DNA from: Clostridium sp.
GTDB taxonomy: Bacteria > Bacillota_I > Bacilli_A > RF39 > UBA660
DNA: 64,000 nucleotides
Direction: 5' to 3'
Assembly (NCBI GenBank): GCA_023665725.1
Contig: JAMPDH010000001.1
Location: 3,567 to 67,566 of the forward strand
Position numbers and translations under genes: made by a program. The notes beneath the pieces were generated by a model. That model ran no database searches. It had not been told where the DNA came from and saw only the letters and a list, made by a program, of their open reading frames with translations. Positions 1 through 64,000 of this stretch are shown here, piece after piece; positions within the stretch are counted from its first letter, which is position 1; the number at the start of each line of letters is the position of its first letter.

Positions 1-15
1 TTTTATACATTTTTT

Positions 16-936
16 TTAAATTTTTTTAATTTCAGTTCCTTGATAGTAATGTTTTAATATTTCATCATATTTATATCCAGCTTGTGCCATTCCTTCAGCA
101 CCATATTGACTCATACCGACACCATGCCCATATCCACGAGCAACAACTGTTATTTGATTTCCTTTTTGAGTAATACTATAGTAATTTGATTTAAGTCCTA
201 ATTTATTAGCGACACTCCATCCTGAGAATTCTTTTCCATTTATTTTAATTTTATTTACTCTACCACTATTTGATTTATTTGTAACTTCTATTGTCACATT
301 ATCTTTATATGAGAGTCCTAAAAGTTCATGGAATTTTTTAAGTGTGTATATATATTCTTTATCATATAATGGAGAAACACTATCCCAGGTTGATGAAACA
401 CTTCTTAAATATGGAATTTCATTTATAAAAACATCTTCACTATTTTCAGTAACTCCGACACTTGTTGAAAAAAACAAAGCATCTATTATTTTTCCATTAT
501 AAACTAAGTATTCATCTTTAGTTTCTAATACTGCTTGTTTTACCTTATTAGAATATTTAGTATAGTTATCTCCCCATCTTTTTTTTTGTTGTTCCTCATC
601 TAAATATACTTGATTTGTTACGGTATCAACGACATCATAACTTCTTTTTCTATTATCTACTAAACGTTTCATTACATATGTACGTGCTGCAACAGCTTGA
701 GATTTTAGTGCTTCACTTGAAAAGCTAACGGGCATTTCTCCAGAAACTACTCCTGCAACATATTTTTCTAATGGAACTTCTTCAATTTTCCCCGTTGCAT
801 TTCTTTTAACTCTTACAACCATATTAGATGTATAGTTAAATTTTATTTCATCATCATATATAAAAATTGATACTATTATATATGGAATCATTATAATAAG
901 CAAAGTTACATATATTATTTTTTTCATATTCATCAC
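16..936 (-). CDS. spoIID: Stage II sporulation protein D (SpoIID lytic transglycosylase family)
   Basis: 306 aa; N-terminal TM; conserved SpoIID C-terminal motif GYGHGVGMSQYGA; family recalled from memory. Confidence 0.85.
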   Translation of the reverse strand: MMNMKKIIYVTLLIIMIPYIIVSIFIYDDEIKFNYTSNMVVRVKRNATGKIEEVPLEKYVAGVVSGEMPVSFSSEALKSQAVAARTYVMKRLVDNRKRSYDVVDTVTNQVYLDEEQQKKRWGDNYTKYSNKVKQAVLETKDEYLVYNGKIIDALFFSTSVGVTENSEDVFINEIPYLRSVSSTWDSVSPLYDKEYIYTLKKFHELLGLSYKDNVTIEVTNKSNSGRVNKIKINGKEFSGWSVANKLGLKSNYYSITQKGNQITVVARGYGHGVGMSQYGAEGMAQAGYKYDEILKHYYQGTEIKKI

Positions 937-1028
937 TATTATTCATTATAATAAGTTAATACCATTTTTTTTGTCAAAAAAAGTTAATTTATTAAAATAA
1001 AAGATAGCAAAAAATTGCTATCAAATTA

Positions 1029-1223
1029 TTAAATAAATTTTGTATTTATAAAGAAATCATAAAAGAAGTTAACTACTAAATATGAAATACATATTGATAT
1101 CATTAAGTAAAATAATCTAGATTGGTAATATCTATTTTTTTTAAATATTTGATTAATATTTACACTATCTAATGCCCATATTGATAATGGAACTACTACT
1201 AAATAACAAATTCCTTTAATCAT
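1029..1223 (-). CDS. small 2-TM membrane protein translationally coupled to rpiB
   Basis: ATG overlaps the rpiB stop (aATGATTAA arrangement); about 64 aa, hydrophobic; no homology assignable. Confidence 0.35.
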   Translation of the reverse strand: MIKGICYLVVVPLSIWALDSVNINQIFKKNRYYQSRLFYLMISICISYLVVNFFYDFFINTKFI

Positions 1224-1656
1224 TTTCCCTATCAATTATCATATTTATTCTTCTTAAATGTCTTTCTTCATTTGTGAAATTAGTTTCTAGGAATGCTATT
1301 AGTATTTCTTTTATTTCTTCTATATTCTTTTCATAACTTATAGCTATAACATTGCAATTATTATCTATTTTACATAATTTTGCTTCAGTTGCATTATCAC
1401 ACTTTCCACATCTAATTCCTTTTACTTTATTTGCTGCAATAGACATTCCTATTCCAGTTCTACAAATTAATATTCCAAAGTCTATTTGCTTATTAATTAT
1501 AGCATCTCCAACTTTAAATGCATATATAGGGTAATCAGTAGAGACTTCAGAGTTAGTACCAAAGTCTTCTACATCATAATTTTTACTTTTTAAAAATTCT
1601 ATTATTTCATTTTTAATTTTATATCCTCTATGATCATTACCTATTCCAATTTTCAT
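1216..1656 (-). CDS. rpiB: Ribose-5-phosphate isomerase B (RpiB/LacAB family)
   Basis: 146 aa; MKIGIGNDHRGY N-terminus and CRTGIGMSIAANK motif typical of RpiB. Confidence 0.85.
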   Translation of the reverse strand: MKIGIGNDHRGYKIKNEIIEFLKSKNYDVEDFGTNSEVSTDYPIYAFKVGDAIINKQIDFGILICRTGIGMSIAANKVKGIRCGKCDNATEAKLCKIDNNCNVIAISYEKNIEEIKEILIAFLETNFTNEERHLRRINMIIDREND

Positions 1657-1665
1657 AAAATTCTC

Positions 1666-3450
1666 CTATCTATAAAGAGTCCATGGATTTGTTGCAGTTC
1701 CACGATATGCTGTTCCACCTCTCCATACAGCAAAGTGTAGATGAGGCCCAGTTGTATATCCTGTCATTCCGACATATCCAATTACTTGTCCTTTTTTAAC
1801 AGTTTGGCCAACTCTAAGACCTGATGCATATGCACTTAGATGGTTGTATTGAGTATATGTATAATTATCATGATTGATAACTATATATCTTCCTGCACCA
1901 CTTTGTATATATCCTAGTGTTTGAACAACACCATCATTTGCTGCATATATTTTAGAACCATATGGTGCAGATATATCAAGTGCTCCATGGAATACACCGC
2001 TACGCCATCCATATGGAGATGTGATATGATAACTATCTACAGGCCAATACCAGTTAGTTAAATTTATATTTGCAGGTGGTTGTGCTGTAGAAACCTGTTT
2101 TGTTCCTTTTACAACGATTTTATCTACACTTTGTTTTAATGTCTCTTTTGATGTTTGATGTACATATGCTATCGCACCATTTACAACTTTTTCATTTTGC
2201 TTAATGCGTACAAGTCCATTTTCACCTTGTTGAGTTATTTTTTCTGTACCTAAATACATTGAATTATCATATTTTTCAACTGTTCTATATAATTCTTCAA
2301 TGTCTTTAGTTGTTTCTTGAACCACTGTTACATTTAATTGGGGATTTGTTACATTTATAGAAACTTCTTCTCCAACTGCTAACATATTAGTTTCACTTGA
2401 ATATTGTGGATTGGAAATGTAAAATTCCTCTGCACTTATTTTATAATCAAATGCAACTTGTTCAATTGTGTCTCCAGCTTTAACTGTATGTATAGTTTCA
2501 CTTTTCTTTATTGAAATATTATCACCAAGTTTAAGTTCTTCATCTATTGTTTTATATTGGGGATTTAATATTAAAAATTCTTTTTCACTCATTTCAAAAT
2601 CTTTTATTAAATCTTTAATTGTTTTAAGGTCTTCTGATTTTACTGTGTATGTTTGGTCTATTAATATTTCATCGTCAACTTTAAAAAGACTATTTATTGC
2701 TTCATTTTGTGTTTCATATATACTTTCATCATAGTCAATATTGTATTTTGGATTAAGTATTAAGAATCTTTCCTTACTTATTTCATAATCACTTAGAATT
2801 TGTTCAATTGTATCACCTTGTATTATAGTATGCACTTTTTTACCAAATAGTAAGTATTCATTTAAATTTTTACTGTTTGTATATATTTTTTCGTTTGATG
2901 GTATATTCATTTCTTTAATAGTTATATCATTATCGATATAAACATCTGTTATATAGGAACCTTCTTCAGTAACTTCCTCTTGAGTTCCGTTTAAGTATGC
3001 TTGATATTTATCACTACCAACATATATATTAATTAATGTTTCTACTGCATCTTTAAATATTTGTTCATCTAATACATATATTTTTTGGTTTGAATAATCA
3101 TCGCTTATTGTTATTTGATATCCCTTTACCGTAAAATCACTTTGTTCATTAATTTTATTATATATAGAGGTTATTTCATCCGTATCTTTTATATAGCTAA
3201 GTTCTTTTTTTATTTCAAGACCATTTGGTACATATACTTCATCAATTGAATATTTATTTTTTATTTGTTGTTGTTCAGAATTTATATAATTTTCAAGTTC
3301 TGATTTTGATGATATTTTACCAAGTAAGTTTCCATTTAAGTATACTTTGTAATATATACCAGGTTCTCTACTTTTGCTATAGGAAAAAGATAATAAAGAT
3401 ACACAAACAATAATTATTAGTGTTAAAATCATTAAAATTATTTTTTTCAT
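1666..3450 (-). CDS. LysM-repeat M23 family metallopeptidase (membrane-anchored)
   Basis: 594 aa; N-terminal TM; three LysM-like repeats (e.g. HTVKAGDTIEQVAFDYKISAEEF); C-terminal M23 motifs HGALDISAPYGSKIYAANDG ... GPHLHFAV. Confidence 0.8.
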   Translation of the reverse strand: MKKIILMILTLIIIVCVSLLSFSYSKSREPGIYYKVYLNGNLLGKISSKSELENYINSEQQQIKNKYSIDEVYVPNGLEIKKELSYIKDTDEITSIYNKINEQSDFTVKGYQITISDDYSNQKIYVLDEQIFKDAVETLINIYVGSDKYQAYLNGTQEEVTEEGSYITDVYIDNDITIKEMNIPSNEKIYTNSKNLNEYLLFGKKVHTIIQGDTIEQILSDYEISKERFLILNPKYNIDYDESIYETQNEAINSLFKVDDEILIDQTYTVKSEDLKTIKDLIKDFEMSEKEFLILNPQYKTIDEELKLGDNISIKKSETIHTVKAGDTIEQVAFDYKISAEEFYISNPQYSSETNMLAVGEEVSINVTNPQLNVTVVQETTKDIEELYRTVEKYDNSMYLGTEKITQQGENGLVRIKQNEKVVNGAIAYVHQTSKETLKQSVDKIVVKGTKQVSTAQPPANINLTNWYWPVDSYHITSPYGWRSGVFHGALDISAPYGSKIYAANDGVVQTLGYIQSGAGRYIVINHDNYTYTQYNHLSAYASGLRVGQTVKKGQVIGYVGMTGYTTGPHLHFAVWRGGTAYRGTATNPWTLYR

Positions 3451-3501
3451 GTTGCCTCCTTTACTACAACTATTTTATCAAGTAATTTTTACTTTAGCAA
3501 A

Positions 3502-5124
3502 TTAATGTTTTAATTTTTTTATGAATTTTTTAATGCTTATTTCTCCTATTACATCTTTTATTAAACCAAGTTTATACGCTAATGAAAAATATATTATCGC
3601 ACCTAGTATTGTATAAACAATTATATATACAATAGACATTAATCTACTTATTTGTGTCATTTTAAATACAAGTGATAATAAGAATAATCCAAGTAACATT
3701 GAAGCAACACAGATTATACTTTTCAATAAAACTTTTAATGTACTTTTATATTCAAATTTATATTTTTTCTTAAGTATTAATAATACTAATATGAAAGTTG
3801 TACTTTCCACTAAAGCATTTGTTACTATTGAACCATAGTAAGCATCTATTCCAATATTTTTAAGTAGATGCATCATTGGAATATTTAGTAAAGCTTTTAG
3901 TATAAAGCTTATAAATAAAGCCCCTAGAGATAATTTTGTGTTATTCATAGTTTGAGCAATATTTATAATAGTTGAATGCAAACCGTAGAATATTACTTGT
4001 ATTATAAATATTCTAAATATATTTATACTTATTTCATTGTAACCGTAAAATGCTATCCACGTTGGTTGTGCTAAAAAACTTATACCTAGTGACATTGGAA
4101 TTGTTAAAAATAACATCATTTTAAAAGATTGATTTATCTTTTCATTTACTTCTTTATAATCTTTTTTAATAAAACTTTCAGATATATTTGGAACAAGGCT
4201 TATAGTCATTCCCATGGATATAGACATTATTATCATGTTTAACTTTGTTCCCCATGTAGCAACTACTCCAAATGCAGTTTCTGCAATTTCAACTGAATAT
4301 CCTAAGTTTACTAATGTTTTTTCAACTGTGAATGAATCTACAATTCCGTATAAGGATTTTGTAAAGTCAATTATTACGAATGGCATTGCATATAATAATA
4401 TTTTTTTTAGTAATTCTTTTTTATCTACTTTATTAGTGTCATCTTTTTCTATATTAAGTTGTTGTTTATTTTTTCTTATTTTTATTTTTAAATATATATA
4501 GGATGCAAGAGCAGCGATAGTTGCTGAAAATATTGCAATATATACTGCTACATTAATTGGTAGATTTAAGACTTTAACAGTTATATAGCTACCTAGTATT
4601 ATTATAATAACTCTTACAATTTGCTCTATTACGTTAGATATACTAGTGGTTGTAATCATTTTATGACCTTGCAAATATCCTCTTAAAACACTCTGTTGAG
4701 GAACAACAAGTAAAGCAACAGAGATAACTCTTATAGCTGTTGCTACCTCATCTATAGTATTACCACCTTCAATATTTCCAATAAACATATGTGCAATATT
4801 TTCGGCAAATATAAACATAAGTATGAAACATACTAGTCCAATAATTGTCATTATTGTAGCAGACATTTTATATATTTTTTCTTTTACTGTGTAATTTTCT
4901 AAAGCATTGTATTCACTAACTAGTTTAGAAACAGCAATAGGTATTCCACATGTAGATAAACTTAAAAATATTGAGTATATAGAGTATGCATAACTATATA
5001 ATGCTCCACCTTTTGTTCCAATAATACTATAAAATGGTATTACATATATTAAACCTAATATTTTACATACTACGATTGATATAGTTGCAATCATTGCTCC
5101 TTGTAAAAAATTATTTTTTTTCAT
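3502..5124 (-). CDS. MOP-superfamily polysaccharide/lipid-II flippase, SpoVB/MurJ-like
   Basis: about 540 aa polytopic membrane protein of the polysaccharide biosynthesis (SpoVB-like) family; start moved to the second ATG, which has an AGGAGAA Shine-Dalgarno (SD) sequence. Confidence 0.7.
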   Translation of the reverse strand: MKKNNFLQGAMIATISIVVCKILGLIYVIPFYSIIGTKGGALYSYAYSIYSIFLSLSTCGIPIAVSKLVSEYNALENYTVKEKIYKMSATIMTIIGLVCFILMFIFAENIAHMFIGNIEGGNTIDEVATAIRVISVALLVVPQQSVLRGYLQGHKMITTTSISNVIEQIVRVIIIILGSYITVKVLNLPINVAVYIAIFSATIAALASYIYLKIKIRKNKQQLNIEKDDTNKVDKKELLKKILLYAMPFVIIDFTKSLYGIVDSFTVEKTLVNLGYSVEIAETAFGVVATWGTKLNMIIMSISMGMTISLVPNISESFIKKDYKEVNEKINQSFKMMLFLTIPMSLGISFLAQPTWIAFYGYNEISINIFRIFIIQVIFYGLHSTIINIAQTMNNTKLSLGALFISFILKALLNIPMMHLLKNIGIDAYYGSIVTNALVESTTFILVLLILKKKYKFEYKSTLKVLLKSIICVASMLLGLFLLSLVFKMTQISRLMSIVYIIVYTILGAIIYFSLAYKLGLIKDVIGEISIKKFIKKLKH

Positions 5125-5168
5125 ATATTCTCCTAACATAAACGAGTAATTTTATTACTCGTTTTATT

Positions 5169-6386
5169 TTAATATTTTGTAGTTCTATTTGTAAATTGCC
5201 CACTACCTGCAGGGAAATTTACTATTTTACGTGGATCTACTGTTTTTGATATAAATGTACTCCAACTCTTATAATCGCTTAAATATAATCCATATGCAAC
5301 TGAAAAGTGTAAATGTGGCCCTGTTGAACATTTGTCCCATGTTTCTATTCTAGGGTTTCCTCCTGAGATAGCAATAACAGTGTCTTTTGTAACAGTATCA
5401 CCTACATTAACTAAAATTGTTCTTAAATGATGGTAGCCTGTTGTATATGTTACACCATTAACTTTATGATGTATATAAATTTTATTTCCTCCGCAACTTG
5501 ATTTTCTAACAATTCCAGCAACAACACCATTTGCAGATGAATATACTTTAGCTCCATTTGCAGATAAGTCTATTCCTGTATGGAAATCGCCTAAGGAAGA
5601 TCTATAACCGTATTCACTTGTTCTACGTCCAGATTCAAGAGGCCTCCAAAAACTAGTATCAGGTGGAAGTTGTCCTTTTGTACATACATCTAAATCATCA
5701 TTATCTTTACAACCGTATTGTTCTTCATACATTTTTATTGCTTGTTTTTGAACTGCAATTTCTTCTTCTATATCTACTGTTACATCGACAATCTGATTCA
5801 TTTGAGTTCCTAAACTATTTAAGTCTTCTTGTAATGATTTTTGTTTTTCTTCCAGACTTTTTATTTTATCTTTTAATTCAGTCTGTTTTTGTTTGTTTTG
5901 TTCTATAAGCGAGTTATATTCATTTACTAAGTCATCGTTATATTGTATTAATTGCTCACTTATAGCTACTCTATATATAAAGTCTGTAAATGTTTTCGCA
6001 CCCATTATGTAATCTAAGTTTGCAGAATTACTACCAGATATTTGATAAAAACTTATTATTTCTTTTATTTGATTTTTCTTTGTTTGTATATTTTTATTCA
6101 ATTCTTCTATTTCATTAGAAAGATCTGATATTTCAGTTTGACTATTATTAATTTGATCTATTGTATTTTGTATGTTTGCTTTAACTGCATTTATTTGTTG
6201 TTGTGTTAAGTTTTTATTTTGTTGTGCTTCATTATATTCATCAATTGTTTTTTGAAGTTCTACTTTTAAATCTCCTAAGGTTTTAGCATATGTAATTTCT
6301 TTTGGCAATGAAATAGACGCTAATAACAATGTTATGATTAATACTATATTAAATGATTGTTTAATTAATTTTTGATGATTTTTCAT
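5169..6386 (-). CDS. Coiled-coil M23 peptidase (EnvC-like secreted murein hydrolase activator/peptidase)
   Basis: 405 aa; signal peptide; long Q/E/K-rich coiled coil; C-terminal M23 motifs HTGIDLSANGAKVYSSANG ... GPHLHFSV. Confidence 0.75.
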   Translation of the reverse strand: MKNHQKLIKQSFNIVLIITLLLASISLPKEITYAKTLGDLKVELQKTIDEYNEAQQNKNLTQQQINAVKANIQNTIDQINNSQTEISDLSNEIEELNKNIQTKKNQIKEIISFYQISGSNSANLDYIMGAKTFTDFIYRVAISEQLIQYNDDLVNEYNSLIEQNKQKQTELKDKIKSLEEKQKSLQEDLNSLGTQMNQIVDVTVDIEEEIAVQKQAIKMYEEQYGCKDNDDLDVCTKGQLPPDTSFWRPLESGRRTSEYGYRSSLGDFHTGIDLSANGAKVYSSANGVVAGIVRKSSCGGNKIYIHHKVNGVTYTTGYHHLRTILVNVGDTVTKDTVIAISGGNPRIETWDKCSTGPHLHFSVAYGLYLSDYKSWSTFISKTVDPRKIVNFPAGSGQFTNRTTKY

Positions 6387-6491
6387 GTTTCACCTACTTT
6401 ATAATAAAAATTATAACATATTTATATAATTTTTAAAAGTTTTTTTGAATTAGTGTGTTTATTGATGTATAATTAACTTGGAGGGTAAGTT

Positions 6492-7682
6492 ATGTATAGA
6501 AAAACATTTATTGAGATTAATTTAAATAATTTATATAATAATGTTAAAAAATTAACGGATTTTTATAAATATAAATATTATATTGGTGTTGTAAAAGGGT
6601 CTTGTTATGGACATGGTGAATATATTGTTAATACATTGGTAGATGCAGGTATTAATTATTTAGCTATTTCATCATTAGAGGAGGCAATAAAATTAAGAAA
6701 ATATAATAAGGATACTCCTATTTTATGCCTTGAACCTATTGATATGGATTATTTAAATATATGTATTGAAAATAATATAGCTATAACTTTACATGATTAT
6801 AATTATTTTAAAGATTTAATTAATCTTAAATTAAATGGGGTTTTAAAAATACATTTAAAGATAGATACTGGTATGAATAGACTTGGCATAAAATCCTCGA
6901 ATCAAATTAATGAAATTTATAACAAATTGATTGAAAATAAGAATTTTTATTTGGAAGGAATTTATACACATTTTGGTACATCTGGTGTTTATGATAAAAC
7001 TTATGATAATCAAGTAGATAGATTTAATTATTTAACTAAGGATATTGATTTATCAAAGATACCAATTGTTCATTTAAATAAAAGTGTTAATGTACAAGCT
7101 CATACTAAAATGAACTATGAAACAGGAGTTAGACTTGGAATAGTAATGTATGGTTATAATCAATTAAATGGTCCAATGCTTAATACCTTTAGGCAAAAAT
7201 TGAGATATTATAGAAAAATATTTAGAAATAAAAGATTAGGTGTTTCTAAAACCATAAAAAAATGTAACCTAGAGTTAAAGCCTTCTTATAAATTAGTTAG
7301 TGAAGTAATTCAGGTTAAAAAAATTAATAAAGGTGATCATGTTGGATATGGAGAGGTTTTTACAGCTCAAAGTGATGGATATGTTGCAACTATTCCCATA
7401 GGGTATGCTGATGGGTTTAGTTTAGATAATACTGGTAGAACTATTTTAATTAATGATAAGCGATATAAAATTATAGATATTGTTATGATGGGAATGATTA
7501 CAGCGCTTGTTGATGAAACTGTTAAAGTACATGATAGAGTGGTTTTAATGGGTGATGATATATCTATTCTTGAAGTAAGTATACATAATCATTCAACTCA
7601 ATATGAAACTTTGTGTCGAGCAAATTCTAATGTGCCTAGAGTATATATTAAAGATAATAAAATTTTACATATAGAAGAATAG
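6492..7682 (+). CDS. alr: Alanine racemase
   Basis: 396 aa; PLP-binding N-terminal motif VVKGSCYGHG (cf. VVKANAYGHG); GGAGGG SD upstream. Confidence 0.85.
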   Translation: MYRKTFIEINLNNLYNNVKKLTDFYKYKYYIGVVKGSCYGHGEYIVNTLVDAGINYLAISSLEEAIKLRKYNKDTPILCLEPIDMDYLNICIENNIAITLHDYNYFKDLINLKLNGVLKIHLKIDTGMNRLGIKSSNQINEIYNKLIENKNFYLEGIYTHFGTSGVYDKTYDNQVDRFNYLTKDIDLSKIPIVHLNKSVNVQAHTKMNYETGVRLGIVMYGYNQLNGPMLNTFRQKLRYYRKIFRNKRLGVSKTIKKCNLELKPSYKLVSEVIQVKKINKGDHVGYGEVFTAQSDGYVATIPIGYADGFSLDNTGRTILINDKRYKIIDIVMMGMITALVDETVKVHDRVVLMGDDISILEVSIHNHSTQYETLCRANSNVPRVYIKDNKILHIEE

Positions 7683-7685
7683 GTA

Positions 7686-7722
7686 AAAAGTCTAAAAATT
7701 TGATATGTTTTTTAGACTTTTT
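7686..7722 (+). terminator. Rho-independent terminator of alr
   Basis: inverted repeat aaagtctaaaaa / tttttagacttttt followed by a T-run. Confidence 0.6.
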
Positions 7723-7776
7723 TTGATTTTACGTTTTGCTTTATTTTTAATCTTAGCAGTTGTTTTCTTTCTGAAT
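7702..7776. repeat. Direct-repeat copy 1 (about 70 bp), a duplicated 3' end of the thermonuclease gene
   Basis: nearly identical (1 mismatch over about 67 nt) to 8629-8703; minus-strand translation gives FRKKTTAKIKNKAKRKIKKSLK, the nuclease C-terminus. Confidence 0.8.
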
Positions 7777-7967
7777 ATTTTAACTCCTAATAATTCATAA
7801 ATCTTTAATTAAATATTTTTTCCTTTTTTATTCATAATATAACCCTTCTTTTTTAAAGTTCCTATATTAAAATTGAGAAACTATCCCGTGAAATTGGCTT
7901 ATATACTAACAAAAAAACTATAAAATGTCGTTTTTATTAGTTTACTACATCCTTTATTCTTTTTCTC

Positions 7968-7995
7968 TTGACAAAAATTAAAATTTGTGTAAAAT
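7968..7995 (+). promoter_or_regulatory. sigma-A-like promoter (TTGACA-N16-TgtgTAAAAT)
   Basis: consensus -35 plus extended -10, read directly from the sequence. Confidence 0.4.
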
Positions 7996-8023
7996 AATGT
8001 GTACACAAAGGAAGTAATATATA

Positions 8024-8052
8024 TTGACAAATTACAACCTTGTGAATATAAT
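8024..8052 (+). promoter_or_regulatory. Consensus sigma-A promoter TTGACA-N17-TATAAT (plus strand)
   Basis: perfect -35 and -10 hexamers with a 17-nt spacer; drives the plus-strand small RNA. Confidence 0.55.
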
Positions 8053-8058
8053 TAAATT

Positions 8059-8230
8059 AAGAATGAAGTGTAAGGGAGATTTTACATTAATTCGTATTAT
8101 ATTCATTAATTTGAATATAATAAAAAGAGATACACTTGATATTTGTGTGTTAGGTGTTATCTCTGTCCGAAAAAATTTTTAGACTTGGAAAACACCATAC
8201 TCAGCAGTTGAATAGGTGTTTTCTTTTTTA
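8059..8230 (+). ncRNA. Candidate small RNA (about 170 nt), antitoxin-like antisense partner
   Basis: bounded by the consensus promoter and the bidirectional terminator; contains the hairpin agagatacac...gtgttatctct; only a weak TTG-started 25-aa ORF inside. Confidence 0.3.
8170..8230. terminator. Bidirectional rho-independent terminator
   Basis: stem ggaaaacacc / ggtgttttcc with an A-run on the 5' side and a T-run on the 3' side, so it can terminate both strands. Confidence 0.55.
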
Positions 8231-8281
8231 GTCCTCTTTTAGTAAATAAATAAGTATTAGTATTATAACAATGTACTCCAT
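8228..8281 (-). CDS. 17-aa hydrophobic peptide MEYIVIILILIYLLKED (type I toxin-like candidate)
   Basis: ORF inside the minus-strand transcript; stop abuts the terminator; preceded by AGGAAA and GGAGGTG SD-like sequences; single TM-like helix. Confidence 0.3.
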   Translation of the reverse strand: MEYIVIILILIYLLKED

Positions 8282-8378
8282 AAATTTCCTGCAGTGGACA
8301 TCACCTCCGTTCTAATTTAAGAATAAAAATCAAAAAATGAACAGAGGAACACCTAACTATCTTGTGTATCTCTTAATC

Positions 8379-8407
8379 ATTATATTATTAATTTAATATA
8401 GTGTCAA
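8379..8407 (-). promoter_or_regulatory. Consensus sigma-A promoter TTGACA-N17-TATAAT (minus strand)
   Basis: revcomp of 8402-8407 is TTGACA; revcomp of 8379-8384 is TATAAT; 17-nt spacer; faces the plus-strand promoter. Confidence 0.55.
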
Positions 8408-8627
8408 TTAAAATAAGAACTATAGATTTGATTAAACAAGAAATATGTCCTATTTATGTCCTAAAATTTTAAATTATTATAATTTATAATTTGGCTAAAA
8501 ATGGTATATTTTGGATTACAAAAATGCAATACAAACTGTATTTTTATCTCTCCATAGAGTAACCAATTTAATTTTGAGTCTATATCATTTATCAAAGTTA
8601 AACTTAATTCTTGGCATATAACTAAAT

Positions 8628-9284
8628 CTATACATTTTTTAGACTTTTTTTGATTTTACGTTTTGCTTTATTTTTAATCTTAGTAGTTGTTTTCTTTCTG
8701 AAGGATTTAGAAAAAATACAACATACAATTATGACAATTAAACTTGATATAATTATTATGTAATTGGTATTATTATCTTCTTTTTTTTCATCGTTTTTAT
8801 TTTCACTCCAAATACCTATTTTTTGATATTCTGCGATTTTTTCATGATCTTTTAAAATACTTGTATATTTATAATCCCCATATAGATATGCAACTTCTGC
8901 AAGACCTTCTTTTATTAATGTATCTTGAAGTAATATATCATCTACCCATATCCATGCTAAATATCTATCATATTTATCTGTTTTAGAACTATTATCATCA
9001 AATTCTAATTCTATTTTAGTTGCATTTGTAAGTTTGCTGCAAGTAAATATACTTGCTTCCTTTCCGAATGATTCTACTTCTTTTTTTGGATGTACACTTT
9101 CTGGTGTATCTATAGCAAGAAATCTAACCTTTATAATATCGTTATTATAGTTAAAACTTGCAGTATCTCCGTCTATACATTTATTTAATGTAACTATCTC
9201 TTTTTCATAGGCTTTTACAATTAATGGTGTTGCTAAAATAAATACTAATAAAAATTTAAATACTATTTTTTTCATATACTTCAC
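8628..9284 (-). CDS. Thermonuclease (SNase-like, staphylococcal nuclease homologue) with C-terminal TM anchor
   Basis: 218 aa; signal peptide; SNase motifs DGDT ... RFLAIDTPE; C-terminal TM plus basic tail; 3' end coincides with direct-repeat copy 2 (8629-8703). Confidence 0.8.
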   Translation of the reverse strand: MKYMKKIVFKFLLVFILATPLIVKAYEKEIVTLNKCIDGDTASFNYNNDIIKVRFLAIDTPESVHPKKEVESFGKEASIFTCSKLTNATKIELEFDDNSSKTDKYDRYLAWIWVDDILLQDTLIKEGLAEVAYLYGDYKYTSILKDHEKIAEYQKIGIWSENKNDEKKEDNNTNYIIIISSLIVIIVCCIFSKSFRKKTTTKIKNKAKRKIKKSLKNV

Positions 9285-9450
9285 TATAAATATTATAATA
9301 TATATTATTTAAAAATATAATAGTATATATTTTTAAGTGTAAAGTATTTTTAAAGTACAATAATAAATTGTAGTAAATATTATTTAAATATATTTTGACC
9401 TTTATAAACAATAGTGATATAATGTTTCAGTCGAAAGAAGTGTATATATT

Positions 9451-11262
9451 ATGAAGAAAATAAAAAATATAGCGATTATAGCCCATGTTGACCATGGTAA
9501 AACAAAATTAGTGGATAAATTATTAGAAATGTCACATACGTTTAGAGAAAACGAAGATATAAGTGAATTATCAATGGATTCTAATGATATAGAAAGAGAA
9601 AGAGGTATTACAATACTTGCTAAAACTACATCAATTAATTATAAGGATTACGTTATAAATATATTGGATACACCGGGGCATGCTGACTTTGGTGGAGAAG
9701 TAGAAAGAATAATGAATATGGTTGATGGAGTATTGCTTGTAGTTGATGCTTACGAAGGACCAATGCCACAGACAAAATTTGTTCTTAAAAAAGCATTACA
9801 AGCACATGTAACACCAATTCTTGTTGTAAATAAAGTAGATAAACCTGCAGCTCGTCCTAAACAAGTTGTGGATGAAGTAATAGATTTATTTATAGAATTA
9901 GGTGCTGATATAGATCAATTAGATTTTCCTGTAATTTATGCTTCTGCTTTAAATGGAACATCTAGTATGTCACCTGAGGTTGATAAGCAAGAGAAAACAA
10001 TGGATTATATATTAGATACTGTTATTAATACAATTCCAGATCCTAATACTGAAATAGATGGTTTCTTACAATTCCAACCAGCTTTACTTGATTATAATGA
10101 TTATGTTGGTAGAATAGGTATAGGATTAGTAAAAAAAGGTAAAATTCATACTAATCAAATGGTTTCCTGTGTAAGATTAGATGGTTCTATCAAACAATTT
10201 AGAATTGCTAAATTATTCGGATTTTTTGGACTTAAAAGAGTTGAAATAGAAGAAGCAGTGGCGGGGGATATTATTGCTATTTCAGGGCTTCCTGATATTT
10301 CAGTTGGAGAAACTGTATGTGAAATAGGACATGAAGAAGCTCTTCCTATAATAAAAATAGATGAACCTACTTTACAAATGACTTTTGGTGTTAATTCAAG
10401 TCCATTTAATGGTAGAGATGGTAAATTATTAACTGCCAGAAAAATAGAGGAAAGACTATTTAAAGAAACTGAAAAAGATGTTAGTTTAAAAGTAGAACCA
10501 ACAGATTCTGAATCATTTATAGTTTCAGGAAGAGGAGAACTTCATCTTGCAATACTTATAGAAAATATGAGACGTGAAGGCTATGAATTACAAGTATCTA
10601 AACCATCTGTAATAATTAAAGAGGTAGATGGGATTAAGATGGAACCATATGAAGAGTTACAAATTGATATGCCAGAAGAATATATGGGAGTAGTTATAGA
10701 ACAATTAGGTATGAGAAATGGTACAATGGAAAGTATGTCAAATGAAAATGGTCAAGTAAGACTTGGCTATATTATTCCATCACGTGGATTATTAGGATTT
10801 TCAACGGATTTTATGACATTAACTAAAGGTTATGGAATAATGAATCATTCATTTAAAGAATTTAGAGAATATCAAAATATAGAAATTGGTGAAAGAAAAT
10901 TAGGAGTATTAGTTTCAATGGAAAATGGTAAATCAACTGCTTATGCATTAGGTCAATTAGAAGATAGAGGTATTATGTTTATAGAACCGGGTGTAGAAGT
11001 ATATGAAGGAATGATAGTTGGTGAACATTCTAGAGATAATGATCTTGCTGTAAATGTAGTTAAAGGAAAAAATTTAACAAATACAAGAAGTTCAAGTAAA
11101 GACCATACTGTAGTTCTAAAAAGACCAAGACCAATAACATTAGAATATGCATTAAGTTATATTAATACTGATGAATTAGTAGAAGTAACTCCAAATAATA
11201 TAAGATTAAGAAAGAAAATTTTAAATACAGAACAAAGAAAAAAAATAGAGGCAAGAGGTTAA
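9451..11262 (+). CDS. typA: Translational GTPase TypA/BipA
   Basis: 603 aa; N-terminal G-domain AIIAHVDHGKTKLVDKLL, DTPGHADF; EF-G-like domains. Confidence 0.9.
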   Translation: MKKIKNIAIIAHVDHGKTKLVDKLLEMSHTFRENEDISELSMDSNDIERERGITILAKTTSINYKDYVINILDTPGHADFGGEVERIMNMVDGVLLVVDAYEGPMPQTKFVLKKALQAHVTPILVVNKVDKPAARPKQVVDEVIDLFIELGADIDQLDFPVIYASALNGTSSMSPEVDKQEKTMDYILDTVINTIPDPNTEIDGFLQFQPALLDYNDYVGRIGIGLVKKGKIHTNQMVSCVRLDGSIKQFRIAKLFGFFGLKRVEIEEAVAGDIIAISGLPDISVGETVCEIGHEEALPIIKIDEPTLQMTFGVNSSPFNGRDGKLLTARKIEERLFKETEKDVSLKVEPTDSESFIVSGRGELHLAILIENMRREGYELQVSKPSVIIKEVDGIKMEPYEELQIDMPEEYMGVVIEQLGMRNGTMESMSNENGQVRLGYIIPSRGLLGFSTDFMTLTKGYGIMNHSFKEFREYQNIEIGERKLGVLVSMENGKSTAYALGQLEDRGIMFIEPGVEVYEGMIVGEHSRDNDLAVNVVKGKNLTNTRSSSKDHTVVLKRPRPITLEYALSYINTDELVEVTPNNIRLRKKILNTEQRKKIEARG

Positions 11263-11276
11263 TCTTGCCTTTTATA
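11248..11276. terminator. Hairpin terminator between convergent typA and ddl
   Basis: gcaaga ggttaa tcttgc stem-loop followed by a T-run. Confidence 0.45.
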
Positions 11277-12243
11277 AAGCACTTTTTATTAATGCGGTTA
11301 TTAAGTCTTTATATGTAAATTTTTCATTTGTAAGTAACATTGGATACATGCTAATACAAGTAAATCCAGGAATTGTATTGATTTCATTTAAATATATATT
11401 GCCATTATATAAAAAATCAACTCTTGCCATGGTTTTACAATTTAAACTTTTAAAAACTTTTATAGCAATTTCTTTGATTTGTTTTTTGATGTTATCTGGG
11501 ATGTCTGCTGAAACAATAGTTTTAGAATCACTATCATTATATTTAGCATTATAGTCATAGAATTCACAATTAGTAATTATTTCACCTATATCAGATACTT
11601 TTAAACCATTGTTTTCTAGAATCGCACATTCTAATTCTCTTGCATTTACAAACTCTTCTACAACAACTTTATTGTCGTGTTTTAAAGCAACATTAATTGC
11701 CTTTTTTAATTCGTTTTTATTATTTGCTTTAGTAATTCCTATAGATGAACCACATCTAGAGGGTTTTATAATAAGTGGAAATTTTAATTTCTTTATTATA
11801 TTCTTTATATTGTAGTTTTTATCTATTGTTATATGATTTACTTGTTTTATATTATAGCTATTAAGTATTATCTTAGTTAAGTCTTTATCATATGATATTA
11901 AATTACTTGAACTGTCACAACCTACATATTTAATATTAAACATTTCAAGCATTCCTTGTATTTTTCCATCCTCACAAGTATTTCCGTGTATGATTGGAAA
12001 AACAACATCAAATGATTTAATAAATTCTATAATATTATCTATTTTAGTAACATTAGAATCTAACCAATTTCCATTTTCTAGGTATTCAAGATTATCATTA
12101 AATATATACCAGTTTCCCTTAATACCAACACTTGTAACATTAAATTTTTTATGGTCTATATTTTCTAATATATTTTTAGCTGATTTGCAAGAAACCATAT
12201 GTTCTTCTGAATCTCCACCAAAAAGAAGTAAAACATTAATCAA
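11272..12243 (-). CDS. ddl: D-alanine--D-alanine ligase
   Basis: 323 aa; ATP-grasp; N-terminal LLFGGDSEEHMVSCKSA typical of Ddl. Confidence 0.9.
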   Translation of the reverse strand: MINVLLLFGGDSEEHMVSCKSAKNILENIDHKKFNVTSVGIKGNWYIFNDNLEYLENGNWLDSNVTKIDNIIEFIKSFDVVFPIIHGNTCEDGKIQGMLEMFNIKYVGCDSSSNLISYDKDLTKIILNSYNIKQVNHITIDKNYNIKNIIKKLKFPLIIKPSRCGSSIGITKANNKNELKKAINVALKHDNKVVVEEFVNARELECAILENNGLKVSDIGEIITNCEFYDYNAKYNDSDSKTIVSADIPDNIKKQIKEIAIKVFKSLNCKTMARVDFLYNGNIYLNEINTIPGFTCISMYPMLLTNEKFTYKDLITALIKSAL

Positions 12244-12436
12244 AATAATACACCTCTAGTTATATAGTATGAATTTAGCTTAGGTAGGTGTTTATATATA
12301 TTCTATAATTTCTTTAATTGCATATTATATAAATATATGATACAATATTTAAGGTTTAAAAATTATTGAGATTGTTCTAAATAATAGAAAATTACTAATA
12401 ACTTATTAAATCAAATAATTTAGAAAGGACAGCAGT

Positions 12437-12595
12437 ATGGAAGATAAGAAAATAGTTTGTTCTGATTGTGGGAACGAATTTACATTTACTGTAGGAGAAC
12501 AAGAATTCTACAAAGAAAAAGGTTTTAATGATCCTCAAAGATGTAAAGAATGTAGAGATAAAAGAAAAGCCCAAAAGAATGAAAATAACAAATAG
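12437..12595 (+). CDS. Small zinc-ribbon protein (52 aa, two CxxC pairs)
   Basis: MEDKKIVCSDCGNEF...RCKECRDKRKAQ; SD aaaggacag; followed by the hairpin terminator aactcctt..aaggagtt at 12596-12621. Confidence 0.55.
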   Translation: MEDKKIVCSDCGNEFTFTVGEQEFYKEKGFNDPQRCKECRDKRKAQKNENNK

Positions 12596-12684
12596 AACTC
12601 CCTTTTAAGGAGTTTTTTTGATAATATAAATTGAAGATTTACGTGAAATATGGTATTTTATTATTGATAGAAAAGAGAAATAAT

Positions 12685-13530
12685 ATGAAATTTATTGTTG
12701 AAGATAATGTGAGACTTTTAGAATTTTTAAGTATGAAGATAAATAATAAATCTAAAAATGCAATTAAATCATTATTATTAGATAGATGTGTTTTAGTAAA
12801 TAACAAAGTAATTACTAAATATAATTACAATTTAAAATTAAATGATATAGTACAAATTATTAAAAAAATTAATAAAAATATGGAAATTATTTATGAAGAT
12901 AAAGATATAATTGTTATTAACAAACCATGTGGATTACTTACTATAGGTACTAATAAAGTTCACGATAAAACATTATATAGGTACACATCCGATTATTTAA
13001 AAAAAATAAATAAAAACTCTAAAATATTTATAGTCCATAGGCTTGATAAAGATACATCTGGGATAGTAGTGTTTGCTAAAAATAAGGATATTAAGGATAA
13101 ATTACAAAATAATTGGAATGAAATAGCAACTAGAAAATATATTGCAGTAGTATTTGGCAAAATGCTTAAATGTAAGGGTACAATTAAAACATATATTAAA
13201 GAAAATCCAAAAACTTATAAAAGTTTTTCATCAAAAACAGGGGAACTTGCTATTACAAATTATAAGGTTTTAAGTACTAATAGTAAGTATTCATTACTAG
13301 ATATTGAAATTAAAACTGGAAAAAAGAATCAAATAAGAGTACACTTAAGTGAATTAGGTAATCCTATAGTTGGAGATAAAAAATATGGAAATAGTTCCTT
13401 TCCTTTTCTTTGTCTTCATGCGTATGAATTAACATTTAATAGAAATATAAATAATAAAGATTATTGTTTTAAGACAGGCATTCCAGAATATTACAATAAA
13501 CTAATTGATATAAATGATTTTAAGATATAA
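12685..13530 (+). CDS. 23S rRNA pseudouridine synthase, RluA/RluD family (S4 domain plus catalytic domain)
   Basis: HRLDKDTSG catalytic motif; N-terminal S4-like domain; ATG at 12685 preferred over the upstream TTG at 12631, which lacks an SD. Confidence 0.8.
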   Translation: MKFIVEDNVRLLEFLSMKINNKSKNAIKSLLLDRCVLVNNKVITKYNYNLKLNDIVQIIKKINKNMEIIYEDKDIIVINKPCGLLTIGTNKVHDKTLYRYTSDYLKKINKNSKIFIVHRLDKDTSGIVVFAKNKDIKDKLQNNWNEIATRKYIAVVFGKMLKCKGTIKTYIKENPKTYKSFSSKTGELAITNYKVLSTNSKYSLLDIEIKTGKKNQIRVHLSELGNPIVGDKKYGNSSFPFLCLHAYELTFNRNINNKDYCFKTGIPEYYNKLIDINDFKI

Positions 13531-13632
13531 AAGTTATAAAATATTATATAACTTTTATTTTTTTAAAATTAAATTGACTAAAAATCTTGTAATTAGTAGA
13601 AAAATAACCTATAATGAAAATAGGGTGGTTTA

Positions 13633-14343
13633 ATGGAAAAAATAAAAATATCAGACCTAACATTTGGTTATGATGAAACATTGTTTGAAAATTTAAATTT
13701 AGAAATAAAATTAGGTACAGTTAATACATTAGTAGGTCCAAATAAAAGTGGAAAAACAACACTTGCTAAAATATTAGCAGGTATTATAAAGACAGATTCT
13801 GTTTATTTTAATGGAGAATTAATTAAAAATAAAGAGTTACAAAAAAATGTTATATATATAAGTAACAGTACTAAAATAGAGAAAAAAGATATAAAGAAAC
13901 TCAAAAAATTAGAGTTTTCAGAATATTTTAATATTAATGACATATTACAAAAAAAATATTTTAATAAAGAGGATATATCAACTCTTTTAATTATAAAGAG
14001 TCTTCTTACAAATCCTAAAATATTAATAATTGATAATATATTACACTTAGTTAATATAAAGGATGATGTTTTAAAATATGCTAAAGATAATAAAATAACC
14101 TTAATAAATATTACTAATGATATGGAAGAGAGCTTACTAGGAGATAATATAATAATATTAAATAACAAGAAAATAATATTGAATTCTAAAGCTACAACAG
14201 TTCTAAAAAAAGAGAAAAAATTAAATGAAAATAAATTAACACTTCCTTTTATGATAGATTTATCAAATAAACTAAAGTTTTATGATTTAATAAAAACGGA
14301 TATATTAGATATGAATGAAATGGTGGATGTATTATGGAAATAG
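13633..14343 (+). CDS. Degenerate ABC/ECF-type ATPase domain protein (Walker A intact, signature and catalytic Glu lost)
   Basis: Walker A GPNKSGKTT present; no LSGGQ; Walker B-like ILIIDN (Asn replaces Glu). Confidence 0.6.
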   Translation: MEKIKISDLTFGYDETLFENLNLEIKLGTVNTLVGPNKSGKTTLAKILAGIIKTDSVYFNGELIKNKELQKNVIYISNSTKIEKKDIKKLKKLEFSEYFNINDILQKKYFNKEDISTLLIIKSLLTNPKILIIDNILHLVNIKDDVLKYAKDNKITLINITNDMEESLLGDNIIILNNKKIILNSKATTVLKKEKKLNENKLTLPFMIDLSNKLKFYDLIKTDILDMNEMVDVLWK

Positions 14344-15014
14344 TAAGTATTAGTTATATAGATAATCAAAAGTATGAAAATAAACTTAATATAAATGATA
14401 ATTCTATTAATTCGATAATAGATTATGGAAATATTAAATCTTTAGTTGTAAAAGGAAGAAATTATATATTACTTGATGATATTATTTGTTCTTTTAAGAC
14501 TAATACATTAGGTGAAGAAATAAATCGTTATGAAAAAAATTTAACAAGCGATTATATAGAAAATTTAAAAAAATTATTTGATTTTAATGAAGATTTTTAT
14601 AATAAAGATAAAAGTATTATGAGTTCTAGTGAAATAAGACTTTGTTATATATTTATAAATCTATTACTTGATAATGATTTAATAATATTAGATGATTTAA
14701 CGGAATCACTTGATAGTCAAAATATAAATAAAATTTTATTTATATTGAGGGAGTTAAAAAAACAAGGAAAAACAATTATAATAATATCAAATGATGTGGA
14801 AATGATTCATAAAATATCAGATAATATTATAGTAATAAATAAACAAATAATTTGTTATGGATCTAAATACGATGTATTTGTAAATAATGATTTAAGTAAA
14901 ATACCTAATGTAATAAGATTTTCTAAGATAGTTAAAGATAAAAAAAATGTTAAATTAGGTTATAGAGATGATATAAAAGATCTTATGAAAGATATATATA
15001 GGTGTGCTAAATAA
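14334..15014 (+). CDS. Degenerate ABC/ECF-type ATPase domain protein (no Walker A)
   Basis: signature-like MSSSEIRL, Walker B-like LIILDDLTESLD; overlaps the upstream gene by 10 nt (coupled). Confidence 0.55.
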   Translation: MEIVSISYIDNQKYENKLNINDNSINSIIDYGNIKSLVVKGRNYILLDDIICSFKTNTLGEEINRYEKNLTSDYIENLKKLFDFNEDFYNKDKSIMSSSEIRLCYIFINLLLDNDLIILDDLTESLDSQNINKILFILRELKKQGKTIIIISNDVEMIHKISDNIIVINKQIICYGSKYDVFVNNDLSKIPNVIRFSKIVKDKKNVKLGYRDDIKDLMKDIYRCAK

Positions 15015-15746
15015 ATGAAATATCTTATTACATTTTCGTATGATGGGACTTTGTTTTATGGATATCAAAAGCAATTAGAAAAAAGAACAGTACAAGGAGA
15101 AATAGAGCATGTATTGTCTAAAATATTAAATAGTAATATAAATATAAGTGCATCAGGTAGAACTGATGCTAAAGTTCATGCGTTAAACCAAAAAGCACAT
15201 TTTGAAACTTTGAAAAAGGTTAATCTAAAAAACCTAAAAAAATCAATGAATAGTTTGTTGCCTAATGATATTTATGTTAAAAAAATTAATAAAGTAGATA
15301 ATAATTTTCATGCCAGATTTAGTGTAGTTTCTAAAGAATATGAGTATAGAATTAATATTGGAGAATATAATCCATTTCTACGTAATTATGTATATCAATA
15401 TAATAAGAAAGTTAATATTAAATTAATTGAAGAAGCATCTAAATATTTTATTGGTACACACAATTTTAAAACTTTTACAAAGACAGTTGATGAAGATAAA
15501 GATTTTGTAAGAACTATAAATTATATAAAAATAAGGTGTAAAAATAAGATTTTATATATAAATATAAATGCTAATGGTTTCATGCGTTATATGGTAAGAA
15601 ATATAATTGGTACTTTGCTTGCAGTGTCTGAAGAAAAACTAAAACCTTCTGATATATTAGATTTAATTAATAAGGAAAATAGGATTTATGCTTTTAAAAC
15701 TGCAAATCCAGAGGGATTATATTTAAAAGATGTATATTATAAATAG
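15015..15746 (+). CDS. truA: tRNA pseudouridine(38-40) synthase TruA
   Basis: 243 aa; catalytic GRTDAKVHA motif. Confidence 0.85.
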   Translation: MKYLITFSYDGTLFYGYQKQLEKRTVQGEIEHVLSKILNSNINISASGRTDAKVHALNQKAHFETLKKVNLKNLKKSMNSLLPNDIYVKKINKVDNNFHARFSVVSKEYEYRINIGEYNPFLRNYVYQYNKKVNIKLIEEASKYFIGTHNFKTFTKTVDEDKDFVRTINYIKIRCKNKILYININANGFMRYMVRNIIGTLLAVSEEKLKPSDILDLINKENRIYAFKTANPEGLYLKDVYYK

Positions 15747-15832
15747 ACAATATTTATTTTCCAAAAATTGGTTTTAAAATTATCTTGCATAAATATTACT
15801 TTAATGTTATACTTTCATAAAGGTGAATTTAA

Positions 15833-16171
15833 ATGACAAAAAAGCAAGATGCTGTTTTAATGATTAAGAAAAAATTGCAGGGAGATTCCTTTTATACATA
15901 TAAAGAAATCGCAAATTTTACAGGCTATCATCCTAAATATATATTAAAGTTAAAAAAATATATAATAAATAACAACATAAGTTTAGTCCATGGTAATAAA
16001 AATAGAAAGCCGTCAAATGCTTTGAGCGAAGAAGAAAAAAACAAGATAATTAACTTATATAAAAAATCTAGTGTTAGTATACGCAAATTTTGCAAATTCT
16101 ATAGTAAAAGAAGCTATTCTTGTATTTATAATACATTGAAAACTTATGAAAAATCATTAACTAATAATTAA
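15833..16171 (+). mobile_element. Stand-alone HTH protein resembling the N-terminal domain of an IS transposase (truncated remnant?)
   Basis: 112 aa; HGNKNRKPSNALSEEEKNKIINLYKK pattern typical of a transposase N-terminal HTH; no DDE domain follows. Confidence 0.35.
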
Positions 16172-16241
16172 TGATTTTTTTGTCGATTAAAAATAAAAAT
16201 AAAAATAATATGCCTTAATATTATTTATTAGGAGGCATACT

Positions 16242-18851
16242 ATGAATACTAATGGATTAAATACAAATGAAATAATAGAAAGTAAAAATAAGTATGGTAC
16301 AAATAAAATCAGTTCAAAAAAACCTGAAGGGTTTTTAAAATTATTAATAGAAAGTCTAGGGGATCCAATAATTAGAATTTTAATAATAGCCCTTGGAATA
16401 AAAATTGTATTTTTAATTAAGGATTTTGATTGGTATGAAACAGTTGGAATTGTTATTGCTATTTTTATAGCCTCTTTTATATCTTCAATATCGGAATATG
16501 GAAGTGAAAAAGCTTTTATAAAGTTACAGGAAGAATCGTCGAAAACTAAATGTAGGGTTAGAAGAAATGGTAAAGTAGAGGAAATCTTTGTAGATGATGT
16601 AGTTGTTGGTGATATAGTAATACTTGATTCAGGAGATAAGATTCCAGCAGATGGGATAATTGTAGATGGAGATATATATGTAGATGAATCTTCGCTAAAT
16701 GGTGAAACTAAAGAAGCTCATAAATTAAGTGTATCAAGTTACGAATTAAATCCTAAAGATGAAAATTTTGTATATAGGGGAACTGTAGTATATTCAAATC
16801 ATGCTTTAATGAAGGTTGAAAAAGTAGGTGATAAAACTTATTATGGTGTTTTAGCGCATGAACTTCAGGATAAACAACCAGAAAGTCCACTTAAGATAAA
16901 ACTTAGACATTTAGCGGGCATAATAAGTAAAATAGGGTATTTAGGTGCGATTTTAGTTTCAATTTCTTATTTATTTTCTAAAATAGTAATTGCTAATAAT
17001 TTTAATTTCAGTTTAATAGTTGAAACTGTAACTAATTTTCAATTAATGGCAAAATATATTTTATATGCTTTAACACTTTCCGTAACTATAATAGTAGTAG
17101 CAGTTCCAGAAGGGTTACCAATGATGATTACATTGGTACTTTCTTCTAATATGAAGAGAATGTTAAAAAATAATGTAATGGTAAGAAAACTTATTGGAAT
17201 AGAAACTGCTGGGAGTGTAAATATATTATTTACTGATAAAACAGGTACTTTAACTAAGGGAAAGTTAGAAGTTGTTGGAATAATGAATGGTTCTTTAAAG
17301 GAATATCGAAATGAAGAAGAAATACTAAAATATCCTAGATTTCATGAATTGGTAAAATTATCAAGTATATATAATAATGCTAGTGAATATGATGAAGAAA
17401 ATAAAGCTGCATTTGGTGGAAATATAACTGATAGAGCAATTTTAAATTTTATAAAAACCGATAAAACTAAGAAATATAAAATTATATCATCTATACCATT
17501 TGATAGTAAAAATAAATATTCTATGATGACAATATATAAAGATAGAAAAATTACATTAGTAAAGGGAGCGCCTGAAAAAATACTTCCTAAATGTATAAAT
17601 TATTATGATGAATTTGGAAATTATAAAATACTTAATAAGAGAGAAATAGAAAGTAAAATAAAAGAAAGCACTAGAAAGGGGAACCGTGCTTTAGTTATTG
17701 CTATGGGAAGGATAGAGCAACTTGATTCCTTGACATTTATTGGACTTATATATATAAAAGATGAAGTTCGAAAAGAGGCAATTGAAGGATTAAAACTTGT
17801 TCGTAATGCTGGTATAAAAACAGTAATGATAACAGGTGATAATAAAGATACGGCTGTTTCTATAGGTAAAGAGGTAGGATTGTTGAAAGATAATAATGAT
17901 TTGATATTTACAAGTAAAGAAATTGCTGAAAAAAGTGATGAAGAATTAAAGATACTTCTTCCTAATATAAAAATAATTGCTCGGGCGCTTCCTCAGGATA
18001 AAAGTAGATTGGTTAGAATTTCACAAGAATTAGGGTTAGTTGTTGGAATGACAGGTGATGGTGTAAATGATGCGCCTGCTTTAAAGAAAGCAGATGTTGG
18101 GTTTTCCATGGGTAGTGGAACAGAAGTAGCAAAAGAAGCAAGTGATATAATAATTTTAGATGATAATTTTTTATCTATATCTAAGGCTATTTTATTTGGA
18201 AGGACTATATTTAAAAGTATAAGAAAATTCATTATATTTCAATTAACTGTTAATATATGTGCTGTTGGACTTTCTATAATTGGACCATTTATTGGAGTAG
18301 ATACACCAGTTACAGTTATTCAAATGTTATGGATAAATATGGTTATGGATACTTTAGCAGGTCTTGCTTTCTCTTTTGAACCACCATTATTAGAATATAT
18401 GGATGAGAATCCTAAAAAGAAAGATGAATCTATAATAAATAAATATATGCTACATGAGATATTTATAACAGGTTTATATTCATTTATGTTATGTATATTG
18501 TTTTTAAAACTTCCTATTTTTAAATCAATATATAATCAAGATTTAAATCATTTAATGAGTGCTTTTTTTGGATTATTCATTTTTGTTGGTATATTTAATT
18601 GTTTTAATGCTAGAACACATAGATTAAATTTGTTTAGTCATTTAATTAGTAATAAGGTATTTATGATAATTATTGCATTAATTGTTATAGTACAAATTGT
18701 TTTAATATACTTTGGTGGTAGTATTTTTAGAACGGTTCCGCTTAATTTAAATGAATTCATAATAATGTTTCTTTTAGCGCTTACAGTGATACCTGTAGAT
18801 TGGATAAGGAAGATTTTTCTTAGGAAAAGGGGTATTATAGGGGGAGTATGA
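16242..18851 (+). CDS. P-type cation (Ca2+)-transporting ATPase, P2-type
   Basis: 869 aa; DKTGTLT phosphorylation site, TGDN, GDGVNDAPALKKADVG hinge motifs, 10 TM. Confidence 0.85.
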   Translation: MNTNGLNTNEIIESKNKYGTNKISSKKPEGFLKLLIESLGDPIIRILIIALGIKIVFLIKDFDWYETVGIVIAIFIASFISSISEYGSEKAFIKLQEESSKTKCRVRRNGKVEEIFVDDVVVGDIVILDSGDKIPADGIIVDGDIYVDESSLNGETKEAHKLSVSSYELNPKDENFVYRGTVVYSNHALMKVEKVGDKTYYGVLAHELQDKQPESPLKIKLRHLAGIISKIGYLGAILVSISYLFSKIVIANNFNFSLIVETVTNFQLMAKYILYALTLSVTIIVVAVPEGLPMMITLVLSSNMKRMLKNNVMVRKLIGIETAGSVNILFTDKTGTLTKGKLEVVGIMNGSLKEYRNEEEILKYPRFHELVKLSSIYNNASEYDEENKAAFGGNITDRAILNFIKTDKTKKYKIISSIPFDSKNKYSMMTIYKDRKITLVKGAPEKILPKCINYYDEFGNYKILNKREIESKIKESTRKGNRALVIAMGRIEQLDSLTFIGLIYIKDEVRKEAIEGLKLVRNAGIKTVMITGDNKDTAVSIGKEVGLLKDNNDLIFTSKEIAEKSDEELKILLPNIKIIARALPQDKSRLVRISQELGLVVGMTGDGVNDAPALKKADVGFSMGSGTEVAKEASDIIILDDNFLSISKAILFGRTIFKSIRKFIIFQLTVNICAVGLSIIGPFIGVDTPVTVIQMLWINMVMDTLAGLAFSFEPPLLEYMDENPKKKDESIINKYMLHEIFITGLYSFMLCILFLKLPIFKSIYNQDLNHLMSAFFGLFIFVGIFNCFNARTHRLNLFSHLISNKVFMIIIALIVIVQIVLIYFGGSIFRTVPLNLNEFIIMFLLALTVIPVDWIRKIFLRKRGIIGGV

Positions 18852-18944
18852 GTTATTAACTCATACTTTTTCTATTGTTTAAATTGGTAAAATATGGTAT
18901 TATTATAAAGTAACATAATGCTAACGGTGAAAAGAGGTTTTAAG

Positions 18945-19655
18945 ATGTTAGATTTTATTGTATGTGATGATAACGAATATATTAGAAAAAGTGTTAGTGA
19001 CGTCATAAACTCATATATGATGAAGAATGACCAAGCATATAAAATTAGAACTTTTTCTGATTATAATGAAGAGTTCATGGAATTGTTATCTAGTAATGGA
19101 AATTATAGGATATATATTTTAGATATAGAGGCACCAACTAAGTCGGGAATAGATGTAGCAAGAATAATTAGAAAAAAAGATAAAGAAAGTGCAATAATAT
19201 TTTTAACAGCTCACGAGGAATGTGGGTATTCTGTTTTAAAAAGTTGCACTAATTTTTTGACTTTTATTTCCAAATTTGATGATTATGAGAAAAATTTAAG
19301 TCAAGCTATCAAGGAAGCTTTAAATTTATTACACATAAAAAAAGTATTATCTTTTACTGAACATAGTGTAACTTATAATATAACAGTAAGTAATATTTTG
19401 TATGTAACTAAAGATACGTTGAGTAGGAAATCAATAATTATTACTGATAACAATATTCATAAAACATATATGACAATAACGGAACTTTTAGATAAGTTAT
19501 CACCTGTTTTTATGCAAACACATAGATCATGTATAGTGAATAAAGATAGGGTAGAAAAAATTGATAAAAATAAGAATTTAATAATTTTTGATAATGGGGT
19601 TGAAATAGATTTATTATCAGATAAGTATAAGAAGGAGTTAGTGAGTTGTGGATAA
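18945..19655 (+). CDS. LytTR-family response regulator (AgrA/VirR-like)
   Basis: receiver domain (FIVCDDNEY...D) plus C-terminal LytTR DNA-binding domain; AAGAGG SD before the ATG at 18945. Confidence 0.8.
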   Translation: MLDFIVCDDNEYIRKSVSDVINSYMMKNDQAYKIRTFSDYNEEFMELLSSNGNYRIYILDIEAPTKSGIDVARIIRKKDKESAIIFLTAHEECGYSVLKSCTNFLTFISKFDDYEKNLSQAIKEALNLLHIKKVLSFTEHSVTYNITVSNILYVTKDTLSRKSIIITDNNIHKTYMTITELLDKLSPVFMQTHRSCIVNKDRVEKIDKNKNLIIFDNGVEIDLLSDKYKKELVSCG

Positions 19656-20958
19656 AATAATATTAAATGTATTAGCAGGATTAACAGTTGGATTTGCTGA
19701 TATTTATATGTGGCATAGATTATACAATAAAAAAATAAATTTTAAAGATTATAAGCTATATATATCAATAACATTAATAGCAATAATAAGTAATTTGAAT
19801 TATTATCTTGTTAACAATTATGTAAAGATATTTTCTATAACACTATTTTGTATGTTTGTAAACGCATATTTATTTAATAAGAGGAATAACGAAATTTTAA
19901 TCGCACCAATAGTATCACAGTTTATAATATTGATTGTCGAAAGCGTTTTGATAGCGCCGTTATATTTTTTATTAGACTTTATTAATTTAAAATTAAGTAC
20001 TATATCATTTAATGCACTTTATTTAAATATCTTAATTAGTATACTTTCATGTTTGATTTCTAGATTAAAATGGCCTAGAAAATTATTTATAAAATTAGTG
20101 AAGATAACTGATAAATTAAGTGAAAGATTCTTATTTGTATTCTTAGGATTTATGGCTATAGTGTCAAATTTTTTCATAATGTTACCATATTATGAGTTGG
20201 ATTCTATATATATTGTTTGTATAAATTTTATAATAATCATTTTTTATGTATTTATAATATTTAAAATGATGGAGCAAAAAAATTCTAATATTAAAATTAA
20301 TAATAAGTATAATATAGTAAATAATACTTTAAAAGAAGTTGAACAAAATGTTACTAGACTTAAAATAACAAATCATGAAAATAAAAATCAATTGTTAACT
20401 ATTAGAAACATGTTAAAAAAGGGTGAAAAATCTGATAAAATTATGAATCATATAGATACTATAGTAAAACAAAAAGTTGAGGATGATGAAAATTTAATGT
20501 TTCAAACTTCAACTATAATGAACAGTATGATTAGCTCTATTATATATTCTAAAATGTTAACTATGAAGGAGAATAAAATAGATTCGAAACTTGTAGTAGA
20601 TAGAGATATAAGAAAATTAGACTTAGGAGAAATGGATGAAGACTTATCGGCAGAGGTTTGTAAGATTATAGGAGTTTATTTAGATAATGCGATTGAAGAA
20701 GTTATTAAACTTGATAAAAAGATAGTTAGTATAGAATTATATTGTGAAGATAAATGTTTATGCATAGATATATCTAATAATTTTGAAGGTGAAATAGATA
20801 CTGAAAAGATTAATATCCCTGGATATACTACTAAAAATGATGGTCATGGATATGGATTATCATTAGTAAAAGAAATAATTGATTCTAATCAAAACCTAAG
20901 CTCAAATTTAGAAATTAATAATGATATATTTAAACAAAAGTTAAAAATAAAAATGTAG
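19648..20958 (+). CDS. AgrC-like (HPK10) membrane sensor histidine kinase
   Basis: 436 aa; 6-7 N-terminal TM helices; C-terminal GHKL ATPase with GYTTKNDGHGYGLSLV; overlaps the RR gene by 8 nt. Confidence 0.8.
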   Translation: MDKIILNVLAGLTVGFADIYMWHRLYNKKINFKDYKLYISITLIAIISNLNYYLVNNYVKIFSITLFCMFVNAYLFNKRNNEILIAPIVSQFIILIVESVLIAPLYFLLDFINLKLSTISFNALYLNILISILSCLISRLKWPRKLFIKLVKITDKLSERFLFVFLGFMAIVSNFFIMLPYYELDSIYIVCINFIIIIFYVFIIFKMMEQKNSNIKINNKYNIVNNTLKEVEQNVTRLKITNHENKNQLLTIRNMLKKGEKSDKIMNHIDTIVKQKVEDDENLMFQTSTIMNSMISSIIYSKMLTMKENKIDSKLVVDRDIRKLDLGEMDEDLSAEVCKIIGVYLDNAIEEVIKLDKKIVSIELYCEDKCLCIDISNNFEGEIDTEKINIPGYTTKNDGHGYGLSLVKEIIDSNQNLSSNLEINNDIFKQKLKIKM

Positions 20959-20988
20959 TTTTTGCTACATTTTATTTATGCAATGCAA

Positions 20989-21102
20989 TTATTTTATTAA
21001 ACTTTTTGGGCATTCTGGTTCGTCAAATACTAGCATTAAACATGCTTGACTTCCAACTGATGCAGCCTTAAACCCTAAAAATGATAATATTGCAGATAAC
21101 AT
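20989..21102 (-). CDS. agrD: AgrD-like autoinducing-peptide precursor (37 aa)
   Basis: MLSAILSFLGFKAASVGSQACLMLVFDEPECPKSLIK; amphipathic leader, Cys-containing core, conserved acidic-Pro C-terminal recognition tail (FDEPE.PKSL); GGAGGG SD; directly downstream of agrB. Confidence 0.65.
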   Translation of the reverse strand: MLSAILSFLGFKAASVGSQACLMLVFDEPECPKSLIK

Positions 21103-21139
21103 ATAATCCCTCCTATTCTTTCTATATGTTTAAATTTCT

Positions 21140-21745
21140 TTAAACCGGATTTTCTATATATAACTTATAATTATTATATGGCATATTAAAAATTTTATAT
21201 GTAATTGGTGAAATAGTGATACATTGTGCTATTACCGCAAATATAAAACAATTTGAAATAAAATTATTTGTTATTACAAATGAAAGTATTATATAAACTA
21301 TTGCTATAAAAGTGGATAATAATTTATAAACTTTTCTTCTAGTTGGATTTATAATAGGTCTTTTATGAGTATCAGCTGGACTAAAAGCATATATATTTAT
21401 TATTCCAAGTATTCCTATTATATATTTTAAAATAGGAGAAATTTCTATGTGTAAGCTTATATATGGTACTCCAACAAATATTATTGTTGAACATACTAGA
21501 CAAATCCAACTTTTTGATGCATGTATCCCAAAAGATGGCATTCTCATTATATTATAAATAATTAGAAAAATAATTGCTTCTTTTAAGATACCTAAAAAGG
21601 CACATAGTATTAATATAATTACAAGTTTTGTAACAAGTAAATATATTGATAATAAACCATACTCTATTTGTTCAAGTTCATCTTTAGAGTATTTTTTATT
21701 TTTTTGTACTATTTCTAGACACCAATTTATTATCCAATGTTTCAT
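21140..21745 (-). CDS. agrB: AgrB accessory gene regulator B (AIP-processing membrane peptidase)
   Basis: 201 aa; polytopic; AgrB-family motif FGIHASKSWICL. Confidence 0.85.
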   Translation of the reverse strand: MKHWIINWCLEIVQKNKKYSKDELEQIEYGLLSIYLLVTKLVIILILCAFLGILKEAIIFLIIYNIMRMPSFGIHASKSWICLVCSTIIFVGVPYISLHIEISPILKYIIGILGIINIYAFSPADTHKRPIINPTRRKVYKLLSTFIAIVYIILSFVITNNFISNCFIFAVIAQCITISPITYKIFNMPYNNYKLYIENPV

Positions 21746-22086
21746 ATATCATACTCCCAAGTCATAGTTTACTATATATATTTTAAGTTTAAAAAAAATA
21801 TGTTTTAAAATACATTTTTTAAGTGTTTGATTTACTTACTTGCTTTTTATAATTAAATAATACTATTTTGATGCTCATATAAGCATATTTCACACATATT
21901 TAAAATGAAAATTTAAAATATACTATATAATTAAGAAACATAATATTTGAAAATTTGTTCATTTAAGTTATGTGATTGCTTATGCAAATTTTGTCGAATT
22001 TTGAAGACTGAAATTAATTGAAAATATGCATTATAGAATGTATATTAATATTGTAAGCGAATTTACTAGAAGGGAGATGTTTGTTA

Positions 22087-22298
22087 TGAGAGGAAAAGTA
22101 AAATGGTTCAATAATGACAAAGGATTTGGATTTATTGAATACAAAGAAGGCGAAGATATCTTTGTACATTATTCTGCTATTCTTTCAGAAGGTTATAAGA
22201 CATTAGTTGAAGGACAATATGTAGAATTTGAATTAGTTCAAACAGATAAGGGATTACAAGCTAAAAATGTTGTTGAAATAAAACCAACATTAGTATAA
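22087..22298 (+). CDS. csp: Cold-shock protein (CspA family)
   Basis: [18 protein letters not shown] with RNP motifs; true start downstream of the listed ORF start; long 5'UTR typical of csp genes. Confidence 0.9.
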
Positions 22299-22299
22299 A

Positions 22300-22335
22300 A
22301 AACAATATCAAGATTTTTGATATTGTTTTTTTGAT
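22300..22335. terminator. Bidirectional terminator between csp and the GT2 gene
   Basis: aacaatatcaa gattt ttgatattgtt hairpin followed by a T-run. Confidence 0.55.
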
Positions 22336-22337
22336 AA

Positions 22338-23423
22338 TTATTTAATTTTACTTTCTATTATTTTTTTATTATCCTTAAGTCTTTGATCATTTGGATTCAT
22401 TTTAATCGCATTATTTATATAGATTAATGCCTCATCATAAAATCCTAATTGATAACTACTTATAGATAGTAAATCATAAACTGTTTCATTCCAACTAAAT
22501 ACTTCATTTATATAACTTTTGGCGTGATATTTAATTTGTAATGCCTTTTTACACATATTATAAGTGTTTTCAAAATCATTTAATTGATAATATAAAAGTG
22601 CGAATTCAATATATGGATCTCTTAAATAAGGTGATTCTTTTATTGCTTTTTCATACCACAATTTGGCTTCATCATATCTTTTAAGGTTTTTATAACATCT
22701 TCCAATAAATCTCATTGAAGCACATCTTTCATCTTTCCATGTTGCGTTTTTAAGATTTAAATGTTTTATTAATGTATCAATTGAATCATTCCATCTATGA
22801 TTGTACATATATTCTCTTCCTAAATAATGCATATTTCTGTCATCATCGGGATCTTCTTCTACTGACATTTCTAGAAGTTCAAGGTATGAGCTTCTGGATT
22901 TAGAAGCATCGGGGTAATGATTAACTGTTATTTCATCTGTAGTTTCAATTTTTTCAATATTATTACCAGTATAAGTTAAAACCTCATGTACTGGATGTGT
23001 CCATTTATAATTGTTTCTTGTATGAATTTTTTCAATATAGAAATTTACAATTGGTTTATTATTTTCATCAAGGCTCCAGTTGTAATTATATCTTAATTTA
23101 TCTATTTTATCATTCCAAATTTTTTCTAGTTTTTTACGCCAACCAGGTTCGAAAACTTCATCTAAATCGGTACATATACATATATCAGTATCAAGTGGGA
23201 CCATATCTAGTGATTTATTTCTTGCAATATCAAATCTCCATGGTATAATTTTTTCTTCTTTTACAATTACATTATTATTTTTTAACATATTTACTGTTTC
23301 ATCAATTGAACCTGTATCTAAAACATATATATTATCTGCTTCTTTCATGGAATTTACCCATCTTTGTACAAATTTGGATTCATTTTTACTTATTGCATAA
23401 ACACATATTTTAAATTTTTTCAT
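22338..23423 (-). CDS. Family-2 glycosyltransferase with C-terminal TPR repeats
   Basis: 361 aa; N-terminal GT-A fold (YAISKNESKFV ... DTGSIDET); C-terminal TPR-like repeats. Confidence 0.7.
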   Translation of the reverse strand: MKKFKICVYAISKNESKFVQRWVNSMKEADNIYVLDTGSIDETVNMLKNNNVIVKEEKIIPWRFDIARNKSLDMVPLDTDICICTDLDEVFEPGWRKKLEKIWNDKIDKLRYNYNWSLDENNKPIVNFYIEKIHTRNNYKWTHPVHEVLTYTGNNIEKIETTDEITVNHYPDASKSRSSYLELLEMSVEEDPDDDRNMHYLGREYMYNHRWNDSIDTLIKHLNLKNATWKDERCASMRFIGRCYKNLKRYDEAKLWYEKAIKESPYLRDPYIEFALLYYQLNDFENTYNMCKKALQIKYHAKSYINEVFSWNETVYDLLSISSYQLGFYDEALIYINNAIKMNPNDQRLKDNKKIIESKIK

Positions 23424-23566
23424 TGTACCACCTTCTTATTAATATAAAATTTTTTCTATTATATTATATGAATATGGTTATAATAATTTTGTATTTTATT
23501 ATACAAAAAATAGATATAAAATTTATATCCACTTTTTGTTACTAATAATTTATAAAAGATTTTTAA

Positions 23567-24757
23567 CTATTTTATATCCTTATCATATTCTATATCATTA
23601 ATTTCATATTTACGTTTTCTAGCAATTTTATCCATTGCTTTATTAACAAGGAAACCAACTAGTGCTAAGGCAAAGAAGTAAATAAACCCAAATACGCTAA
23701 AGCTAGGTTCAGATTCTGTAAATAAGTCTATTAATGATGCACCAACACCCATTGATGTAACGATCGTTAAGCTTCCAATAGATTTATTTGTGATTTCTCC
23801 CTGTAAATCATTAAATAGTTTCTGAGCTGATGATACATAATTTTTTGTCATTGACCATAAATGCTTTATATAATCAAGTGTATCTTTTAATGTTTCATAT
23901 CTATATCCAGAAATTGCCAAAAATTCTGAAAGTTCTTTATCATTTTTTGCAATTTTTTCTCTTGTAGGAAGATATGTACTCATTTGATTTATTCTACCAT
24001 CTATTAAGTTTATAGTTTTTGCGTATCCTTCTAATTTAGAATTAAATTTAACAATATCTGACCCTTTAACATTTGCATTTTCTTTGACTTCATCTATTTT
24101 TTCCCAAATAATACGATGTAAATTTAGATATCTATGAAGTTGCCCTTTATATTCACGAATAAATATCTGTTCTTCTATATATCTTTCAATATTATTGATA
24201 GTTTGTTTTTTATTATTAATAAAATAATATTTGTCTCCACGGATAACATCATATTTTTCATTTGTAAATTCAAAATATTTTTGCTTTTCTGTTCTACTAA
24301 GTAATTCATTCATACCGTCTTTATCACAATTATTACATACTATGAAATATGGATATACAGTTTCTATATGCGCAAGTTCCTTTGGAACAGGAGCTCCTAA
24401 GCTAAATAGATAACTAAATGCAGGGGAAAGTTTATTTTCATAATAATCTGTTACACGATCTATATCGGCAAATAAAGTATCTTCGCTAGCATTACAATTA
24501 TTTAATACTATAAGCCCATCTTCGAATATTTTTACTTTTATGCTAAGTGCAGTTGTGAATTCTACATATTCTACTCCCTGAACACCATAATCAATTTTAC
24601 CGATTTCCAAATTTTTTCTGAATTCTATAAGTTTATCTTGATCTAAATTTAGTTGCGTTTTACAACTTCTTAAAAAATCATATATTTCTGATAGTTGTAG
24701 CATAGTTCTTTGAAACCAACCACCTATATAAACATTAGTTATATTCATATTTTTCAC
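23567..24757 (-). CDS. Hypothetical protein, C-terminally membrane-anchored
   Basis: 396 aa; clean ORF with no recognisable family; C-terminal amphipathic/TM segment FSVFGFIYFFALALVGFLV. Confidence 0.5.
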   Translation of the reverse strand: MKNMNITNVYIGGWFQRTMLQLSEIYDFLRSCKTQLNLDQDKLIEFRKNLEIGKIDYGVQGVEYVEFTTALSIKVKIFEDGLIVLNNCNASEDTLFADIDRVTDYYENKLSPAFSYLFSLGAPVPKELAHIETVYPYFIVCNNCDKDGMNELLSRTEKQKYFEFTNEKYDVIRGDKYYFINNKKQTINNIERYIEEQIFIREYKGQLHRYLNLHRIIWEKIDEVKENANVKGSDIVKFNSKLEGYAKTINLIDGRINQMSTYLPTREKIAKNDKELSEFLAISGYRYETLKDTLDYIKHLWSMTKNYVSSAQKLFNDLQGEITNKSIGSLTIVTSMGVGASLIDLFTESEPSFSVFGFIYFFALALVGFLVNKAMDKIARKRKYEINDIEYDKDIK

Positions 24758-24765
24758 TCCTTTTT

Positions 24766-25203
24766 TTAAATTTCTTTTGAGAAAAATTTAGCATCATTTA
24801 CTATAAATCCGTATTTTTTGTAACATTCATGTGCTGGCTGTCTAAAGTTATTTGACCATAATTCTATACAAACACATCCCATTTCTTTAGATATTTTTTC
24901 ACACGCATCTAACATATAGGTTGCTATATGATATCTTCTATATTCTGGTTTTACACAAACATGATTTAGAATAGAATATGTATTCATTTTTTCATAAATT
25001 GTAGGAATAATTGTTATTTTGCTATGTGCAATAATTTTATTATTAATTATACCTACTAAATATATTTGATTTTTATCGTTCATAGTTTCTATAAATACTT
25101 TTTCTGCATATTCAATACTTGTGTTTTCTTCAAAACATTCATTACATAATTCGATTATTTCTTTTAAGTCTTCGAGTTTGGCTTTTCTAAAAGTTACTTC
25201 CAT
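24766..25203 (-). CDS. GNAT family N-acetyltransferase
   Basis: GNAT fold motifs; start set at the ATG that has a GGGAGA SD. Confidence 0.75.
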   Translation of the reverse strand: MEVTFRKAKLEDLKEIIELCNECFEENTSIEYAEKVFIETMNDKNQIYLVGIINNKIIAHSKITIIPTIYEKMNTYSILNHVCVKPEYRRYHIATYMLDACEKISKEMGCVCIELWSNNFRQPAHECYKKYGFIVNDAKFFSKEI

Positions 25204-25230
25204 TTTTAAATCTCCCTTCAGTATTTTATT

Positions 25231-25255
25231 ATCGTAGAACAAATTATTCTACGAT
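25231..25255. promoter_or_regulatory. Palindromic operator-like site ATCGTAGAA-N7-TTCTACGAT (copy 1)
   Basis: perfect 9-bp inverted half-sites; sits in the GNAT promoter region. Confidence 0.4.
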
Positions 25256-25357
25256 ATTTATTTATTTAAATTATAGCATAATTAAACGCTCATTTATGAT
25301 TAAATTATAAAAATATTGTAAAAAAAAGTAAAATTTTCCTATAAATTAGATTGAAAA

Positions 25358-25384
25358 TATCGTAGAATAATTTGTTCTACAATA
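25358..25384. promoter_or_regulatory. Palindromic operator-like site ATCGTAGAA-N7-TTCTACAAT (copy 2, inverted relative to copy 1)
   Basis: same 25-bp element, 1 mismatch, opposite orientation; sits in the hpf promoter region. Confidence 0.4.
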
Positions 25385-25485
25385 TTTTTCGTAATAATTT
25401 TTAGTATATAAAGTCTATTTTTATGTTTTTATAATAATGACAAATTAATAAATAAATGGTAAAATATAAATAGAGGTGATATGAG

Positions 25486-26010
25486 TTGAAAATTAATATT
25501 CGTGGTAATAAAGTAGAAGTAACAGAATCAATTAAAAGTTATATTTTTGAAAAAATTGGTAAACTTGATAAGTATTTTGAAAATCCTGATGATATCACAG
25601 CAACAGTTGTAATAAGAGTAAGAGGAAAAGAACAAATAGTTGAAATTACAATTCCAATTAAAAGAGCAGTTTTAAGGTGTGAAGAAAGTACTCAAGATTT
25701 ATATTCTTCAATAGATTTTTCTGTTGATAAGTTAGAAAGACAAATTAGAAAAAATAAGACAAAATTAAAAAAGAATAGAGAAAAATATATTGAAATATCT
25801 GACTTTAATGATGAAATTCAAGAAGATACTGAAGATATAATTGTAAAAAGAAAAGTTATTGAAGTAAAACCTATGAATGATGAAGAGGCTATACTTCAAA
25901 TGAATTTATCAGGACATACATTCTTTGTATTTAAGGATATAGATGATGGTTTAACAAAAGTTGCATATAAAAGAAAAGATGGCAATTATGGTATAATTGA
26001 AATAAAATAG
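25486..26010 (+). CDS. hpf: Ribosome hibernation-promoting factor (long HPF)
   Basis: 174 aa; TTG start with AGAGGTGA SD; N-terminal RaiA/HPF domain plus C-terminal dimerisation domain. Confidence 0.9.
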   Translation: MKINIRGNKVEVTESIKSYIFEKIGKLDKYFENPDDITATVVIRVRGKEQIVEITIPIKRAVLRCEESTQDLYSSIDFSVDKLERQIRKNKTKLKKNREKYIEISDFNDEIQEDTEDIIVKRKVIEVKPMNDEEAILQMNLSGHTFFVFKDIDDGLTKVAYKRKDGNYGIIEIK

Positions 26011-26085
26011 GTTTTTGCCTATTTTATTAATTTTCACTATTATTTTATACTGTTTTTTGATAAAATGTATAGAGGAGGAAGAAAC

Positions 26086-28575
26086 ATGGGTATATTAAAA
26101 AAATTATTTGATCATGAATATAAAGAATTAACCAGATTTGAAGCAATGGCTGATGAAGTTCTTGCTAAAGAAGATGAGATTTCTAAATTATCTGATGATG
26201 ATTTAAAAAATAAAACATTTGAATTTAAAGAGAGATTAAAAAATGGGGAAACAATAGAAGATATAAAAATAGATGCTTTTGCAGTTGTAAGAGAAGCTGC
26301 ATACCGTGTTATAGGTGAAAAACCTTTTAAAGTACAGGTTATAGGTGGTTTTGCACTTCATTATGGAAATATTGCAGAAATGAAAACAGGAGAAGGTAAA
26401 ACATTAACTTCTACAATGCCGGCATATTTAAATGCTCTAACAGAAGAGGGAGTTCATATAATAACCGTAAATGAATACCTTGCTGGTCGTGATGCTGAAT
26501 GGATGGGAAGTATTTATAAGTTTTTAGGGTTAACAGTTGGCGTTAACTATCGTGAATTAACTCCTGATGAAAAAAAGAAAGCATATAACTCTGATATAAT
26601 GTATTCTACTAATAATGAAGTTGGTTTTGATTATTTAAGAGATAATATGGTTGTTAGAGCACAGGATAGGGTTATGAGACCATTTAATTTTGCAATTGTA
26701 GATGAAGTTGACTCTGTTTTGATAGATGAAGCGAGAACTCCTCTTATTATTTCAGGTGGGAATATGTCTTCAGCAAATCTTTATGTTCAGGCTGATAAAT
26801 TTGCTAAAACATTAAAAGAGGGGAAAGGATATATATATGATGAACAAACTAAAGCCGTAAGCTTAGATAAAGAAGGAATTGATAAGGCTGAAAAGAATTT
26901 TAATATAAGTAATTTATATGATGTAAATAATTCTACATTGGTTCATTTTATAAACCAAGCTTTAAAGGCTAATTTCTCTATGAAAAAAGATGTAGATTAC
27001 GTTGTAGATAATGGAGAAGTTGTAATAGTTGACCCATTTACAGGACGTTTAATGAAAGGTAGAAACTATTCGGATGGTCTTCATCAAGCAATAGAAGCAA
27101 AAGAAGGAGTTCAAATTCAACAAGAAACTAAAACTTTGGCAACTATAACATTTCAAAATTTGTTTAGAATGTATAAAAAACTTTCTGGTATGACAGGTAC
27201 TGCAAAAACTGAGGAAGAGGAATTTAGGGATATATATAATATGTATGTTATATGTATACCTACTAATAAACCTGTAATAAGAGAAGATTTTAAAGATTTA
27301 ATATTTGCAAATAAGAACGCTAAATATAAGGCAATAATAAATGAAATTAAGGAAAGACATGCTAAAGGTCAACCAGTACTTGTTGGAACGATAGCTGTTG
27401 AAACAAGTGAATTAATTAGTTCTATGTTAAAAAAGGAACATATTTCTCATGAAGTATTAAATGCTAAAAATAATGCTAGAGAAGCGGAAATAATTGCAAA
27501 AGCTGGTGAAAAGGGAGCAGTTACAATAGCAACTAATATGGCTGGTCGTGGAACTGATATTAAATTAACAGATGAAGTTAAAGAACTTGGTGGATTATGT
27601 GTAATTGGAACTGAACGTCATGAGTCAAGAAGAATTGATAATCAGTTAAGAGGTCGTTCGGGAAGACAAGGCGATCCAGGGTTTTCACAATTTTGTATAT
27701 CTTTTGAAGATGAATTAATGGTTCGATTTGGAACCGAAAAAGCAAAATTAATGTTAGAAAAAGTTGGATTTGCTGGGGATTTATCTATAAGAAATGGAAT
27801 GTTATCAAAGTCTGTTGAAAGTGCTCAAAAAAGGATTGAAGGAAATAATTATGATACTCGTAAAACATTACTTCAATATGATGATGTAGTTAATCAACAA
27901 AGAGAAATAATTTATGAAAGAAGAAACGAAATATTAGATAATGAAAATATACATGAAAATGTTTTAACTTCATTTAATAATTATGCATCTTTGCAAATTG
28001 AACTTCATACAAATGATGATAATAAATTTGAGGATAATTCGTTAAGTGAACTTGTTGAAGCTGTAAATTCTTTATTAAAATCTAAACTTTCTGTTTCCGA
28101 TTTAGAAAGTTTATCAGTAGATGAAGTTAAAAATAAGGTTTATGATAGACTAGTAACAGAGTATGAAGAAAAAATAAATGAGCTTCCAGAAAATATTTAT
28201 CAAGAATTTGAAAGAGCTATATCTCTTAGAATTATAGATATGTATTGGATGGAACATATTAATACTATGGCTATTTTAAGAGAGGGAATTTATTTAAGAG
28301 GTTATGCACAAGAAGATCCATTAAGAGCTTATACAACGGAAGGTTTTGATTTATTTAATAATTTATTGGATACAATTGATAAGGAAACCGTAACGTTTTT
28401 AATGAAATCTGAGGTAAGACAAAATACTGAAAGAAAGCAAGTTGTTAAAGGTGAAGCAGCAGAGGATAGTTCCAAGTTGAAGAAACAAACACCAAAGAAA
28501 TCTGAAAAGATTGGAAGAAATGACCCATGTCCATGTGGAAGTGGTAAGAAATATAAGCAATGTTGCGGAAAATAG
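26086..28575 (+). CDS. secA: Preprotein translocase ATPase SecA
   Basis: about 830 aa; DEAD-like motor motifs; C-terminal zinc-finger tail CPCGSGKKYKQCCGK; start moved to MGILKK. Confidence 0.95.
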   Translation: MGILKKLFDHEYKELTRFEAMADEVLAKEDEISKLSDDDLKNKTFEFKERLKNGETIEDIKIDAFAVVREAAYRVIGEKPFKVQVIGGFALHYGNIAEMKTGEGKTLTSTMPAYLNALTEEGVHIITVNEYLAGRDAEWMGSIYKFLGLTVGVNYRELTPDEKKKAYNSDIMYSTNNEVGFDYLRDNMVVRAQDRVMRPFNFAIVDEVDSVLIDEARTPLIISGGNMSSANLYVQADKFAKTLKEGKGYIYDEQTKAVSLDKEGIDKAEKNFNISNLYDVNNSTLVHFINQALKANFSMKKDVDYVVDNGEVVIVDPFTGRLMKGRNYSDGLHQAIEAKEGVQIQQETKTLATITFQNLFRMYKKLSGMTGTAKTEEEEFRDIYNMYVICIPTNKPVIREDFKDLIFANKNAKYKAIINEIKERHAKGQPVLVGTIAVETSELISSMLKKEHISHEVLNAKNNAREAEIIAKAGEKGAVTIATNMAGRGTDIKLTDEVKELGGLCVIGTERHESRRIDNQLRGRSGRQGDPGFSQFCISFEDELMVRFGTEKAKLMLEKVGFAGDLSIRNGMLSKSVESAQKRIEGNNYDTRKTLLQYDDVVNQQREIIYERRNEILDNENIHENVLTSFNNYASLQIELHTNDDNKFEDNSLSELVEAVNSLLKSKLSVSDLESLSVDEVKNKVYDRLVTEYEEKINELPENIYQEFERAISLRIIDMYWMEHINTMAILREGIYLRGYAQEDPLRAYTTEGFDLFNNLLDTIDKETVTFLMKSEVRQNTERKQVVKGEAAEDSSKLKKQTPKKSEKIGRNDPCPCGSGKKYKQCCGK

Positions 28576-28621
28576 ATTAAAGCTCGTGTTTACGGGCTTT
28601 TTTAATACAATATTTTATCAC

Positions 28622-28646
28622 TAGATACAAATTTAAATACATTCTG
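28622..28646. repeat. 25-bp direct repeat TAGATACAAATTTAAATACATTCTG (copy 1; part of a local inverted repeat tagataca...tgtatcta)
   Basis: second copy at 29814-29838 (1 mismatch); the pair brackets the HD gene. Confidence 0.7.
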
Positions 28647-28780
28647 CTTGTATCTATTTTGTATCTAATTATGAAATGCAAGTAATTAAAGTCTTTATTT
28701 ATGAGGATTTTAAAGAAATTTTACCAGTGTCTAACTGATATAGGAAAATTTATGATATAATGATTATGGAGGTAGCGACA

Positions 28781-29806
28781 ATGAATCACATTGATAATAT
28801 AGATATCAGAACTAAAGAGTACTTTCAGGTGTTGGAACCAAATTTTCCAGAATGGTTAATTGAATATATAAATACACCTGAACTTTTAAAACAACAATAT
28901 ATTAGTATAACTTGTGGTACTATTTATTCTGACTTATTTGAAAGTGATTATTTCTTTTCAAGCCTTGATCATTCTGTTGCTGTTGCTTTGATTTGTTGGC
29001 ATTTTACAAATGATAAAAAAGTAACTCTAGCTGGTTTATTTCATGATATCGCAACTCCTACATTTAAACATTGCATTGATTTTTTGAATGGAGATTATAT
29101 GAATCAAGAATCTACCGAAGATTTAACAACAAAAATTATTAAAAGTTCAAAAGAGATAAAGTCTTTACTAAAAAGAGATAATATTGCTTTGGAAGAGGTC
29201 AATGATTATCATATTTATTCTATCGCAGATAATGATACCCCTAGACTATCTTCAGATAGATTAGAATATTCTTTATCAAATGCTTTATTAACATATAATT
29301 TATTAGATTTGACTTCAATTAAAGAAATTTATGATGATATAGAAATTCAAAAAAATGAAGAAGGAATAGTAGAATTAGGTTTTAAGACTATAAAAATAGC
29401 AAACAAATTTGTTGAAGTTACAAGTAAATTATCAGTTATTTATAGAGAAGATAGGACAAGATACTCAATGCAATTACTAGCTGATATCATAAAAAAATTA
29501 AATGAAGAAAAGATTATTACTATTAAAGATTTATATGATAAAAACGAAAGTGAAATTATAGATGTAATAGAAAATTCCCAATATAAAGAAATATTTGATG
29601 ACTGGAAAAATGCAAAAGCTGTAAAGATATCAAAAGAGAGACCTTTAAATGTTTATTTTGTGCATCATGGTGCTAAAGTAAGATATATTGATCCATTAGT
29701 AAATGATAAAAGAATATCAGAAATAGATGATAAGAGTAAACAAATGATTGAAAAAAACTTATCATATGATATGAGTAATTATGTCTATTTAGATTTTAAT
29801 TTCTAA
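28781..29806 (+). CDS. HD-domain phosphohydrolase family protein
   Basis: H...HD motifs (SLDHSVAVALICWH, LFHDIATP); GGAGG SD before the ATG at 28781. Confidence 0.7.
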   Translation: MNHIDNIDIRTKEYFQVLEPNFPEWLIEYINTPELLKQQYISITCGTIYSDLFESDYFFSSLDHSVAVALICWHFTNDKKVTLAGLFHDIATPTFKHCIDFLNGDYMNQESTEDLTTKIIKSSKEIKSLLKRDNIALEEVNDYHIYSIADNDTPRLSSDRLEYSLSNALLTYNLLDLTSIKEIYDDIEIQKNEEGIVELGFKTIKIANKFVEVTSKLSVIYREDRTRYSMQLLADIIKKLNEEKIITIKDLYDKNESEIIDVIENSQYKEIFDDWKNAKAVKISKERPLNVYFVHHGAKVRYIDPLVNDKRISEIDDKSKQMIEKNLSYDMSNYVYLDFNF

Positions 29807-29813
29807 AGTATTT

Positions 29814-29838
29814 TAGATACAAATTTAGATACATTCTG
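29814..29838. repeat. 25-bp direct repeat copy 2 (TAGATACAAATTTAGATACATTCTG)
   Basis: matches 28622-28646. Confidence 0.7.
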
Positions 29839-29935
29839 ATAGTGAAGCCGAATGTAACGTAGTGTTGATAAGTGTAAAAATGCGCTATTTAAAGGATAAA
29901 ATGCACAAAAGTGAAGCTAAATGAGTAGCTTTAAA

Positions 29936-29983
29936 AGTCCCCAGGGGTCTGGCAAAAAATACAAAAATTGCTGTGGTAAGTAG
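29936..29983 (+). repeat. Degenerate remnant of the secA 3' end (R1), encoding SPQGSGKKYKNCCGK*
   Basis: corresponds to the SecA tail CPCGSGKKYKQCCGK* with divergent codons; followed by the motif ataagggtttgcgaaggttt. Confidence 0.7.
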
Positions 29984-30048
29984 TAGGTTTTATAAGGGTT
30001 TGCGAAGGTTTGAAAGTCTAAAAAAAGCATAAATTAACCATAAAAATT

Positions 30049-30078
30049 GAAAAATTTCCTCATTTTGGCCTCATTTTC
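30049..30078. repeat. 30-bp direct repeat gaaaaatttcctcattttggcctcatttt (copy 1) plus hairpin gcctcatttt/aaaatgaggc (30068-30092)
   Basis: second copy at 31062-31088; the pair brackets the KilA-N gene. Confidence 0.65.
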
Positions 30079-30146
30079 AAAAAAAATGAGGCAAAGTTTA
30101 AAAAAATTAGTGAAAGGGAGTATATTATGAAAAGGGGGATTTTAAA

Positions 30147-31028
30147 TTGAAAAATGATGTAGTAACAACTGAGATTATTGTAAAAGAAAATAAAATTGGA
30201 ATAATGCGAGTTGGAAATGTCAATTATATTTCATTAACAGATTTAGCAAGATATAAAGATAAAGAACGAACTGATTATATTATTCAAAACTGGATGAGAA
30301 CAACAAATACAATATTATATTTAGGTACTTGGGAATATTTAAATAATCAAAATTTTAATTCCATCGAATTCGATGGGTTTAAAAATGAATCTGGCACCAA
30401 TGCTTTTGTAATGACTCCAAAGAAGTGGATTGTATCTACAAATGCTATTGGTATAATTTCTAAACAAGGAAGATATAATGGTGGTACTTTTGCTCATCCT
30501 GATATTGCCTTTGAATTTGCAAGTTGGTTATCACCTGAATTTAAACTATATCTTATAACTGAATTTGAAAGATTAAAGACAAATGAGGCTTATCAATATA
30601 AAATTGAATGGAGCGCAACTAGACTTTTATCAAAAGTTAATTATGTGGTTCATACAGATGCAATCAAAAAATGTATAGTTCCGACTTTAACTGAAAAACA
30701 AAAACAATTTGTTTATGCGGAAGAGGCTGATGTATTAAATGTAGCCCTATTTGGAATGACTGCAAAAGAATGGCGAGATAGTAATTCGAAATTAGCAGAG
30801 AAAGGAAATATGCGAGATTACACTGATTTACTGCATTTAGTTATATTAAATAATCTACAAAATACAAATGCTGAATTGATAGAAGAAAAAGTTTCTCAAA
30901 GAGAAAGACTGATTAGATTAAATAATTCTGCAAGAAGACAAATGGAAGCATTAAAAGATAATAAGAGCCTTAAAGATTTAGAATTATTACAAAAACAGGT
31001 TAACGAAAACAATATGATAGAACAATAA
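30147..31028 (+). CDS. KilA-N / DinD-like (phage anti-repressor-like) protein
   Basis: 293 aa; TTG start with AGGGGGA SD; N-terminal KilA-N/Bro-N-like segment (YISLTDLARY...IQNWMR); C-terminal DinD/ORF6C-like region; family call from memory. Confidence 0.5.
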   Translation: MKNDVVTTEIIVKENKIGIMRVGNVNYISLTDLARYKDKERTDYIIQNWMRTTNTILYLGTWEYLNNQNFNSIEFDGFKNESGTNAFVMTPKKWIVSTNAIGIISKQGRYNGGTFAHPDIAFEFASWLSPEFKLYLITEFERLKTNEAYQYKIEWSATRLLSKVNYVVHTDAIKKCIVPTLTEKQKQFVYAEEADVLNVALFGMTAKEWRDSNSKLAEKGNMRDYTDLLHLVILNNLQNTNAELIEEKVSQRERLIRLNNSARRQMEALKDNKSLKDLELLQKQVNENNMIEQ

Positions 31029-31061
31029 AAAGTGATACAATTAAGATAGTAAACGAATGTT

Positions 31062-31088
31062 GAAATTTTCCTCATTTTTACCTCATTT
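31062..31088. repeat. Direct repeat copy 2 (gaaattttcctcatttttacctcattt)
   Basis: matches 30049-30078. Confidence 0.65.
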
Positions 31089-31216
31089 AGGAAATAACGA
31101 ATAATACTAATAGTACTGATAATACTATAAATACGAATGTTACTTTGACCTGTATTTTAAGAAATAACAATAGTACTATAAATAACATAAATAAGGATAA
31201 TATGAGATTGTACTGA

Positions 31217-31261
31217 GCATGTGGAATTGGTAAGAAGTATAAGCAATGTTGCGGAAAATAG
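31217..31261 (+). repeat. Remnant of the secA 3' end (R2), encoding ACGIGKKYKQCCGK*
   Basis: 3 mismatches over about 45 nt versus the genuine secA 3' end; followed by aaataagggcttgtgaggttttt. Confidence 0.8.
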
Positions 31262-31688
31262 CCATAAAATAAGGGCTTGTGAGGTTTTTGCTAAAGGGAA
31301 AATCGTTAAAATTGGTAAAATGTTTGCAATTTGTTTGCAGAAAAAATAAATTGTAGATGTGAATAGCCGAAAAGCCTTTATTTTAAAGGAAAAATTATTG
31401 CAAACAATTGTTAACAAAATTATATAAATGTTAGCATTCAAAAAGTGCTAGCATTTTTTGTTTACTAACTCCACAAGAAAATGAAGTAAAATGGTGAAGA
31501 TTCGAGTCCAAAAAAAGGGGAATTCAATATAGATTTGAAATAGCACTTGGTGGTAAGAGAAAAAAATCTGGCTTTAAAACAAAAAATTAATGAATATTAT
31601 AAACAGTATTATGTGATGTAGATAAAAGCCAGTAAAAATGGTATAATTAACTCGACGATAAATAGTGATTTGAAAGTGAGGTACGAAA

Positions 31689-31856
31689 ATGAAAAATTAT
31701 ATTAAATATTTAATAAGTGCAGTAGTATTTTTTGGAGTATATATATTAGTAAATTATTTAATCGATAAAAATATTAATTGGATTATGAGCATTACAGCAA
31801 CAATAGTTTATTTGATATTTAATGTTGTATCCGTTAAGTTTGAAAATAAAAAGTAA
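31689..31856 (+). CDS. Small 2-TM membrane protein (55 aa)
   Basis: AGTGAGGT SD 7 nt upstream; hydrophobic hairpin protein; not in the ORF track because it is under 60 aa. Confidence 0.45.
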   Translation: MKNYIKYLISAVVFFGVYILVNYLIDKNINWIMSITATIVYLIFNVVSVKFENKK

Positions 31857-31897
31857 TTGCTAAATTACAATTTGTGAGTATGATTGGAGATGTAATT

Positions 31898-32545
31898 ATG
31901 GCTTTTGATTACAAGAAAGAATATAAAGAATTTTATATGCCAAAAAGTAAACCTAGTATAGTTGAAATACCAAAAATGAATTATATAGCAGTAAGAGGAA
32001 CAGGAAACCCAAATGAAAAAAATGGAGATTATCAAAATACAATAGGATTATTATATAGTATTGCTTACACGATAAAAATGAGTTATAAAGGAACTCACAA
32101 AATAGATGGATTTTTTGAATATGTTGTTCCACCATTAGAGGGATTTTGGTGGCAAGATGGAATGGAGTGTACTATTGATTATAATAATAAAAATGCCATG
32201 CACTTTATATCTATTATTAGAGTACCAGACTTTGTAACAAAAGAAGATTTTGATTGGGCAATAGATGAAGCAACAAAGAAAAAGAAGCAAGACTTTTCAC
32301 GAGTTGAATTTTTGACTTATGATGAAGGTATTTGTGTTCAATGTATGCACTTAGGTTGTTATGATGAAGAACCTACGACTGTTAATTTAATGCATGAATA
32401 TATGAGTGTAAATGGATATGAATTAGACATAACAGATACTAGATACCATCACGAAATATATTTGAGTGACCCAAGAAAATGTGATGTAAGCAAATTAAAA
32501 ACAGTTATAAGACATCCAATTAAAAAATTAAATAGCAAGTTTTAA
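31898..32545 (+). CDS. GyrI-like small-molecule-binding domain protein
   Basis: N-terminal motif FDYKKEYKEFYMPKSKPSIVEIP..YIAVRGTGNP typical of the GyrI-like/AraC-effector domain. Confidence 0.65.
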   Translation: MAFDYKKEYKEFYMPKSKPSIVEIPKMNYIAVRGTGNPNEKNGDYQNTIGLLYSIAYTIKMSYKGTHKIDGFFEYVVPPLEGFWWQDGMECTIDYNNKNAMHFISIIRVPDFVTKEDFDWAIDEATKKKKQDFSRVEFLTYDEGICVQCMHLGCYDEEPTTVNLMHEYMSVNGYELDITDTRYHHEIYLSDPRKCDVSKLKTVIRHPIKKLNSKF

Positions 32546-32558
32546 AGAGAGAAAAAAT

Positions 32559-33524
32559 ATGAATGAATTTCTTAAATTTAGTATGATTTTATTGGTAATT
32601 ATTATTTTACTGATAGTATCATTGATTATTATAAGTTTTGCTAATCATAAAATAAAATTAAAAAAAGAAAATAATTTATTTAAAACAAATGGACAAATTA
32701 TAGAGGTAAATAATCATAATATAAATATTTATATAAGTGGTAATTATAATAGTGATGTAACTTTAGTGTTTATGGCTGGAGGAGGAACTTGTTCGCCAAC
32801 TCTTGATTTTAAAACCTTGTATTCATTATTTGAAAATGATTATCAAATAGCAGTGGTGGAAAAAGCTGGTTATGGTTTTAGTGATATAAGTGATATTGAT
32901 AGAGATATTGATACAATTTTATTTGAAACAAGAGAATCACTCCATAAAGCAGGTGTAAACAATAACAAATATATTTTATTTCCTCATTCTATGTCTGGAA
33001 TTGAGGCATTATATTGGGCAAATAAATATCCAGATGAAATAAAAGGAATAATAGGATTAGATCCAGCAGTTCCTGCATCATACGAAAATATAAAAATTAA
33101 TAGTATGCTGTTCACTTTGGCAAAATTTGGAGCAGATATAGGACTTACTAGATTTATACCATCTATTGCTAATTCTTCCTCTGCAATTAAAGATGGAAAT
33201 TTAACAGATGAGGAAAAAGAATTATATAAAGTCATTTTTTATAGAAGAGCAGAAACTACTTCAATGATAAATGAAATAAAGAATATAAAAGAAAATGCTA
33301 AAAAATTAGAAAGCATTGATAGTACCAATGTGCCTATGTTGTTTTTTATATCTAATGGCGATGGAACAGGTTATGCAAAAGAAAAATGGAGAAAGTTTAT
33401 TATTGATTATATAAACAATAAACAAAACGGAGAATACAAAATTTTAGAATGTTCTCATTATGTTCATAATATAGAGTATCAAAAAATCTACAATGAAAGT
33501 ATAAAATTTATAGAAAAACTATAA
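32559..33524 (+). CDS. Alpha/beta-hydrolase fold protein, membrane-anchored
   Basis: N-terminal TM; nucleophile elbow HSMSG; C-terminal His. Confidence 0.75.
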   Translation: MNEFLKFSMILLVIIILLIVSLIIISFANHKIKLKKENNLFKTNGQIIEVNNHNINIYISGNYNSDVTLVFMAGGGTCSPTLDFKTLYSLFENDYQIAVVEKAGYGFSDISDIDRDIDTILFETRESLHKAGVNNNKYILFPHSMSGIEALYWANKYPDEIKGIIGLDPAVPASYENIKINSMLFTLAKFGADIGLTRFIPSIANSSSAIKDGNLTDEEKELYKVIFYRRAETTSMINEIKNIKENAKKLESIDSTNVPMLFFISNGDGTGYAKEKWRKFIIDYINNKQNGEYKILECSHYVHNIEYQKIYNESIKFIEKL

Positions 33525-33557
33525 TAGCAAATTACACTTTGAAAGTGAGGAGAAATA

Positions 33558-34151
33558 ATGCCTAATATTATATTTAAGGGAATAACAAAGGAAAATGATT
33601 CAATATTTGATCAGATAAATGAGAGGCCAAAAAATGCTAAAATATTGAATATACCAAAAAATAATATATTAGTATCTTTAATATTTGCAATACCATTTAT
33701 GATTTTGTGCTTTATATTGATTTATGTAAAAAAGACTATGATGAATGATTTTCCAATGATTAGACACTTTATTCCAATAGGAATTATACTTGGAATATTA
33801 TTTTGTTTTTTTCATGAACTACTACACGCAATACCACAACCGAAAGGAGCAAAAGTATATATAGGCTTTATACCTAAAAAATTTATGTTTTATATGAAAT
33901 GCAAAGAACCACTTTCTAAAAAAAGGTTTATATTAATGGAATTATTACCTATTATACTAGGAATTGTACCATTAATAATATTTATGATTTCCAACAATCA
34001 AATACTAAATTCTATTATGTGGGCTATGGCTATGATAGGCTTAGTATCACCATCTCCAGATTATTTGAATGTATATTGTGTATTAAAGGAAGTTCCAAAA
34101 GGGGCATATATACAAGATGATACTGATGGAATGTGTTGGTTTAAAAAATAA
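33558..34151 (+). CDS. DUF3267-like putative zincin membrane peptidase
   Basis: HELLHA motif within a polytopic membrane protein. Confidence 0.55.
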   Translation: MPNIIFKGITKENDSIFDQINERPKNAKILNIPKNNILVSLIFAIPFMILCFILIYVKKTMMNDFPMIRHFIPIGIILGILFCFFHELLHAIPQPKGAKVYIGFIPKKFMFYMKCKEPLSKKRFILMELLPIILGIVPLIIFMISNNQILNSIMWAMAMIGLVSPSPDYLNVYCVLKEVPKGAYIQDDTDGMCWFKK

Positions 34152-34174
34152 AAGATAAATTACAAGTTAGATTA

Positions 34175-34774
34175 TCAAATTAAAGTATCTTTTATTATAT
34201 TAATAACATATTTTTTCATTAAATCATAATTTAATTCTTGGTGTTTGTGATATACAATTTCATGGCATAAGTTATCTATAATTCCAATTATTATATGGAT
34301 TTTCTCTTTAGCATTTTCTATTTTTATTCCATTATTTTTTAATAAGTTTACAATTCTAGTAGTCATAAGTAATTCTGATTCTTTAAAAATGTTTGCTATA
34401 TCTTCGTCTAAATGTTCCATTGCTACAAGTTCTTCATGAGCTTTTTTTGATATTGTATGATTTTTGATAAGTTTATCAATCATGGTTGACATTAGATTTT
34501 CAATATTATAAATATCTATTTTTTCAGTCTCTAAAACTTGTAACATTGGATACATAATGGCGTTAGAATAGTTTTTTACACCTTCGATGAAAATTTCCTT
34601 TTTATCATTAAAATATTGATAGATAATTCCAGTAGAAACACCAGCATATTCAGCTATTTCATTTGTGTTGGTATTATAAAAACCTTTTTCACACATCAAT
34701 TCAAAACCTTTTTTAATAATTCTGTTTCGCTTTTCAATAGATCTTTTTTGTGTTGGCATTCTTGTTTCAGACAT
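34175..34774 (-). CDS. TetR/AcrR family transcriptional regulator
   Basis: N-terminal HTH NEIAEYAGVSTGIIYQYF; divergent from the ABC pump operon. Confidence 0.85.
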   Translation of the reverse strand: MSETRMPTQKRSIEKRNRIIKKGFELMCEKGFYNTNTNEIAEYAGVSTGIIYQYFNDKKEIFIEGVKNYSNAIMYPMLQVLETEKIDIYNIENLMSTMIDKLIKNHTISKKAHEELVAMEHLDEDIANIFKESELLMTTRIVNLLKNNGIKIENAKEKIHIIIGIIDNLCHEIVYHKHQELNYDLMKKYVINIIKDTLI

Positions 34775-34832
34775 AGTATTTCACCTCATATTTAATTACA
34801 TTATACATATTAAAAAAAACAAAATCAATAAT

Positions 34833-34916
34833 AATGTGATAAATTATTCATATTTTGTTGACTATCGAAATAAATAAAAGTATAATAGATGTGAAATGTG
34901 ATAAATAATTCATATT
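34833..34916. promoter_or_regulatory. Two 22-bp direct-repeat operator-like sites (AATGTGATAAATTATTCATATT / AATGTGATAAATAATTCATATT) around promoter TTGACT-N17-TATAAT (34858-34886)
   Basis: imperfect palindromes flanking and overlapping the pump promoter; the arrangement expected for a TetR operator. Confidence 0.45.
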
Positions 34917-34932
34917 GTGGAGAGGTGAAGAT

Positions 34933-35643
34933 ATGGAAGAATTAATTAAATTTAAGAATGTAAAGAAAACTTATAAAGTAGGTGAAAAATCTTTTAATGC
35001 TTTAGATGGTGCGGATTTTTCGATTAATAAAGGTGAATTTGTAGTTATTTTAGGACCAAGTGGTGCAGGGAAATCTACTCTATTAAATTTGTTAGGTGGG
35101 ATGGATAAAGTAACGAGTGGAGATATAATTGTTGGTAGTGATCATATCTCAAAATATAGTGATGAGGAATTAACTAATTATAGAGCTGAAAATGTAGGTT
35201 TTATATTTCAATTTTATAATATTTTGCCTACATTAACAGTTTTAGAAAATGTTGAACTTGTCAAAGATATTGTTAAAAGGCCTAAAAGTGCAAAACAAAT
35301 ATTAAAAGATGTTGGACTAGAAAAACATTATACTAAGTTTCCTAATCAATTATCTGGAGGAGAACAGCAAAGAGTTAGTATTGCAAGAGCAATAGCGAAA
35401 GATCCACTACTACTTTTATGTGATGAACCTACTGGTGCATTAGATTCTAAAACTGGGGTAGAAGTATTAAAACTATTAAAGAAACAATGTGATTCTAATA
35501 ATGGAGAGAATACAGTAGTAATTGTTACTCATAATGCTTTAATTGCTGAAATAGCAGATAGAGTTATAAGACTTAAAAATGGTAAAGTTGAATCAAATAC
35601 AATAAATAAAAAGCCAAAGAATATTGATGAGGTTGTTTGGTAG
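34933..35643 (+). CDS. ABC transporter ATP-binding protein (MacB/LolD/FtsE-like)
   Basis: Walker [10 protein letters not shown], signature LSGGEQQR, Walker B LLLCDEPT; GAGGTG SD. Confidence 0.9.
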
Positions 35644-38010
35644 ATGTTAAATAAAAAGTTATTTCGTGATATAAGAAACAACTTATCTCAATTTATTACT
35701 ATATTTTTAATGGTTCTAATAGGAGTTTTGGCTTACTCTGGAATAGAAGCATACATGACTGGTATGGAAAAGTCAGGAAATAAGTTTTATACTGAAAACA
35801 ATTTACAAGATATTAATGTTGTTGGTAAGTTAAATAGAGATAATGTAACTGAAATAAAAGAGTTAAATAATGTTAATGATGCAGAGGGGAAACTATCAGT
35901 AAATACAAAAATGATTAGCGATGATGACATAACACTACTCACAAATTTCATTGAATCAAATAATATTTCAAAGTTTTATATTGTTAGCGGAGAAGAATTT
36001 AGTGCAACTGATGGAATTTGGATAGATAATTTCTTTGCAGAGGAAAATAATTTAAAAGTCGGAGATATTATTAAGTTCAAGTATAATGATTATACTTTTC
36101 TAGAAAAAGTAAAAGGACTTATTAATGTTCCAGATCATTTATACGATGTAAAAGATGAATCTGAACTATATCCTAATCATAAAGATTTTGGCTTTGTATA
36201 TGTTAGTACAACTGAACTTGAGGATTATATAAAAGAAGAAATGATGAGTGAAGTTGGTATTAATTCTAAAGAAGAATTAGAGAGTGTTATGCCTAACTTC
36301 GATTATAAAGAACATTTAGTTTTTAATACCATTATGGTAGATGTGAATGATAAAAGCAAAATTAATGATTTAAAGGATAATATTGAAGAAAAAATCGAAG
36401 GAACATCTACAATAAACATAGAAGATACTTCTTCTTATAGAACATATCAGGGAGAAATAGATGAAGGCAAAACTTATGTTGGAGTATTTTCTGGATTATT
36501 TATCTTTATTGCAATACTATCAGTTATAACTACTATGACAAGAGTAGTAAAAAAACAAAGAACTCAAATAGGTACTTTAAAAGCACTAGGTTTTAAAAAT
36601 AGAAAAATAGCAATTCATTATATCAATTATGGATTCTATATCTCATTAATTGGAGCAATCTTAGGGTTAATATTAGGTTATTTTACGATTGGGAAATTAT
36701 TTATAAGCATGGAAATGACTTTCTTTGAACTTCCAAATGGAAAGCCTGTAATGAATAACAGTTCTTATATAGTTGCAGCTTTTGTAGTTTTACTTGTATC
36801 ATTAGTTACTTATTTAGCAACAAGAAAAGTATTAAAAGAAAATGCTGCTGAAACTTTAAGACAACAACTTCCAAAAGTAAAAGAAGGATCTATCAATATA
36901 ACAACAAAAGGAATATTTACTAAATGCTCTTTTTCTACTATATGGAATATAAGGGACATTATAAGAAATAAGGTAAGAACAATTACTGGTATTGTTGGAG
37001 TAGCTGGTTGTGCCATGTTAATTGTTTGTGCTATTGGCATGTTAAATAGTATGAATCACTTTATTGATTTACAATTTTCAACGCTTTATAATTTTGATTA
37101 TAAATTGAGTTTAAAAGAGAATATTAATGATAAAGAATATGATAATTTAATTTCAAAATATGGAGATAATACATCACAAACTTTACTTATTGAAACAAAA
37201 GATAATGATGGCAATAGAGAAACTAATAATATTTTTGTTACTGATGCCAATGAATATGTAAGATTTATAGATGATAAAGAGAATTTTATAGATGTTAGTT
37301 CTTCTACAGGAGTTTATATTACTAGAAAACTAGCAAGTAATATGAATTTAAAAGTCGGAGATAAAATCAAATGGCATATTTATGGAGACAATACTTATTA
37401 TGAGTCAGAAATAGTTGGATTAAATAAAGATCCACAAAATCAAAATATCACTATGACAAGAGGATATTTAGAATCTTTAAACATTGAATATAAACCTGAT
37501 TCATTATACACAAATGAAAACATTAATACAAAGGATGAAGTAGCAGGAGTAGACTTAATAAGCGATATAAATCAACTTAGAGATGGTATGGATAAAATGT
37601 TATCTACTATGAAATCAATGATTTGGTTAATTATTGGAGTAGCAATACTTTTAGGAGTTATTATAATTTACAATATGGGTATTTTATCTTATACTGAAAA
37701 ACAATATCAATTTGCGACATTAAAAGTATTAGGTTTTAAAGATAAACAAATAAGAAATATATTTATAAAACAAAATAATATAATAGCAATAATTGCAATT
37801 ATAATAGGGTGTCCTTTAGGTTTTTATTTAACAGATTGGCTATTTAAAACAGCTATTGAAGAAAGTTATGATTTTGGCGCATATATACATATTAGTACGT
37901 ATATTATTGCAGCAATCGGAACATTTTCCGTTTCTTATATTGTTTCTAAATTACTTTCTAAAAAAATAAATAAGATTGATATGGTATCAAGTTTAAAAGG
38001 AAATGAATAA
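35644..38010 (+). CDS. ABC transporter permease with two FtsX-like domains (MacB-type efflux permease)
   Basis: 788 aa; two 4-TM FtsX modules separated by a large extracytoplasmic domain; start abuts the ATPase stop. Confidence 0.85.
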   Translation: MLNKKLFRDIRNNLSQFITIFLMVLIGVLAYSGIEAYMTGMEKSGNKFYTENNLQDINVVGKLNRDNVTEIKELNNVNDAEGKLSVNTKMISDDDITLLTNFIESNNISKFYIVSGEEFSATDGIWIDNFFAEENNLKVGDIIKFKYNDYTFLEKVKGLINVPDHLYDVKDESELYPNHKDFGFVYVSTTELEDYIKEEMMSEVGINSKEELESVMPNFDYKEHLVFNTIMVDVNDKSKINDLKDNIEEKIEGTSTINIEDTSSYRTYQGEIDEGKTYVGVFSGLFIFIAILSVITTMTRVVKKQRTQIGTLKALGFKNRKIAIHYINYGFYISLIGAILGLILGYFTIGKLFISMEMTFFELPNGKPVMNNSSYIVAAFVVLLVSLVTYLATRKVLKENAAETLRQQLPKVKEGSINITTKGIFTKCSFSTIWNIRDIIRNKVRTITGIVGVAGCAMLIVCAIGMLNSMNHFIDLQFSTLYNFDYKLSLKENINDKEYDNLISKYGDNTSQTLLIETKDNDGNRETNNIFVTDANEYVRFIDDKENFIDVSSSTGVYITRKLASNMNLKVGDKIKWHIYGDNTYYESEIVGLNKDPQNQNITMTRGYLESLNIEYKPDSLYTNENINTKDEVAGVDLISDINQLRDGMDKMLSTMKSMIWLIIGVAILLGVIIIYNMGILSYTEKQYQFATLKVLGFKDKQIRNIFIKQNNIIAIIAIIIGCPLGFYLTDWLFKTAIEESYDFGAYIHISTYIIAAIGTFSVSYIVSKLLSKKINKIDMVSSLKGNE

Positions 38011-38231
38011 TTCTTACAATTTATAAAGCAAATCAAATACTTAATTAATTTTTACTTTGGGTGTATTAATTTTTGAATTATTAATAGCATAATTTAGTTA
38101 ACTTGTAGCTTTTTTCTGTCGATAGCATATATTTATTTGGCAAGCGAATTATTACAATGTTTCCATTTTTCCATTGTATGAAGTATATATAGTAGTACTA
38201 TAATTACTATATATACTAGACTAATAGAATT

Positions 38232-38273
38232 TGCGGAAGTGGTAAGAAATATAAGCAGTTTTATGGTAAATGA
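38232..38273 (+). repeat. Degenerate remnant of the secA 3' end (R3), encoding CGSGKKYKQFYGK*
   Basis: 26 nt identical to secA (gcggaagtggtaagaaatataagca), then diverged; followed by aaataagggtttccgaaagattt. Confidence 0.7.
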
Positions 38274-38668
38274 CTGTAAAATAAGGGTTTCCGAAAGATT
38301 TGATGAAATTTCTAACAGGTAGTCATTTCTCATTTGTTACCATAAATCAAACAAAAATCACTAAAACGCTAATAAATAAAGGAATGTTAACATAAATGAA
38401 ATGTTGGCATTCCCTTTTTGTTTTAGTAAAACTAATCAAAAAGGAAATAAACATAAATTAGAGTATTGTGAAACATTAGATAAAGATTATATGACTGGAG
38501 ATTATACAGATTTTGTTAAATTAATAACGGGGTTAGAAATAGAGATGTTAAATAAATACTTAGAATTATTATAGGAGCATACGATGTATGTTCTTTAAAT
38601 AGGATACTTTGAATTGATAGTAATTTAGTGTTATGGTATAATATAACTTACAGGGAGGTTAATTGTAC

Positions 38669-39187
38669 ATGAATAGTAATAAAAAAATTTCAAACAATAA
38701 TAATTATGCTACAAAGGAATTGCTTGATTTAGTCGAAAAAGAATATGAAATAGAGAGAAATAAAAAGCAAAGCTTTGAAAATAGAGCTGGTTTAATTCTT
38801 ACGCTATTAGGTATTGTATTTATATTTGCTTTAGAAAAAGTTGAACTTAAGAATGTATTTTCAATGTTTTCACAAACATTAAGTTTTATGGATTTAATTA
38901 AGATTATTAGTGGAATATCCGTTTATTTTTTTCTAATATTTACTTTTCTTATGATATTAAAAGTTCTTAATGTAGTGGAACAAACAAATTTTAATGTCGA
39001 ATGCTTAAACGATGAACTTTTAAAAACAAATTATAGTGATGTTATCAGTAAAATTATATATACGTATAGAGATATAATTATAGGACACCGCCAATTAAGT
39101 GAAAGGCGTGCTAAAATATTTAAAAAAGTTTTATATGGTATGTTAATAACAATTATTTCAATTTTAATATACCTAATAGTTATATAG
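38669..39187 (+). CDS. Hypothetical 3-TM membrane protein
   Basis: strong SD AGGGAGGT; no family recognised. Confidence 0.5.
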   Translation: MNSNKKISNNNNYATKELLDLVEKEYEIERNKKQSFENRAGLILTLLGIVFIFALEKVELKNVFSMFSQTLSFMDLIKIISGISVYFFLIFTFLMILKVLNVVEQTNFNVECLNDELLKTNYSDVISKIIYTYRDIIIGHRQLSERRAKIFKKVLYGMLITIISILIYLIVI

Positions 39188-39205
39188 ATAGGAGGGAAAT
39201 AATGT

Positions 39206-39400
39206 ATGGGAAGTGAACTTAAGAAAGACTATATAAATAAAAAATATGAAATTAAGGTTCCTAAAAAAGATAATGATTATCTTAAAAAATCTAATAATTA
39301 TGGAACTATAACTAATAATGATATGATAGGAACGGAACTTTTCAATCATAAAACTCAACAAGCAAATAATATCAAAAATTCAAATAATAAAAATAAATGA
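39206..39400 (+). CDS. Small hydrophilic Lys/Asn-rich protein (64 aa)
   Basis: GGAGGG SD 9 nt upstream; no family recognised. Confidence 0.4.
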   Translation: MGSELKKDYINKKYEIKVPKKDNDYLKKSNNYGTITNNDMIGTELFNHKTQQANNIKNSNNKNK

Positions 39401-39544
39401 CAATATTTCCTTAGCAGATTAGGCTTCTAAAGCTTTTTCTTTTTATAATAACTAAAATACTTGTAGTAGTTTTATAAAATATGCTATAATTAAATTGATA
39501 TATATTATTTATTGAATAATAAGGAAAGCAAGGTAGATTAAGAA

Positions 39545-40342
39545 ATGAATGAAAAGAAAAAAGGTATAATTTTATTAATAATAGTAGGAATAATAGTAGT
39601 ACTTATATTAGTTGGTGTAATTTGTAATATTATGGAACAAAAGAAAGTTTTTGATAAATTTAATGAATATTATAATGGGTCTCAAGCAACTTTAGTTGTA
39701 TTAAGAAAAGATGGATGTGTATATTGTGAGGCTTATGAACCTGAAATAGAGTTTATGTCAAAGTACTATGGATTTTCATATGAAGAATTAAGTATAGATA
39801 AATTAAGTACATCTGATTATAGTAAGATGTTAGAAATGTTGGGAATTACTGATACCTCTAAATTTGGAACACCATATACTGTTATACTTCAAAATAAAAG
39901 TGTTGTAGCAACTTTAGCGGGGGCACAAGAAGAAGAACAGATTTTTAAATTTTTAAAGGATAACAATTTTGTTAAACAGGATGATAAATTATTAATTGAT
40001 TATGTAGATTATAATGGATATGTTTCCGCTTTGAACAGTAAGGATAAAACTGTAATAGCACTCGCACAAACATCATGTATTCATTGCAAGAATGTGAAAC
40101 CGGTATTAAATGAGTTAATAAGAGATTATAATATAGATATAAAGGTTTTGAATGTGGATTTATTAGCTGAGGAAGATTATAATAAACTTAATGAATCATT
40201 AGAATTCTTTAAAACTGTACAATGGGGAACACCAACCTTTTTAATAGTCCAAGATGGTAAATTATTAGATTATATATCTGGTGAGCAAACTAAGGATACA
40301 TTTGTTAATAAATTCAAGCAACTACAATTAATTGGTGAATAA
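39545..40342 (+). CDS. Membrane-anchored tandem thioredoxin-like protein (two CxxC domains)
   Basis: N-terminal TM; CVYC and CIHC motifs in two Trx-like repeats. Confidence 0.65.
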   Translation: MNEKKKGIILLIIVGIIVVLILVGVICNIMEQKKVFDKFNEYYNGSQATLVVLRKDGCVYCEAYEPEIEFMSKYYGFSYEELSIDKLSTSDYSKMLEMLGITDTSKFGTPYTVILQNKSVVATLAGAQEEEQIFKFLKDNNFVKQDDKLLIDYVDYNGYVSALNSKDKTVIALAQTSCIHCKNVKPVLNELIRDYNIDIKVLNVDLLAEEDYNKLNESLEFFKTVQWGTPTFLIVQDGKLLDYISGEQTKDTFVNKFKQLQLIGE

Positions 40343-40344
40343 AT

Positions 40345-40791
40345 ATGCAAGAAACTATATATAAACAAGCTAAAGAGTTTAAACATAAATATCCTCGTAC
40401 TATAGCTTGGCGCCTTAATGCCCATTCTAAAGTTTTAGCAAATCATATTTGTAAAGATGAAGCAATACAATATGTTTTTACCGCACAAAAAAATGATAAT
40501 CCACTTGATATAATATCTACAAATATAATAGTTATAACAGATAAAAGAATATTATTAGGTCAAAAAAGATTATTATTTGGATATTTATTTTCATCTATTA
40601 CTCCAGACATGTTTAATGATATAAAAGTAAAAATGGGCGTTATATGGGGGAAAATTCTTATTGATACTGTAAAAGAATTTATAGTGCTTTCAAATATTCA
40701 AATGGAAGCTTTACAAGAAATAGAAAAGGTAGTATCAAAATATATTATGGAACAAAAATCAAAATATATTGAAGTAGAAAAAAACGTATGA
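40345..40791 (+). CDS. Bacterial PH-domain (YokE-like) protein
   Basis: 148 aa; weak resemblance to bPH/GRAM-like domains; coupled to the Trx gene (3-nt gap). Confidence 0.4.
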   Translation: MQETIYKQAKEFKHKYPRTIAWRLNAHSKVLANHICKDEAIQYVFTAQKNDNPLDIISTNIIVITDKRILLGQKRLLFGYLFSSITPDMFNDIKVKMGVIWGKILIDTVKEFIVLSNIQMEALQEIEKVVSKYIMEQKSKYIEVEKNV

Positions 40792-40826
40792 TTATTTATA
40801 CGTTTTCGTTGTAAGAGGTGGTATTT

Positions 40827-42065
40827 GTGAAAAATAGATTAAAAATAATAATGGTTACTATGTTTTTAATTTTTTATATAAGAGTAGCATATTTGTTTTT
40901 AAGAACTAGTTTTTCCAATCAATATACACTTAAAAATGAAAATTACGAATTCAAGATAATTGAAACTTATAAAGAATCAGATTTAGATAATTTAAAAGGT
41001 TATCTATTTAATATAGAGGTAGATAATAATGTTTTTGAATTTCAATTATATGATAATATGAATAGAGATGAAAAAATAATTAAAAAACTTTATTATTATA
41101 CTGATAATGAGAATAGTTGTATATACCCAGTTTTTAAGGATAATATACAACATGTTGATATATTATGTAAACAAGAAAATTATTATATATATTTTAATAG
41201 TATTGAAAATAAATCACAGGATTTAAGAAATTTTACAAAACATATAGCAGAATATAGTGATATATCTAATAATAATGAAGAAATCGTTTTAGAAAATGTT
41301 ATATATAATAGTAATTTTAAAGATTACGGAATAGTCACTAACTATAAGGGCTATTATAATTTAAAAACTAAAGAGAATAAAGTATTATTTAAAAATGATA
41401 TATATAATCAAAATTTAAGTACATTTGTAGATAATTATTATATAGTTGCCGACTATAACCAAACATATAATTTTGATAAGATATATGTTATAGATATGTT
41501 AAATGATAAACAAAAAGAAATAATTTGTTATCCAAAAATATCATTTGATTCATATATACAAGGTGTTGTAAATAACAGAATATATGTTTATGATAAAATA
41601 AATAAAAAACAATATGAAATAGACATAAATAAAAATACTATTCGTGAAGTTGGAAATTTAAATAAAGGAATAAAAATATATAAAAACAATACTTGGATTA
41701 TAGAGAGTGCCGCTAATTGTACAAATAGTAAAATATTATTTGACGGCAAATATATATCAGATATAAGTAATGATATATATGAAAGAATAGATAGGGTTGG
41801 GCAAAAATTAGGTTATTATTATTACTATGAAAAAAAGGATGGCTATTATAGTGTCTATAGATCATCATTAGATAACATAAATTTAAAAACATTTATTTTT
41901 AAAACTAATACAATAAGTAAAATATTATATATAAATGATATAGTTTATTTTATAGATAATGATACATTAAAATATTATACTGATAAAAATGGAGTTCAAA
42001 ATATATTCAAATTTAAAGAATTTATATTTAATGATAGTATAACATTTGGTATATATATAAAATAA
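40827..42065 (+). CDS. Hypothetical membrane-anchored extracytoplasmic protein, Tyr/Asn-rich repeats
   Basis: GTG start with AAGAGGTGG SD; N-terminal TM; repeated YY..Y beta-strand-like motifs. Confidence 0.5.
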   Translation: MKNRLKIIMVTMFLIFYIRVAYLFLRTSFSNQYTLKNENYEFKIIETYKESDLDNLKGYLFNIEVDNNVFEFQLYDNMNRDEKIIKKLYYYTDNENSCIYPVFKDNIQHVDILCKQENYYIYFNSIENKSQDLRNFTKHIAEYSDISNNNEEIVLENVIYNSNFKDYGIVTNYKGYYNLKTKENKVLFKNDIYNQNLSTFVDNYYIVADYNQTYNFDKIYVIDMLNDKQKEIICYPKISFDSYIQGVVNNRIYVYDKINKKQYEIDINKNTIREVGNLNKGIKIYKNNTWIIESAANCTNSKILFDGKYISDISNDIYERIDRVGQKLGYYYYYEKKDGYYSVYRSSLDNINLKTFIFKTNTISKILYINDIVYFIDNDTLKYYTDKNGVQNIFKFKEFIFNDSITFGIYIK

Positions 42066-42068
42066 TAC

Positions 42069-42752
42069 TTAATTATTTTTATCTATTTTAGACTTAGAAA
42101 GTATAGATTTTAAATTTGGAAAAGCTTTAAATATTCTTTTAGTAAAAAATTTTTTGTTCGTTAGTTCTGCCCTAACACTATTATAAAATTCATTTGTATA
42201 ATCTTTTTTTAAATTAGCAACTGAGACTTTAACATTTTTAATTATATTAAATGAAATGATTACATCACTACAAAATAGAATAAATATTATAGAAACTACT
42301 ATATAAAATACAACTTGATTTATTCCGTTAAATAGACCTAATATAAATGGATTCATAAATTCAATTAATAATATTCCCAAAAGCCCAAATCCAATTGTGT
42401 TTATCAAACAAACTCTACCATTTATATTGAAAGCTCTATCTGTGTAATCCCACCATCTCGCTTTAAATATTTTTTCTAGAAGAAAACTAGTAAAATATTC
42501 AACAATTGTACATATAGATAAAGACATAAAAAATAAAACTAAAATATCACCTGAATAACGTGATAACAATATAATCATAATAATAGAAGCAAATCCATAT
42601 ATAGGACAGTAAGGACCAATTAGAAATCCTCTATTTGCAAATTTGTGACCCATAAAAATATTTTCTGTAATCATCTCTATAATCCATCCAATAAATGAAT
42701 ATGTAATAAATAAACTAAAATAAAGCAAAATAAATTTTAAAACCTCTAACAT
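42069..42752 (-). CDS. Polytopic membrane protein of the CmpB-like putative ABC-transporter type IV family (PF06541)
   Basis: motif WIIEMI..E ... NRGFLIGPYCPIYGF characteristic of that family; family call from memory. Confidence 0.55.
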   Translation of the reverse strand: MLEVLKFILLYFSLFITYSFIGWIIEMITENIFMGHKFANRGFLIGPYCPIYGFASIIMIILLSRYSGDILVLFFMSLSICTIVEYFTSFLLEKIFKARWWDYTDRAFNINGRVCLINTIGFGLLGILLIEFMNPFILGLFNGINQVVFYIVVSIIFILFCSDVIISFNIIKNVKVSVANLKKDYTNEFYNSVRAELTNKKFFTKRIFKAFPNLKSILSKSKIDKNN

Positions 42753-42835
42753 ATATCCTCCAACCTGATTATAAGATTATATCATGATTGGTCAAATATG
42801 TAAACAATAGAGTATTTTAAATATGCAAAGGACTG

Positions 42836-44035
42836 ATGAAAGTGAATAAGGTAGGAATCGTATTATCCGGTGGTGGGGCTAAAGGTGCATATCAAATAGG
42901 AGTATGGAAAGCACTAAAGAAATTAAAAATTAAATATGATGTTGTAACTGGCACGAGTGTTGGAGCTTTAAATGGATTATTATTTGTTCAAAAAGATTAT
43001 AGAAAAGCACATAAAATCTGGAAAAATTTGAATTATAATATTATTTTTGATGATATATCCAATTTAAAAAATGAAAATGCATATAAAACTTATATAAAAG
43101 AAACTGTAAAAAAAGGTGGGATGAATGTAAATAAATTAAAAGAGCTCATAGATAAAGTTTTTGATGAAAGAAAATTTTATTCTTCAAAAATTGATTATGG
43201 CATAGTCGTATTTAATTTAAGTAAATTAAAGGCCGAAATGCTATCAAAAAGTGAACTTACGAAAGATAAGATAAAAGACTATGTTTTAGCGTCATCTACA
43301 TTTTTCCCTTTCTTTAAATTAAAAAATATACAAGGTGAGAATTATATAGATGGTGGTGTATATGATAATATGCCAATTAATTTATGCGCAGAATTAGGCG
43401 CAAATAAAATAATCGTAATCGATATGAAAGCAATAGGTATTAAACAAAAGGTTAAGGATAAAAATTTAGAAATAATAACTATAGCACCAAAAAATAAGAT
43501 AATACCACTTCTTATATTTGATAAGGCATTATCGATAAAAACAATGAAATTTGGCTATAATGACACAATGAAAAAATTTGGAATATATGATGGAAAAATC
43601 TTTACATTTAAAAAAAATAAAATTTCTTTATACGAAAATGTTATGAAAACTATGTCTTTTAAAATATTATCATTTTTATCAGATAGATCAAAACATCAAA
43701 TATTTATGCCGATTTCTAAATTCGCACTCATAGATATACTAGAGAACCTTGGCGAAACATTTGATTTAAATCAAGAAAAGATATACAGTATAAAAAGATT
43801 TAATAAAGAATTAATAAGTAAATTAAATAAAGATGATGATGGTATGACACAAAAGATTGATAAAAAAGTATTAGCGCAAAGTAATAGTATAAAAAGAAAA
43901 CCATATTTTATAAAATATATTATAAGAATAATACTTAGTAGAAATAATAAAATGATACAAGTATTGGCTAAAAATTATCCAAGAGATTTTTTGGGAGCGG
44001 TATATTTATATACATTAATTTATAATAAAAATTAA
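42836..44035 (+). CDS. Patatin-like phospholipase
   Basis: GGGAKGAYQIG oxyanion motif and GTSVGA nucleophile elbow. Confidence 0.85.
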   Translation: MKVNKVGIVLSGGGAKGAYQIGVWKALKKLKIKYDVVTGTSVGALNGLLFVQKDYRKAHKIWKNLNYNIIFDDISNLKNENAYKTYIKETVKKGGMNVNKLKELIDKVFDERKFYSSKIDYGIVVFNLSKLKAEMLSKSELTKDKIKDYVLASSTFFPFFKLKNIQGENYIDGGVYDNMPINLCAELGANKIIVIDMKAIGIKQKVKDKNLEIITIAPKNKIIPLLIFDKALSIKTMKFGYNDTMKKFGIYDGKIFTFKKNKISLYENVMKTMSFKILSFLSDRSKHQIFMPISKFALIDILENLGETFDLNQEKIYSIKRFNKELISKLNKDDDGMTQKIDKKVLAQSNSIKRKPYFIKYIIRIILSRNNKMIQVLAKNYPRDFLGAVYLYTLIYNKN

Positions 44036-44082
44036 ATTTGTGGTATACTTATATTAATTATTCGTTGAAAAGAGGTAAATAT

Positions 44083-45093
44083 ATGGAAAGAAAGAGAATG
44101 CTTACAGGGATTCGACCTACTGGGAACTTACATATAGGTCATTACTTTGGTACAGTAAAAAATTGGGTAGAACTACAAAATGATAATGAAATGTTTATTG
44201 AAATAGCGGATGTTCAGGCATTAACTGATAATTTTGACAACCCGGAAAAAATAAGAAAAAATGTCAAAGAAATAGCCCTTGATTTATTGTCCATTGGAAT
44301 TGATCCTGATAAGACCACTTTATTTTTACAATCTAGAATACCAGAAATTGCGGAATTAACAGTTTTTTTCTCAAATCTTGTTACTATGTCTAGATTATAT
44401 AGAAATCCAACAGTAAAAACTGAAATAGCTCAAAAAAAGGAAGTATTTGGAAATTATGGTGAAAGTGTAACATATGGTTTTGTTGGGTATCCTGTAAGTC
44501 AAACAGCAGATATAGTTGCATTTGGTGGGGAAATAATACCTGTTGGTGATGATCAGCAACCATTAATTGAACAAGCAAGGGAAATTATTAGAAAATTCAA
44601 TTCCATATATAATTCAAACCTAAAAGAGCCCGAAGCATTACTTAATAAAACGAGTAGAATAAAAGGAATTGATGGTAATGTTAAAATGGGAAAAAGTTTA
44701 GGGAATGCAATATATTTAGTAGATAGTGAAGAAGAAATTTCAAGAAAAATAATGAGCGCTGTAACAGATCCCAAAAAAATAAAGGCAAATGACCCTGCTA
44801 ATCCGGATATATGTATGGTTTATTATTATCATAATCTTGTAAATAAGGAAAATTTAAATACTGTATGTAGTGAGTGTAAAAATGGTAAAAGAGGATGCGT
44901 TAATTGTAAAAAAGAATTAATACAAAAAATGAATGAATTTTTATATCCTATAAGGATAAAACGTAAATATTATGAGGAACATATTGATAAAGTTAATGAT
45001 ATCCTGTTAGAAGGTAGTAATATAGCAAAACAAAATGCAGAAAAAATTGTATTTGATATAAAAAAAGATATGAAAATAAACTATTTTGAATAA
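44083..45093 (+). CDS. trpS: Tryptophan--tRNA ligase
   Basis: class I motifs TGNLHIGH (HIGH) and KMGKSLGN (KMSKS). Confidence 0.9.
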   Translation: MERKRMLTGIRPTGNLHIGHYFGTVKNWVELQNDNEMFIEIADVQALTDNFDNPEKIRKNVKEIALDLLSIGIDPDKTTLFLQSRIPEIAELTVFFSNLVTMSRLYRNPTVKTEIAQKKEVFGNYGESVTYGFVGYPVSQTADIVAFGGEIIPVGDDQQPLIEQAREIIRKFNSIYNSNLKEPEALLNKTSRIKGIDGNVKMGKSLGNAIYLVDSEEEISRKIMSAVTDPKKIKANDPANPDICMVYYYHNLVNKENLNTVCSECKNGKRGCVNCKKELIQKMNEFLYPIRIKRKYYEEHIDKVNDILLEGSNIAKQNAEKIVFDIKKDMKINYFE

Positions 45094-45156
45094 AATGTTA
45101 TAAAGTTAAGTACTTATATTTAAATATAGGTACTTTTAATTTTAGGAGAAAGATTT

Positions 45157-45981
45157 ATGAAAGAATGGATAATAAATGTTTTAAAAGGTTTAATTATCGG
45201 GATTGGTAAAATAATTCCGGGTGTAAGTGGCGCAGTTTTGGCAATATCACTTGGTGTATATGAAAAAAGTTTAAATGCTATAAGTAAATTGACGAAAGAA
45301 AATATTAGATTTTTGTTAAATATTTGTATAGGTATAATTTTATCAATAATTGTTTTTAGTAAGGCAATAAATTATTCACTAAGCAACTTTTATCTTCCGA
45401 CAATGTTACTTTTTATTGGTTTAATAATGGGTGGAATAGGTGATATAAAAAAAAATATTGGTGAGCTTAATGGTAAAAAAATTTTGATTTTTATAATTAC
45501 ATTTACTTTACTTTTTTTAGTTTGTTTAATAACAGGAGAAAGAAATATAGAATTAAACCTTAATATAACCACATATATAGCTTTAGTATTTGCAGGTATA
45601 ATAGATGCATTTGCAACTATTGTACCTGGAATTAGTGGAACTGCATTGCTTATGATATATGGTTATTATAATATAATAATAAACTCTATAGCTAATGTTT
45701 TTAATGCTTCTATGTTTGTAAATAATATATTTATTCTTTCTGCATATGGTATAGGTATGATAATAGGAATATTAATATTTTCTAAAATAATAAATTATTA
45801 TTTTAAGCGAAAAAAGGTATATATGTACTCTTCCATTTTTGGCTTTGTTACAGCAACTATTGTAATACTTTTTTTAAAAACATTTATTTATTCAAGACAA
45901 ATTAATAATATTTTTACAATTTTAATTTCTTTAGTTCTTCTTGTTATTGGATATTTTTTAGCAAAAAAAATCAGTAAATAA
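45157..45981 (+). CDS. DUF368 family membrane protein (undecaprenyl-phosphate translocase-like)
   Basis: conserved IIPGVSGA motifs in both halves (GIGKIIPGVSGAVLA; IVPGISGTALL). Confidence 0.75.
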   Translation: MKEWIINVLKGLIIGIGKIIPGVSGAVLAISLGVYEKSLNAISKLTKENIRFLLNICIGIILSIIVFSKAINYSLSNFYLPTMLLFIGLIMGGIGDIKKNIGELNGKKILIFIITFTLLFLVCLITGERNIELNLNITTYIALVFAGIIDAFATIVPGISGTALLMIYGYYNIIINSIANVFNASMFVNNIFILSAYGIGMIIGILIFSKIINYYFKRKKVYMYSSIFGFVTATIVILFLKTFIYSRQINNIFTILISLVLLVIGYFLAKKISK

Positions 45982-46005
45982 CATATTCTATATTAGTGGA
46001 AAGGA

Positions 46006-46338
46006 ATGAAAGTATATATGAATAAAAAACCTAGTGTTTTTGTTAACAAAATTGATAAAGAACTAAAGAATAATGAAAAAGTATATTTTTCGCGAAACGA
46101 AACAAGCGAAAAAACAGATAAATCTAATATTGATACATCAAAGAAGTCTATAGATGTGCAACTTAAGGAAATGTTTGAATCCACCAGTTATATATACAAG
46201 GCAGATGTTGTAATTAAAACCAAAGATGGTGTTTTGGAAAAAAGAGTAATTGGAAGAAATAATAGTCATTTGATAACAATGGATAATGAACTTATTCCTA
46301 TATCTGATATTATTGAAATTAAAAATAAAAACGAGTAA
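46006..46338 (+). CDS. Small hypothetical protein, possibly YolD-like
   Basis: 110 aa; weak memory-based resemblance to the YolD-like family. Confidence 0.3.
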   Translation: MKVYMNKKPSVFVNKIDKELKNNEKVYFSRNETSEKTDKSNIDTSKKSIDVQLKEMFESTSYIYKADVVIKTKDGVLEKRVIGRNNSHLITMDNELIPISDIIEIKNKNE

Positions 46339-46346
46339 CCTCGTTT

Positions 46347-46778
46347 TTAAATGCATTCTACGAATGTGTCAGATAAACATCTAATAGAGCAAACGCAATT
46401 TAAGTTCATAGTAAAGAAAGAATTTGTTGTTACATAAGGTATTGATGTTTGAGTAGTATCAGGATTTGGCGCTAAAACTCTGAATGTAGCACAACAACCA
46501 TCTAATTTTTCAATTCTAAATACACTTGATGTTGTAGACGTTTCTTCCTTTTCAATAGGCATACTCCAAGGAGTACCGTTACCGCAGCATGTATATAGCA
46601 TTACAGGTCTAGTATTGCAACTTACTGTTGAGATTGAACATCCTAAGAATCCTCTATCGCAAGTATCTAAGCAAGCAGTCCCACAGTCAGCATTTTTTTG
46701 AAGTATTAAAATTACTTTTAATATTTCATTTATGCATTGACATTCATTAGAATTATCATTATTACACATATAATCCAC
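46347..46778 (-). CDS. Cysteine-rich spore coat/exosporium protein of the CotY/CotZ/ExsY family
   Basis: collinear with Bacillus ExsY/CotY: NTRPVMLYT, VFRIEKLDGCCATFRVL, NLNCVCSIRCL; many Cys. Confidence 0.6.
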   Translation of the reverse strand: MDYMCNNDNSNECQCINEILKVILILQKNADCGTACLDTCDRGFLGCSISTVSCNTRPVMLYTCCGNGTPWSMPIEKEETSTTSSVFRIEKLDGCCATFRVLAPNPDTTQTSIPYVTTNSFFTMNLNCVCSIRCLSDTFVECI

Positions 46779-46926
46779 CCCTTCATTTATTTTTCTAATA
46801 TAGCATATTCATTAAATATAAATGGGTGTGAATTAAAAACCTAATTTGTTAATTTTTTAATGTGTTTTGTATTGTAAAAAAAATTTTTTTGTTTTATAAT
46901 AAATTGGAGAATAGGGAGGGTATTAA

Positions 46927-47664
46927 ATGAATAAGATTTTATTTAAAAATGATTTAGGTGAAAGTGTTATAGCAAATGTGTTGAGATATTTTAAATTTAA
47001 TGATGATCAATATATGATTTATTCATTAAACGAAATTGATGAATCTGATTATATGAAATTGTATGGTGTTAAAATTGAGTTAGACCAAGATAATGAGGTA
47101 ACAGCAAAAGCAATAGATGATTCTGCGTGGTCAAGTGTTGTTTCTTTAATAAAAGATATAGTAAGAGCTAAAACTCAAGGTGAGAAAATAGATGTTAATG
47201 ATTTGAATTTTGATTTTATAGATTCTATAAATTTAATTTCCAAAAGGGTTTTTAAAATAAACAAGGATATGGCTAATTTGTTATTAGAAGAAGAACAACA
47301 AGAGCAGGAACAATTTGAATCATCAGATACGAATGAAGATAACGATGAAACTAAATCTGCTCAATCTGATAATAAATTAACAGAGGAATTTAATAGTAAT
47401 TCGATGTCTATTGTACAACCTTTTGAGATGCCTAATTTAAATTTAGAAGATACAAATTTAGAAGATGCAACTGAGGGTATTCAAGATGATATTCAAGGTA
47501 GTATTGATGATAATCAAATTTCTTCTCAAAATCAAAATAATACAGATGATTATAATTATAAGGAATTGTATGAAAAACTACTTGAGCAAAACAAAAGTTT
47601 AATTGAGGAAAATGATTCACTAAGAGCAAAAATTACTGGTATAGAAAGTATATTAAGGGACTAA
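46927..47664 (+). CDS. DUF1292-like N-terminal domain protein with acidic low-complexity middle and coiled-coil C-terminus
   Basis: N-terminal KNDLGESVIANVLRYFKFNDDQYMIY pattern; D/E/N/Q-rich centre. Confidence 0.4.
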   Translation: MNKILFKNDLGESVIANVLRYFKFNDDQYMIYSLNEIDESDYMKLYGVKIELDQDNEVTAKAIDDSAWSSVVSLIKDIVRAKTQGEKIDVNDLNFDFIDSINLISKRVFKINKDMANLLLEEEQQEQEQFESSDTNEDNDETKSAQSDNKLTEEFNSNSMSIVQPFEMPNLNLEDTNLEDATEGIQDDIQGSIDDNQISSQNQNNTDDYNYKELYEKLLEQNKSLIEENDSLRAKITGIESILRD

Positions 47665-47712
47665 ATATCATAATTCAGTCCTTTTTTCATAGTATTTTAT
47701 TGAGGTGAATAT

Positions 47713-48666
47713 ATGAAAAATGTTATTAATTACTATTATAATATTAATGCAGACAATATTCATCAAAATAATCGGAATTATAGGTTTAGAATTGATAATA
47801 TAGACTATTTTTTTGTTTTGTATAATGAAAATATAGATAATATAAAAAAAATTTATGATATTCACCTTTTAATACTTCAAATGGGATTATACTGTCATGA
47901 AATAGTTTTGAATATAGATAATAGCCCGCTTACTCTTGTTGATGGAAAATATTATATTCTTCTTCGAGTGAAAATTCAAAATAGAAAAGTAGAATTGGAA
48001 GATGTTTTGTATTTTTCACAATATTATATTATCCCATCAAATAATAGTACTTATTATAATGGAAACTTTAATAAGAAAAAAGTAAGGAGTGCTGCTCCAT
48101 ATGATATGCTTTATATAAATGATTGGTTTAATTTATGGACACAAAAAACTGATTACATAGAGTATCAAGTTAGTCAAGTCGGCATTAAGTATCCATTGAT
48201 AAATTCAAGTGCTAGTTATTATATTGGACTTTCAGAGAATGCAATATCATATTTAAAAAATAATCCTACAACTAATATTCATTATTCAATATCGCATAAA
48301 AGGATAAAAAGTAACTCTACACTTTTCGATTTATATAATCCAGTGAATTTTATTATAGATTCATCAGTTAGGGATATTTGTGAATACATAAAGGATAGTT
48401 TTTTTGAGGGTAAAAATCAAATTATTTCTTGTATTCAAAACTTGGTTTTAAGTAAAGATGATGCTATTTTTTTCATTTCTAGAATGCTGTATCCTACATA
48501 TTATTTTGATGCTATAGAGGATTGTATTGATAATAAAGAGAACGATACTAAAATACTTAAATATGTGGATAAAGTTGATAGTTTTCAGTTAGCATTAAAG
48601 GATGTCATGATATATTTGAGAAATAGGTATTCTGTTCCAGTAATTGAGTGGATAATAAAAACGTGA
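47713..48666 (+). CDS. CotS/YutH-like spore coat kinase-fold protein (tentative)
   Basis: size and scattered motifs resemble the CotS/phosphotransferase family; weak. Confidence 0.35.
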   Translation: MKNVINYYYNINADNIHQNNRNYRFRIDNIDYFFVLYNENIDNIKKIYDIHLLILQMGLYCHEIVLNIDNSPLTLVDGKYYILLRVKIQNRKVELEDVLYFSQYYIIPSNNSTYYNGNFNKKKVRSAAPYDMLYINDWFNLWTQKTDYIEYQVSQVGIKYPLINSSASYYIGLSENAISYLKNNPTTNIHYSISHKRIKSNSTLFDLYNPVNFIIDSSVRDICEYIKDSFFEGKNQIISCIQNLVLSKDDAIFFISRMLYPTYYFDAIEDCIDNKENDTKILKYVDKVDSFQLALKDVMIYLRNRYSVPVIEWIIKT

Positions 48667-48667
48667 A

Positions 48668-48892
48668 TTAATTCACGTTTATAACACCTTTTATTTCAGG
48701 GACTTCTTCTCGTATAGCTTCTTCTATTACATCACTAAGTGTAATATCAATCATTAGGCAATTAGCACAGGCACCTGCCATTTTAATGTATACAATTTTA
48801 TCCTCATATTTTATAAATTCTATATTCCCGCCATCATTTAATATATATGGTCTTATTTTATCTATAACATTTTTAATTTTTTCTTCTTCCAT
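48668..48892 (-). CDS. NifU-like (Nfu) Fe-S cluster scaffold domain protein
   Basis: C-terminal NifU motif GACANC; GGTGAT SD before the ATG. Confidence 0.75.
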   Translation of the reverse strand: MEEEKIKNVIDKIRPYILNDGGNIEFIKYEDKIVYIKMAGACANCLMIDITLSDVIEEAIREEVPEIKGVINVN

Positions 48893-49175
48893 TAGTATCA
48901 CCAATTAATATTATACATATTAACATGGATTAAGTAAAGTAGGAATTTAATATAATGTAGGATTAAAAATTTCTCATATATGATAGTAAGTTAAAATATA
49001 TATTATATGTGTGATATGTGTGAGAATGTTAATCAGTAAGTTTAAAAATCCTATTATAATTATTAAATAATTGAAATTGCATTTTTTATTAAATTAATGT
49101 GTTATATTTTAATTATTTATCACTAATTTACAATTTTACCTTATATATGTTATAATTTGTGTGAGGTGTATGTAA

Positions 49176-49550
49176 ATGAAATATGAAAAGGGTTCGATTG
49201 TTATAGGCACTGTAACAGGGATAGAAAGTTATGGCATATTTGTTTCACTCGATGAATTTTATAGTGGTTTAATTCATATTTCAGAAATAAGTAACGGCTA
49301 TGTAAGAAATATAAATAATTTTGTTAAAGTTGGTGAGATGATATTTGTAAAAGTAATCGATGTGGATAATAAATTAAATCATTTAACATTAAGTATAAAG
49401 GACATTAATTATAAAGTTATGGATAATCATGTAAAAAGGAAAATTAAAGAAACTACATTAGGATTTAAAACTTTACAGTATAATTTACCATTATGGATAA
49501 AAAAAAGTTTAAAAAAGCAAGAAAAAACAATAAAGTCTATTGACAAATAA
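49176..49550 (+). CDS. S1 RNA-binding domain protein (YabR/general stress protein 13-like)
   Basis: S1 OB-fold KGSIVIGTVTGIESYGIFVSL...GLIHISEIS. Confidence 0.8.
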   Translation: MKYEKGSIVIGTVTGIESYGIFVSLDEFYSGLIHISEISNGYVRNINNFVKVGEMIFVKVIDVDNKLNHLTLSIKDINYKVMDNHVKRKIKETTLGFKTLQYNLPLWIKKSLKKQEKTIKSIDK

Positions 49551-49586
49551 GCGTATAAATGATATATTTATTCATGTCAATGTTTT

Positions 49587-49663
49587 GGGCGATTAGCTCA
49601 GTTGGTTAGAGCACTTGCCTTACAAGCAAGGGGTCATAGGTTCGAGTCCTATATCGCCCACCA
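49587..49663 (+). tRNA. tRNA-Val (anticodon TAC)
   Basis: cloverleaf folded by hand; anticodon loop CTTACAA; 3' CCA encoded. Confidence 0.85.
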
Positions 49664-49672
49664 TTTTTATTT

Positions 49673-49748
<76 letters not shown>

Positions 49749-49756
49749 TTTTTTAT

Positions 49757-49840
49757 GGAGGGGTAGCGAAGTGGTCAAACGCGGCAGACTGTAAATCTGT
49801 TCCTTCGGGTTCGATGGTCCGAATCCATCTCCCTCCACCA
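49757..49840 (+). tRNA. tRNA-Tyr (anticodon GTA)
   Basis: anticodon loop CTGTAAA; long variable arm (class II); CCA encoded. Confidence 0.85.
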
Positions 49841-49853
49841 CTTTATTGTAGTT

Positions 49854-49928
49854 TGCCTCGTAGCCAAGCGGTAAGGCACCACACTTTGACTGTGGCATGC
49901 GCTAGTTCGAATCTAGCCGAGGCAGCCA
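49854..49928 (+). tRNA. tRNA-Gln (anticodon TTG)
   Basis: anticodon loop CTTTGAC; acceptor tgcctcg/cgaggca. Confidence 0.8.
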
Positions 49929-49950
49929 CTGTTATTATATATTTTAATAT

Positions 49951-50026
49951 GTCCCGTTAGCTCAGCAGGTAGAGCATTTGACTTTTAATCAAAGGGTCAC
50001 AGATTCGAGTTCTGTACGGGACACCA
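49951..50026 (+). tRNA. tRNA-Lys (anticodon TTT)
   Basis: anticodon loop CTTTTAA; acceptor gtcccgt/acgggac. Confidence 0.85.
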
Positions 50027-59964: not shown

Positions 59965-61566
59965 ATGAATGAGGTTTTAATTTTGATAAAAAACAATACT
60001 ATTATATTTTCAACATATACGAAAACAATAGAAAAACAAAATTTAAATAACACTAATATTATTAACAAAAAAAATTTAAAATTTTCTGAAGAATATATTA
60101 TCGGGAATATAGAATTAGTTTCTTCATTTTTCAATTTAGTTATTTTAAAATCAAATATAAATAGTGCTGTAATTAAAAATATAGAAATAGCAGAAACTAT
60201 TTTAACTTTATTGAAATATCTTCCAAAAATAACTAAGGTAGTTTTTACAGAAGATAAAGAATTAAATTATACATTATCATATTTATTGTTAGAAAATATC
60301 AATCTTATTAGTATTGAATGTTATAATTTACCAGAAATAATGTTTTACAAATTTCCTGAAAATATTGTACAAACAAGATGTGAGATACTATTTATAAGTG
60401 ATTTTATGTTATATAATAATATTAATACATATTCTAAGTTATGTAATAAAGATAAAATTATTATAGATAGTTATTTAACTAGATATGATATTGATGATAT
60501 AATTTATTTCTTCAAAAAAAACACTAATTTAAAAAAAATAACAATAAAAGGTTATAAAAGAAATAACTTATTATCTTTTTTAAATATGTTACAAAGAAAC
60601 AATCATAAAAATGTAACAATAATAATTTGCGAAGATTTTAATACAACAAATCAAATAATCTCAGATATTCCTTTATTTACTAGATTAAATAAAAAGTATA
60701 AAGTTAATATAAAAGTTAAATACTCAAAAGAATACAAAGAAAAAAATGGTATGAAAGAATTAAATATTATTTTAGTAAGAAATATTATTTTAATTATTAT
60801 TATATTAGTTATAGTTATAGTATGTTTATTTAATATAAAAGAAACAAAGGATAATCAAAATATAAATGTTAATTTATCAATAATAGAATCTGCTATTGAA
60901 GAAGTTAAAGATTTGCCGCAAATAGATACTTTTAACGTAGAAACAAATGAGCAAGGTTATGAAGAACATAATTCATATAATAGTCCTTATTATACGAACT
61001 ATGAATCAACATATAATAAGTTATTAGAACTAAATAGTGATACAATAGGATGGTTACAAGTTAAAAATACAAAAATTAATTATCCAGTTGTACAAGCAGA
61101 TAATAACGATTATTATTTAAATCATGCTTTTGACAAAACAAAAAATGGAGCAGGTTGGGTATTTGTTGATTACAGAAATAATATGGATACTATAAGCAAA
61201 AATACAATAATATATGCTCACAACATAAAAAAGAATAATTTAATGTTTGGCTCATTAAAAAATGTTTTGGACGATAATTGGAATTCTAATTCTGATAATT
61301 TAAAAATCAATTTTAATATAAAAGGTACTACATATTATTGGCAAATATTTTCTATATATACAATAGATGTAACAAGCGATTACTTAGTAACAGATTTTAA
61401 AAATAATAGTTCATTTAAACAATATATTGAAAAAATTGTTAAACGAAGTATAAAAGATTTTAATGTTAAAATTGGAGAAGAAGATAAAATTTTAACACTA
61501 TCAACTTGTTATAATGACTTAAATTATAGATTGGTAGTGCATGCAAAAATGATAGGAGAAAATTAA
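59965..61566 (+). CDS. Class B sortase with an unusual about 280-aa N-terminal leucine-rich-repeat-like cytoplasmic domain
   Basis: C-terminal domain has SrtB-like motifs (GWLQVKNTKINYPVVQ, IYAHN, LTLSTCY...R); one TM before it; GGAGG SD before the ATG at 59965. Confidence 0.6.
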   Translation: MNEVLILIKNNTIIFSTYTKTIEKQNLNNTNIINKKNLKFSEEYIIGNIELVSSFFNLVILKSNINSAVIKNIEIAETILTLLKYLPKITKVVFTEDKELNYTLSYLLLENINLISIECYNLPEIMFYKFPENIVQTRCEILFISDFMLYNNINTYSKLCNKDKIIIDSYLTRYDIDDIIYFFKKNTNLKKITIKGYKRNNLLSFLNMLQRNNHKNVTIIICEDFNTTNQIISDIPLFTRLNKKYKVNIKVKYSKEYKEKNGMKELNIILVRNIILIIIILVIVIVCLFNIKETKDNQNINVNLSIIESAIEEVKDLPQIDTFNVETNEQGYEEHNSYNSPYYTNYESTYNKLLELNSDTIGWLQVKNTKINYPVVQADNNDYYLNHAFDKTKNGAGWVFVDYRNNMDTISKNTIIYAHNIKKNNLMFGSLKNVLDDNWNSNSDNLKINFNIKGTTYYWQIFSIYTIDVTSDYLVTDFKNNSSFKQYIEKIVKRSIKDFNVKIGEEDKILTLSTCYNDLNYRLVVHAKMIGEN

Positions 61567-61567
61567 A

Positions 61568-62398
61568 ATGAGATGTCCAAATTGTAATAGTGAAATTGAA
61601 TACGGGATACAAACCTGTCCATATTGTAATAATATATTATTCCAAGGCCAAACAGATGAAAATATACAACAAATAGATCATGTAGTACAAAAAATCAAAA
61701 AAACATTAGTAATAATAAGTAAGGTAAATAAAATACTAGTAATTGGAGGAGCTATTACAATTTTTGTAGTACTTTTAATTGCTAAAGCTCTTTCTTATCC
61801 TGGAATTTTTAATTTTACTGCAATTTTAAATATTGTAGATATAGTTTTAAAAACTATGCTTGGAGTAGGTATTATATGTTTTATTATTTTCTTAATACTA
61901 TTTATAGTGAAAAAAAGAGTAAAAATAGTAAAAAAATTTGGATGTATATCATTAATTTTTATCATTGTACCTTTACTTACAAAATCAGTGATTAAAATAA
62001 ATGGTGATTTTTCATTAAAGGATTATTCTAAAGCAGAGTATATTGAATTGGGGGCAGAACAAATACCATCAATTTATTCAGTTGTTGGTAAAAGAAAAGT
62101 TTTAATAAATTATAGCAAAAATGATAAATTAGAGGAAAATTTGGATATTATTATAGATGTTATTGGAATTATATATCTAGATTTATCTAATGATGATAAA
62201 GTGAAATATAATGAAGCATTAATAGATTATGGATTTTCTGAAGAAACTATATATAATCCCGATGAAAACGAATACCAAAAAATGTTAGTAAAAAATGGCA
62301 TAAAAGATAATTCCTTTTATGTAGTTGTTATTGATGGATTATCAATTACATATTCAAAAGGCGACGGTATGTATCAAAATGTATTACAAATGTATTAG
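61568..62398 (+). CDS. Zinc-ribbon (CPNC...CPYC) membrane protein, hypothetical
   Basis: N-terminal double CxxC, 3 TM, C-terminal soluble domain; starts 2 nt after the sortase stop. Confidence 0.5.
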   Translation: MRCPNCNSEIEYGIQTCPYCNNILFQGQTDENIQQIDHVVQKIKKTLVIISKVNKILVIGGAITIFVVLLIAKALSYPGIFNFTAILNIVDIVLKTMLGVGIICFIIFLILFIVKKRVKIVKKFGCISLIFIIVPLLTKSVIKINGDFSLKDYSKAEYIELGAEQIPSIYSVVGKRKVLINYSKNDKLEENLDIIIDVIGIIYLDLSNDDKVKYNEALIDYGFSEETIYNPDENEYQKMLVKNGIKDNSFYVVVIDGLSITYSKGDGMYQNVLQMY

Positions 62399-62469
62399 AA
62401 AAAAGTAATAATTCTATTTGAAAATTTAAATTGTTTTAAATATTAATTATAATAGAGGAGGATATAAAA

Positions 62470-62889
62470 ATGAAAAAATTATTAGGAATATTTATTTCTG
62501 CAATTACAATATTTACACTTACAGGATGTGGTGAAAAAGGGGAAACTGTAACTTGTACTCAAAAAGAAGATGGAACTTCTGAAACATATACAGTAACATT
62601 TGAAAATGATAAAATTACAAAAGCTGTTATAGAATCAAAACAAACTGATTTATCAGGGGATGAGCTTGAAATGGCATATCAAATGGTTAAATTTTCAAAA
62701 TCATTACTTTCAGGAAAAGAAGGAATTAAAGTTACTACCTCTAAAGGAAATGATTCTGTATCGGCTAAAATGGAAATAGATTATACAAAACTTAGTGACG
62801 ATATGAAATCATCTTTAGAGATAGATGCTAATTCATCTAAAAAAGAATTTATTGATTCAATGACAGAGGAAGGCTACACTTGTAAATAG
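62470..62889 (+). CDS. YehR-like lipoprotein (DUF1307)
   Basis: lipobox LTGC; DUF1307-like TCT...TVTFEND pattern. Confidence 0.55.
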   Translation: MKKLLGIFISAITIFTLTGCGEKGETVTCTQKEDGTSETYTVTFENDKITKAVIESKQTDLSGDELEMAYQMVKFSKSLLSGKEGIKVTTSKGNDSVSAKMEIDYTKLSDDMKSSLEIDANSSKKEFIDSMTEEGYTCK

Positions 62890-62975
62890 TTAAAATAAAA
62901 AAGGGTAAAATTATGTAAATTTGCCTTTTTTTTTGAAAAAAACTTTTTTTTTTTGACAAAATAAGATATACTATA
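62889..62975. repeat. Intergenic repeat copy B
   Basis: matches 58417-58480 and contains extra T9/A7/T10 tracts. Confidence 0.7.
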
Positions 62976-63019
62976 TTTAACATAGGAAGTATGTATATAT
63001 TTATGAAGGGAAAGATAAA

Positions 63020-63652
63020 GTGAAGAAGATAATTTTTACTGTTTTAATTTTATTGTTTCCAATTATGGTAAATGCTACATGTGATAAACATGAAATATCT
63101 AGATTAAAAGCATTAGCGTCTCAAATAAATATGACTTATGATTATGTTGAAAAAGATGGTAAAGTTACTTTTTCAGTTACACTCCATAATGTGAATAAAG
63201 CATTAAAAATTGTAGATAATAGAACAAGAAAGGAATATAATTCAGATCAGGAATTTTATGAAGTTACTTTAGAAGGTTTTATTTACGGTGGAACATATTC
63301 TTTTAATGTTTTATCTAATCAAAAGGATTGTTTAAATAAAAGTTTATTTATAAAATATTATGAAATACCATATTATAATAGATTTTACAATGACCCTTTA
63401 TGTGTTTTAAATAGTTCAAAGCAGATATGCCAAAAATGGGTTGATACTTCAACTTTAAGTTATAATGACTTTAAAAAAGCTTTAACTAATGATAAACAAG
63501 AACAAAAAGAACAACAAGAAGAATCTGATTATAATAAAATAATGGATTTTTTTGGTAAGTATTATTATATATTTTTAACCGGGATAATACTTATTGCTTT
63601 AATAACTATATTCATTATTAATAAAAGAAATAGTTATAATTTTGATATATAA
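63020..63652 (+). CDS. Hypothetical secreted protein with C-terminal TM anchor
   Basis: signal peptide, Cys-containing ectodomain, C-terminal TM; no family recognised. Confidence 0.5.
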   Translation: MKKIIFTVLILLFPIMVNATCDKHEISRLKALASQINMTYDYVEKDGKVTFSVTLHNVNKALKIVDNRTRKEYNSDQEFYEVTLEGFIYGGTYSFNVLSNQKDCLNKSLFIKYYEIPYYNRFYNDPLCVLNSSKQICQKWVDTSTLSYNDFKKALTNDKQEQKEQQEESDYNKIMDFFGKYYYIFLTGIILIALITIFIINKRNSYNFDI

Positions 63653-63669
63653 TCAATGAGGTGATGTAC

Positions 63670-64000
63670 ATGAAAAAAAGAATTGTTTTAAGTGCCATAG
63701 TATTAGCTTTAACTATGATATTACCTATTAATGATACATATGCAAGTAATGTTGATTTTACTGGAGATAGTGCTAGTGAACCACTTCCAAATAGCTGTGC
63801 GTATGACTTCACTGGGCATTCTGTATGTATTAATGAAGCAATCGGTTTTAGAATTACGTTTGTTGATAAAAAAGGAACTCAATTAGGCAGAATTGTTAAT
63901 TATGTAAGAAACAATTTTGATGTTGAAACTGTAAATTATCGTATTGAGTGGCAGGATATTAGCTTTCTTAAAAATTTACCATACTATGAGGCAAATGGCA
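63670..64000 (+). CDS. Hypothetical secreted protein (5' part; runs off the window end)
   Basis: GAGGTG SD; signal peptide MKKRIVLSAIVLALTMILP. Confidence 0.5.
   Translation, partial: MKKRIVLSAIVLALTMILPINDTYASNVDFTGDSASEPLPNSCAYDFTGHSVCINEAIGFRITFVDKKGTQLGRIVNYVRNNFDVETVNYRIEWQDISFLKNLPYYEANG

Follow-up and report, generated by a model that had tools for sequence, protein, structure and literature searches.

In the 64-kb window, the whole stretch of DNA analysed here and the sequence of a single MAG contig, the 3' end of a thermonuclease gene occurs twice, as direct repeats bracketing an 859-bp interior in which the largest ORF encodes 52 aa (Table 1). This insert is probably all that remains of an integrated phage, which has been reduced to its att repeats and one small cassette. 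Judged by its sequence, the cassette resembles type I toxin-antitoxin loci.

The duplicated nuclease end and its borders

The direct repeat of about 70 nt with one mismatch, which the earlier note had read as a copy of the nuclease 3' end, proved to be far beyond chance. Blastn aligns the two copies over 68 nt at 98.5% identity (one mismatch, E = 1.4e-28), and a repeat search extends the pair to 80 nt at 93% (7703-7782 and 8630-8709, spacing 927). No third copy was detected by blastn in the window. The working copy, R2, lies within the last 22 codons of this SNase-family gene, whose product has a C-terminal membrane anchor and a lysine-rich tail and ends ...FRKKTTTKIKNKAKRKIKKSLKNV; the new gene end itself (...NV, stop 8628-8630) is supplied by the right flank of the insert. 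As the note had also observed, the displaced copy, R1, still translates on the minus strand as the nuclease C-terminus, reading ...FRKKTTAKIKNKAKRKIKKSLKNISNF*. In this frame a start codon is lacking and a stop occurs 12 codons upstream. R1 also contains the 3' arm of the alr terminator. Since R1 completes the alr terminator and R2 runs on into the body of the nuclease gene, we take the outer flanks of both repeats to be host DNA, and the added DNA would therefore amount to 859 bp plus one repeat copy.

Among 5.8 billion proteins, the nearest homologue of the nuclease is 62% identical; its neighbourhood lacks alr and synteny is not conserved. Searches through the nuclease homologues yielded no empty site and, with the nearest of them at this distance, no relative in which the same duplication surrounds an ordinary conserved intergenic region. 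The arrangement is known from one contig of one MAG, and a second independent assembly of the species was absent from the collections searched, which leaves room for an artefact of assembly, in which a short repeat caused a mis-join or strains were mixed. We regard such an artefact as extremely improbable: the copies differ by one base and are flanked by different DNA on either side, both hybrid junctions are biologically meaningful (a terminator at one, an intact ORF at the other), and the same architecture is found in an unrelated MAG from another study.

We also considered a transposon or MITE with a target-site duplication, and rejected it. There is no terminal inverted repeat at the insert ends (7776 and 8634), and the duplication is 68 nt long, compared with the 15 bp or less that such an element requires. 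The sole long inverted repeat of the insert is internal (8087-8151 and 8348-8411), and we rejected a reading of it as TIRs, because conserved promoters lie outside its arms and the arms form the 5' ends of the two predicted RNAs.

Table 1. Positions, in the window, of the insert, the parts of its cassette and the neighbouring host features
Feature	Position	Strand	Details
alr (alanine racemase), host gene left of the insert	6492-7682	+	ORF; Pfam Ala_racemase_N/C
alr terminator hairpin	7685-7722	+	14-bp perfect stem (7685-7698 / 7709-7722), then T run
R1, displaced copy of the nuclease 3' end (attL/attR-type repeat)	7708-7775	-	reads ...FRKKTTAKIKNKAKRKIKKSLKN(ISNF*)
Left flank of the insert	7776-7967		192 bp, ~20% GC
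Two tandem near-consensus promoters into the antitoxin-like RNA (predicted)	7968-8052	+	7968-7995 (11/12) and 8024-8052 (12/12)
Antitoxin-like small RNA (predicted)	8126-8231	+	own -10 TATAAT at 8116-8121; 5' hairpin 8126-8164; stops at T1
Toxin-like mRNA, short form to T1 (predicted)	8183-8373	-	sequence and fold
T1, bidirectional terminator common to the two convergent RNAs	8187-8229		A run, stem, T run
Conserved small ORF, putative toxin	8228-8281	-	MEYIVIILILIYLLKED + stop
Toxin promoter (predicted)	8379-8407	-	TTGACA-17-TATAAT, 12/12
Right flank of the insert, toxin promoter to R2	8412-8634		223 bp
Candidate arm-type integrase site	8444-8463		TATGTCCTA twice, 11-nt period; 0.2 expected by chance
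Thermonuclease (SNase), insertion target	8628-9275	-	ORF; Pfam PF00565
R2, repeat copy forming the working nuclease 3' end	8635-8702	-	repeat search, blastn, translation

A small cassette with two predicted convergent RNAs

The interior had been described as free of ORFs. This holds at the 60-aa cut-off used for that description, but not below it, where a conserved ORF of 17 codons is found on the minus strand. The strong promoters and terminator reported in the same place are indeed there, as three near-consensus sigma-70 promoters and a strong hairpin followed by a T run. The hairpin and the small ORF are part of a conserved module at about 8054-8395, which is homologous to ten further distinct loci on four viral, three MAG and three other metagenome contigs (the cassette in L010, L016, which equals L053, L026, L040, which equals L051, L045, L046, L047, L050 and L052; the antitoxin-like hairpin only in L014). 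A BLAST search of the interior, suggested earlier as a check, returned AT-rich Borrelia noise alone from GenBank phages and PLSDB plasmids, as did blastn with two other members of the family. A stricter pattern recovered no additional members from IMG/VR; most matches to a looser one were attributable to chance, and so were some archaeal and actinobacterial hits.

The aligned members share one design, in which two convergent promoters face a common bidirectional terminator and a hydrophobic peptide of 16-23 aa is encoded between them. The convergent -10 element, the 5' hairpin and the bidirectional terminator are conserved throughout, from which we infer transcription itself. In an alignment of ten members, columns of the promoter, the hairpin, GGAGGTGATG and the terminator are invariant; T1 is kept in all ten, as are the TTG of the -35 and the TA...T of the -10 element of the toxin promoter. 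The tandem promoters upstream of the antitoxin-like RNA have counterparts at the corresponding position of L047, L016/L053 and L051. The peptide ORF retains its start and stop in 10/10 members, with a GRAVY of 1.3-2.3 and an end rich in K, D and N. In nine of the ten it is overlapped by a leader ORF of 39-56 codons, whose ATG follows GGAGG by 8-9 nt. The exception is the window copy, where this ATG is replaced by CTG, so the putative toxin encoded here may be poorly translated or decaying.

The order of elements along the toxin-like mRNA is a 5' hairpin, CCUCUGUUC (8347-8339), an AU-rich loop, GAACGGAGGUGAUG (8312-8299), the ORF and T1, with the stop codon of the ORF 6 nt ahead of the T1 stem. 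A longer form would reach a second terminator, T2 (8164-8118), which consists of the antitoxin hairpin read on the opposite strand, followed by a T run. The strand of the antitoxin-like RNA is strongly structured (z = -6.0). These features suggest a mode of control in which a strong promoter would drive an mRNA for the 17-aa hydrophobic peptide, the putative toxin, while a convergent small RNA, made from its own promoter and the two upstream, would overlap the 3' end of that mRNA at the common terminator. The strong Shine-Dalgarno-like GGAGGUGAU of the mRNA is predicted to pair with the upstream CCUCUGUUC, and a transcript reading through T1 could bring its 3' end back onto the 5' end in the manner of hok mRNA.

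Comparison of the ten members supports this fold. The same individual fold was obtained for every one of them; 99.1% of cells are paired and ten pairs have changed on both sides, a result equalled in none of 500 shuffles (slid controls, 39-53% paired). The 5'-3' fold-back presupposes that transcription continues past T1 as far as T2; within it, compensatory pairs number seven in helix 1 (12 bp), one in helix 2 and two in helix 4, with 98-100% of cells paired. The CCUCUGUUC:GAAYGGAGG pairing is also possible in all ten; eight of its nine pairs never vary and one varies one-sidedly, and the long-range helices on either side of it covary.

No known family matched these RNAs or peptides in the databases searched. 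Rfam 15 gave no match above chance to the cassette region even at E up to 10, none at the gathering score for nine related loci and chance matches alone across the window. The peptides have no match below E ~0.01 in Pfam, NCBIfam or PHROGs, and no profile or covariance model of the known toxin and antitoxin families (Fst, Ldr, Hok, Ibs, TisB, TxpA/BsrG; Rfam antitoxin RNAs) matched the cassette. A resemblance of 8287-8316 on the plus strand to the 3' end of 16S rRNA was discarded, together with the idea of a gutted rRNA operon at the centre of the insert: the match is the complement of a 9-nt Shine-Dalgarno sequence, helix 45-like pairing is absent, as judged by eye only, and Rfam reported no rRNA.

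The type I toxins that one review lists for B. subtilis and C. difficile are 28-60 aa long (PMC6563280), and the 17-aa window peptide is shorter than these. Together with the position after the endolysin, the usual place of phage accessory ('moron') genes, and the lack of a match to known toxin families, the very small size of the peptides (16-23 aa) lends some weight to a different function. The cassette could encode a small phage membrane peptide, for lysis or superinfection exclusion for example, with an antisense regulator, or else be a pair of small RNAs with an incidental ORF. We consider this somewhat unlikely. A strong toxin promoter, a Shine-Dalgarno sequence predicted to be sequestered and a predicted convergent antisense RNA fit a known type I design (PMC3834814, PMC6563280), and the common terminator and the several promoters for the antisense RNA are also as in known type I systems. 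Moreover, the length, start, stop and hydrophobic-then-charged pattern of the peptide are kept while the DNA diverges, and at four chromosomal sites (the window, L047, L046 and L052) the cassette has persisted by itself.

The putative toxin-antitoxin locus shares parts of its organisation with several characterised systems. In par (fst/RNA II) of the E. faecalis plasmid pAD1, the toxin mRNA and the antitoxin RNA converge on one bidirectional terminator and a 5' structure limits translation; the 5' repeats of par are direct in the DNA, so that its RNAs are complementary there. The cassette resembles par in its predicted convergent transcription towards one bidirectional terminator and its predicted 5' structure, but has neither the Fst motif nor a Pfam match. 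Its 5' repeats, unlike those of par, are inverted in the DNA, which makes the two RNAs identical in this part and places the complementarity in cis, within the read-through transcript. In their 5' regions the two RNAs were no more complementary to each other, in the manner of par, than shuffles were. The Ibs toxins of E. coli are 18-19 aa long and almost purely hydrophobic, and are controlled by fully overlapping antisense Sib RNAs; they are proteobacterial. The cassette peptide is similarly short and hydrophobic, and its composition is similar, but the sole Rfam SIB match here is at chance level (E = 7). In hok/mok/sok of plasmid R1, also proteobacterial, Sok pairs at the 5' leader and Hok has about 50 aa. 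The cassette has in common with it a predicted long-range fold-back that brings the 3' end of the full-length toxin mRNA onto its 5' end, a predicted antisense RNA and, in 9/10 members, an overlapping leader ORF that carries the strong Shine-Dalgarno sequence. It differs in the antisense RNA lying at the 3' end, in having no Hok_Gef match and, for the window copy, in having lost the leader start codon. The distribution of hok/mok/sok relatives has been described (10.1101/2025.08.07.668861).

The Gram-positive, prophage-borne bsrG/SR4 and txpA/RatA systems of B. subtilis (SPbeta and the skin element) are also alike (PMC3834814, PMC6562991): toxin mRNA and antisense RNA converge and overlap at their 3' ends, the Shine-Dalgarno sequence is held in structure, as predicted for the cassette, and the toxin is small and hydrophobic with a charged C-terminus. 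There is no kinship to them in sequence, Rfam or Pfam, and the peptide is shorter (16-23 against 38-59 aa). Unlike in these systems, both RNAs of the cassette start with the same hairpin sequence and a leader ORF overlaps the toxin ORF. The type I loci of C. difficile prophages are phage-borne and stabilise the prophage, the role proposed here, but their toxins (34-59 aa) are unrelated in sequence, and their frequent linkage is to CRISPR arrays or riboswitches, not to attP (PMC7699646, PMC6563280).

Phage homologues and the proposed origin of the insert

In phages, the cassette is located between the endolysin and the integrase/attP. In L051 the order is integrase (PF00589), attP, cassette and amidase endolysin, and the attP consists of paired arm repeats and a core ...CACCCGCTCCA followed by a terminator. 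L016 has an integrase, an attP-like region and the cassette; here the attP-like region ends ...CTCCGCCA plus a terminator, CTCCGCCA being the last 8 nt of tRNA-Ser genes. The cassette lies immediately 3' of the endolysin in L010 and L045, as does the antitoxin-like hairpin alone in L014. L045 is a MAG contig bearing phage genes, and L010, L016, L026, L040 and L014 are viral contigs.

By contrast, no phage genes accompany the cassette at its four chromosomal sites. Two of these, L046 and L052, have no flanking repeats. The other, L047, is the counterpart of the window insert in an unrelated MAG: the cassette lies in a gene-less insert of 770 bp between 54-nt repeats (94% identical), the left of which is the last 14 nt of a tRNA-Pro gene plus its terminator. 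This geometry is exactly that predicted for a prophage of the L051/L016 type lacking everything from the integrase to the lysin.

We propose that a temperate phage or phage-derived integrative element entered the nuclease gene within its final 68 nt by site-specific recombination. Its attP would have held a copy of those 68 nt, as suggested by the anatomy of the insert and by the homologous phages, so that integration would have rebuilt the nuclease gene (...NV*) and left the original end (...NISNF*) as the second repeat, within the alr terminator. Nearly all of the element would then have been deleted, leaving the two att repeats, ~190 and ~220 bp of flanking sequence and a cassette of ~0.35-0.45 kb. 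Retention of the cassette alone would fit addiction, since cells losing it would be killed and deletions sparing it would survive. There is precedent in type I toxin-antitoxin loci that lie within prophages and prophage-like remnants and stabilise them (PMC7699646, PMC6563280, PMC6562991).

This origin is supported by the homology of the cassette core to a module beside the integrase and attP in temperate-phage contigs, by phage attP regions with a tRNA-like 3' end and terminator, a type of site that matches the one in the window, and by L047, with the same cassette in a gene-less insert of similar size between repeats of a tRNA-Pro 3' end. Together with the host flanks, these observations support the view in the earlier note that an insertion at the 3' end of the nuclease gene brought with it, or restored, the end of that gene.

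Both att-type repeats are present in the window insert and the recombination module is absent from it: there is no ORF beyond 52 aa for an integrase, and tblastn with two phage integrases gave noise, including two collinear weak matches to one of them in the flanks (E ~1) that did not withstand inspection. It counts against the proposed origin that remnants of integrase, lysin or other phage coding sequence were undetectable in the flanks (tblastn E ~1 or worse). The left flank has no homology to other members of the cassette family, and neither flank has a match elsewhere, including at the other cassette loci.

The duplication might instead have arisen by homologous (RecA, Campbell-type) or illegitimate recombination, either through one crossover with a circular fragment sharing ~70 bp with the nuclease end, for which a 68-nt homology would give the exact structure, or through a local rearrangement in which the end of the gene was copied. 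The missing integrase is compatible with this, as is the lack of a match in IMG/VR for a phage carrying the 68-nt repeat, or that of L047, as its attP. Nevertheless, we think it very unlikely, for it leaves unexplained why the cargo should be the cassette that phages keep beside attP, why the second case should have the 3' end of a tRNA gene and its terminator, a classic target of integrases, as its site, and why the repeats end so sharply.

A different difficulty for the phage-remnant reading is that two independent inserts are cleanly free of genes, which is not the commonest outcome of random deletion end points. They could be complete, non-autonomous mini integrative elements of ~0.8-0.9 kb, each an attP region with an addiction cassette; the integrase of a helper phage would insert and excise them in trans, and the toxin-antitoxin pair would keep them in place. 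Design and size are alike at the two targets (68-nt repeats, 859 bp and flanks of 192 + 223 bp in the window; 54-nt repeats, 770 bp and ~150 + ~150 bp in L047), no gene fragment is found in either insert, and the flank lengths are within the range of the L051 attP arms. The repeats are still 98.5% and 94% identical, which makes both insertion events look recent. We judge this alternative unlikely, however. The tandem 9-mer is the sole candidate arm-type pair in the window insert and lies on the toxin side only, whereas the phage attP regions of L051 and L050 have two arm-type pairs flanking the core. In neither insert is any motif common to the two flanks above shuffles, and the flanks of the two inserts are unrelated to each other and to the phage attP regions. 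L046 and L052, without any repeats, do not fit such an element, and there are two cases in all. That the window insert and L047 define a class of integrase-less elements below 1 kb, parasitising temperate-phage integrases and held by addiction, is in our view distinctly unlikely; if they did, they would be an integrase-world counterpart of MITEs.

As a probable prophage remnant, the insert is most readily compared with CIMEs, att-flanked elements without an integrase that derive from streptococcal ICEs (PMC6323972, PMC5704250). As in CIME-type elements and prophage remnants, one of the direct repeats is the 3' end of the target, the recombinase is absent and the interior comes from the integrating element. 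However, the window insert is far smaller than a CIME (0.86 kb), points to a phage rather than an ICE, and has as its only recognisable content a toxin-like cassette with predicted RNA control.

Implications for prophage reduction and for the cassette family

The cassettes appear to form an undescribed type I toxin-antitoxin-like family of uncultured low-GC Firmicutes and their phages. Their peptides are unusually short, their predicted RNA fold is backed by compensatory changes, and they combine features otherwise found apart, in par, bsrG/SR4 and hok/mok/sok. Read as prophage remnants, the window insert and L047 give a concrete picture of the limit of prophage reduction, att repeats and one small cassette, in two unrelated genomes. 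If the cassette is an addiction module, such scars would be evidence from nature that the parts a prophage can shed are determined by its toxin-antitoxin loci. On the same reading, the 3' end of a thermonuclease gene would serve as an integration site in this lineage, much as the ends of tRNA genes do.

Duplicated nuclease end and its host flanks

The two direct repeats of about 70 bp with one mismatch that the earlier note had described were borne out: R1 and R2 are 68 nt long and differ at one base (blastn E 1.4e-28), and no third copy of the block lies in the 64 kb of the window (25% GC). R2 is the final 22 codons of an SNase-family nuclease gene (...FRKKTTTKIKNKAKRKIKKSLKNV*). R1, too, still reads as the nuclease C-terminus on the minus strand, as had been proposed, giving ...FRKKTTAKIKNKAKRKIKKSLKNISNF* in the nuclease-strand frame with a stop codon ahead and no start. 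Nucleotides 1-14 of R1 also complete, as 3' arm, a hairpin of 14 perfect base pairs whose 5' arm follows the alr stop codon; since a T run comes after this hairpin, we assign it as the alr terminator. With an arm of the alr terminator in R1, and R2 within the nuclease gene, host DNA must therefore lie on both outer flanks. The added DNA is the 859 bp between the repeats (7776-8634) plus one repeat copy, and the nuclease end and the alr terminator originally overlapped. The interior also agreed with its first description, having no ORF of at least 60 aa between R1 and R2 but three promoters close to consensus and a strong terminator hairpin.

Most of the listed nuclease homologues (P0002-P0120) have a C-terminal membrane anchor and then a lysine-rich tail (FRKKT.NK.K.K.KK...); in the window (8628-8760) this tail is exactly what the duplicated 68 nt encode.

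Features of the window and of related loci
Locus	Feature	Position	Strand	Remark
Window	alr	6492-7682	+	converges with nuclease gene
Window	nuclease gene	8628-9275	-	converges with alr
Window	R1, R2	7708-7775, 8635-8702		direct orientation
Window	perfect promoter	8024-8052	+	converges with minus-strand promoter
Window	perfect promoter	8407-8379	-	converges with plus-strand promoter
Window	inverted repeat	8125-8151 / 8348-8374		extends to 8087-8151 / 8348-8411
Window	hairpin between an A run and a T run	8187-8229		between inverted-repeat arms
Window	RNA with four strong hairpins	8059-8232	+	z = -6.0
Window	17-codon ORF	8281-8228	-	ends 6 nt ahead of terminator
Window	leader-start region, CTG for ATG	8292-8308	-	
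Window	TATGTCCTA, twice	8444-8463		candidate arm-type pair
Window	12 clustered tRNA genes	49587-51176	+	
L051	tandem 9-14-mers, attP region	6513-6730		
L050	tandem 9-14-mers, attP region	73-285		
L016	tandem 9-14-mers, attP region	5688-5903		
L047	54-nt direct repeats	671-724 / 1495-1548		94% identity
L046	recA-cotE intergenic region	3053-3911		859 bp
L052	gene-less stretch	9020-10588		1.4 kb
L014	hairpin RNA	8935-9050		

A conserved toxin-antitoxin-like cassette

Each convergent promoter of the interior has one arm of the inverted repeat just downstream. A first query, a pattern made from the hairpin common to both arms, led to the viral contig L010, in which the parts follow the same order as in the window: promoter, hairpin, CCTCTGTTCA, GGAGGTGATG, a small hydrophobic ORF, terminator and convergent hairpin RNA. 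Further members came from scans with such patterns in IMG/VR, in JGI metagenomes and in a set of GTDB genomes that does not include the genome of the window. Homology of the window to these loci was limited to about 8054-8395, and the flanks 7776-8053 and 8396-8634 had no match in any of them. Across the ten aligned members little or nothing changes in the TTG (-35) and TA...T (-10) of the toxin promoter, in the hairpin, TTCCTCTGTTCA, GAAYGGAGGTGATG, the start and stop of the ORF and the terminator, or in the antisense hairpin and its A run; this invariance is partly by construction, because the patterns that found the members demand the conserved boxes. All ten peptides are hydrophobic (GRAVY 1.3-2.3), most with a charged end.

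Family members and their putative peptides
Locus	Source	Peptide
Window	MAG contig	MEYIVIILILIYLLKED
L052	metagenome contig	MEYIVLILILIYLLKKD
L040	viral contig	MEYIVLILIFLYLLKSKD
L051	metagenome contig	contig identical to L040
L016	viral contig	MNYIVLILILLYLLTH
L053	metagenome contig	contig identical to L016
L026	viral contig	(M)METVIVILILLLLIILALKSKN
L050	metagenome contig	METVILILILLLLIIVALKPMN
L010	viral contig	MEIIIALALIFFTVVALKSKN
L047	MAG contig (Bacilli)	MQLVVIALALIFYTVVTLKSKD
L045	MAG contig (Clostridia)	MDTIVAFAFIVLLAIVAIKQKN
L046	MAG contig (Bacilli)	(V)ETLTAFAMIIFFIIVALKSKN
L014	viral contig	

Rfam 15 gave no match to the cassette region at E up to 10 and, at gathering score, only tRNAs in nine related loci; peptides and leader products had no credible match in Pfam, NCBIfam or PHROGs, and no similar sequence was found in GenBank phages or PLSDB plasmids. 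By these searches, the cassette family does not appear among described families.

We folded the ten toxin-sense transcripts from their start to T2, a T run past the antisense of the antitoxin hairpin, and a common predicted fold was present in all of them. Helices 1 and 2 pair the 5' end with the 3' end, helix 3 pairs CCUCUGUUC with GAAYGGAGG, and helix 4 pairs UGUYC, directly past the Shine-Dalgarno sequence, with GRACA near the 3' end. Of the alignment cells, 99.1% were paired and 10 pairs had changed on both sides, 7 of these among the 12 pairs of helix 1. No shuffle out of 500 attained the observed pairing and covariation values, and when the partners were shifted by 1-3 columns pairing fell to 39-53%. 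Helix 3 hardly varied, and covariation speaks neither for nor against it. Because helix 1 is a DNA inverted repeat and covaries, the toxin and antitoxin RNAs of a locus start with the same sequence. In our reading, the covariation of helix 1 reflects selection for a toxin transcript that reads through and folds back in the manner of hok. It could also come from a constraint on the inverted repeat as DNA, but helix 4 points to RNA, since its post-Shine-Dalgarno and distal segments have changed together in the window, L052 and L040 with the opposite inverted-repeat arm unchanged.

In nine of the ten members an ATG lies 8-9 nt past GGAGG and opens a frame of 39-56 codons; as this frame overlaps that of the peptide and its protein sequence is poorly conserved, it behaves as a mok-like leader. 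The window copy, alone among the ten, has CTG in place of this ATG and thus lacks the leader ORF; its putative toxin may be weakly translated or decaying. With moderate confidence, the cassette is predicted to act as a type I toxin-antitoxin locus.

Two further matches were seen in the window. AAATTTTTAGACTT of the antitoxin-like RNA (8173-8186) is perfectly complementary over 14 nt to the alr terminator in its 5' arm and loop (7688-7701), and also repeats 11 nt from the left end of R1 and R2 (7709-7719, 8636-8646); the match is confined to this locus, other members having a differing sequence there, and by a rough estimate 0.1-0.2 such matches are expected by chance. The likeness of CCTGCAGTGGACATCACCTCCGTTCTAA (8287-8316, plus strand) to the 16S rRNA 3' end is accounted for by a minus-strand Shine-Dalgarno sequence of unusual length, GGAGGTGAT, of which it is the complement; Rfam gave no rRNA match there.

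Phage and chromosomal settings of the cassette

In L051 a tyrosine integrase (PF00589 plus arm-binding domain) is followed by an attP region of about 370 bp, the module and, on the other strand, an amidase endolysin. The core lies between two tandem-9-mer arm pairs that are separated by 190 bp; on the other strand it reads ...CTCACCCGCTCCA and then a terminator hairpin. The order in L016 is integrase, repeats around ...CTCCTGCTCCGCCA plus terminator, one ORF and module, and the final 8 nt of this core are those of tRNA-Ser gene ends. In the attP regions of L051, L050 and L016, 9-14-mers recur in tandem every 11 nt; they form two clusters separated by about 190 bp, with a tRNA-like 3' end and terminator in between, and probably serve as arm-type integrase sites. 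Since the attP cores of L051 and L016 are such 3' ends plus terminator, these phages integrate at 3' ends of genes together with the terminators of those genes. Between cassette and core lie 0.15-0.7 kb, and the toxin promoter points towards attP; the module directly follows the endolysin in L010, L045 and L014. The last of these carries, right after an amidase/LysM endolysin, only an antitoxin-like hairpin RNA (promoter, AGAGATACAC... hairpin, own terminator), with no recognisable toxin partner on this viral contig.

L047, a Hadza-gut Bacilli MAG from a different study, has the module within a 770-bp gene-less stretch between direct repeats. The left repeat combines the final 14 nt of tRNA-Pro(UGG) with the terminator of that tRNA, at the end of an array of six tRNAs, and host genes lie to the right of the insert. 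The intact tRNA and the first repeat are followed by about 150 bp, the tandem promoters, the antitoxin and then the toxin, a further stretch of about 150 bp and the remnant repeat, which is the order predicted for an L051/L016-type prophage stripped of everything from integrase to endolysin. At the nuclease gene, the window repeats this design with the toxin side 223 bp from R2; since the target fragment is opposite in orientation relative to the cassette, a different att/int module would have been involved. Neither of two other chromosomal copies has flanking repeats: the cassette of L046 (rabbit-gut Bacilli MAG), which also has no phage genes around it, and that of L052, the closest relative of the window's (79% identity), between tRNA-Lys(CTT) and tRNA-Lys(TTT).

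Origin of the insert

The earlier proposal of an insertion at the nuclease 3' end that carried or regenerated the gene end is supported by what is seen directly: a duplication flanked by host DNA, a cargo homologous to a phage cassette next to attP, the kind of attP that those phages have, and L047 as a second case. For the window itself the evidence is one MAG contig without close relatives. In the most economical account, a phage-type integrase would have inserted the element, with the nuclease 3' end carried on attP, and every phage gene except the cassette would later have been lost; we infer addiction as the cause of cassette survival. An att-type insertion is highly probable, and that the insert is a prophage remnant is likely, if less firmly so. 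Two clean, recently formed inserts of the same size without any gene fragment (window, L047) could instead suggest a still-functional mini-element. This seems unlikely: the window has just one candidate arm-type pair, on the toxin side only, and no motif common to both flanks.

Prophage remnants and CIME-like elements are already known from gene 3' ends (PMC6323972, PMC5704250), and type I toxin-antitoxin loci are known to occupy and stabilise prophages and their remnants (PMC7699646, PMC6563280, PMC6562991, PMC3834814). What is new is the extreme reduction, seen twice, and the cassette family itself, with its very short peptides, 5' hairpins identical on both RNAs, covariation-supported fold-back, leader ORF and constant attP-side position.

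Follow-up and report, generated by a model that had tools for sequence, protein, structure and literature searches.

What do the two perfect consensus promoters encode that face each other, 355 bp apart and with a strong hairpin in the middle, in the 64,000-nucleotide stretch of DNA analysed here (the window)? The first-pass annotation proposed a type I toxin–antitoxin (TA)-like module, and this proposal survives the in silico tests: the cassette recurs at 12 other sites, its small open reading frame (ORF) bears the mark of selection, its small RNA (sRNA) covaries, and its context is tandem or mobile. We consider it probable that the locus is a self-contained type I TA-like cassette of ~300 bp, of a family that we did not find described; judged from sequence, it looks like a new family or variant of the Gram-positive 3′-convergent type I kind.

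Both promoters match TTGACA-N17-TATAAT at 12/12 positions (Table 1). They are the only perfect sites in the window, where shuffled sequence would give 0.08, and 0/100 shuffled windows held two, in agreement with the earlier judgement that such a pair is unlikely by chance. The position of the sRNA promoter is specific to the window; in relatives it lies ~45 nt nearer to the conserved hairpin. The -10 box of the toxin promoter ends 6 nt before the X motif GAGAUACA, and relatives carry a -10-like box at most about 10 nt upstream of X.

Table 1. Elements of the cassette in window coordinates
Feature	Position	Strand	Remarks
sRNA (putative antitoxin) promoter	8024..8052	+	perfect TTGACA-N17-TATAAT, 12/12
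Predicted antisense sRNA	8059..8229	+	~170 nt; RNA folding, alignment, nhmmer
sRNA 5′ hairpin	8061-8093	+	window-specific
sRNA hairpin 1	8095-8122	+	
sRNA A-tract	8121-8125	+	
sRNA hairpin 2	8126-8164	+	conserved
X′	8126..8172	+	hairpin 2 plus extension AUCUCUGUCC
sRNA small hairpin	8165-8184	+	
sRNA terminator T1 stem	8187-8224	+	U-tail 8224-8229
Shared hairpin T1	8187..8229	.	GGAAAACACC...GGUGUUUUC; good U-tail in sRNA direction, poor in mRNA direction
Predicted full-length toxin mRNA	8120..8372	-	~250 nt, given read-through of T1 to T2
Predicted toxin mRNA if stopped at T1	8372-8185	-	~188 nt
17-codon ORF, putative membrane toxin	8228..8281	-	MEYIVIILILIYLLKED; ATG 8281 to TAA 8228
Shine–Dalgarno (SD) sequence of the toxin ORF	8285..8290	-	AGGAAA, 5 nt before ATG
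Strong SD-like element	8300..8308	-	GGAGGUGAU, conserved; 19 nt upstream of toxin ATG
Anti-SD	8339..8347	-	CCUCUGUUC; pairs with GAACGGAGG (8312-8304)
X, 5′-terminal motif of toxin mRNA	8348..8372	-	GAGAUACACAAGAUAGUUAGGUGUU; same-sense copy of sRNA hairpin 2
Putative toxin mRNA promoter	8379..8407	-	perfect TTGACA-N17-TATAAT, 12/12, reads 8407-8379

DNA-pattern scans revealed the same cassette at 12 other sites, spread over 9 distinct contig sequences; the window copy brings the total to 13 modules and 10 distinct contig sequences, and the flanking genes are unrelated. The carriers are AT-rich uncultured gut ‘Bacilli’ genomes, metagenomes and one IMG/VR contig. The members were found by a pattern built from the motif, and conservation of the motif core is therefore partly by construction; homology between the window and its relatives is confined to 8088/8108–8414. 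Most metagenome matches to the gap 5 pattern were rejected as chance hits in coding sequence (CxxxCxxC-NRDTWDM, resembling a radical-SAM activating enzyme), as were the gap 2/3 matches, which fell in unrelated sequence that reads as coding, and two additional patterns scanned on viral contigs gave no match. An Alr-based search for related loci among genome contigs returned no relative, and BLAST searches of phage and plasmid records with the 847-bp insert around the window cassette, and with two divergent cassettes, yielded only a 47-nt low-complexity match in Borrelia. Rfam returned only noise for the window region at E <= 10, and at gathering score it matched no cassette in ten related loci, where only a T-box and tRNAs elsewhere were recovered.

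The tiny hydrophobic ORF noted earlier behind an SD sequence is confirmed, and its stop codon, which was said to abut the terminator, overlaps the U-tail of the plus-strand terminator. The ORF is open in every copy found and encodes 17–22 aa (15 copies listed, including two repeat recoveries of the same sequence). The peptides follow the pattern M-E-[YLF]-[ILV]-V, have a hydrophobic core and end in a K/Q…D tail. Differences among the 15 copies are distributed 35/18/61 over the codon positions, with a concentration at third positions, and comprise 51 synonymous and 43 non-synonymous codon differences; this substitution pattern indicates that purifying selection acts on the ORF in the frame proposed. 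Proline and the PXXXG motif are each found in 0/11 distinct peptides, and glycine occurs solely in the tail of one of them (locus L046). A Pfam scan of the peptides at E <= 10 matched no toxin family. Type I toxins usually have 20–60 aa (PMC8594479), and the length of the peptides is at or below this lower bound. We infer that the peptide is a membrane-active toxin.

Upstream of the ORF, the conserved GAGGUGAU element is held inside a covarying anti-SD stem, which relatives keep by compensatory changes (CUCUGUUC/GAACGGAG, CUCUAUCU/AGAUGGAG and CCUCCACAUAA/UUAUGAGGAGG). An ATG follows the strong SD-like element GGAGGUGAU by 8–9 nt in 10/13 modules and opens an overlapping ORF in the +1 frame; the window copy has CTG (8294–8292) where most relatives have this ATG. 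The overlapping, mok-like frame of most copies may contribute to control. Folding of the free, sRNA-blocked and truncated mRNAs gave no consistent change in accessibility at the toxin SD, the start codon or the strong SD, and for this reason we claim no direction of translational control.

On the plus strand, the previously described transcript of ~170 nt ending at the terminator agrees with the RNA predicted here, which has a good U-tail at T1. This RNA has an MFE of -53.2 kcal/mol (z = -6.0), and its counterparts in relatives are predicted to be ~125–135 nt long. Conservation of the RNA hairpins in relatives, named earlier as a check on the module, is seen in a 14-copy alignment, in which three hairpins are kept and compensatory changes affect 9/28 pairs, located in hairpin 1, hairpin 2 and the terminator. 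An nhmmer match covers 8105–8226 (E = 1.9e-23). A 39-aa ORF on the same strand, starting at 8063 (MKCKGDF...), was rejected, as it lacks an SD and its 5′ portion falls in sequence absent from the relatives.

The hairpin T1 was annotated as a bidirectional terminator, which holds well for the plus RNA but poorly for the minus RNA. The 8 nt after the stem contain on average 5.4 U in the sRNA direction versus 2.2 in the mRNA direction (14 copies), and the minus-direction sequence in the window, CAAGUCUA, has U at 2/8 positions. T1 was not listed by a simple terminator scan, because its loop exceeds the limit of the scan, and is predicted by RNA folding. In 14/14 copies, 6–7 of the 8 nt after the reverse complement of hairpin 2 are U, and the reverse complement of X′ together with the U-run at 8125–8120 is the probable real terminator of the toxin mRNA, T2. 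The toxin mRNA, with a predicted length of 190–270 nt across the family, probably reads through T1 to T2. The 3′ overlap of the two RNAs claimed before is thus retained, while its extent would exceed the terminator alone: the sRNA is complementary to at least the T1 region (~40–60 nt), and to ~110 nt given an mRNA end at T2. The T2 stem is weak in the mRNA sense (-0.9 to -12.5 kcal/mol), which leaves read-through to T2, and with it the 5′–3′ helix described below, uncertain.

The two RNAs also share a motif, AGAGATACAC..GATA..T..GTGTT, which occurs exactly twice in the window, at 8126–8151 (+) and 8373–8348 (-), where 0 are expected. It had been described as a pair of related 5′-proximal hairpins; it is indeed at the extreme 5′ end of the minus RNA, but the plus RNA carries it internally, 67 nt from its predicted start. 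X and X′ form an inverted repeat in the DNA and are same-sense, mutually non-complementary copies in the RNAs. The first ~40 nt of the mRNA mimic the sRNA hairpin and are thus complementary to the mRNA's own 3′ UTR, and the related hairpins appear better explained as such a mimic that pairs with this 3′ UTR.

A 5′–3′ closing helix is a feature of the MFE structure in 11/11 full-length mRNAs folded. The duplex between X and its cognate 3′ UTR has energies of -31 to -47 kcal/mol, as compared to -12 for shuffles, and cognate pairs are stronger than non-cognate ones (permutation p = 5e-5). Among the differences between X and X′ at the CUCU[G/A]U position, G-C, G-U and A-U combinations are seen, and A-C never. 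The similarity of X and X′ could, however, also be kept by gene conversion instead of selection for pairing; the excess of transitions that preserve the X:3′ UTR pair over those that break it is only 24 to 12. RNAduplex on the whole RNAs was uninformative about long-range pairing.

These elements suggest a mechanism. The minus promoter would give an mRNA of ~190–250 nt that starts from the GAGAUACA motif and encodes the hydrophobic peptide, while the plus promoter would give an sRNA with three conserved hairpins that ends at the terminator abutting the toxin stop codon. The mRNA would pass T1 and end at T2, formed by the reverse complement of sRNA hairpin 2 and U6–7, so that the sRNA would be perfectly complementary to ~110 nt of its 3′ UTR. 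Binding, probably begun at the complementary terminator loops, would produce a long duplex and lead to decay of the mRNA, on the model of RNase III action in bsrG/SR4 and txpA/RatA. It would also displace the mRNA 5′ end from the 3′ UTR; this end would otherwise close the mRNA by a 5′–3′ helix of >30 bp, which would protect both ends and run on directly into the stem concealing the strong GGAGGUGAU ribosome-binding element. Our tentative proposal is thus a new type I TA family in which the 5′ end of the toxin mRNA copies the pairing sequence of the antitoxin, the mRNA closes on its own 3′ UTR, and the antitoxin and the 5′ end compete for one 3′ site; it is possible, though we would not rate it the likelier outcome. 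If true, antitoxin binding at the 3′ extremity would, through this competition, affect both how stable the mRNA is and whether a decoy or standby ribosome-binding site 5′ of the exceptionally short (17–22 aa) toxin is open or closed.

It is unlikely that the sRNA works chiefly in trans, through the strong SD-like element, with the mRNA ending at T1 and forming no 5′–3′ helix. The extension AUCUCUGUCC mimics the anti-SD and pairs with GAACGGAGGUGAU, and its duplex with the SD region has a mean energy of -12.3 kcal/mol as compared to -7.7 ± 2.7 for shuffles, which almost equals the cis anti-SD stem at about -14. The extension also varies in parallel with the cis anti-SD across subfamilies, and Fst/RNAII and SprA1/SprA1as interact outside their overlap (PMC8594479). 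However, cognate pairs are no better than non-cognate ones (-12.3 vs -11.8), and hairpin 2 of the sRNA, which is very stable (-11 to -19 kcal/mol), ties up part of the extension. Such an action also leaves unexplained the copy of the sRNA hairpin in the first 25 nt of the mRNA, as well as the constant presence of a U6–7 run after the hairpin on the mRNA strand. The two mechanisms are compatible and do not exclude each other.

The cassette may instead be a conserved gene for a small membrane peptide with a cis-antisense regulator and no TA pair at all, where the peptide is benign (for example, a modulator of membrane proteins) and the sRNA tunes its level. Coding selection, sRNA structure and convergent layout fit this equally well, the peptide resembles no toxin family in Pfam, and many cassettes lie between housekeeping genes. 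We nevertheless regard it as quite improbable, since the genomic distribution indicates a selfish mobile element over a host-integrated function: contexts are unrelated, there are tandem arrays of 2–3 copies (L010 x3, L041 x2), transposase, resolvase or CHAP-domain genes adjoin some cassettes, and the syntenic loci of the nearest relatives lack the cassette (in L003–L007, the loci of the SNase homologues, the BipA–SNase pair is kept and the cassette is absent). Buried ribosome-binding elements and near-consensus promoters are, moreover, typical of products that are kept off (PMC7472228, PMC8594479). Tandem copies and mobile-element neighbours are common among type I TA loci.

A miniature mobile element or decayed island remnant, with X/X′ as terminal repeats and incidental promoters and ORF, would account for the ~40-nt inverted repeat with copies about 170–200 bp apart, the differing insertion sites, and the position of the window cassette inside an 847-bp insert with an 80-nt direct repeat at its two ends. 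It is very improbable, as the ORF shows a codon-position bias of substitutions, compensatory changes are also found in stems unrelated to the repeat, and no transposase is consistently associated; a MITE-like origin was rejected because conserved sequence, including both promoters, extends past the inverted repeats. The idea that AT-rich, promoter-like hexamers and a hairpin came together by accident in a non-coding spacer has virtually no probability left, for although promoter-like sites with >=9/12 matches are as frequent in the window (25% G+C) as in shuffles (28 observed vs 30.6 expected), the perfect 12/12 sites exceed expectation as given above and the whole arrangement recurs at 12 other sites, so that the comparative data already refute it.

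The fast evolution of both toxins and RNAs makes type I TA systems difficult to detect, and T1TAdb contains no more than 24 families, nearly all of them from cultured Proteobacteria and Firmicutes (PMC8594479). The TA-like reading, if true, adds a family from uncultured, very AT-rich gut Bacilli with a toxin among the shortest known. Its RNA design would unite features of separate systems, namely the 3′-convergent antisense RNA known from Bacillus and the 5′–3′ lock with an overlapping leader frame of hok and aapA1. With its 13 natural variants, the family offers a covariation set for how binding at the 3′ end reaches the 5′ ribosome-binding region, and the cassette is small enough for synthesis and direct testing.

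Among known systems, par (Fst/RNA II of Enterococcus faecalis pAD1; Fst/Ldr family) has two promoters that converge on one terminator, and it sequesters the SD by a stem and the 5′ end by a helix (PMC7472228). The cassette likewise has convergent promoters and a terminator hairpin common to both RNAs, albeit with a good U-tail on the sRNA side only; the complementary terminator loops could start RNA–RNA contact as in par (PMC7472228). In both, stems sequester the SD element and the extreme 5′ end of the toxin mRNA, in an analogous, non-homologous manner, and the ORF lies outside the overlap; the predicted toxin would also be a single hydrophobic helix with charged N-terminal residues and a charged tail, as in Fst (PMC7472228). 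In contrast to par, the cassette lacks DRa/DRb: a search for a direct repeat between the 5′ part of the sRNA and the toxin initiation region found none, and the only repeated motif is inverted, which puts the same sequence in both RNAs. The toxin has 17–22 aa versus 33 aa in Fst and lacks PXXXG and a Pfam match, the sRNA has ~125–170 nt versus ~40 nt, and the 5′ end would pair with the 3′ UTR, while in par its partner is a nearby upstream helix. The resemblance to Fst/par is confined to layout.

The bsrG/SR4, bsrE/SR5, txpA/RatA and yonT/SR6 systems of Bacillus subtilis also have a convergent cis-antisense RNA that overlaps the mRNA 3′ end by ~100–120 nt. In bsrG, SR4 bound to the 3′ end promotes decay and tightens SD sequestration (PMC3834814), and the proposed duplex-triggered decay, long-range effect on SD sequestration and first contact at terminator loops are similar to these systems (PMC3834814, PMC8594479). 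Their toxins are longer (30–59 aa), however, and their overlaps take in part of the ORF (PMC8594479), whereas the cassette ORF lies outside the overlap. No similarity to TxpA/RatA or BsrG/E/H-SR4/5 was found with Pfam (peptides) or Rfam (window at E <= 10; ten loci at gathering score). To our knowledge, 5′-end mimicry of the sRNA is no described feature of the four B. subtilis systems. The Ibs likeness suggested in the first-pass annotation is one of size: the Ibs toxins of Escherichia coli, at 18–19 aa, are very short and extremely hydrophobic. It does not go beyond size, as the SIB_RNA model of Rfam scored 14.8 bits on the window region against a gathering score of 56 (E = 7, noise), and the Ibs/Sib antisense RNA covers the whole ORF, while the cassette ORF is outside the sRNA.

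In hok (fbi element) and AapA1, the full-length toxin mRNA is closed by a long-distance 5′–3′ interaction. The closure predicted for the cassette mRNA resembles that of hok/Sok (mok) and Helicobacter aapA1/IsoA1, and the overlapping out-of-frame ORF behind the strong SD in 10/13 cassettes resembles mok. Those systems are proteobacterial, with no sequence relation to the cassette, and their antisense RNA targets the 5′ region, whereas the cassette sRNA targets the 3′ segment that pairs with the 5′ end. As for the class as a whole, the cassette combines a short predicted mRNA of 190–270 nt (class range 150–400) carrying a small hydrophobic ORF with a predicted convergent, mRNA-complementary antisense RNA of ~125–170 nt (class range 60–200), as type I systems do.

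Sequence analysis confirms the convergent arrangement noted in the first-pass annotation and, as far as such evidence reaches, supports its likening to type I toxin-antitoxin (TA) loci. The cassette would best be classed as either a new family or a variant within the known type I TA class. Both facing promoters match TTGACA-N17-TATAAT at 12 of 12 positions, and they are the only perfect matches in the 64-kb window (25.2% G+C), where 0.08 would be expected; none of the shuffled windows carried two, so the original argument against a chance origin holds. Each strand of the cassette has one copy of the motif AGAGATACAC..GATA..T..GTGTT, with no further copy in the window; the cassette itself is present only once there. 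The site is a 945-bp gene-free gap between genes for alanine racemase (alr) and a membrane-anchored thermonuclease. No gene is called in this gap in the public record of the identical contig JAMPBU010000002.1 (MAG 'Clostridium sp.', GCA_023666545.1), and an Rfam search of the region gave no match at E ≤ 10.

Several features surround the cassette. Two copies of an 80-nt direct repeat (93% identical; 68 nt at 98.5%) bracket the insert that contains it. They look like the attL/attR-type duplication of an integrated element that has since decayed, or else like a partial tandem duplication. A third near-consensus promoter lies in a stretch of the insert unmatched at related loci. The thermonuclease combines a signal-like N-terminal segment with a hydrophobic C-terminal anchor and a Lys-rich tail. 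A search of 5.8 billion proteins yielded no homologue closer than ~62% identity, which marks the host lineage as sparsely sampled; the loci of the closest homologues keep the BipA-SNase pair and lack the cassette.

Coordinates of features, in the window unless another locus is named
Feature	Position	Strand	Remark
alr	6492-7682	+	
alr terminator	7685-7722		perfect 14-bp inverted repeat AAAAAGTCTAAAAA / TTTTTAGACTTTTT
Left repeat copy	7703-7782		directly after alr terminator
Insert between repeats	7783-8629		847 bp, gene-free
Third promoter	7968-7995	+	TTGACA-N16-TAAAAT, 11/12; 56 bp upstream of perfect plus-strand promoter
Predicted sRNA	8059-8232	+	
Similarity to relatives	8088/8108-8414		
X' (hairpin 2 plus extension)	8126-8172	+	
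Copy of alr-terminator arm	8173-8186		14 nt, in sRNA between hairpin 2 and T1
T1 (shared hairpin)	8187-8229		
Putative toxin ORF	8228-8281	-	
GRGGUGAU element plus codon	8292-8308	-	CTG at ATG position
X (toxin mRNA 5' motif)	8348-8372	-	
Thermonuclease	8628-9275	-	
Right repeat copy	8630-8709		thermonuclease gene 3' end, coding Lys-rich C-terminal tail
L010, three complete cassettes in a row	1670-2900		toxins near-identical, sRNA hairpins diverged
L016, T-box leader	6447-6665	+	109.7 bits; ~5.6 kb from cassette, unrelated
L031, two tRNA genes	9023-9095, 10516-10588		cassette between
L041, tandem array	520-1165		two sRNA copies

Relatives were sought with two patterns. The first, built from positions common to both motif copies and run on a species-representative genome set, matched three 'uncultured Bacilli bacterium' MAGs; the second, gapped and covering both motif versions, matched metagenome contigs from JGI/ENA and, in IMG/VR, a single contig. 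Chance matches in unrelated coding-like sequence, mostly one radical-SAM activase-like gene, were discarded. Those to the 5-nt-gap pattern (L011-L015, L018, L019, L021, L023-L030, L032-L034, L036, L039, L040, L045) fall in a highly conserved coding stretch, …CKYCHNRDTWDMTLGEEKTLEEI…; this stretch, unrelated to the cassette, resembles part of an activating enzyme (glycyl-radical/PFL type) from a common gut organism. After filtering, 13 modules remained on 10 distinct contig sequences: the window, L008, L009, L010 (three in tandem), L016, L017, L020, L031, L037, L043 and L046. L044 is L016 recovered again, and L041 is L020 recovered again plus a second sRNA copy. The cassette is kept as a unit, with one arrangement in all modules: sRNA promoter, hairpin 1, A-tract, hairpin 2 and terminator on the sRNA side, and small ORF, Shine-Dalgarno (SD) sequence, GRGGUGAU element, anti-SD, GAGAUACA motif and toxin promoter on the opposite strand. 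Similarity to the window is limited to the cassette region, and flanking genes differ at every locus. The phage and plasmid records searched contain no cassette.

Predicted peptides and flanking genes at cassette loci
Locus	Peptide	Flanks
Window	MEYIVIILILIYLLKED	
L008	MEYLVMLVLCLAIL[K/E]KFLDRD	resolvase, SSB
L037	as L008	CHAP-domain protein
L009	MEYIVLILILIYLLKKDN	trpS, DDE transposase
L016/L044	MEYIVLLIIAVMVITKFYNQD	MutS, Fur, rubrerythrin (L044)
L031	MEYIVLILILIYLLKKD	two tRNA genes, ABC ATPase
L046	MEFLVALIVILALLQKFLNDGQ	M23 peptidase, LytTR regulator
L010	M[E/K]LV[VI][AI]F[AI][IT]IV[FL]YTI[LI]VLK[ND]KD	ribosomal protein S20
L017	as L010	ABC exporter
L020, L043	as L010	

The tiny hydrophobic ORF proposed earlier is open in all 15 copies listed, two of these being sequences already recovered once. 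Within length classes, pairwise differences at codon positions 1/2/3 number 35/18/61, with 51 synonymous and 43 non-synonymous changes, the pairs not being phylogenetically independent; replacements are mostly I/L/V/A/F exchanges. The direction of the codon-position bias is clear, and by this comparison the small ORF is a real gene. Each copy has its own AGGA/AGGAG 5-11 nt upstream and starts with ATG or TTG. A Pfam scan of the peptides matched no family.

The plus RNA, too, is on comparative grounds a structured RNA. The predicted transcript folds into five hairpins (-53.2 kcal/mol, z = -6.0), and RNAalifold recovered hairpin 1, hairpin 2 and the terminator from a 14-copy alignment, with double compensatory changes in 9 of 28 pairs. 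Hairpin 1 keeps its stem through almost complete sequence change, one pair appearing as AU, CG, UG and UA. Its many G·U pairs make hairpin 2 far more stable when read as sRNA (-11 to -19 kcal/mol) than in the opposite sense (-0.9 to -12.5 kcal/mol). The sRNA promoter of relatives, TTGAC[TAG]-N17-TA[TGA]AAT, lies ~35 nt upstream of hairpin 2; the perfect promoter used in the window is ~45 nt farther upstream, so that the sRNA gains a 5' hairpin specific to the window.

The proposed bidirectional terminator stands as a shared hairpin, but its U-tail serves mainly one direction: in the 8 nt after T1 the mean U count is 5.4 in the sRNA direction and only 2.2 (0-5; window 2) in the mRNA direction. 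In 14 of 14 copies the sequence after the reverse complement of hairpin 2 has 6-7 U, so the toxin mRNA would often read through T1 and end at this second site, T2, although a weak predicted stem in some copies leaves that end uncertain. An mRNA ending at T2 would overlap the sRNA by ~110 nt, like Bacillus families (PMC8594479). Its first ~40 nt would then be complementary to its own 3' UTR, since the 5' end carries a same-sense copy (X) of sRNA hairpin 2 and its extension (X'). Folding predicted this 5'-3' helix in 11 of 11 full-length mRNAs. Taken alone, the duplexes reach -31 to -47 kcal/mol (shuffled controls: -12), and cognate partners pair better than non-cognate ones (permutation p = 5e-5). 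X and X' vary in parallel across subfamilies (CUCUGU, CUCUAU, CUCCACA), and every combination seen where the two differ can still pair (G-C, G-U, A-U). Over all aligned differences, pair-preserving transitions exceed pair-breaking ones by 24:12, which is only suggestive. Gene conversion between the inverted copies could account for part of this signal. The predicted self-complementary mRNA design is unusual.

On the minus RNA, a 9-bp stem (CCUCUGUUC/GAACGGAGG) buries the GGAGGUGAU element. This GRGGUGAU element is kept in every module, at a distance of 19-40 nt ahead of the toxin start. In each case it pairs with the sequence directly 3' of X, and compensatory changes preserve the stem. In 10 of 13 modules (L009, L010, L016, L017, L020, L031, L043, L046) the conserved GAGGUGAU is followed after 8-9 nt by an ATG. 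The ORF that begins there is 28-52 aa long, overlaps the toxin ORF and is invariably in the +1 frame; its products show no conservation as proteins. The corresponding codon is CTG in the window and ACG in L008 and L037. The strong SD and overlapping ORF recall, by analogy, mok/hok or a standby site. The sRNA extension could pair with the element in trans (-12.3 vs -7.7 kcal/mol for shuffles); cognate pairs were no better than non-cognate ones. When the mRNAs were folded by partition function in free, sRNA-blocked and T1-truncated form, accessibility did not change consistently, and for this reason we assert no sign for any translational effect.

Among known systems, the likeness to Ibs drawn in the first-pass annotation extends to peptide size only, the SIB_RNA model scoring 14.8 bits against a gathering score of 56. 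With par/Fst the cassette has in common convergent promoters, a shared terminator hairpin, an SD-sequestering stem and 5'-end sequestration (PMC7472228); the absence of DRa/DRb direct repeats and of a PXXXG motif in the toxin places it outside the Fst family (PMC7472228). The closest in proposed mode of action would be bsrG/SR4, in which 3'-end binding promotes decay and tightens SD sequestration (PMC3834814); the putative cassette toxin, by contrast, is half the size or less and is encoded outside the overlap, and the 5' end of its mRNA is a mimic of the presumed antitoxin.

What the first reader, a model, noticed from the sequence alone, without database searches (positions are those of the whole stretch)
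18945..21745. Complete agr-type quorum-sensing locus (agrB-agrD convergent with a LytTR regulator and AgrC-like kinase) with a new AIP candidate
agrB (201 aa) is followed by a 37-aa AgrD-like ORF that is below the ORF-track threshold: MLSAILSFLGFKAASVGSQACLMLVFDEPECPKSLIK. It has an amphipathic leader, a Cys that could form a thiolactone with a C-L-M-L-V-F tail, and the conserved acidic/Pro recognition segment (DEPE.PKSL). It is convergent with a translationally coupled LytTR response regulator and an HPK10 (AgrC-like) kinase, which is the likely cognate receptor pair.
Basis: partly seen in the sequence, partly recalled or inferred. Interest (0 to 1): 0.5.

Follow-up and report, generated by a model that had tools for sequence, protein, structure and literature searches.

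The report
Agr-type peptide quorum-sensing locus
This is a real and complete agr-type cell-to-cell signalling locus in an uncultured, very low-GC gut bacterium; it is an ordinary member of a well-known kind and is already annotated in NCBI, but it belongs to a large unstudied clade with its own wiring.

Summary
Family models confirm each one. NCBI already calls the 37-aa ORF a "cyclic lactone autoinducer peptide" in two Clostridium sp. MAGs.

About 90 related loci from gut metagenomes keep the same layout. Their AgrD has a conserved leader ending G-S-Q-A, then Cys (Ser in two loci), then exactly five hypervariable hydrophobic residues, then DEPECPKSLIK.

In one sister species the neighbouring genes are 94-100% identical. 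There the kinase sensor half is 100% identical when the AgrD ring is the same and 34-39% identical when the rings are unrelated. This shows that the convergent kinase is the cognate receptor.

I predict a tail-free six-residue macrocycle, cyclo(CLMLVF).

New points:
- A cold-shock gene lies divergent from agrB in 72 of 72 loci.
- The spacer between them carries two mirrored pairs of 10-bp direct repeats with a 21-bp period. Each pair sits 29 nt upstream of a -10 box, like S. aureus P2/P3.
- The regulator-kinase operon has its own promoter without such repeats.
- AgrB is not hypervariable.

The parts
18837..18875 (+). Terminator-like hairpin after the upstream Ca-ATPase gene. It isolates the regulator-kinase operon from upstream transcription.
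   Evidence: 18-pair stem followed by a T-run.
18895..18903 (+). Extended -10 (TGGTATTAT) of the regulator-kinase operon's own promoter. No LytTR-type repeats lie upstream of it.
   Evidence: TGnTAnAAT is conserved at this place in relatives. The repeat motif is absent there: mean best score 4.1 against 13.6 in the csp-agrB spacer.
18945..19655 (+). Response regulator with a receiver domain and a LytTR DNA-binding domain (AgrA-like), 236 aa.
   Evidence: Pfam Response_reg and LytTR. Best solved relatives are ComE and AgrA. D60, T88 and K110 are invariant in 11 relatives.
19648..20958 (+). AgrC-like (HPK10-type) sensor histidine kinase, 436 aa. It has about 7 hydrophobic segments in residues 1-205, then an H-box (H243) and a GHKL ATPase domain.
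   Evidence: HATPase_c_5. Best solved relative is S. aureus AgrC. Hydropathy, and invariant H243, N347, G401 and G403. The sensor half is hypervariable and co-varies with the AgrD ring in a sister species.
20945..20978 (.). Weak A/T-flanked hairpin between the two convergent stop codons. It is a possible bidirectional terminator.
   Evidence: -10.6 and -8.0 kcal/mol, z = -1.2 and -1.5, which is not significant.
20989..21102 (-). agrD, 37-aa autoinducing-peptide precursor. It consists of a leader (residues 1-20, ending G-S-Q-A), Cys21, the core LMLVF, and the follower DEPECPKSLIK.
   Evidence: TIGR04223 scores 25.5 bits, above the cutoff of 19. 83 orthologues share this architecture. NCBI annotates it as a cyclic lactone autoinducer peptide.
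21140..21745 (-). agrB, membrane cysteine peptidase/cyclase, 201 aa.
   Evidence: PF04647 E=9e-34. H75 and C82, 7 residues apart, and the PADTxKRP motif are invariant in 12 relatives.
21766..21833 (-). Candidate agrB promoter (P2-like). Repeats AAATCAAACA (21833-21824) and TTTTAAAACA (21810-21801), then 29 nt, then -10 TAAACT (21771-21766).
   Evidence: In 33 of 38 non-redundant related loci a -10 hexamer starts 29-30 nt after the second repeat. The position at agrB -83 to -98 is recurrent. In this window the match is weak (11.7 bits, 23-bp period) and does not stand out from background.
21866..21931 (+). Candidate csp-directed promoter (P3-like). Repeats TTTTGATGCT (21866-21875) and ATTTCACACA (21887-21896), then 29 nt, then -10 TATAAT (21926-21931).
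   Evidence: Cross-validated motif scores 13.5 against about 5 in shuffles, and 42 of 54 best hits fall at agrB -148 to -164. A -10 hexamer starts 28-30 nt after the repeat in 32 of 38 loci. Coordinates checked.
22086..22298 (+). Cold-shock-domain protein gene (70 aa), divergent from agrB. It is the inferred second output of the system, with a 5'UTR of about 147 nt.
   Evidence: PF00313 E=3e-27. A divergent csp is present in 72 of 72 related loci with room, while the outer flanks fall into 9 and 14 different gene families.

Best explanation
This is a functional agr-type peptide quorum-sensing system.

Signal production. AgrB (catalytic H75/C82) removes the 11-residue follower DEPECPKSLIK from the 37-aa AgrD and joins Phe26 to the thiol of Cys21. 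The leader is then cut after the conserved S-Q-A, which matches a signal-peptidase-type -3/-1 motif. The predicted product is a tail-free six-residue macrocycle, CLMLVF, with calculated monoisotopic [M+H]+ 707.362. With a free N-terminal Cys it may rearrange to a homodetic cyclic peptide, as reported for clostridial AIPs.

Sensing. The peptide is sensed by the polytopic N-terminal half of the convergently encoded AgrC-like kinase, which autophosphorylates on H243 and passes the phosphate to D60 of the LytTR regulator.

Output. The phosphorylated regulator binds pairs of 10-bp direct repeats (consensus ATTTCAGACA, 21-bp period) centred at about -47 and -68 of two back-to-back promoters. One drives agrBD, giving positive feedback on the signal only. 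The other drives a cold-shock-domain protein gene. The regulator-kinase operon has its own extended -10 promoter without repeats, so the receptor is probably made constitutively.

Status of each step. Shown: gene identities, conserved architecture, and co-variation of ring and sensor in a sister species. Inferred: ring size, absence of a tail, binding of this regulator to the repeats, and csp as a target.
For: Gene identities.

Catalytic and phosphorelay residues are invariant. The role of AgrB H77/C84 in S. aureus is taken from PMC5789755.

Layout csp<- agrB-> agrD-> <-HK <-RR: 52 of 56 loci keep the kinase and regulator, and 72 of 72 keep csp.

AgrD across 83 orthologues: 81 have Cys and 2 have Ser at the ring position; there are exactly 5 variable residues; 75 distinct rings; the DEP..P follower is conserved.

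Sister species (L002, L013-L021, L060): RR, TPR, AgrB and the kinase half of the HK are 93-100% identical. The sensor half is 100% identical for identical rings, 89% for FCVII/LCVII, 78% for LCVVL/LCVII, and 34-39% for unrelated rings. At the nucleotide level there are two separate variable islands in an otherwise 96-100% identical locus.

Six-membered tail-free AIPs are known from C. acetobutylicum ([CVLVTL]) and R. cellulolyticum, together with the S->N acyl shift (PMC8251862; PMC12312760).

Promoter architecture. It has the same 21-bp period and opposite orientation as the S. aureus P2/P3 AgrA sites (sequences in PMC8228455). No repeats lie upstream of the RR.
Against: There is no experimental evidence; the organism is known only from two MAGs.

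In this window the repeat pairs score only 11.5-11.7 bits. That is no better than chance hits elsewhere in the 64 kb: 8 hits of at least 12 bits against 13 expected. The agrB-side pair has a 23-bp rather than a 21-bp period. The promoter model therefore rests on comparative data, not on this sequence alone.

Ring size and tail are inferred only from conservation boundaries.

No MroQ/CPBP-type leader protease was seen in the window by motif search.

The hairpin between the convergent operons is weak, so transcriptional interference is possible.

A few relatives have lost or disrupted the kinase and regulator (L026, L042, L061, L078).
Confidence: 0.85

Rival explanations
1. agrBD and the kinase/regulator pair are neighbours but not partners. 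The two-component system senses another signal, and the AIP is sensed elsewhere or not at all, as with the orphan agrBD of C. perfringens or C. difficile agr1.
For: The two operons are separate and convergent. The RR-HK operon has its own promoter without repeats. Orphan agrBD loci exist in other clostridia (PMC12312760). Four relatives have agrBD without an intact pair.
Against: 52 of 56 loci keep the pair directly after agrD. In a sister species the kinase sensor half tracks the AgrD ring exactly: 100% identical for the same ring, a graded fall for similar rings, and 34-39% for unrelated rings. The kinase half and all neighbouring genes stay 93-100% identical.
Confidence: 0.07
2. The AgrBD product is mainly an interference or antimicrobial RiPP aimed at competitors rather than a self-signal.
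For: The rings are extremely diverse (75 distinct rings in 83 loci). Synthetic gut AIPs showed antibiofilm and community effects (PMC11953309).
Against: Co-variation with a dedicated sensor kinase is the signature of self-recognition. Cross-inhibition is a known secondary property of agr systems and is compatible with the main explanation.
Confidence: 0.05
3. The direct repeats in the csp-agrB spacer belong to csp regulation by another factor, and csp sits next to agr only through inherited synteny. Under this reading the agr system has no P3-like output here.
For: csp is a housekeeping-type gene and often lies next to hpf (31 loci). The motif is AT-rich and non-specific at genome scale.
Against: Both pairs keep a fixed distance to agrB (about -150 and -87) whatever the spacer length (205-354 nt). 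Both precede a -10 box by the same 29 nt. The same motif trained on the csp side recurs in inverted orientation on the agrB side. A 21-bp period of 9-10-bp direct repeats is typical of LytTR regulators. The outer flanks vary while csp stays.
Confidence: 0.35

Closest known systems
Staphylococcus aureus agrBDCA / RNAIII (P2/P3)
   Same: The four protein types are the same. The AgrB His/Cys pair has the same 7-residue spacing. The kinase is HPK10-type and the regulator is LytTR-type. Allelic specificity groups occur in which the AIP core and kinase sensor co-vary. Two back-to-back promoters each carry a pair of direct repeats with a 21-bp period.
   Different: There are two convergent operons instead of one. 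The order is regulator then kinase, under a separate repeat-free promoter, so only signal production would be autoinduced. AgrD has 37 aa and an 11-aa follower. The ring is predicted to have six members and no tail. The variable region is split into two islands about 700 bp apart, and AgrB is not variable. The divergent gene is a cold-shock protein, not RNAIII; Rfam gives no RNA match.
[quoted passage not shown]
   Same: agrBD and the receptor genes are listed as separate units ('agrBD agrCA'). The AIP is a six-membered macrocycle without an N-terminal tail (PMC12312760; PMC8251862). From my own memory, the spacing between Cys and the E-P of the follower is also the same.
   Different: In this locus the regulator gene precedes the kinase gene and the two operons converge; the gene orientation in C. 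acetobutylicum was not checked here. No csp linkage is reported for that species.
Ruminiclostridium cellulolyticum Rc-AIP1 and other clostridial cAIPs (Molloy et al. 2021)
   Same: The core is a six-residue Cys-first peptide. Tail-free thiolactones rearrange by S->N acyl shift to homodetic cyclopeptides. The conserved S-Q-A directly before Cys predicts the same for this locus.
   Different: The product here has not been observed, and the host lineage is different.
Clostridium perfringens agrBD with VirS/VirR
   Same: The follower motif P-E-x-P-K-S-L is similar (from my own memory). The AIP [CLWFT] is tail-free.
   Different: The C. perfringens ring has five members and its agrBD is listed without receptor genes. 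Here the ring is predicted to have six members and the receptor pair is adjacent.

Membership tests
agr-type quorum sensing (AgrB/AgrD/AgrC/AgrA) | AgrB-family membrane peptidase | tested here: met
   PF04647 scores 116.8 bits against a cutoff of 23. The NCBIfam equivalog PRK01100 cutoff is not reached (117.8 against 282), so this is a family member but not a close orthologue.
agr-type quorum sensing (AgrB/AgrD/AgrC/AgrA) | AgrB catalytic His and Cys (S. aureus H77/C84, 7 residues apart) | tested here: met
   H75 and C82 are invariant in 12 relatives. The requirement for these residues is taken from PMC5789755. The correspondence rests on motif and spacing, not on a direct alignment to S. aureus AgrB.
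agr-type quorum sensing (AgrB/AgrD/AgrC/AgrA) | AgrD precursor directly after agrB, built as leader, Cys/Ser core and acidic Pro-containing follower | tested here: met
   TIGR04223 scores 25.5 against a cutoff of 19. 83 orthologues have Cys (81) or Ser (2), five variable residues and DEP..P. The staphylococcal Pfam model PF05931 is below threshold (16.3 against 22.7).
agr-type quorum sensing (AgrB/AgrD/AgrC/AgrA) | HPK10-type polytopic sensor kinase | tested here: met
   HATPase_c_5. About 7 hydrophobic segments and invariant H243. The best PDB relative is AgrC. The NCBIfam AgrC equivalog cutoff is not reached (50.5 against 500).
agr-type quorum sensing (AgrB/AgrD/AgrC/AgrA) | Response regulator with a LytTR domain | tested here: met
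   Response_reg plus LytTR. D60, T88 and K110 are invariant. The AgrA equivalog cutoff is not reached (55.8 against 400).
agr-type quorum sensing (AgrB/AgrD/AgrC/AgrA) | Peptide core and kinase sensor co-vary (specificity groups) | tested here: met
   Shown in a sister species. It cannot be tested in the window's own species because only one allele is known.
agr-type quorum sensing (AgrB/AgrD/AgrC/AgrA) | Pairs of LytTR-type direct repeats upstream of agrB (autoinduction) | tested here: inconclusive
   The clade-wide geometry is strong: a -10 hexamer lies 29-30 nt after the repeat in 33 of 38 loci. The window's own agrB-side pair is weak and has a 23-bp period.
agr-type quorum sensing (AgrB/AgrD/AgrC/AgrA) | A secreted cyclic (thio)lactone peptide that activates the kinase | not testable with these tools
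   This needs LC-MS and reporter assays.
Staphylococcal-type agrBDCA operon with RNAIII | Four genes in one operon under P2 | tested here: not met
   There are two convergent operons, with the regulator gene before the kinase gene.
Staphylococcal-type agrBDCA operon with RNAIII | Divergent RNAIII effector RNA | tested here: not met
   The divergent gene is a cold-shock protein. Rfam at gathering thresholds finds only tRNAs in the window.
Staphylococcal-type agrBDCA operon with RNAIII | Contiguous hypervariable block spanning the 3' part of agrB, agrD and the 5' part of agrC | tested here: not met
   In the sister species AgrB is 93-100% identical across ring types. The variable islands (the agrD ring and the kinase sensor) are separated by the conserved kinase-domain coding sequence.

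The most novel reading that the evidence does not exclude
This locus represents a large, undescribed clade of agr systems in uncultured low-GC gut bacteria, with at least 399 AgrB clusters at 90% identity. In this clade:
1. The P3-type output of the LytTR regulator is a cold-shock-domain RNA-binding protein rather than a regulatory RNA.
2. Only signal production is autoinduced; the receptor is not.
3. Pherotype diversification runs on two physically separate hypervariable islands, the five ring codons and the kinase sensor, with a generalist AgrB.
4. The signals are tail-free six-residue cycles.
Probability: 0.4. Interest if true: 0.6.

Novelty: new member of a known kind. Interest (0 to 1): 0.4.

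Why it matters
The locus adds one more predicted autoinducing peptide, from an uncultured gut bacterium, to a well-understood signalling family.

The wider value lies in the clade it belongs to. It holds dozens of natural pairs of peptide ring and sensor domain. These include several alleles inside one species on an otherwise identical background, which makes a ready-made data set for learning how AgrC-type receptors read their ligands.

The clade also offers a concrete, testable suggestion that quorum sensing here controls a cold-shock RNA chaperone.

Finally, the predicted peptides are short and easy to synthesise, which is useful for probing communication among gut commensals that cannot yet be grown.

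Tried and rejected
- AgrB has no sequence relative in the PDB.
- The repeat finder saw no direct repeats in the spacer, only AT-rich inverted repeats.
- The promoter consensus scan was no better than shuffles in this 25% GC DNA.
- A strict search for repeat pairs with at most 1 mismatch found nothing.
- A first Gibbs run on 13 loci gave only a modest signal and put the window's pair in the wrong register. The motif became clear only with about 54 non-redundant spacers.
- Scanning the whole window with the motif to find a regulon failed, because hits equal the shuffle expectation.
- The hairpin between the convergent genes is not significant.
- The leader's amphipathicity is not supported.
- No CPBP/MroQ-like protease motif and no second AgrD-like ORF were found in the window.
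- Literature searches for the follower string and for agr together with csp or RF39 found nothing relevant.
- The supplements of the gut RiPP survey are not held.
- A chance ORF and a decayed locus were both rejected: the ORF is conserved in 83 loci and all catalytic residues are intact.
Full report
OBSERVATION

- Response regulator (RR) 18945-19655(+).
- Histidine kinase (HK) 19648-20958(+), with a GTG start preceded by AAGGAG and an 8-nt overlap with the regulator's stop codon.
- agrD 20989-21102(-), 37 aa, with an AGGAGGG ribosome-binding site.
- agrB 21140-21745(-).

The two operons converge with 30 nt between their stop codons.

Pfam gives AgrB (E=9e-34), Response_reg plus LytTR, and HATPase_c_5. 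NCBIfam's AgrD model TIGR04223 is passed (25.5 bits against a cutoff of 19), while the staphylococcal Pfam AgrD model is not. The equivalog models for staphylococcal AgrA and AgrC are hit at full length but far below their cutoffs. These are therefore family members, not close orthologues.

The best solved relative of the kinase is S. aureus AgrC. The best relatives of the regulator are ComE and AgrA.

All four proteins are already in NCBI from two MAGs labelled Clostridium sp., and the 37-aa ORF is annotated there as a 'cyclic lactone autoinducer peptide'. One detail fails: the leader is hydrophobic, but its helical hydrophobic moment is no larger than that of shuffles.

CONTEXT

The window has about 25% GC. 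Its ORFs read through under genetic code 11, and TGA is a rare stop, used in 3 of 47 large ORFs. The neighbours are housekeeping genes: Ddl, pseudouridine synthases, ABC ATPases and a Ca-ATPase. This is a chromosomal locus, not a mobile element.

An AgrB search found 399 clusters with E<=1e-5. All came from metagenomes or MAGs, and the nearest was only 64% identical. The source records are labelled variously as Clostridia, Bacilli, Tenericutes or Mycoplasmataceae.

CONSERVATION OF THE LOCUS

I fetched 12 loci from species-representative genomes and 80 from metagenomes.
- The order csp<- agrB-> agrD-> <-kinase <-regulator is kept in 52 of 56 loci that have enough sequence after agrB.
- A divergent cold-shock gene precedes agrB in 72 of 72 loci with room.
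- The outer flanks fall into 9 families on the csp side and 14 on the regulator side, so these five genes travel together.
- Exceptions show decay or disruption: a transposase-like gene inserted after agrD in L001 and L026, kinase and regulator absent in L042 and L061, and a truncated kinase in L078.

AgrD

83 orthologues, including the window's, share one plan:
- A leader of about 20 residues, ending mostly in G-S-Q-A.
- Cys in 81 loci and Ser in two (L057, L069). The Ser variants mark this position as the cyclisation nucleophile, rather than the second Cys in the follower.
- Exactly five hydrophobic, hypervariable residues, with 75 different rings. LMLVF occurs only in the window.
- The follower DEP[EK]CP[KE]SLIK running to the stop codon.

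The boundaries of the variable block argue that AgrB cuts between Phe26 and Asp27, which gives a six-residue ring. Six-membered, tail-free AIPs are established for C. acetobutylicum ([CVLVTL]) and R. cellulolyticum (CWFWSY) (PMC12312760; PMC8251862).

Conservation runs right up to the Cys, and S-x-A at positions -3 to -1 fits a type I signal-peptidase site (own knowledge). Together these suggest that no variable tail is left. Tail-free thiolactones were shown to rearrange to homodetic cyclopeptides.

The predicted product is cyclo(CLMLVF), monoisotopic mass 706.3546, [M+H]+ 707.362 (hand calculation). Ring size and tail are inferences.

AgrB, KINASE AND REGULATOR

AgrB's H75 and C82, seven residues apart as in S. 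aureus H77/C84 (PMC5789755), and a PADTxKRP motif are invariant in 12 relatives.

The kinase has about seven hydrophobic segments in residues 1-205 and invariant H243, N347, G401 and G403. The regulator has invariant D60, T88 and K110.

IS THE CONVERGENT KINASE THE RECEPTOR?

Against the two nearest species, the kinase's sensor half is about 30-40% identical while its kinase half is 65-75% identical.

The decisive evidence comes from one sister species sampled eleven times (L002, L013-L021, L060). Regulator, TPR protein, AgrB and the kinase half are 93-100% identical in all pairs. The set nevertheless carries six AgrD rings, and sensor-half identity tracks the ring:

| Ring pair | Sensor-half identity |
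|---|---|
| Identical rings (VLFLL, five loci; LCVVL, two loci) | 100% |
| FCVII / LCVII | 89% |
| LCVVL / LCVII | 78% |
| Three differences | 60-71% |
| Unrelated rings | 34-39% |

At the nucleotide level the locus is 96-100% identical except for two islands. One covers the ring codons. The other covers about 600 nt of sensor-coding sequence at 48-65% identity. About 700 nt of conserved kinase-domain sequence separates them.

This is the pattern of agr specificity groups, with two differences from S. aureus: the variable region is not contiguous, and AgrB does not take part in it.

The same test cannot be made for the window's own species, where only one allele is known.

PROMOTERS

The regulator-kinase operon follows a terminator (18837-18875). 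It has a conserved extended -10 box (TGGTATTAT, 18895-18903).

The csp-agrB spacer carries a pair of 10-bp direct repeats with a 21-bp period. Read in the direction of transcription, the consensus is ATTTCAGACA.
- In two-fold cross-validation, held-out loci score 13.3-13.8 bits against 4.5-5.8 for dinucleotide shuffles.
- 42 of 54 best hits lie at -148 to -164 from the agrB start, although spacer length ranges from 205 to 354 nt.
- This pair points towards csp. A near-consensus -10 hexamer starts 28-30 nt after it in 32 of 38 loci.
- The same motif, trained only on that pair, recurs in the opposite orientation at about -83 to -98 from agrB. It is followed after 29-30 nt by a -10 hexamer in 33 of 38 loci.

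The repeats would thus occupy about -72 to -42 of two back-to-back promoters. S. aureus P2 and P3 have the same plan, with 9-bp AgrA sites, a 21-bp period and opposite orientation (sequences in PMC8228455).

No such pair is found upstream of the regulator gene: the mean best score is 4.1 and positions are scattered.

In the window the sites are as follows:
- csp side: 21866-21875 and 21887-21896, with TATAAT at 21926-21931. This gives a 5'UTR of about 147 nt.
- agrB side: 21833-21824 and 21810-21801, with TAAACT at 21771-21766. This gives a leader of about 14 nt.

They score only 11.5-11.7 bits, the agrB pair has a 23-bp period, and such scores are as common elsewhere in the window as in shuffles. 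The model is therefore comparative, and no regulon can be read from this window.

That the adjacent LytTR regulator is the protein that binds these repeats is an inference from the site type and the linkage.

MECHANISM AND RIVALS

The best explanation is a working agr-type circuit (confidence 0.85):
- The receptor pair is made constitutively.
- AgrBD make a six-residue cyclic peptide.
- The kinase sensor recognises the peptide.
- The regulator activates agrBD and probably csp.

The sub-claims are less certain: about 0.6 for a six-membered tail-free ring, and about 0.5 for csp as a direct target.

The rival that the kinase/regulator pair is unrelated to the peptide is contradicted by the co-variation (0.07). 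A purely antagonistic or antimicrobial role is not excluded as a side activity (0.05). The reading that the repeats serve csp through another factor remains open (0.35).

NOVELTY

The kind of system is well known, and the ORF is found by a standard annotation model.

No paper in the library contains the follower sequence or links agr with csp. The clade appears undescribed in that library, although only open-access text was searched.

The features that would make it a variant are the csp output, autoinduction of the signal only, the split hypervariable islands, and a generalist AgrB. They are partly shown in relatives and partly inferred.

Noticed in passing
L002, L013-L021, L060 (sister species; agrD and the 5' 600 nt of the kinase gene): Six AgrD ring alleles occur within one species on a background that is 96-100% identical at the nucleotide level. 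Each has a matching kinase-sensor allele. AgrB is not variable, and the two variable islands lie about 700 bp apart.
   Followed up: yes
L057 and L069, agrD: The ring-forming Cys is replaced by Ser (SYLWIW and SLWIIF), which predicts lactone rather than thiolactone peptides. The follower Cys is kept.
   Followed up: partly
window 21991-22002 (csp 5'UTR) and the same place in many loci: A conserved box TTGTCGAA(A)TTT lies inside the long csp leader. It may be an RNA element of csp autoregulation. The spacing does not fit a promoter.
   Followed up: no
window 18912-18925 and relatives (leader of the regulator gene): A conserved AACATAATGC(T/A)AAC-like motif lies between the extended -10 box and the ribosome-binding site of the regulator gene. 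Its role is unknown.
   Followed up: no
L001:981-2576 and L026:4362-5913: A transposase-like gene (531 aa in L001, fragments in L026) is inserted right after agrD, displacing the kinase. L042 and L061 lack the kinase and regulator, and L078 has a truncated kinase.
   Followed up: partly
AgrD follower, window residue C31 (DEPECPKSLIK): A second Cys is conserved in the follower in 74 of 83 orthologues and is Met in the other 9. It is removed with the follower, and its role is unknown.
   Followed up: no
window 49587-51176: A cluster of 12 tRNA genes on the + strand. These are the only Rfam matches in the window.
   Followed up: no
window 23567-24757(-) and 15833-16171(+): ORFs of 396 aa and 112 aa have no Pfam match. 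The 396-aa protein ends in a hydrophobic segment.
   Followed up: no
31 related loci, gene beyond csp: The most common outer neighbour of csp is a 176-aa ORF that looks, from its N-terminal sequence, like a ribosome hibernation factor (from memory; no family scan was run). In the window and its nearest relatives the neighbour is instead a glycosyltransferase-TPR protein (22338-23423).
   Followed up: no
whole window: GC content is about 25%. TGA is a rare stop codon, used in 3 of 47 large ORFs. Related records are labelled Clostridium, Clostridia, Bacilli, Tenericutes or Mycoplasmataceae, so the taxonomic placement of the host is unsettled.
   Followed up: no

Follow-up and report, generated by a model that had tools for sequence, protein, structure and literature searches.

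A probable tandem array of decayed integrative elements at the 3' end of secA in an uncultured lineage of low-GC gut Bacilli

We analysed a 64-kb stretch of DNA (the window) from a very AT-rich genome (25% G+C), in which short AT-rich repeats are frequent. For its secA gene, the exact protein has a database entry in which SecA Pfam domains, among them SEC-C, are annotated; an ATG at 26065, upstream of the called start, is probably not the start. Downstream of secA there are three islets bounded by displaced copies of the 3' end of the gene, which we refer to as R1, R2 and R3 (Table 1). An earlier note on this DNA had assigned genes to these islets from the sequence alone, and Pfam upheld the assignments: an HD-domain protein in islet 1, a KilA-N protein in islet 2 and, in islet 3, a GyrI-like protein, an alpha/beta hydrolase, DUF3267, TetR (on the minus strand) and an ABC ATPase with an FtsX/MacB permease, in addition to a 55-aa membrane protein. 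We rejected the possibility that the islets are intact prophages, because only cargo-type genes are present there, and structural, lysis and replication genes were not found by Pfam; phage genes were seen in two related loci only (L027 and L021; related loci are numbered with an L throughout).

Table 1. Features of secA and of the DNA downstream of it; positions are those of the window.
Feature	Position	Strand	Description
secA, target gene	26086..28575	+	829 aa as called; translation; exact protein on record
Putative att core CCATGTGG	28531..28538	+	zinc-finger Pro-Cys-Gly codons; presumed left limit of element-supplied DNA
Live secA tail	28537..28575	+	GSGKKYKQCCGK and stop; probably supplied by islet 1, by analogy with sister strains
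Islet 1 left arm (P')	28576..28780	+	terminator hairpin 28581-28606; arm-type repeats TAGATAC/TAAATAC at 28622, 28634, inverted copies at 28650, 28661; -10-like TATGATATAAT at 28751-28761, upstream of cargo
Islet 1 cargo, HD-domain protein	28781..29806	+	Pfam HD, E 4e-5; called gene in L008
Islet 1 right arm (P)	29807..29944	+	TAGATAC at 29814, 29826
R1	29936..29983	+	displaced secA tail, KKYKN version; encodes SPQGSGKKYKNCCGK and stop; nhmmer E 1.6e-14
Islet 2 left arm	29992..30091	+	terminator half D6a 29992-30011; CCTCATT at 30058, 30069, inverted copy 30085
Islet 2 cargo, KilA-N domain protein	30204..31028	+	Pfam KilA-N, E 7e-18
Islet 2 right arm	31029..31216	+	CCTCATT at 31070, 31081; TACTATA-type repeats (31103-31198)
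R2	31217..31261	+	displaced secA tail; encodes ACGIGKKYKQCCGK and stop; nhmmer E 1.4e-15
Islet 3 left arm	31267..31456	+	terminator half D6b 31267-31288; TTTGCAA at 31323, 31334, inverted copy 31398; hairpin 31426-31456
Int-B integrase N-terminus remnant (arm-DNA-binding domain)	31507..31587	+	frameshifted: VQKKGNS / YRFEIALGGKRKKSGFKTKN
Islet 3 cargo	31689..38010	+	Pfam; called genes
Right arm before R3	38011..38231	+	AT-rich; TTTCCAT and TAGTACTATA repeats
R3	38232..38273	+	displaced tail; encodes CGSGKKYKQFYGK and stop; nhmmer E 1.6e-9
Terminator half D6c	38279..38300	+	repeat block D6
Fic-family C-terminal remnant	38401..38574	+	72% identity to last 39 aa of L005 Fic protein

The displaced tails were found where they had been reported, in frame up to a stop codon, and all four tail copies in the window are co-oriented. 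The putative core is intact in secA and mutated in two of the three displaced copies, which can be described as follows: (i) R1, which reads TTATAAGGG and not AAATAAGGG, and in which the core is mutated to CCCAGGGG; (ii) R2, in which the core GCATGTGG is intact, and which has the previously claimed 3 mismatches to the secA end over 45 nt, with a single mismatch in the last 33 nt; (iii) R3, in which CC is replaced by FY and the core is mutated to TTTGCGG. R3 agrees with the secA tail at 25 of its first 26 nt (the earlier note gave 26 identical nt), and the similarity of the later part is patchy. Using an nhmmer profile drawn exclusively from secA tails of other genomes, we retrieved R2, R1, the secA end (E 1.3e-13) and R3 from the window, in this order of significance; the best further match had an E-value of only 1.9. 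A six-frame search of the whole window with G.GKKYK..G matched R1, R2, R3 and the secA end only, and a degenerate 39-mer with up to six mismatches yielded the same four sites, with no matches in 20 shuffles.

The motif ATAAGGGYTT..GA..TTT is present after each of the three displaced tails and missing after the live secA stop codon, as was noticed before. This motif is what is left of an ancestral terminator of secA, namely the loop and the 3' half of the stem. In relatives (for example, L004 and L005), it is located directly 3' of intact secA.

The cargo of islets 1 and 2 is flanked on either side by matching arm-type repeats with a phasing of 11-12 nt, and neither islet contains a recombinase. 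The left arm of islet 1 has the layout of an Int-A prophage attL (the integrase families are described below) and is 77% identical to the arm that follows secA in L012; its right arm shares 82% identity with that of L012, and has the same repeat-to-core spacing as the Int-A prophage attR in L021. As judged from these similarities, islet 1 carries Int-A-type arms with TAGATAC arm sites. The common arms of islet 1 and L012 surround one cargo gene each, and the cargo is different; such identical arm types with different cargo are the only, and indirect, hint of a possible movement in trans. For islet 2, KilA-N homologues with 74-75% identity are found directly 3' of a secA tail in L002, L010 and L017. 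KilA-N is linked to the KKYKN codon version of R1 in the genomes of the window, L002 and L010, and this version precedes KilA-N in L017 as well (L010/L017), in agreement with the earlier suggestion that R1 is of foreign origin. The right arm of islet 3 does not match its left arm, and this islet may therefore be composite.

The earlier statement that the islets have no integrase is correct for intact genes, and no intact cognate integrase was detected in the 64-kb window; however, a decayed integrase N-terminus of 27 codons is present after R2. This remnant was detected by a tblastn comparison of the L016 and L009 integrases to the window (59-66% identity over 32 aa, E 0.003), and is located approximately 250 nt past a tail, an arrangement also seen in L009 and L016. 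The Fic-family remnant after R3 is likely to be a relic of a fourth, older element: the homologous Fic protein of L005 lies after the integrase, and L004 has a comparable Fic relic.

The earlier note had proposed an alignment of the locus to related genomes, and we compared ten contigs of a sister species, with an identical SecA protein and 10 kb of shared upstream synteny. The secA gene is intact in all ten loci; however, 14 of its last 43 coding sites are polymorphic, compared to 21 of 2444 in the remaining part of the gene (Fisher p 4e-17), i.e., this segment is 59-fold more polymorphic, and all the changes are synonymous. The polymorphism starts at CCNTGTGG, and every strain has its boundary at this 8-bp position. 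For this reason we placed the att core at the equivalent position in the window, CCATGTGG, 37 nt before the secA stop; the exact cleavage points presumably lie at or beside this core. Homology among displaced tails begins at C(C)ATGTGG in the window, L010, L011, L012, L021 and L028. It should be noted that cases do not wholly agree as to the point of crossover: a 59-nt direct repeat in L016 extends to ATAAGGG past the stop, and the live tail of the window is nearer to R2 (2 of 39 nt differ) than to the L012 tail of the same arm type (9 of 39).

Past CCATGTGG, the sister contigs differ throughout. Different versions of the last 12 codons are swapped together with the downstream DNA, in which the cargo varies and further displaced tails occur, along with tyrosine integrases, some of them intact and others decayed, and elements are present or absent at the same site among these closely related strains. 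Displaced tails were detected in L010/L017, L011, L012 (two), L013, L016, L146, L150 (four), L157 and L164. No truly empty site was found in any strain examined. For the species of the window itself, an exact-protein SecA look-up matched only its own MAG, and a second genome was not found. Among genomes of GTDB species, a scan with the C-terminus of SecA detected distant relatives only (50-72% identity), which showed the terminator motif and links to KilA-N, integrase and Fic genes, and are unsuited as an empty-site test. A metagenome scan with the left-arm terminator word produced 29 matches, most of them with no tail nearby; six were informative.

Tyrosine integrases adjoin secA tails in relatives. 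They fall into two families, Int-A and Int-B, that are approximately 25% identical, and both appear from their positions to use the secA-end site. Int-A is carried by true temperate prophages, and Int-B resembles the Tn916 integrase and has a predicted N-terminal arm-DNA-binding domain. Int-A genes lie beside tails in L015/L018, L027, L028, L031, L036 and L037 (54-95% mutual identity), and Int-B genes in L009, L005, L016, L002 and L140, other loci having decayed copies; the adjoining gene is intact in L005, L009, L015, L018, L027, L028, L031 and L037. Integrases of both families occupy fixed distances from the tail in more than 12 loci, the usual place of Int-B being approximately 230 nt past the tail, co-oriented with secA. 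The L009 Int-B (439 aa) has Arm-DNA-bind_4, SAM_3 and Phage_integrase domains and the tyrosine-recombinase signature (R..HxxR..Y), read directly as GLRISE, FHDFRDTHATR, LGH and NIY. The Phage_integrase catalytic domain, PF00589, is on record for the integrases of L009, L015, L016 and L018, and the L027 integrase matches PHROG family phrog_1 (E 6e-63). The best matches among integrases of cultured phages have 30% identity for Int-A and 35% for Int-B.

A 40-kb IMG/VR provirus with Int-A (UViG_3300028833_003330) is flanked by an intact secA end on one side and by a tail remnant of 16 codons on the other, and the two have a 44-nt block in common; the provirus encodes the integrase, a CI-like repressor, Erf, a replisome organiser, a tail protein and an endolysin. 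Neither a free attP nor a circular form was recovered in searches of viral contigs and plasmid/phage databases. The attP search suggested in the earlier note revealed no secA tail as attP in deposited plasmid and phage collections, only similarity of KilA-N genes and distant integrases. Among viral contigs, there were no matches to the tail plus ATAAGGG or to the islet 1 left-arm word, and no relatives of Int-B; the 16-mer TTAAAGGATAAAATGC had 97 matches, but nhmmer detected a tail in none of them, and this word is therefore non-specific. We also considered a split integrase of the SSV type, for which int(C) is expected at the left and int(N) at the right of the element, with the circle rebuilding int. 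This was rejected, because the order in L016 and L005 is int(N), cargo, int(C) on one strand, the opposite of the expected one.

These results suggest, with a probability that we put at roughly 0.88, that the region from 28.5 to 38.6 kb consists of decayed integrative elements, at least three in number and arranged in tandem, produced by successive site-specific integration into secA by tyrosine recombinases. Serial integration at the secA 3' end, with the end restored each time and the older copy displaced distally, was the model of the earlier note, and it is supported by the sister strains and by the flanked prophage. Co-oriented direct repeats with the secA 3' end mark the limits of every element (the secA end and R1-R3 in the window, and similarly in the sister arrays). 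Strand exchange would take place at or beside CCATGTGG; the incoming attP would bring its own synonymous version of the last 12 codons, keeping SecA intact, and the older tail would be displaced distally and would then decay. By analogy with the sister strains, the live secA tail was probably brought by the newest element, islet 1. Since tails are displaced outward, the order of the array would correspond to age, with islet 1 (HD) being the newest and R3 presumably the oldest displaced tail. The recombinase genes of the window would have been deleted, leaving the cargo between att arms, the Int-B stub after R2 and the Fic stub after R3. At the predicted excision junction, the secA side would end with ...GACCCATGTCCATGTGG, and with the cores of secA and R2 being intact, islets 1 and 2 would be expected to excise as one unit. 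In their organization, the islets of the window resemble CIMEs, and they are likely to be relics of the known process of tandem accretion.

A more dynamic interpretation, which we consider unlikely, is that the integrase-less single-gene islets are miniature cassettes and not dead relics, and that the secA end is an integron-like exchange platform in gut Bacilli. In a cassette of this kind, the left arm would provide secA with a terminator and would also bring a promoter and arm-type sites; a single cargo gene would come next, and a right arm, conserved and approximately 130 nt long, would form the other end. Cassettes would be shuffled in trans by Int-A phages or Int-B elements. The arms of the window and of L012, bracketing a single differing cargo with a -10-like element upstream, are similar to integron cassette arrays; however, the secA array has no IntI, attC or attI, and its repeats are copies of the end of a host gene. 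An integron proper was rejected, as the integron-integrase models reached 35-70 bits, compared to cut-offs of 265-435.

Much less probable is turnover of the cargo by ordinary homologous recombination (e.g., transformation), with secA and a conserved gene serving as flanks and the tails being by-products. The window has no intact integrase, and its live tail differs from R2 at only 2 of 39 nt, which hints at gene conversion. Conversely, such exchange is not expected to produce tandem duplicated tails, and it does not account for the fixed boundary of polymorphism, the co-oriented tail copy that bounds every islet, the fixed spacing of two integrase families, or the complete prophage flanked by the tail repeat.

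Slightly less probable still is the explanation that the remnants are not scars but maintained functional units, i.e., SEC-C-motif peptides, sRNAs, or terminators and regulators of neighbouring genes. A 20-aa peptide could be encoded by R1, in which an ATG is present, and the D6 block is conserved in very different genomes and is a real terminator hairpin in some contexts. However, every remnant lacks zinc ligands or the 5' part (CPC is replaced by SPQ in R1 and CC by FY in R3, and R2 begins at a stop codon), Rfam yielded no match with an E-value of 1 or lower over 28.3-38.8 kb, the number and position of remnants vary among strains, and tails that are displaced degenerate, whereas the tail attached to secA varies only synonymously. 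Independent SEC-C-motif genes were rejected on similar grounds, as the remnants are truncated copies at the DNA level. Finally, chance similarity or low complexity, which the earlier note had named as a possible refutation and which the abundance of short AT-rich repeats in such a genome might favour, has a negligible probability, given the absence of shuffle matches and the E-values of 1e-9 to 1e-15 from the independent profile, compared to 1.9 for the best background match.

Integration at secA by tyrosine recombinases, the reading that we favour, has parallels in several known systems. Temperate phages that integrate in gene 3' ends carry a replacement end in attP (for example, Clostridium phage phi3626, which integrates at guaA), and the Int-A proviruses have the same layout: attL, integrase, repressor and a duplicated end at attR, with phased arm-type repeats. 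The earlier note regarded this mode of integration as known for tRNA and tmRNA genes, but it is not confined to them. In streptococcal ICEs, IMEs and CIMEs, the target of a tyrosine integrase is a conserved housekeeping gene, at its 3' end, which the element restores, and successive integrations produce tandems; such accretion is documented for the ends of protein genes, including rpsI, rpmG, rplL and fda (the site of ICESt1/ICESt3), and CIMEs are decay products that have lost the integrase and kept attL and attR (PMC5704250, PMC5357655). The 3'-end targeting, restoration, tandems and integrase-less relics are shared with the secA array. The differences are that secA is not listed as a target in those surveys (PMC5704250, PMC5357655), that no relaxase or conjugation genes were found in the secA loci examined, some members being true phages, and that the hosts are uncultured low-GC gut Bacilli. 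In Prochlorococcus tycheposons at tRNA genes, arrivals push older elements inward and leave partial copies of the target, and the islands retain fragmented integrases and cargo-only modules (bioRxiv 10.1101/2020.12.28.424599). The pile-up at one site with partial target copies is similar to that at secA; however, the secA target is a protein-coding end, with codons supplied synonymously by the element, the integrases are unrelated, and no tycheposon replication modules are evident. Thus, the process of tandem accretion is known, and the new part is secA as the target: it was not found as an integration target in the literature searched, although this absence is no proof that the site is unreported.

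The essential protein-export gene secA would therefore join the chromosomal docking sites. CCATGTGG, the 12 synonymous codons and the ATAAGGGYTTGYGAG block provide a signature of flexible islands for little-studied Bacilli that are prevalent in the human gut, and the apparent convergence of two distant integrase families on the same zinc-finger-coding bases could serve as a natural system for target choice. In one lineage, the secA end already bears a vanG operon: in L016, of the sister species, the island with this glycopeptide-resistance operon is bounded by the 59-nt direct repeat mentioned above (98% identity), pointing to a possible route for resistance genes in gut commensals.

The closest relatives available for comparison belong to a sister species that is very common in human-gut assemblies and whose SecA is 85% identical to that of the window. 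The related genomes do not all carry an identical arrangement: in ten sister-species contigs the SecA protein is exactly the same (P0023) and 10 kb of upstream sequence is shared, while the DNA downstream is entirely different. Among the sister strains, the secA body carries 3-9 differences per 2400 nt, whereas from CCNTGTGG to the stop codon nearly every third codon position is changed. The tail, which holds the last 12 codons of secA, has 14 polymorphic sites out of 43, versus 21 out of 2444 in the body, all changes being synonymous; the per-site divergence of the tail is 59-fold above that of the body (Fisher p = 4e-17). This synonymous polymorphism, concentrated in the tail, indicates that the last 12 codons belong to the downstream DNA rather than to the chromosome. 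L010/L017, L011, L012 (two copies), L013 and L016 contain displaced tails, which are co-oriented in every case, and four metagenome contigs (L146, L150, L157, L164) contain up to four tails each. The homology of displaced tails begins at C(C)ATGTGG, and the recombination core was therefore placed there.

In the window (G+C of ~25%), we searched for the tail in three ways. A six-frame search for G.GKKYK..G, and a degenerate 39-mer with up to 6 mismatches (0 matches in 20 shuffles), each found the secA end and the three displaced tails R1-R3 only. An nhmmer profile of the tail, built from other genomes only, yielded E-values of 1.4e-15 (R2), 1.6e-14 (R1), 1.3e-13 (secA end) and 1.6e-9 (R3), with the next best match at 1.9. 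These independent checks agree on four sites and no others, recovering the positions and common orientation of the three copies described in the earlier note. The block ATAAGGGYTT..GA..TTT (D6) follows R1, R2 and R3 and is absent after the live secA stop codon, again as had been noticed from the sequence. The core is intact in secA and R2 and mutated in R1 and R3, and the live tail of the window is more similar to R2 than to the tail of L012. Rfam gave no matches in the array region.

Features of the secA site in the window and in compared loci
Feature	Sequence	Positions	Remarks
secA	window	26086-28575	+ strand; after hpf
R1	window	29936-29983	same strand as secA; displaced tail
R2	window	31217-31261	same strand as secA; displaced tail
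R3	window	38232-38273	same strand as secA; displaced tail
Int-B N-terminus	window	31507-31587	frameshifted
Split Int-B pieces	L016	12598-12804, 19935-21007	
Split Int-B pieces	L005	10896-11129, 12946-14004	
TACTATAAATA-type repeats	window	31103-31198, 38173-38213	
TACTATAAATA-type repeats	L028	1-113	
TACTATAAATA-type repeats	L012	15715-15760	
TACTATAAATA-type repeats	L016	21166-21284	
After secA	L009		integrase, then mostly unannotated gene block including PemK-family toxin
After secA	L010, L017		667-aa protein, KilA-N, decayed integrase
After secA	L012		ABC transporter
After secA	L015, L018	12676-20307	eight-gene biosynthetic cluster, then Int-A integrase and repressor
After secA	L016 (TAKE23-1 scaffold_1)	12447-21353	vanG-type glycopeptide-resistance operon
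AbiE-like genes, Fic relic	L004	12000-12981	~1.3-2.3 kb past secA
agr-like module	window	18918-21745	few kb upstream of secA
agr-like module	L008-L018	~4058-6866	conserved in sister species
12-tRNA gene cluster	window	49587-51179	~11 kb past array

Two families of tyrosine integrases, Int-A and Int-B, which are ~25% identical to each other, adjoin tails; the closest matches among integrases of cultured phages are at most 30-35% identical to either. The Int-B of L009 (439 aa; Arm-DNA-bind_4, SAM_3 and Phage_integrase domains) begins ~230 nt past the stop codon, in the same orientation as secA. Its homologues occur in L005, L016, L002 and L140 (39-73% identity), and decayed copies in L010, L011, L012, L014, L016 and L017. 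Int-A (376-377 aa) is encoded on the opposite strand beside a CI-like repressor, and was found in L015, L018 and five IMG/VR proviruses (54-95% mutual identity). The 40-kb provirus UViG_3300028833_003330 encodes an integrase, a repressor, Erf, a replisome organiser, a tail protein and an endolysin. Its flanks, an intact secA end on one side and a 16-codon remnant on the other, have CCATGTGGCAGTGGTAA...GGTAAATA in common with two mismatches, and are a textbook attL/attR pair.

In L016 and L005, cargo is enclosed by two pieces of Int-B on one strand, one of them N-terminal (~aa 1-70 or 1-118) and the other C-terminal (from ~aa 65-69); their order is opposite to that expected of an SSV-type split integrase, which was rejected. 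The frameshifted Int-B N-terminus of the window was grouped with these pieces.

The gene calls of the earlier note for the islets, i.e., the segments bounded by the secA end and R1-R3, are confirmed by Pfam. Islet 1, nearest to secA, carries an HD protein between flanks of Int-A architecture. Its left arm contains a terminator followed by TAGATAC/TAAATAC direct repeats 12 nt apart and two inverted copies, and its right arm has two TAGATAC copies ~125 nt ahead of the core; the repeats and their spacing match those in the attR of the Int-A prophage. The first L012 islet has arms that align with both of these (left 77%, right 82% identity), but its cargo is an unrelated ABC transporter. A more novel but, on our estimate, unlikely possibility is that such units, each with one gene between conserved arms, are cassettes mobilised in trans. 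Islet 2 carries KilA-N, with CCTCATT repeats 11 nt apart at each end. R1, the tail of this islet, has the KKYKN version of the codons, which also precedes KilA-N in L010/L017 and in L002, where it forms the live end of secA; this linkage in several genomes shows that tail and element move together, and bears out the proposal that R1 is foreign by its codons. Islet 3 starts with D6, TTTGCAA repeats and the Int-B N-terminus (59-66% identity, E = 0.003), and its two arms do not match each other. No other integrase homologue was found in the 64-kb window; thus, the earlier statement that the islets contain no integrase is correct for intact genes, but overlooked this remnant. R3 is followed by a relic of a Fic gene, which is intact after the integrase in L005.

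It should be noted that several arrays unrelated to one another have AT-rich (A/T)A(G/A)TACTATAAATA-type repeats immediately ahead of their displaced tails; an accessory protein may bind these repeats as a common right-arm motif.

The array is best explained by integrases having inserted elements one after another at a core within secA, consistent with the earlier proposal of repeated site-specific integration into the 3' end of this gene and with the fixed tail boundary, the duplicated tails and the integrases beside them. An incoming element would replace the last 12 secA codons, and subsequent loss of recombination genes would leave relics resembling CIMEs (cis-mobilizable elements that keep both att ends without a recombinase); the newest element would be the one nearest to secA. 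Turnover through replacement by homologous recombination does not explain the fixed boundary, and leaves the duplicated tails and adjacent integrases unaccounted for as well. A functional role of the remnants is unlikely because each copy is devoid of either the zinc ligands or the 5' part, and the copy number differs among strains. Chance similarity is excluded by the shuffle and profile statistics.

For streptococcal ICEs and IMEs, accretion in tandem at 3' ends of protein-coding genes has been described, along with CIMEs (PMC5704250, PMC5357655), and the secA site would follow this pattern. Displacement of older elements by new arrivals, which push them into the island, would be shared with tycheposons, although the latter target tRNA genes (10.1101/2020.12.28.424599). 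The process is thus already known, and not only for tRNA and tmRNA genes; secA itself was not found as an integration target in the literature searched, including PMC5704250 and PMC5357655.

In the Int-A prophage and L010, ATAAGGG-TTTGCGAG-T(n) provides a hairpin with its loop, its 3' stem and its T-run, and the 5' stem of this hairpin lies directly after the secA stop, and in L001, L002 and L003 the D6 block directly follows intact secA. Therefore, D6 is ancestral secA-terminator sequence; most Int-B-type elements carry it along, and it is kept without its 5' stem.

The cargo is diverse. The vanG operon of L016 comprises VanR/VanS-like genes, VanW, the VanG ligase (540 bits versus a cut-off of 495), VanY, an acyltransferase and the VanT-G racemase; the 98% identity of its 59-nt flanking repeat points to a recent event. 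Part of this operon is also found in L150, ahead of an inner tail. The L015/L018 cluster, with GGAGCCA repeats on each side, encodes an ornithine/DAP decarboxylase, a PALP enzyme, two ATP-grasp proteins, an arginase, a radical SAM protein and a GTPase (Pfam), and may be a small-molecule biosynthesis island. L004 contains an AbiEi-like gene, an AbiEii-like fragment (both assigned by reading the sequences, not by domain search) and a Fic C-terminal relic. Much of the cargo (AbiE-like, KilA-N, HD, PemK) looks defence- or toxin-related.

Outside the array, the surroundings of the 12-tRNA cluster gave no signal of a tail or an integrase. The agr-like quorum-sensing module consists of a LytTR response regulator, a HATPase_c_5 kinase, a 37-aa peptide gene and AgrB. 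The 2188-bp contig L001 (CAYXTH010000118.1), from a GTDB representative labelled Muribaculaceae, has a secA end of Bacilli type, 72% identical to that of the window at the aa level, and the same post-stop sequence as sister-species L013, and is probably mis-binned.

What the first reader, a model, noticed from the sequence alone, without database searches (positions are those of the whole stretch)
59965..61566. Class B sortase fused to a 280-aa N-terminal leucine-rich-repeat-like cytoplasmic domain
Typical SrtB enzymes are about 240 aa with an N-terminal TM anchor directly preceding the catalytic domain. Here a recognisable SrtB catalytic domain (GWLQVKNTKINYPVVQ ... IYAHN ... LTLSTCY ... R) follows a TM helix that is itself preceded by about 280 aa. 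That region has LRR-like periodicity (NI..L.L..C.NL ...). This suggests a regulated or partner-binding sortase, or a frameshift-generated fusion of two genes.
Basis: partly seen in the sequence, partly recalled or inferred. Interest (0 to 1): 0.5.

Follow-up and report, generated by a model that had tools for sequence, protein, structure and literature searches.

The report
Long sortase B with cytoplasmic domain
This is a real, single gene for a cell-wall-anchoring enzyme (class B sortase) that carries a folded 250-residue domain of no known family on the inside of the membrane; the same design is conserved in about 70 species of uncultured low-GC gut Bacilli, and what the extra domain does is unknown.

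Summary
Window 59965-61566 (+) is one 533-aa ORF. It contains a cytoplasmic domain (res 1-252), a single TM helix (266-291), an acidic disordered stalk, and a class B sortase domain (346-533) with invariant His419/Cys515/Arg522.

The fusion is not an assembly frameshift. In 75 related loci the two halves share one 521-563-aa ORF in 68. Five more run off a contig end, one is split at an A7 run in a 3x-coverage contig, and one is a decayed remnant. The exact protein is already in NCBI as "class B sortase".

The gene follows, with no terminator-like site in between, a secreted protein ending in an NPETG sorting signal. Such NPxTG neighbours recur in 23 related loci.

Best reading: a lineage-specific long SrtB whose cytoplasmic domain is a docking or regulatory module. 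The partner is unproven; the substrates' cytoplasmic tail is the leading candidate.

The parts
58618..58647 (+). Sigma-70-type promoter-like site (TTGACA-18-TATAAT, 12/12) upstream of the substrate gene
   Evidence: It is the only 12/12 match in 58300-62600. This is a consensus match only; function was not shown.
58676..59908 (+). Candidate substrate gene: a 410-aa secreted protein of no known family, with a signal peptide and a C-terminal sorting signal
   Evidence: NCBI calls it a hypothetical protein (P0278, 100% identity). There is no Pfam or NCBIfam hit.
59792..59905 (+). Tripartite sorting signal of the substrate: NPETG, a hydrophobic stretch, then the basic tail KLKKYSKFPQA
   Evidence: N373, P374, T376 and G377 are nearly invariant across 49 homologues.
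59953..59957 (+). Ribosome-binding site GGAGG, 7 nt before the ATG
   Evidence: Read directly from the sequence.
59965..61566 (+). Long class B sortase gene (533 aa plus stop)
59965..60720 (+). Cytoplasmic N-terminal domain (res 1-252): a beta hairpin followed by about nine beta-alpha units. It is a new family found only on these sortases.
   Evidence: AF2 pLDDT 86-87. No family or PDB sequence match. 226 clusters, always N-terminal.
60040..60057 (+). NLNNTN loop (res 26-31). It is the most conserved motif of the N-domain, yet modelled with low confidence.
   Evidence: Invariant in 17 of 17 sequences. N28, T30 and N31 are 96-98% conserved in 82 sequences. pLDDT is below 50 in both models.
60373..60435 (+). 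Most conserved block of the N-domain (TRCEILFISDFMLYNNINTYS, res 137-157). With C119 and Y120 it is a candidate functional site.
   Evidence: R138, S145, F147, N151, T155 and S157 are at least 90% conserved; C119 and N151 are invariant.
60718..60759 (+). Basic juxtamembrane helix (KYSKEYKEKN...), with Y253 and Y257 invariant
   Evidence: Net charge is +4.3.
60760..60837 (+). The single transmembrane helix (res 266-291)
   Evidence: It is the only segment with Kyte-Doolittle above 1.6. It lies inside the long helix 262-315 of the model.
60838..60999 (+). Extracellular stalk (res 292-345): the long helix continues to about res 315, then a disordered acidic stretch
   Evidence: pLDDT is below 50 for res 317-344. 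Mean net charge is -10.6 and mean pairwise identity is 24%.
61000..61563 (+). Class B sortase catalytic domain (res 346-533)
61219..61221 (+). Catalytic His419 (IYAHN)
   Evidence: Invariant in 82 sequences; position.
61507..61509 (+). Catalytic Cys515 (LSTCY)
   Evidence: Invariant in 82 sequences; position.
61528..61530 (+). Catalytic Arg522
   Evidence: Invariant in 82 sequences; position.
61568..62398 (+). Downstream 276-aa zinc-ribbon membrane protein. It starts immediately after the sortase stop codon (one-base gap) and may be co-transcribed, but it is not conserved with the sortase.
   Evidence: No homologue was found in any of the 75 related loci.

Best explanation
**Architecture (shown).** This is a genuine, lineage-wide variant of class B sortase, a 'long SrtB'.
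- It is one polypeptide with N-in/C-out topology.
- It has a folded 250-residue cytoplasmic beta/alpha-repeat domain and a basic juxtamembrane helix.
- It has one TM helix and an acidic flexible stalk.
- Its extracellular SrtB domain carries the His-Cys-Arg triad.

**Catalytic role (inferred from family knowledge and gene context).**
- The enzyme cleaves the NPxTG sorting signal of the secreted protein encoded just upstream. In other species the partner is a neighbouring NPxTG protein.
- It then joins that protein to peptidoglycan, as other SrtB enzymes do.
- The organism has the genes for peptidoglycan synthesis.

**Role of the N-domain (inferred, weakest step).** The cytoplasmic domain is a protein-docking or regulatory module held directly under the membrane. 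My leading candidate partner is the short cytoplasmic tail of the substrates' sorting signal: a basic cluster followed by Phe or Tyr, for example KFPQA-COOH. On this reading the enzyme would hold the membrane-embedded sorting signal from both sides of the membrane.
For: **The fusion is real and conserved.**
- 68 of 75 loci carry a single 521-563-aa ORF.
- The 120 best-scoring clusters in the protein database (of 973 at E <= 1e-40) are 508-559 aa long and cover 96-100% of the query.
- The N-domain is never seen in another context: 226 clusters, with the short ones being contig-end fragments.

**The N-domain is under purifying selection.** Mean pairwise identity is 41% for the N-domain, 24% for the linker and 57% for the sortase domain. 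Polar residues are invariant or nearly so: N28, T30, N31, N48, K62, C119, R138, S145, N151, Y253 and Y257.

**Topology.** (charge distribution; single hydrophobic segment).

**Structure.** pLDDT is 86-87 in both models.

**SrtB identity.**

**Substrate linkage.**
- The window has an adjacent NPETG protein with no terminator-like site before the sortase gene, and a perfect promoter-like site upstream.
- 26 [N/S]PxT[G/A] proteins lie within 6 kb of a long SrtB in 23 other loci; eleven of them lie immediately upstream on the same strand (nine, plus L003 and L061).
- Class B sortases target NPXTG/NPQTN-type motifs (PMC11987632).

**Tail clue.**
- All 27 neighbouring NPxTG proteins have Phe or Tyr after the basic cluster.
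- The 27 fall into six passenger-homology groups.
- [KR]FPQA is identical in the window, L004, L005, L011, L013 and L061, although the passenger domains of L004 and L005 are only about 28-30% identical to the window's.
- VPxTG proteins in the same loci sit beside a separate short sortase. Their tails follow a different pattern, [KR]N[GE]K.

**Cell wall genes in the window.** Alr, Ddl, MurJ-like flippase, M23/LysM hydrolases.
Against: **No direct evidence for any partner of the N-domain.**

**The tail motif is not universal.** Homologues of the substrate that are not next to a long SrtB end in KIKQV, DMNNA or RKYD. The observed pattern could therefore be shared descent within a clade rather than co-recognition.

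**Conserved tails do not need a cytoplasmic reader.** The VPxTG tails are also well conserved, although their short sortase has no cytoplasmic domain.

**Other limits.**
- Catalysis and substrate specificity are inferred, not measured.
- The fold assignment of the N-domain is ambiguous.
- The most conserved motif, NLNNTN, is not modelled with confidence.
Confidence: 0.55

Rival explanations
1. The cytoplasmic domain is a spatial-targeting module. It docks the sortase to a cytoplasmic landmark such as the division machinery, the secretion sites or the sporulation septum/forespore membrane. This would decide where on the envelope the NPxTG proteins are attached. On this reading the substrate tail plays no special part.
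For: - Sortases are known to be focally localised. A paper titled 'Mechanism for sortase localization...' in E. faecalis (Kline et al. 2009) is listed in the references of PMC10107303. From my own knowledge, it reports that basic cytoplasmic residues of the sortase matter for localisation.
- The domain sits directly under the membrane on a continuous helix.
- Sporulation genes occur in this lineage: CotH in the window, SpoVIF, CotZ, CotJB and YqfQ in related loci.
- The tail motif varies between clades.
Against: - No conserved neighbour encodes a candidate landmark protein. Apart from substrates, the neighbourhood is not conserved.
- It does not explain the Phe/Tyr tail shared by passenger-unrelated neighbours.
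- No localisation data exist.
Confidence: 0.25
2. The N-domain is a small-molecule sensor or an enzyme. Conserved polar and Cys residues would form a pocket in a partial beta/alpha barrel. Surface anchoring would then be coupled to a cytoplasmic metabolite or modification, with the signal passed through the long helix to the catalytic domain.
For: - Invariant or near-invariant C119, R138, S145, N151, T155 and S157 are clustered in sequence.
- A continuous helix, res 262-315, links the two sides of the membrane.
Against: - No catalytic motif of any of those families is present; there is a single invariant Cys and no CxxxCxxC.
- The matches are weak, with high rmsd.
- A 30-residue disordered stalk separates the helix from the sortase domain, which argues against rigid signal transmission.
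Confidence: 0.12
3. The long ORF is an artefact: two neighbouring genes (an unknown cytoplasmic protein and an ordinary SrtB) joined by a sequencing or assembly frameshift in this window.
For: One related contig (L002) shows two overlapping ORFs, 285 aa and 255 aa.
Against: - 68 independent assemblies carry one continuous ORF, at N-domain identities down to 28%.
- The 120 best-scoring clusters are 508-559 aa long at 96-100% coverage.
- The L002 split lies in a GAAAAAAAT run in a 3.1x-coverage contig. A one-base change there restores ...KEKK-SILVTCSVLSLAFFIGYSY..., that is, the TM helix.
- The short 'stand-alone' hits all end inside or just after the TM helix, as contig-end fragments would.
Confidence: 0.01
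4. The N-domain is a neutral or purely structural appendage, such as a folding or stability anchor, with no specific partner.
For: No partner, ligand or family relationship could be found with any tool.
Against: - It has been retained in at least 66 species and 226 clusters.
- It is clearly more conserved than the linker (41% against 24%).
- It has invariant surface-type polar residues and a conserved flexible loop, NLNNTN.
Confidence: 0.07

Closest known systems
Bacillus anthracis SrtB (PDB 2OQW/2OQZ/1RZ2), which anchors IsdC through NPKTG
   Same: - It has the same His-Cys-Arg triad.
- The cognate motif is of the same NPxTG type, with Asp at P2' in the window (NPETG-D), as described for baSrtB (PMC11987632).
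   Different: - The solved SrtB chains are 183-254 residues and the TIGR03064 profile has 235 positions. None has a cytoplasmic domain.
- Here 265 residues precede the TM helix.
- The neighbouring substrate has no NEAT or heme-uptake domain and no family hit at all.
Clostridium perfringens SrtB (5B23) and Clostridioides difficile SrtB (CD2718; 4UX7, 5GYJ)
   Same: - C. difficile SrtB is described as a non-heme, possibly housekeeping SrtB in a spore-forming gut Firmicute (PMC8225981).
   Different: Both are short enzymes with an N-terminal anchor only. C. difficile uses (S/P)PxTG rather than NPxTG.
Cytoplasmic basic residues of Enterococcus faecalis sortases, implicated in focal localisation (Kline et al. 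2009, cited in PMC10107303)
   Same: It is a precedent that the cytoplasmic side of a sortase can matter for where it works. The long SrtB also has a conserved basic juxtamembrane segment (net charge +4.3).
   Different: That case involves a few charged residues, not a 250-residue folded domain. The content of that paper is recalled from my own knowledge, because the paper could not be opened.
Leucine-rich-repeat solenoids of the F-box/cysteine-containing type (FBXL2 6O60, SKP2 1FQV, MAX2 5HYW)
   Same: - Both have alternating beta-alpha units 19-30 residues apart.
- There are local LxxLxLxxC-like strings, such as NLISIECYNL.
   Different: - No LRR HMM matches.
- No significant internal repeats are detected.
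- Partial TIM barrels score equally well.

Membership tests
Class B sortase (TIGR03064 / MEROPS C60B) | Scores above the curated cut-off of the class B sortase equivalog model | tested here: met
   156.7 bits against a cut-off of 153.75, over res 304-525. The margin is small. The Pfam Sortase domain also matches, at E = 1.3e-14.
Class B sortase (TIGR03064 / MEROPS C60B) | Catalytic His, Cys (TLxTC) and Arg triad | tested here: met
   H419, C515 (TLSTC) and R522 are invariant in 82 homologues.
Class B sortase (TIGR03064 / MEROPS C60B) | Fold closer to solved class B enzymes than to classes A, C, D, E or F | tested here: met
   [not shown]
Class B sortase (TIGR03064 / MEROPS C60B) | Cognate substrates carry an NPxTG/NPQTN-type sorting signal and are often encoded nearby | tested here: met
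   An NPETG protein lies immediately upstream in the window. A further 26 [N/S]PxT[G/A] proteins lie near long SrtB genes in 23 related loci. The motif class is as described in PMC11987632.
Class B sortase (TIGR03064 / MEROPS C60B) | Transpeptidation of the substrate to peptidoglycan or lipid II | not testable with these tools
   This needs biochemistry or genetics. Only the presence of peptidoglycan-synthesis genes in the window was shown.
Class B sortase (TIGR03064 / MEROPS C60B) | Usual architecture: short N-terminal membrane anchor directly followed by the catalytic domain, about 220-250 aa in total. This is typical of the class, not defining. | tested here: not met
   The protein is 533 aa, with 265 residues before the TM helix. 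The solved SrtB chains are 183-254 residues and the TIGR03064 profile has 235 positions.
Leucine-rich repeat superfamily | Match to an LRR sequence model | tested here: not met
   The best hit is PF25019 at E = 0.097, 13 bits against a cut-off of 27, in 1 of 17 members. The PDB profile search returned nothing.
Leucine-rich repeat superfamily | Tandem 20-30-residue repeats with LxxLxLxxN/C, detectable as internal sequence repeats | tested here: not met
   hhalign between thirds of the domain gives E = 0.43, 0.021 and 0.094, with probabilities of 2.3% or less.
Leucine-rich repeat superfamily | Curved solenoid with a parallel beta sheet and helices on the convex side | tested here: inconclusive
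   [not shown]
Cell-wall sorting signal (the neighbouring gene as a sortase substrate) | N-terminal signal peptide, plus a C-terminal motif, hydrophobic stretch and basic tail | tested here: met
   The N-terminus is MKNKSIFKLGIFVAAFFVGIFSVSA and the C-terminus is NPETG-DKSSIIVFASIATLLIGTVAYI-KLKKYSKFPQA.

The most novel reading that the evidence does not exclude
The cytoplasmic domain reads the C-terminal tail of the sorting signal (basic cluster plus Phe/Tyr, for example KFPQA-COOH) while the extracellular domain reads NPxTG. The sortase would then recognise its membrane-embedded substrate from both faces of the membrane. This would be the first case in which the 'positively charged tail' of a sorting signal has a dedicated protein receptor, and in which substrate choice or timing is set from the cytoplasm.
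Probability: 0.2. Interest if true: 0.7.

Novelty: new variant of a known kind. Interest (0 to 1): 0.45.

Why it matters
Sortases are normally described as extracellular enzymes held by a simple membrane anchor. How they find substrates, and where on the envelope they act, is only partly understood.

A whole lineage of gut Bacilli has kept a folded 250-residue cytoplasmic domain on its SrtB. This suggests that surface-protein anchoring there is coupled to something inside the cell. Candidates are the substrate's own tail, a positional landmark or a metabolite.

The domain is an unannotated family: databases label these proteins simply 'class B sortase'. It could be defined as a new domain family. 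It also offers a tractable test, by peptide binding, structure prediction of complexes or heterologous anchoring assays, of whether the cytoplasmic part of sorting signals is specifically recognised.

The practical limit is that all carriers are uncultured.

Tried and rejected
**Family and sequence searches for the N-domain: all negative.**
- Pfam, NCBIfam, PADLOC and PHROGs scans found nothing above threshold.
- A profile search of PDB sequences at E <= 10 gave 0 hits.

**Fold searches: no convincing match.**
- Foldseek against the PDB found nothing below E = 1e-3.
- The afdb50 library was not available.

**Internal repeats.** hhalign found nothing significant.

**Conserved neighbours beyond substrates.**
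- None of the window's other neighbours (528-aa membrane protein, Zn-ribbon protein, lipoprotein, CotH protein) recurs next to long SrtB genes elsewhere.
- The cluster seen in about 30 loci (multi-TM protein, short sortase, VPxTG protein) is absent from the 2.4 kb that remain downstream in the window. It most likely forms its own sortase-substrate pair.

**Attenuator between substrate and sortase genes.** The intergenic RNA folds no better than shuffles (z = 0.05). The scan found no terminator-like site on the + strand anywhere in 58300-62600.

**A stand-alone N-domain protein.** Rejected, because the 270-350-aa hits all stop within or just after the TM helix.

**A universal 'KFPQA' tail for the substrate family.** Rejected, because many homologues end differently.

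**Literature.** Searches for a sortase with a cytoplasmic or LRR domain found nothing relevant. Kline et al. 2009 could not be opened. A taxonomy look-up failed on the name format.
Full report
**1. What is in the window**

The region is very AT-rich, at 17-23% G+C.

*The ORF and its start.*
- One ORF runs from 59926 to 61566 on the + strand.
- The biologically sensible start is the ATG at 59965. A GGAGG lies 7 nt upstream.
- All homologues begin there.
- The 533-aa product is identical to an NCBI entry named 'class B sortase [Clostridium sp.]'.

*The sortase half.*
- The C-terminal half is a class B sortase by the curated NCBIfam model: TIGR03064 scores 156.7 bits against a cut-off of 153.75, over res 304-525.
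- The Pfam Sortase domain matches.
- Similarity to solved SrtB enzymes is strong, with B. anthracis SrtB at E = 1.4e-35.
- His419, Cys515 (in TLSTC) and Arg522 are invariant in 82 homologues.

*Topology.*
- The protein has a single hydrophobic segment, res 266-291.
- Across the family the segment before it is basic (+4.3) and the segment after it strongly acidic (-10.6).
- The N-terminal 265 residues are therefore cytoplasmic and the sortase domain is outside, as it must be to work.

**2. Is the fusion real?**

Yes.

*Related loci.*
- A scan of one genome per species (GTDB) with a profile of the N-terminal region returned 72 loci.
- All come from uncultured gut or anaerobic-digester MAGs. Most are labelled Bacilli, Tenericutes, Mollicutes or Firmicutes. 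A few bins carry other labels such as Muribaculaceae, Clostridium sp. or Phocaeicola vulgatus.
- Three further loci came from metagenome contigs, giving 75 in total.

*How the 75 loci divide.*
- 68 carry the N-terminal region and the sortase domain in one reading frame, as a 521-563-aa ORF.
- One of those 68 (L001) is cut short by compositionally foreign sequence, probably a chimeric contig.
- 5 run off a contig end.
- 1 (L075) is a remnant with stop codons.
- 1 (L002) has two overlapping ORFs.

*The L002 exception.*
- The frame change sits in a GAAAAAAAT run in a contig of 3.1x coverage.
- A one-base change restores ...KEKK-SILVTCSVLSLAFFIGYSY..., that is, the TM helix.

*Protein database.*
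- A search with the full protein lists 120 clusters of 508-559 aa at 96-100% coverage.
- The frameshift-fusion reading is therefore refuted.

**3. The N-terminal domain**

*No known family.*
- It matches nothing in Pfam, NCBIfam, PADLOC or PHROGs.
- It matches no PDB sequence, even at E = 10 with a profile.

*Distribution.*
- An exhaustive HMM search of 1.84 billion cluster representatives found 226 proteins at E <= 1e-3.
- The domain is always at the N-terminus.
- The shorter hits end inside or shortly after the TM helix, or continue into a truncated sortase domain. They are contig-end fragments, not stand-alone proteins.
- The domain therefore appears to exist only as part of this sortase.

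*Selection.*
- Mean pairwise identity is 41% for the N-domain, 24% for the extracellular linker and 57% for the catalytic domain.
- Residues at or above 90% identity are F15, N28, T30, N31, F40, Y44, I45, N48, K62, I89, Y102, L108, C119, Y120, P123, R138, S145, F147, N151, T155, S157, F182, N186, Y253, Y257, N261 and K264.

*Predicted structure.* AlphaFold2 models it confidently, with a 17-sequence alignment (pLDDT 86.4) and inside the full-length protein with 82 sequences (pLDDT 86.7).
- A beta hairpin spans res 3-18.
- A low-confidence loop coincides with the best-conserved motif, NLNNTN (res 26-31).
- About nine beta-alpha units follow, with strands starting at res 37, 67, 91, 116, 135, 164, 191, 218 and 248.
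- A long helix (262-315) contains the TM segment.
- Res 317-344 are disordered.
- The sortase domain follows.

**4. Is it LRR-like?**

Only partly.

*In favour.*
- These are FBXL2, MAX2, RAD7, GALA/LegL1, leiomodin and ATP synthase subunit s.
- Local strings such as NLISIECYNL resemble the cysteine-containing LRR consensus.

*Against.*
- Rossmann-like folds also appear among the hits.
- Foldseek finds nothing below E = 1e-3, with TM-scores of 0.29 or less.
- Profile-profile comparison of segments of the domain detects no internal repeat (E 0.02-0.43).
- The best Pfam LRR hit is far below threshold.

The honest description is a beta/alpha-repeat domain of a new family, with no close structural relative.

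**5. Context**

*In the window.*
- Immediately upstream is a 410-aa protein of no known family (58676-59908).
- It has a signal peptide and a C-terminal NPETG, a hydrophobic stretch and the tail KLKKYSKFPQA. This is a classic tripartite sorting signal of the type class B sortases use (PMC11987632).
- A perfect TTGACA-18-TATAAT site precedes it.
- No terminator-like site separates it from the sortase gene.
- The window also encodes alanine racemase, D-Ala-D-Ala ligase, a MurJ-like flippase and M23/LysM hydrolases, so the organism has a cell wall.

*In related loci.*
- 26 [N/S]PxT[G/A] proteins lie within 6 kb of the long SrtB in 23 loci.
- Eleven of them lie directly upstream on the same strand, in the window's closer relatives.
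- No other neighbour is conserved.
- In about 30 loci a convergent cluster lies downstream: a multi-TM protein, a short 227-aa sortase and a 520-720-aa VPxTG protein of SpaA/Cna-B type. It most likely forms its own enzyme-substrate pair.

**6. How it probably works**

*Shown.* The architecture, the topology, conservation of the fusion, the catalytic triad and the genomic pairing with NPxTG proteins.

*Inferred from family knowledge.*
- The enzyme cleaves NPxT|G.
- It then links the protein to peptidoglycan.

*Open.* What the cytoplasmic domain does.

*A clue from the substrate tails.*
- All 27 NPxTG neighbours, the window's included, end in a basic cluster followed by Phe or Tyr.
- Examples are KFPQA, RFPQA, KFPK.., KF.., KKKKY[IVM] and ..FKQF.
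- The 27 fall into six passenger-homology groups.
- The pentapeptide [KR]FPQA is identical in six loci. The two of these whose passenger domains align with the window's (L004, L005) are only about 28-30% identical to it.
- The VPxTG proteins have a different conserved tail, [KR]N[GE]K...

*What the clue suggests.* The domain sits directly beneath the membrane on the TM helix. It has a conserved flexible loop and conserved polar residues. It could therefore bind the substrate's tail.

*Caveats.*
- Substrate homologues that are not next to a long SrtB end in KIKQV, DMNNA or RKYD.
- The pattern may therefore reflect shared ancestry.
- The VPxTG tails are conserved without any cytoplasmic reader on their sortase.

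*Probabilities.*
- About 0.2 for tail binding specifically.
- About 0.55 for the broader statement: a genuine long SrtB whose cytoplasmic domain is a docking or regulatory module.

*Rivals.*
- Spatial targeting to a cytoplasmic landmark (0.25). This lineage has sporulation genes, and cytoplasmic residues of enterococcal sortases have been tied to localisation.
- A small-molecule sensor or enzyme (0.12).
- A functionless appendage (0.07).
- An assembly artefact (0.01).

**7. Comparison with the known, and novelty**

- As an enzyme it passes every class B sortase test I could run.
- It departs from the usual architecture. The solved SrtB chains are 183-254 residues and the TIGR03064 profile has 235 positions.
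- It is not a demonstrable member of the LRR superfamily.
- Public databases already hold these proteins, labelled only 'class B sortase', with the N-terminal 265 residues unannotated.
- Full-text searches found no description of a sortase with a folded cytoplasmic domain.
- I therefore rate it a new variant of a known kind.
- Interest is moderate (0.45). It is a clear, conserved and unexplained architectural novelty in a well-studied enzyme family. Its function is unknown and its hosts are uncultured.

Noticed in passing
window 49587-51176 (+): A cluster of 12 tRNA genes. It accounts for the local G+C peak (up to 47%) in an otherwise 17-33% G+C stretch.
   Followed up: no
window 53824-56700 (-): A 958-aa protein with an N-terminal hydrophobic segment, three lamin-tail domains, a chitobiase/hexosaminidase C-terminal domain and a CotH kinase domain. 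It was not found next to long SrtB genes in other loci.
   Followed up: partly
window 56840-58426 (+): A 528-aa multi-TM protein with no hit in Pfam, NCBIfam, PADLOC or PHROGs, and no homologue in the 75 related loci.
   Followed up: partly
window 61568-62398 (+): A 276-aa protein with an N-terminal zinc ribbon and several hydrophobic segments. It starts immediately after the sortase stop codon (one-base gap). It has a weak PHROG match (phrog_4875, E = 1.1e-5) and is not conserved with the sortase elsewhere.
   Followed up: partly
L009 7628-10972 and about 30 other loci (e.g. L010, L023, L037, L045): A cluster lies convergent and just downstream of the long SrtB. It comprises a 260-aa multi-TM protein, a short 227-aa sortase and a 520-720-aa VPxTG protein with SpaA/Cna-B-like sequence and a conserved [KR]N[GE]K tail. 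This is a second, separate sortase-substrate set.
   Followed up: partly
L002 4130-4180: The only split version of the gene. The frame changes within a GAAAAAAAT run in a 3.1x-coverage contig. It is probably a sequencing error, but a genuine homopolymer-length variant cannot be excluded.
   Followed up: yes
L001 9400-9878: The sortase ORF is interrupted after ...KANMKWE by sequence of different composition, with an overlapping gene called on the opposite strand. This looks like a chimeric contig or an insertion.
   Followed up: partly
L075 5-334: A fragment of the N-domain (res 89-192) followed by stop codons, with no sortase domain downstream. It is a possible pseudogene remnant in one species.
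   Followed up: partly
window 30147-31028 (+): A KilA-N domain protein (E = 6.9e-18), possibly a trace of a mobile element or prophage.
   Followed up: no
L076-L080 (substrate homologues P0306, P0325, P0292): Homologues of the NPxTG substrate that are not adjacent to a long SrtB carry different tails (KIKQVQ, DMNNA, RKYD). One tail (TNRDMNNA) has no net positive charge, which is unusual for a sorting signal.
   Followed up: partly
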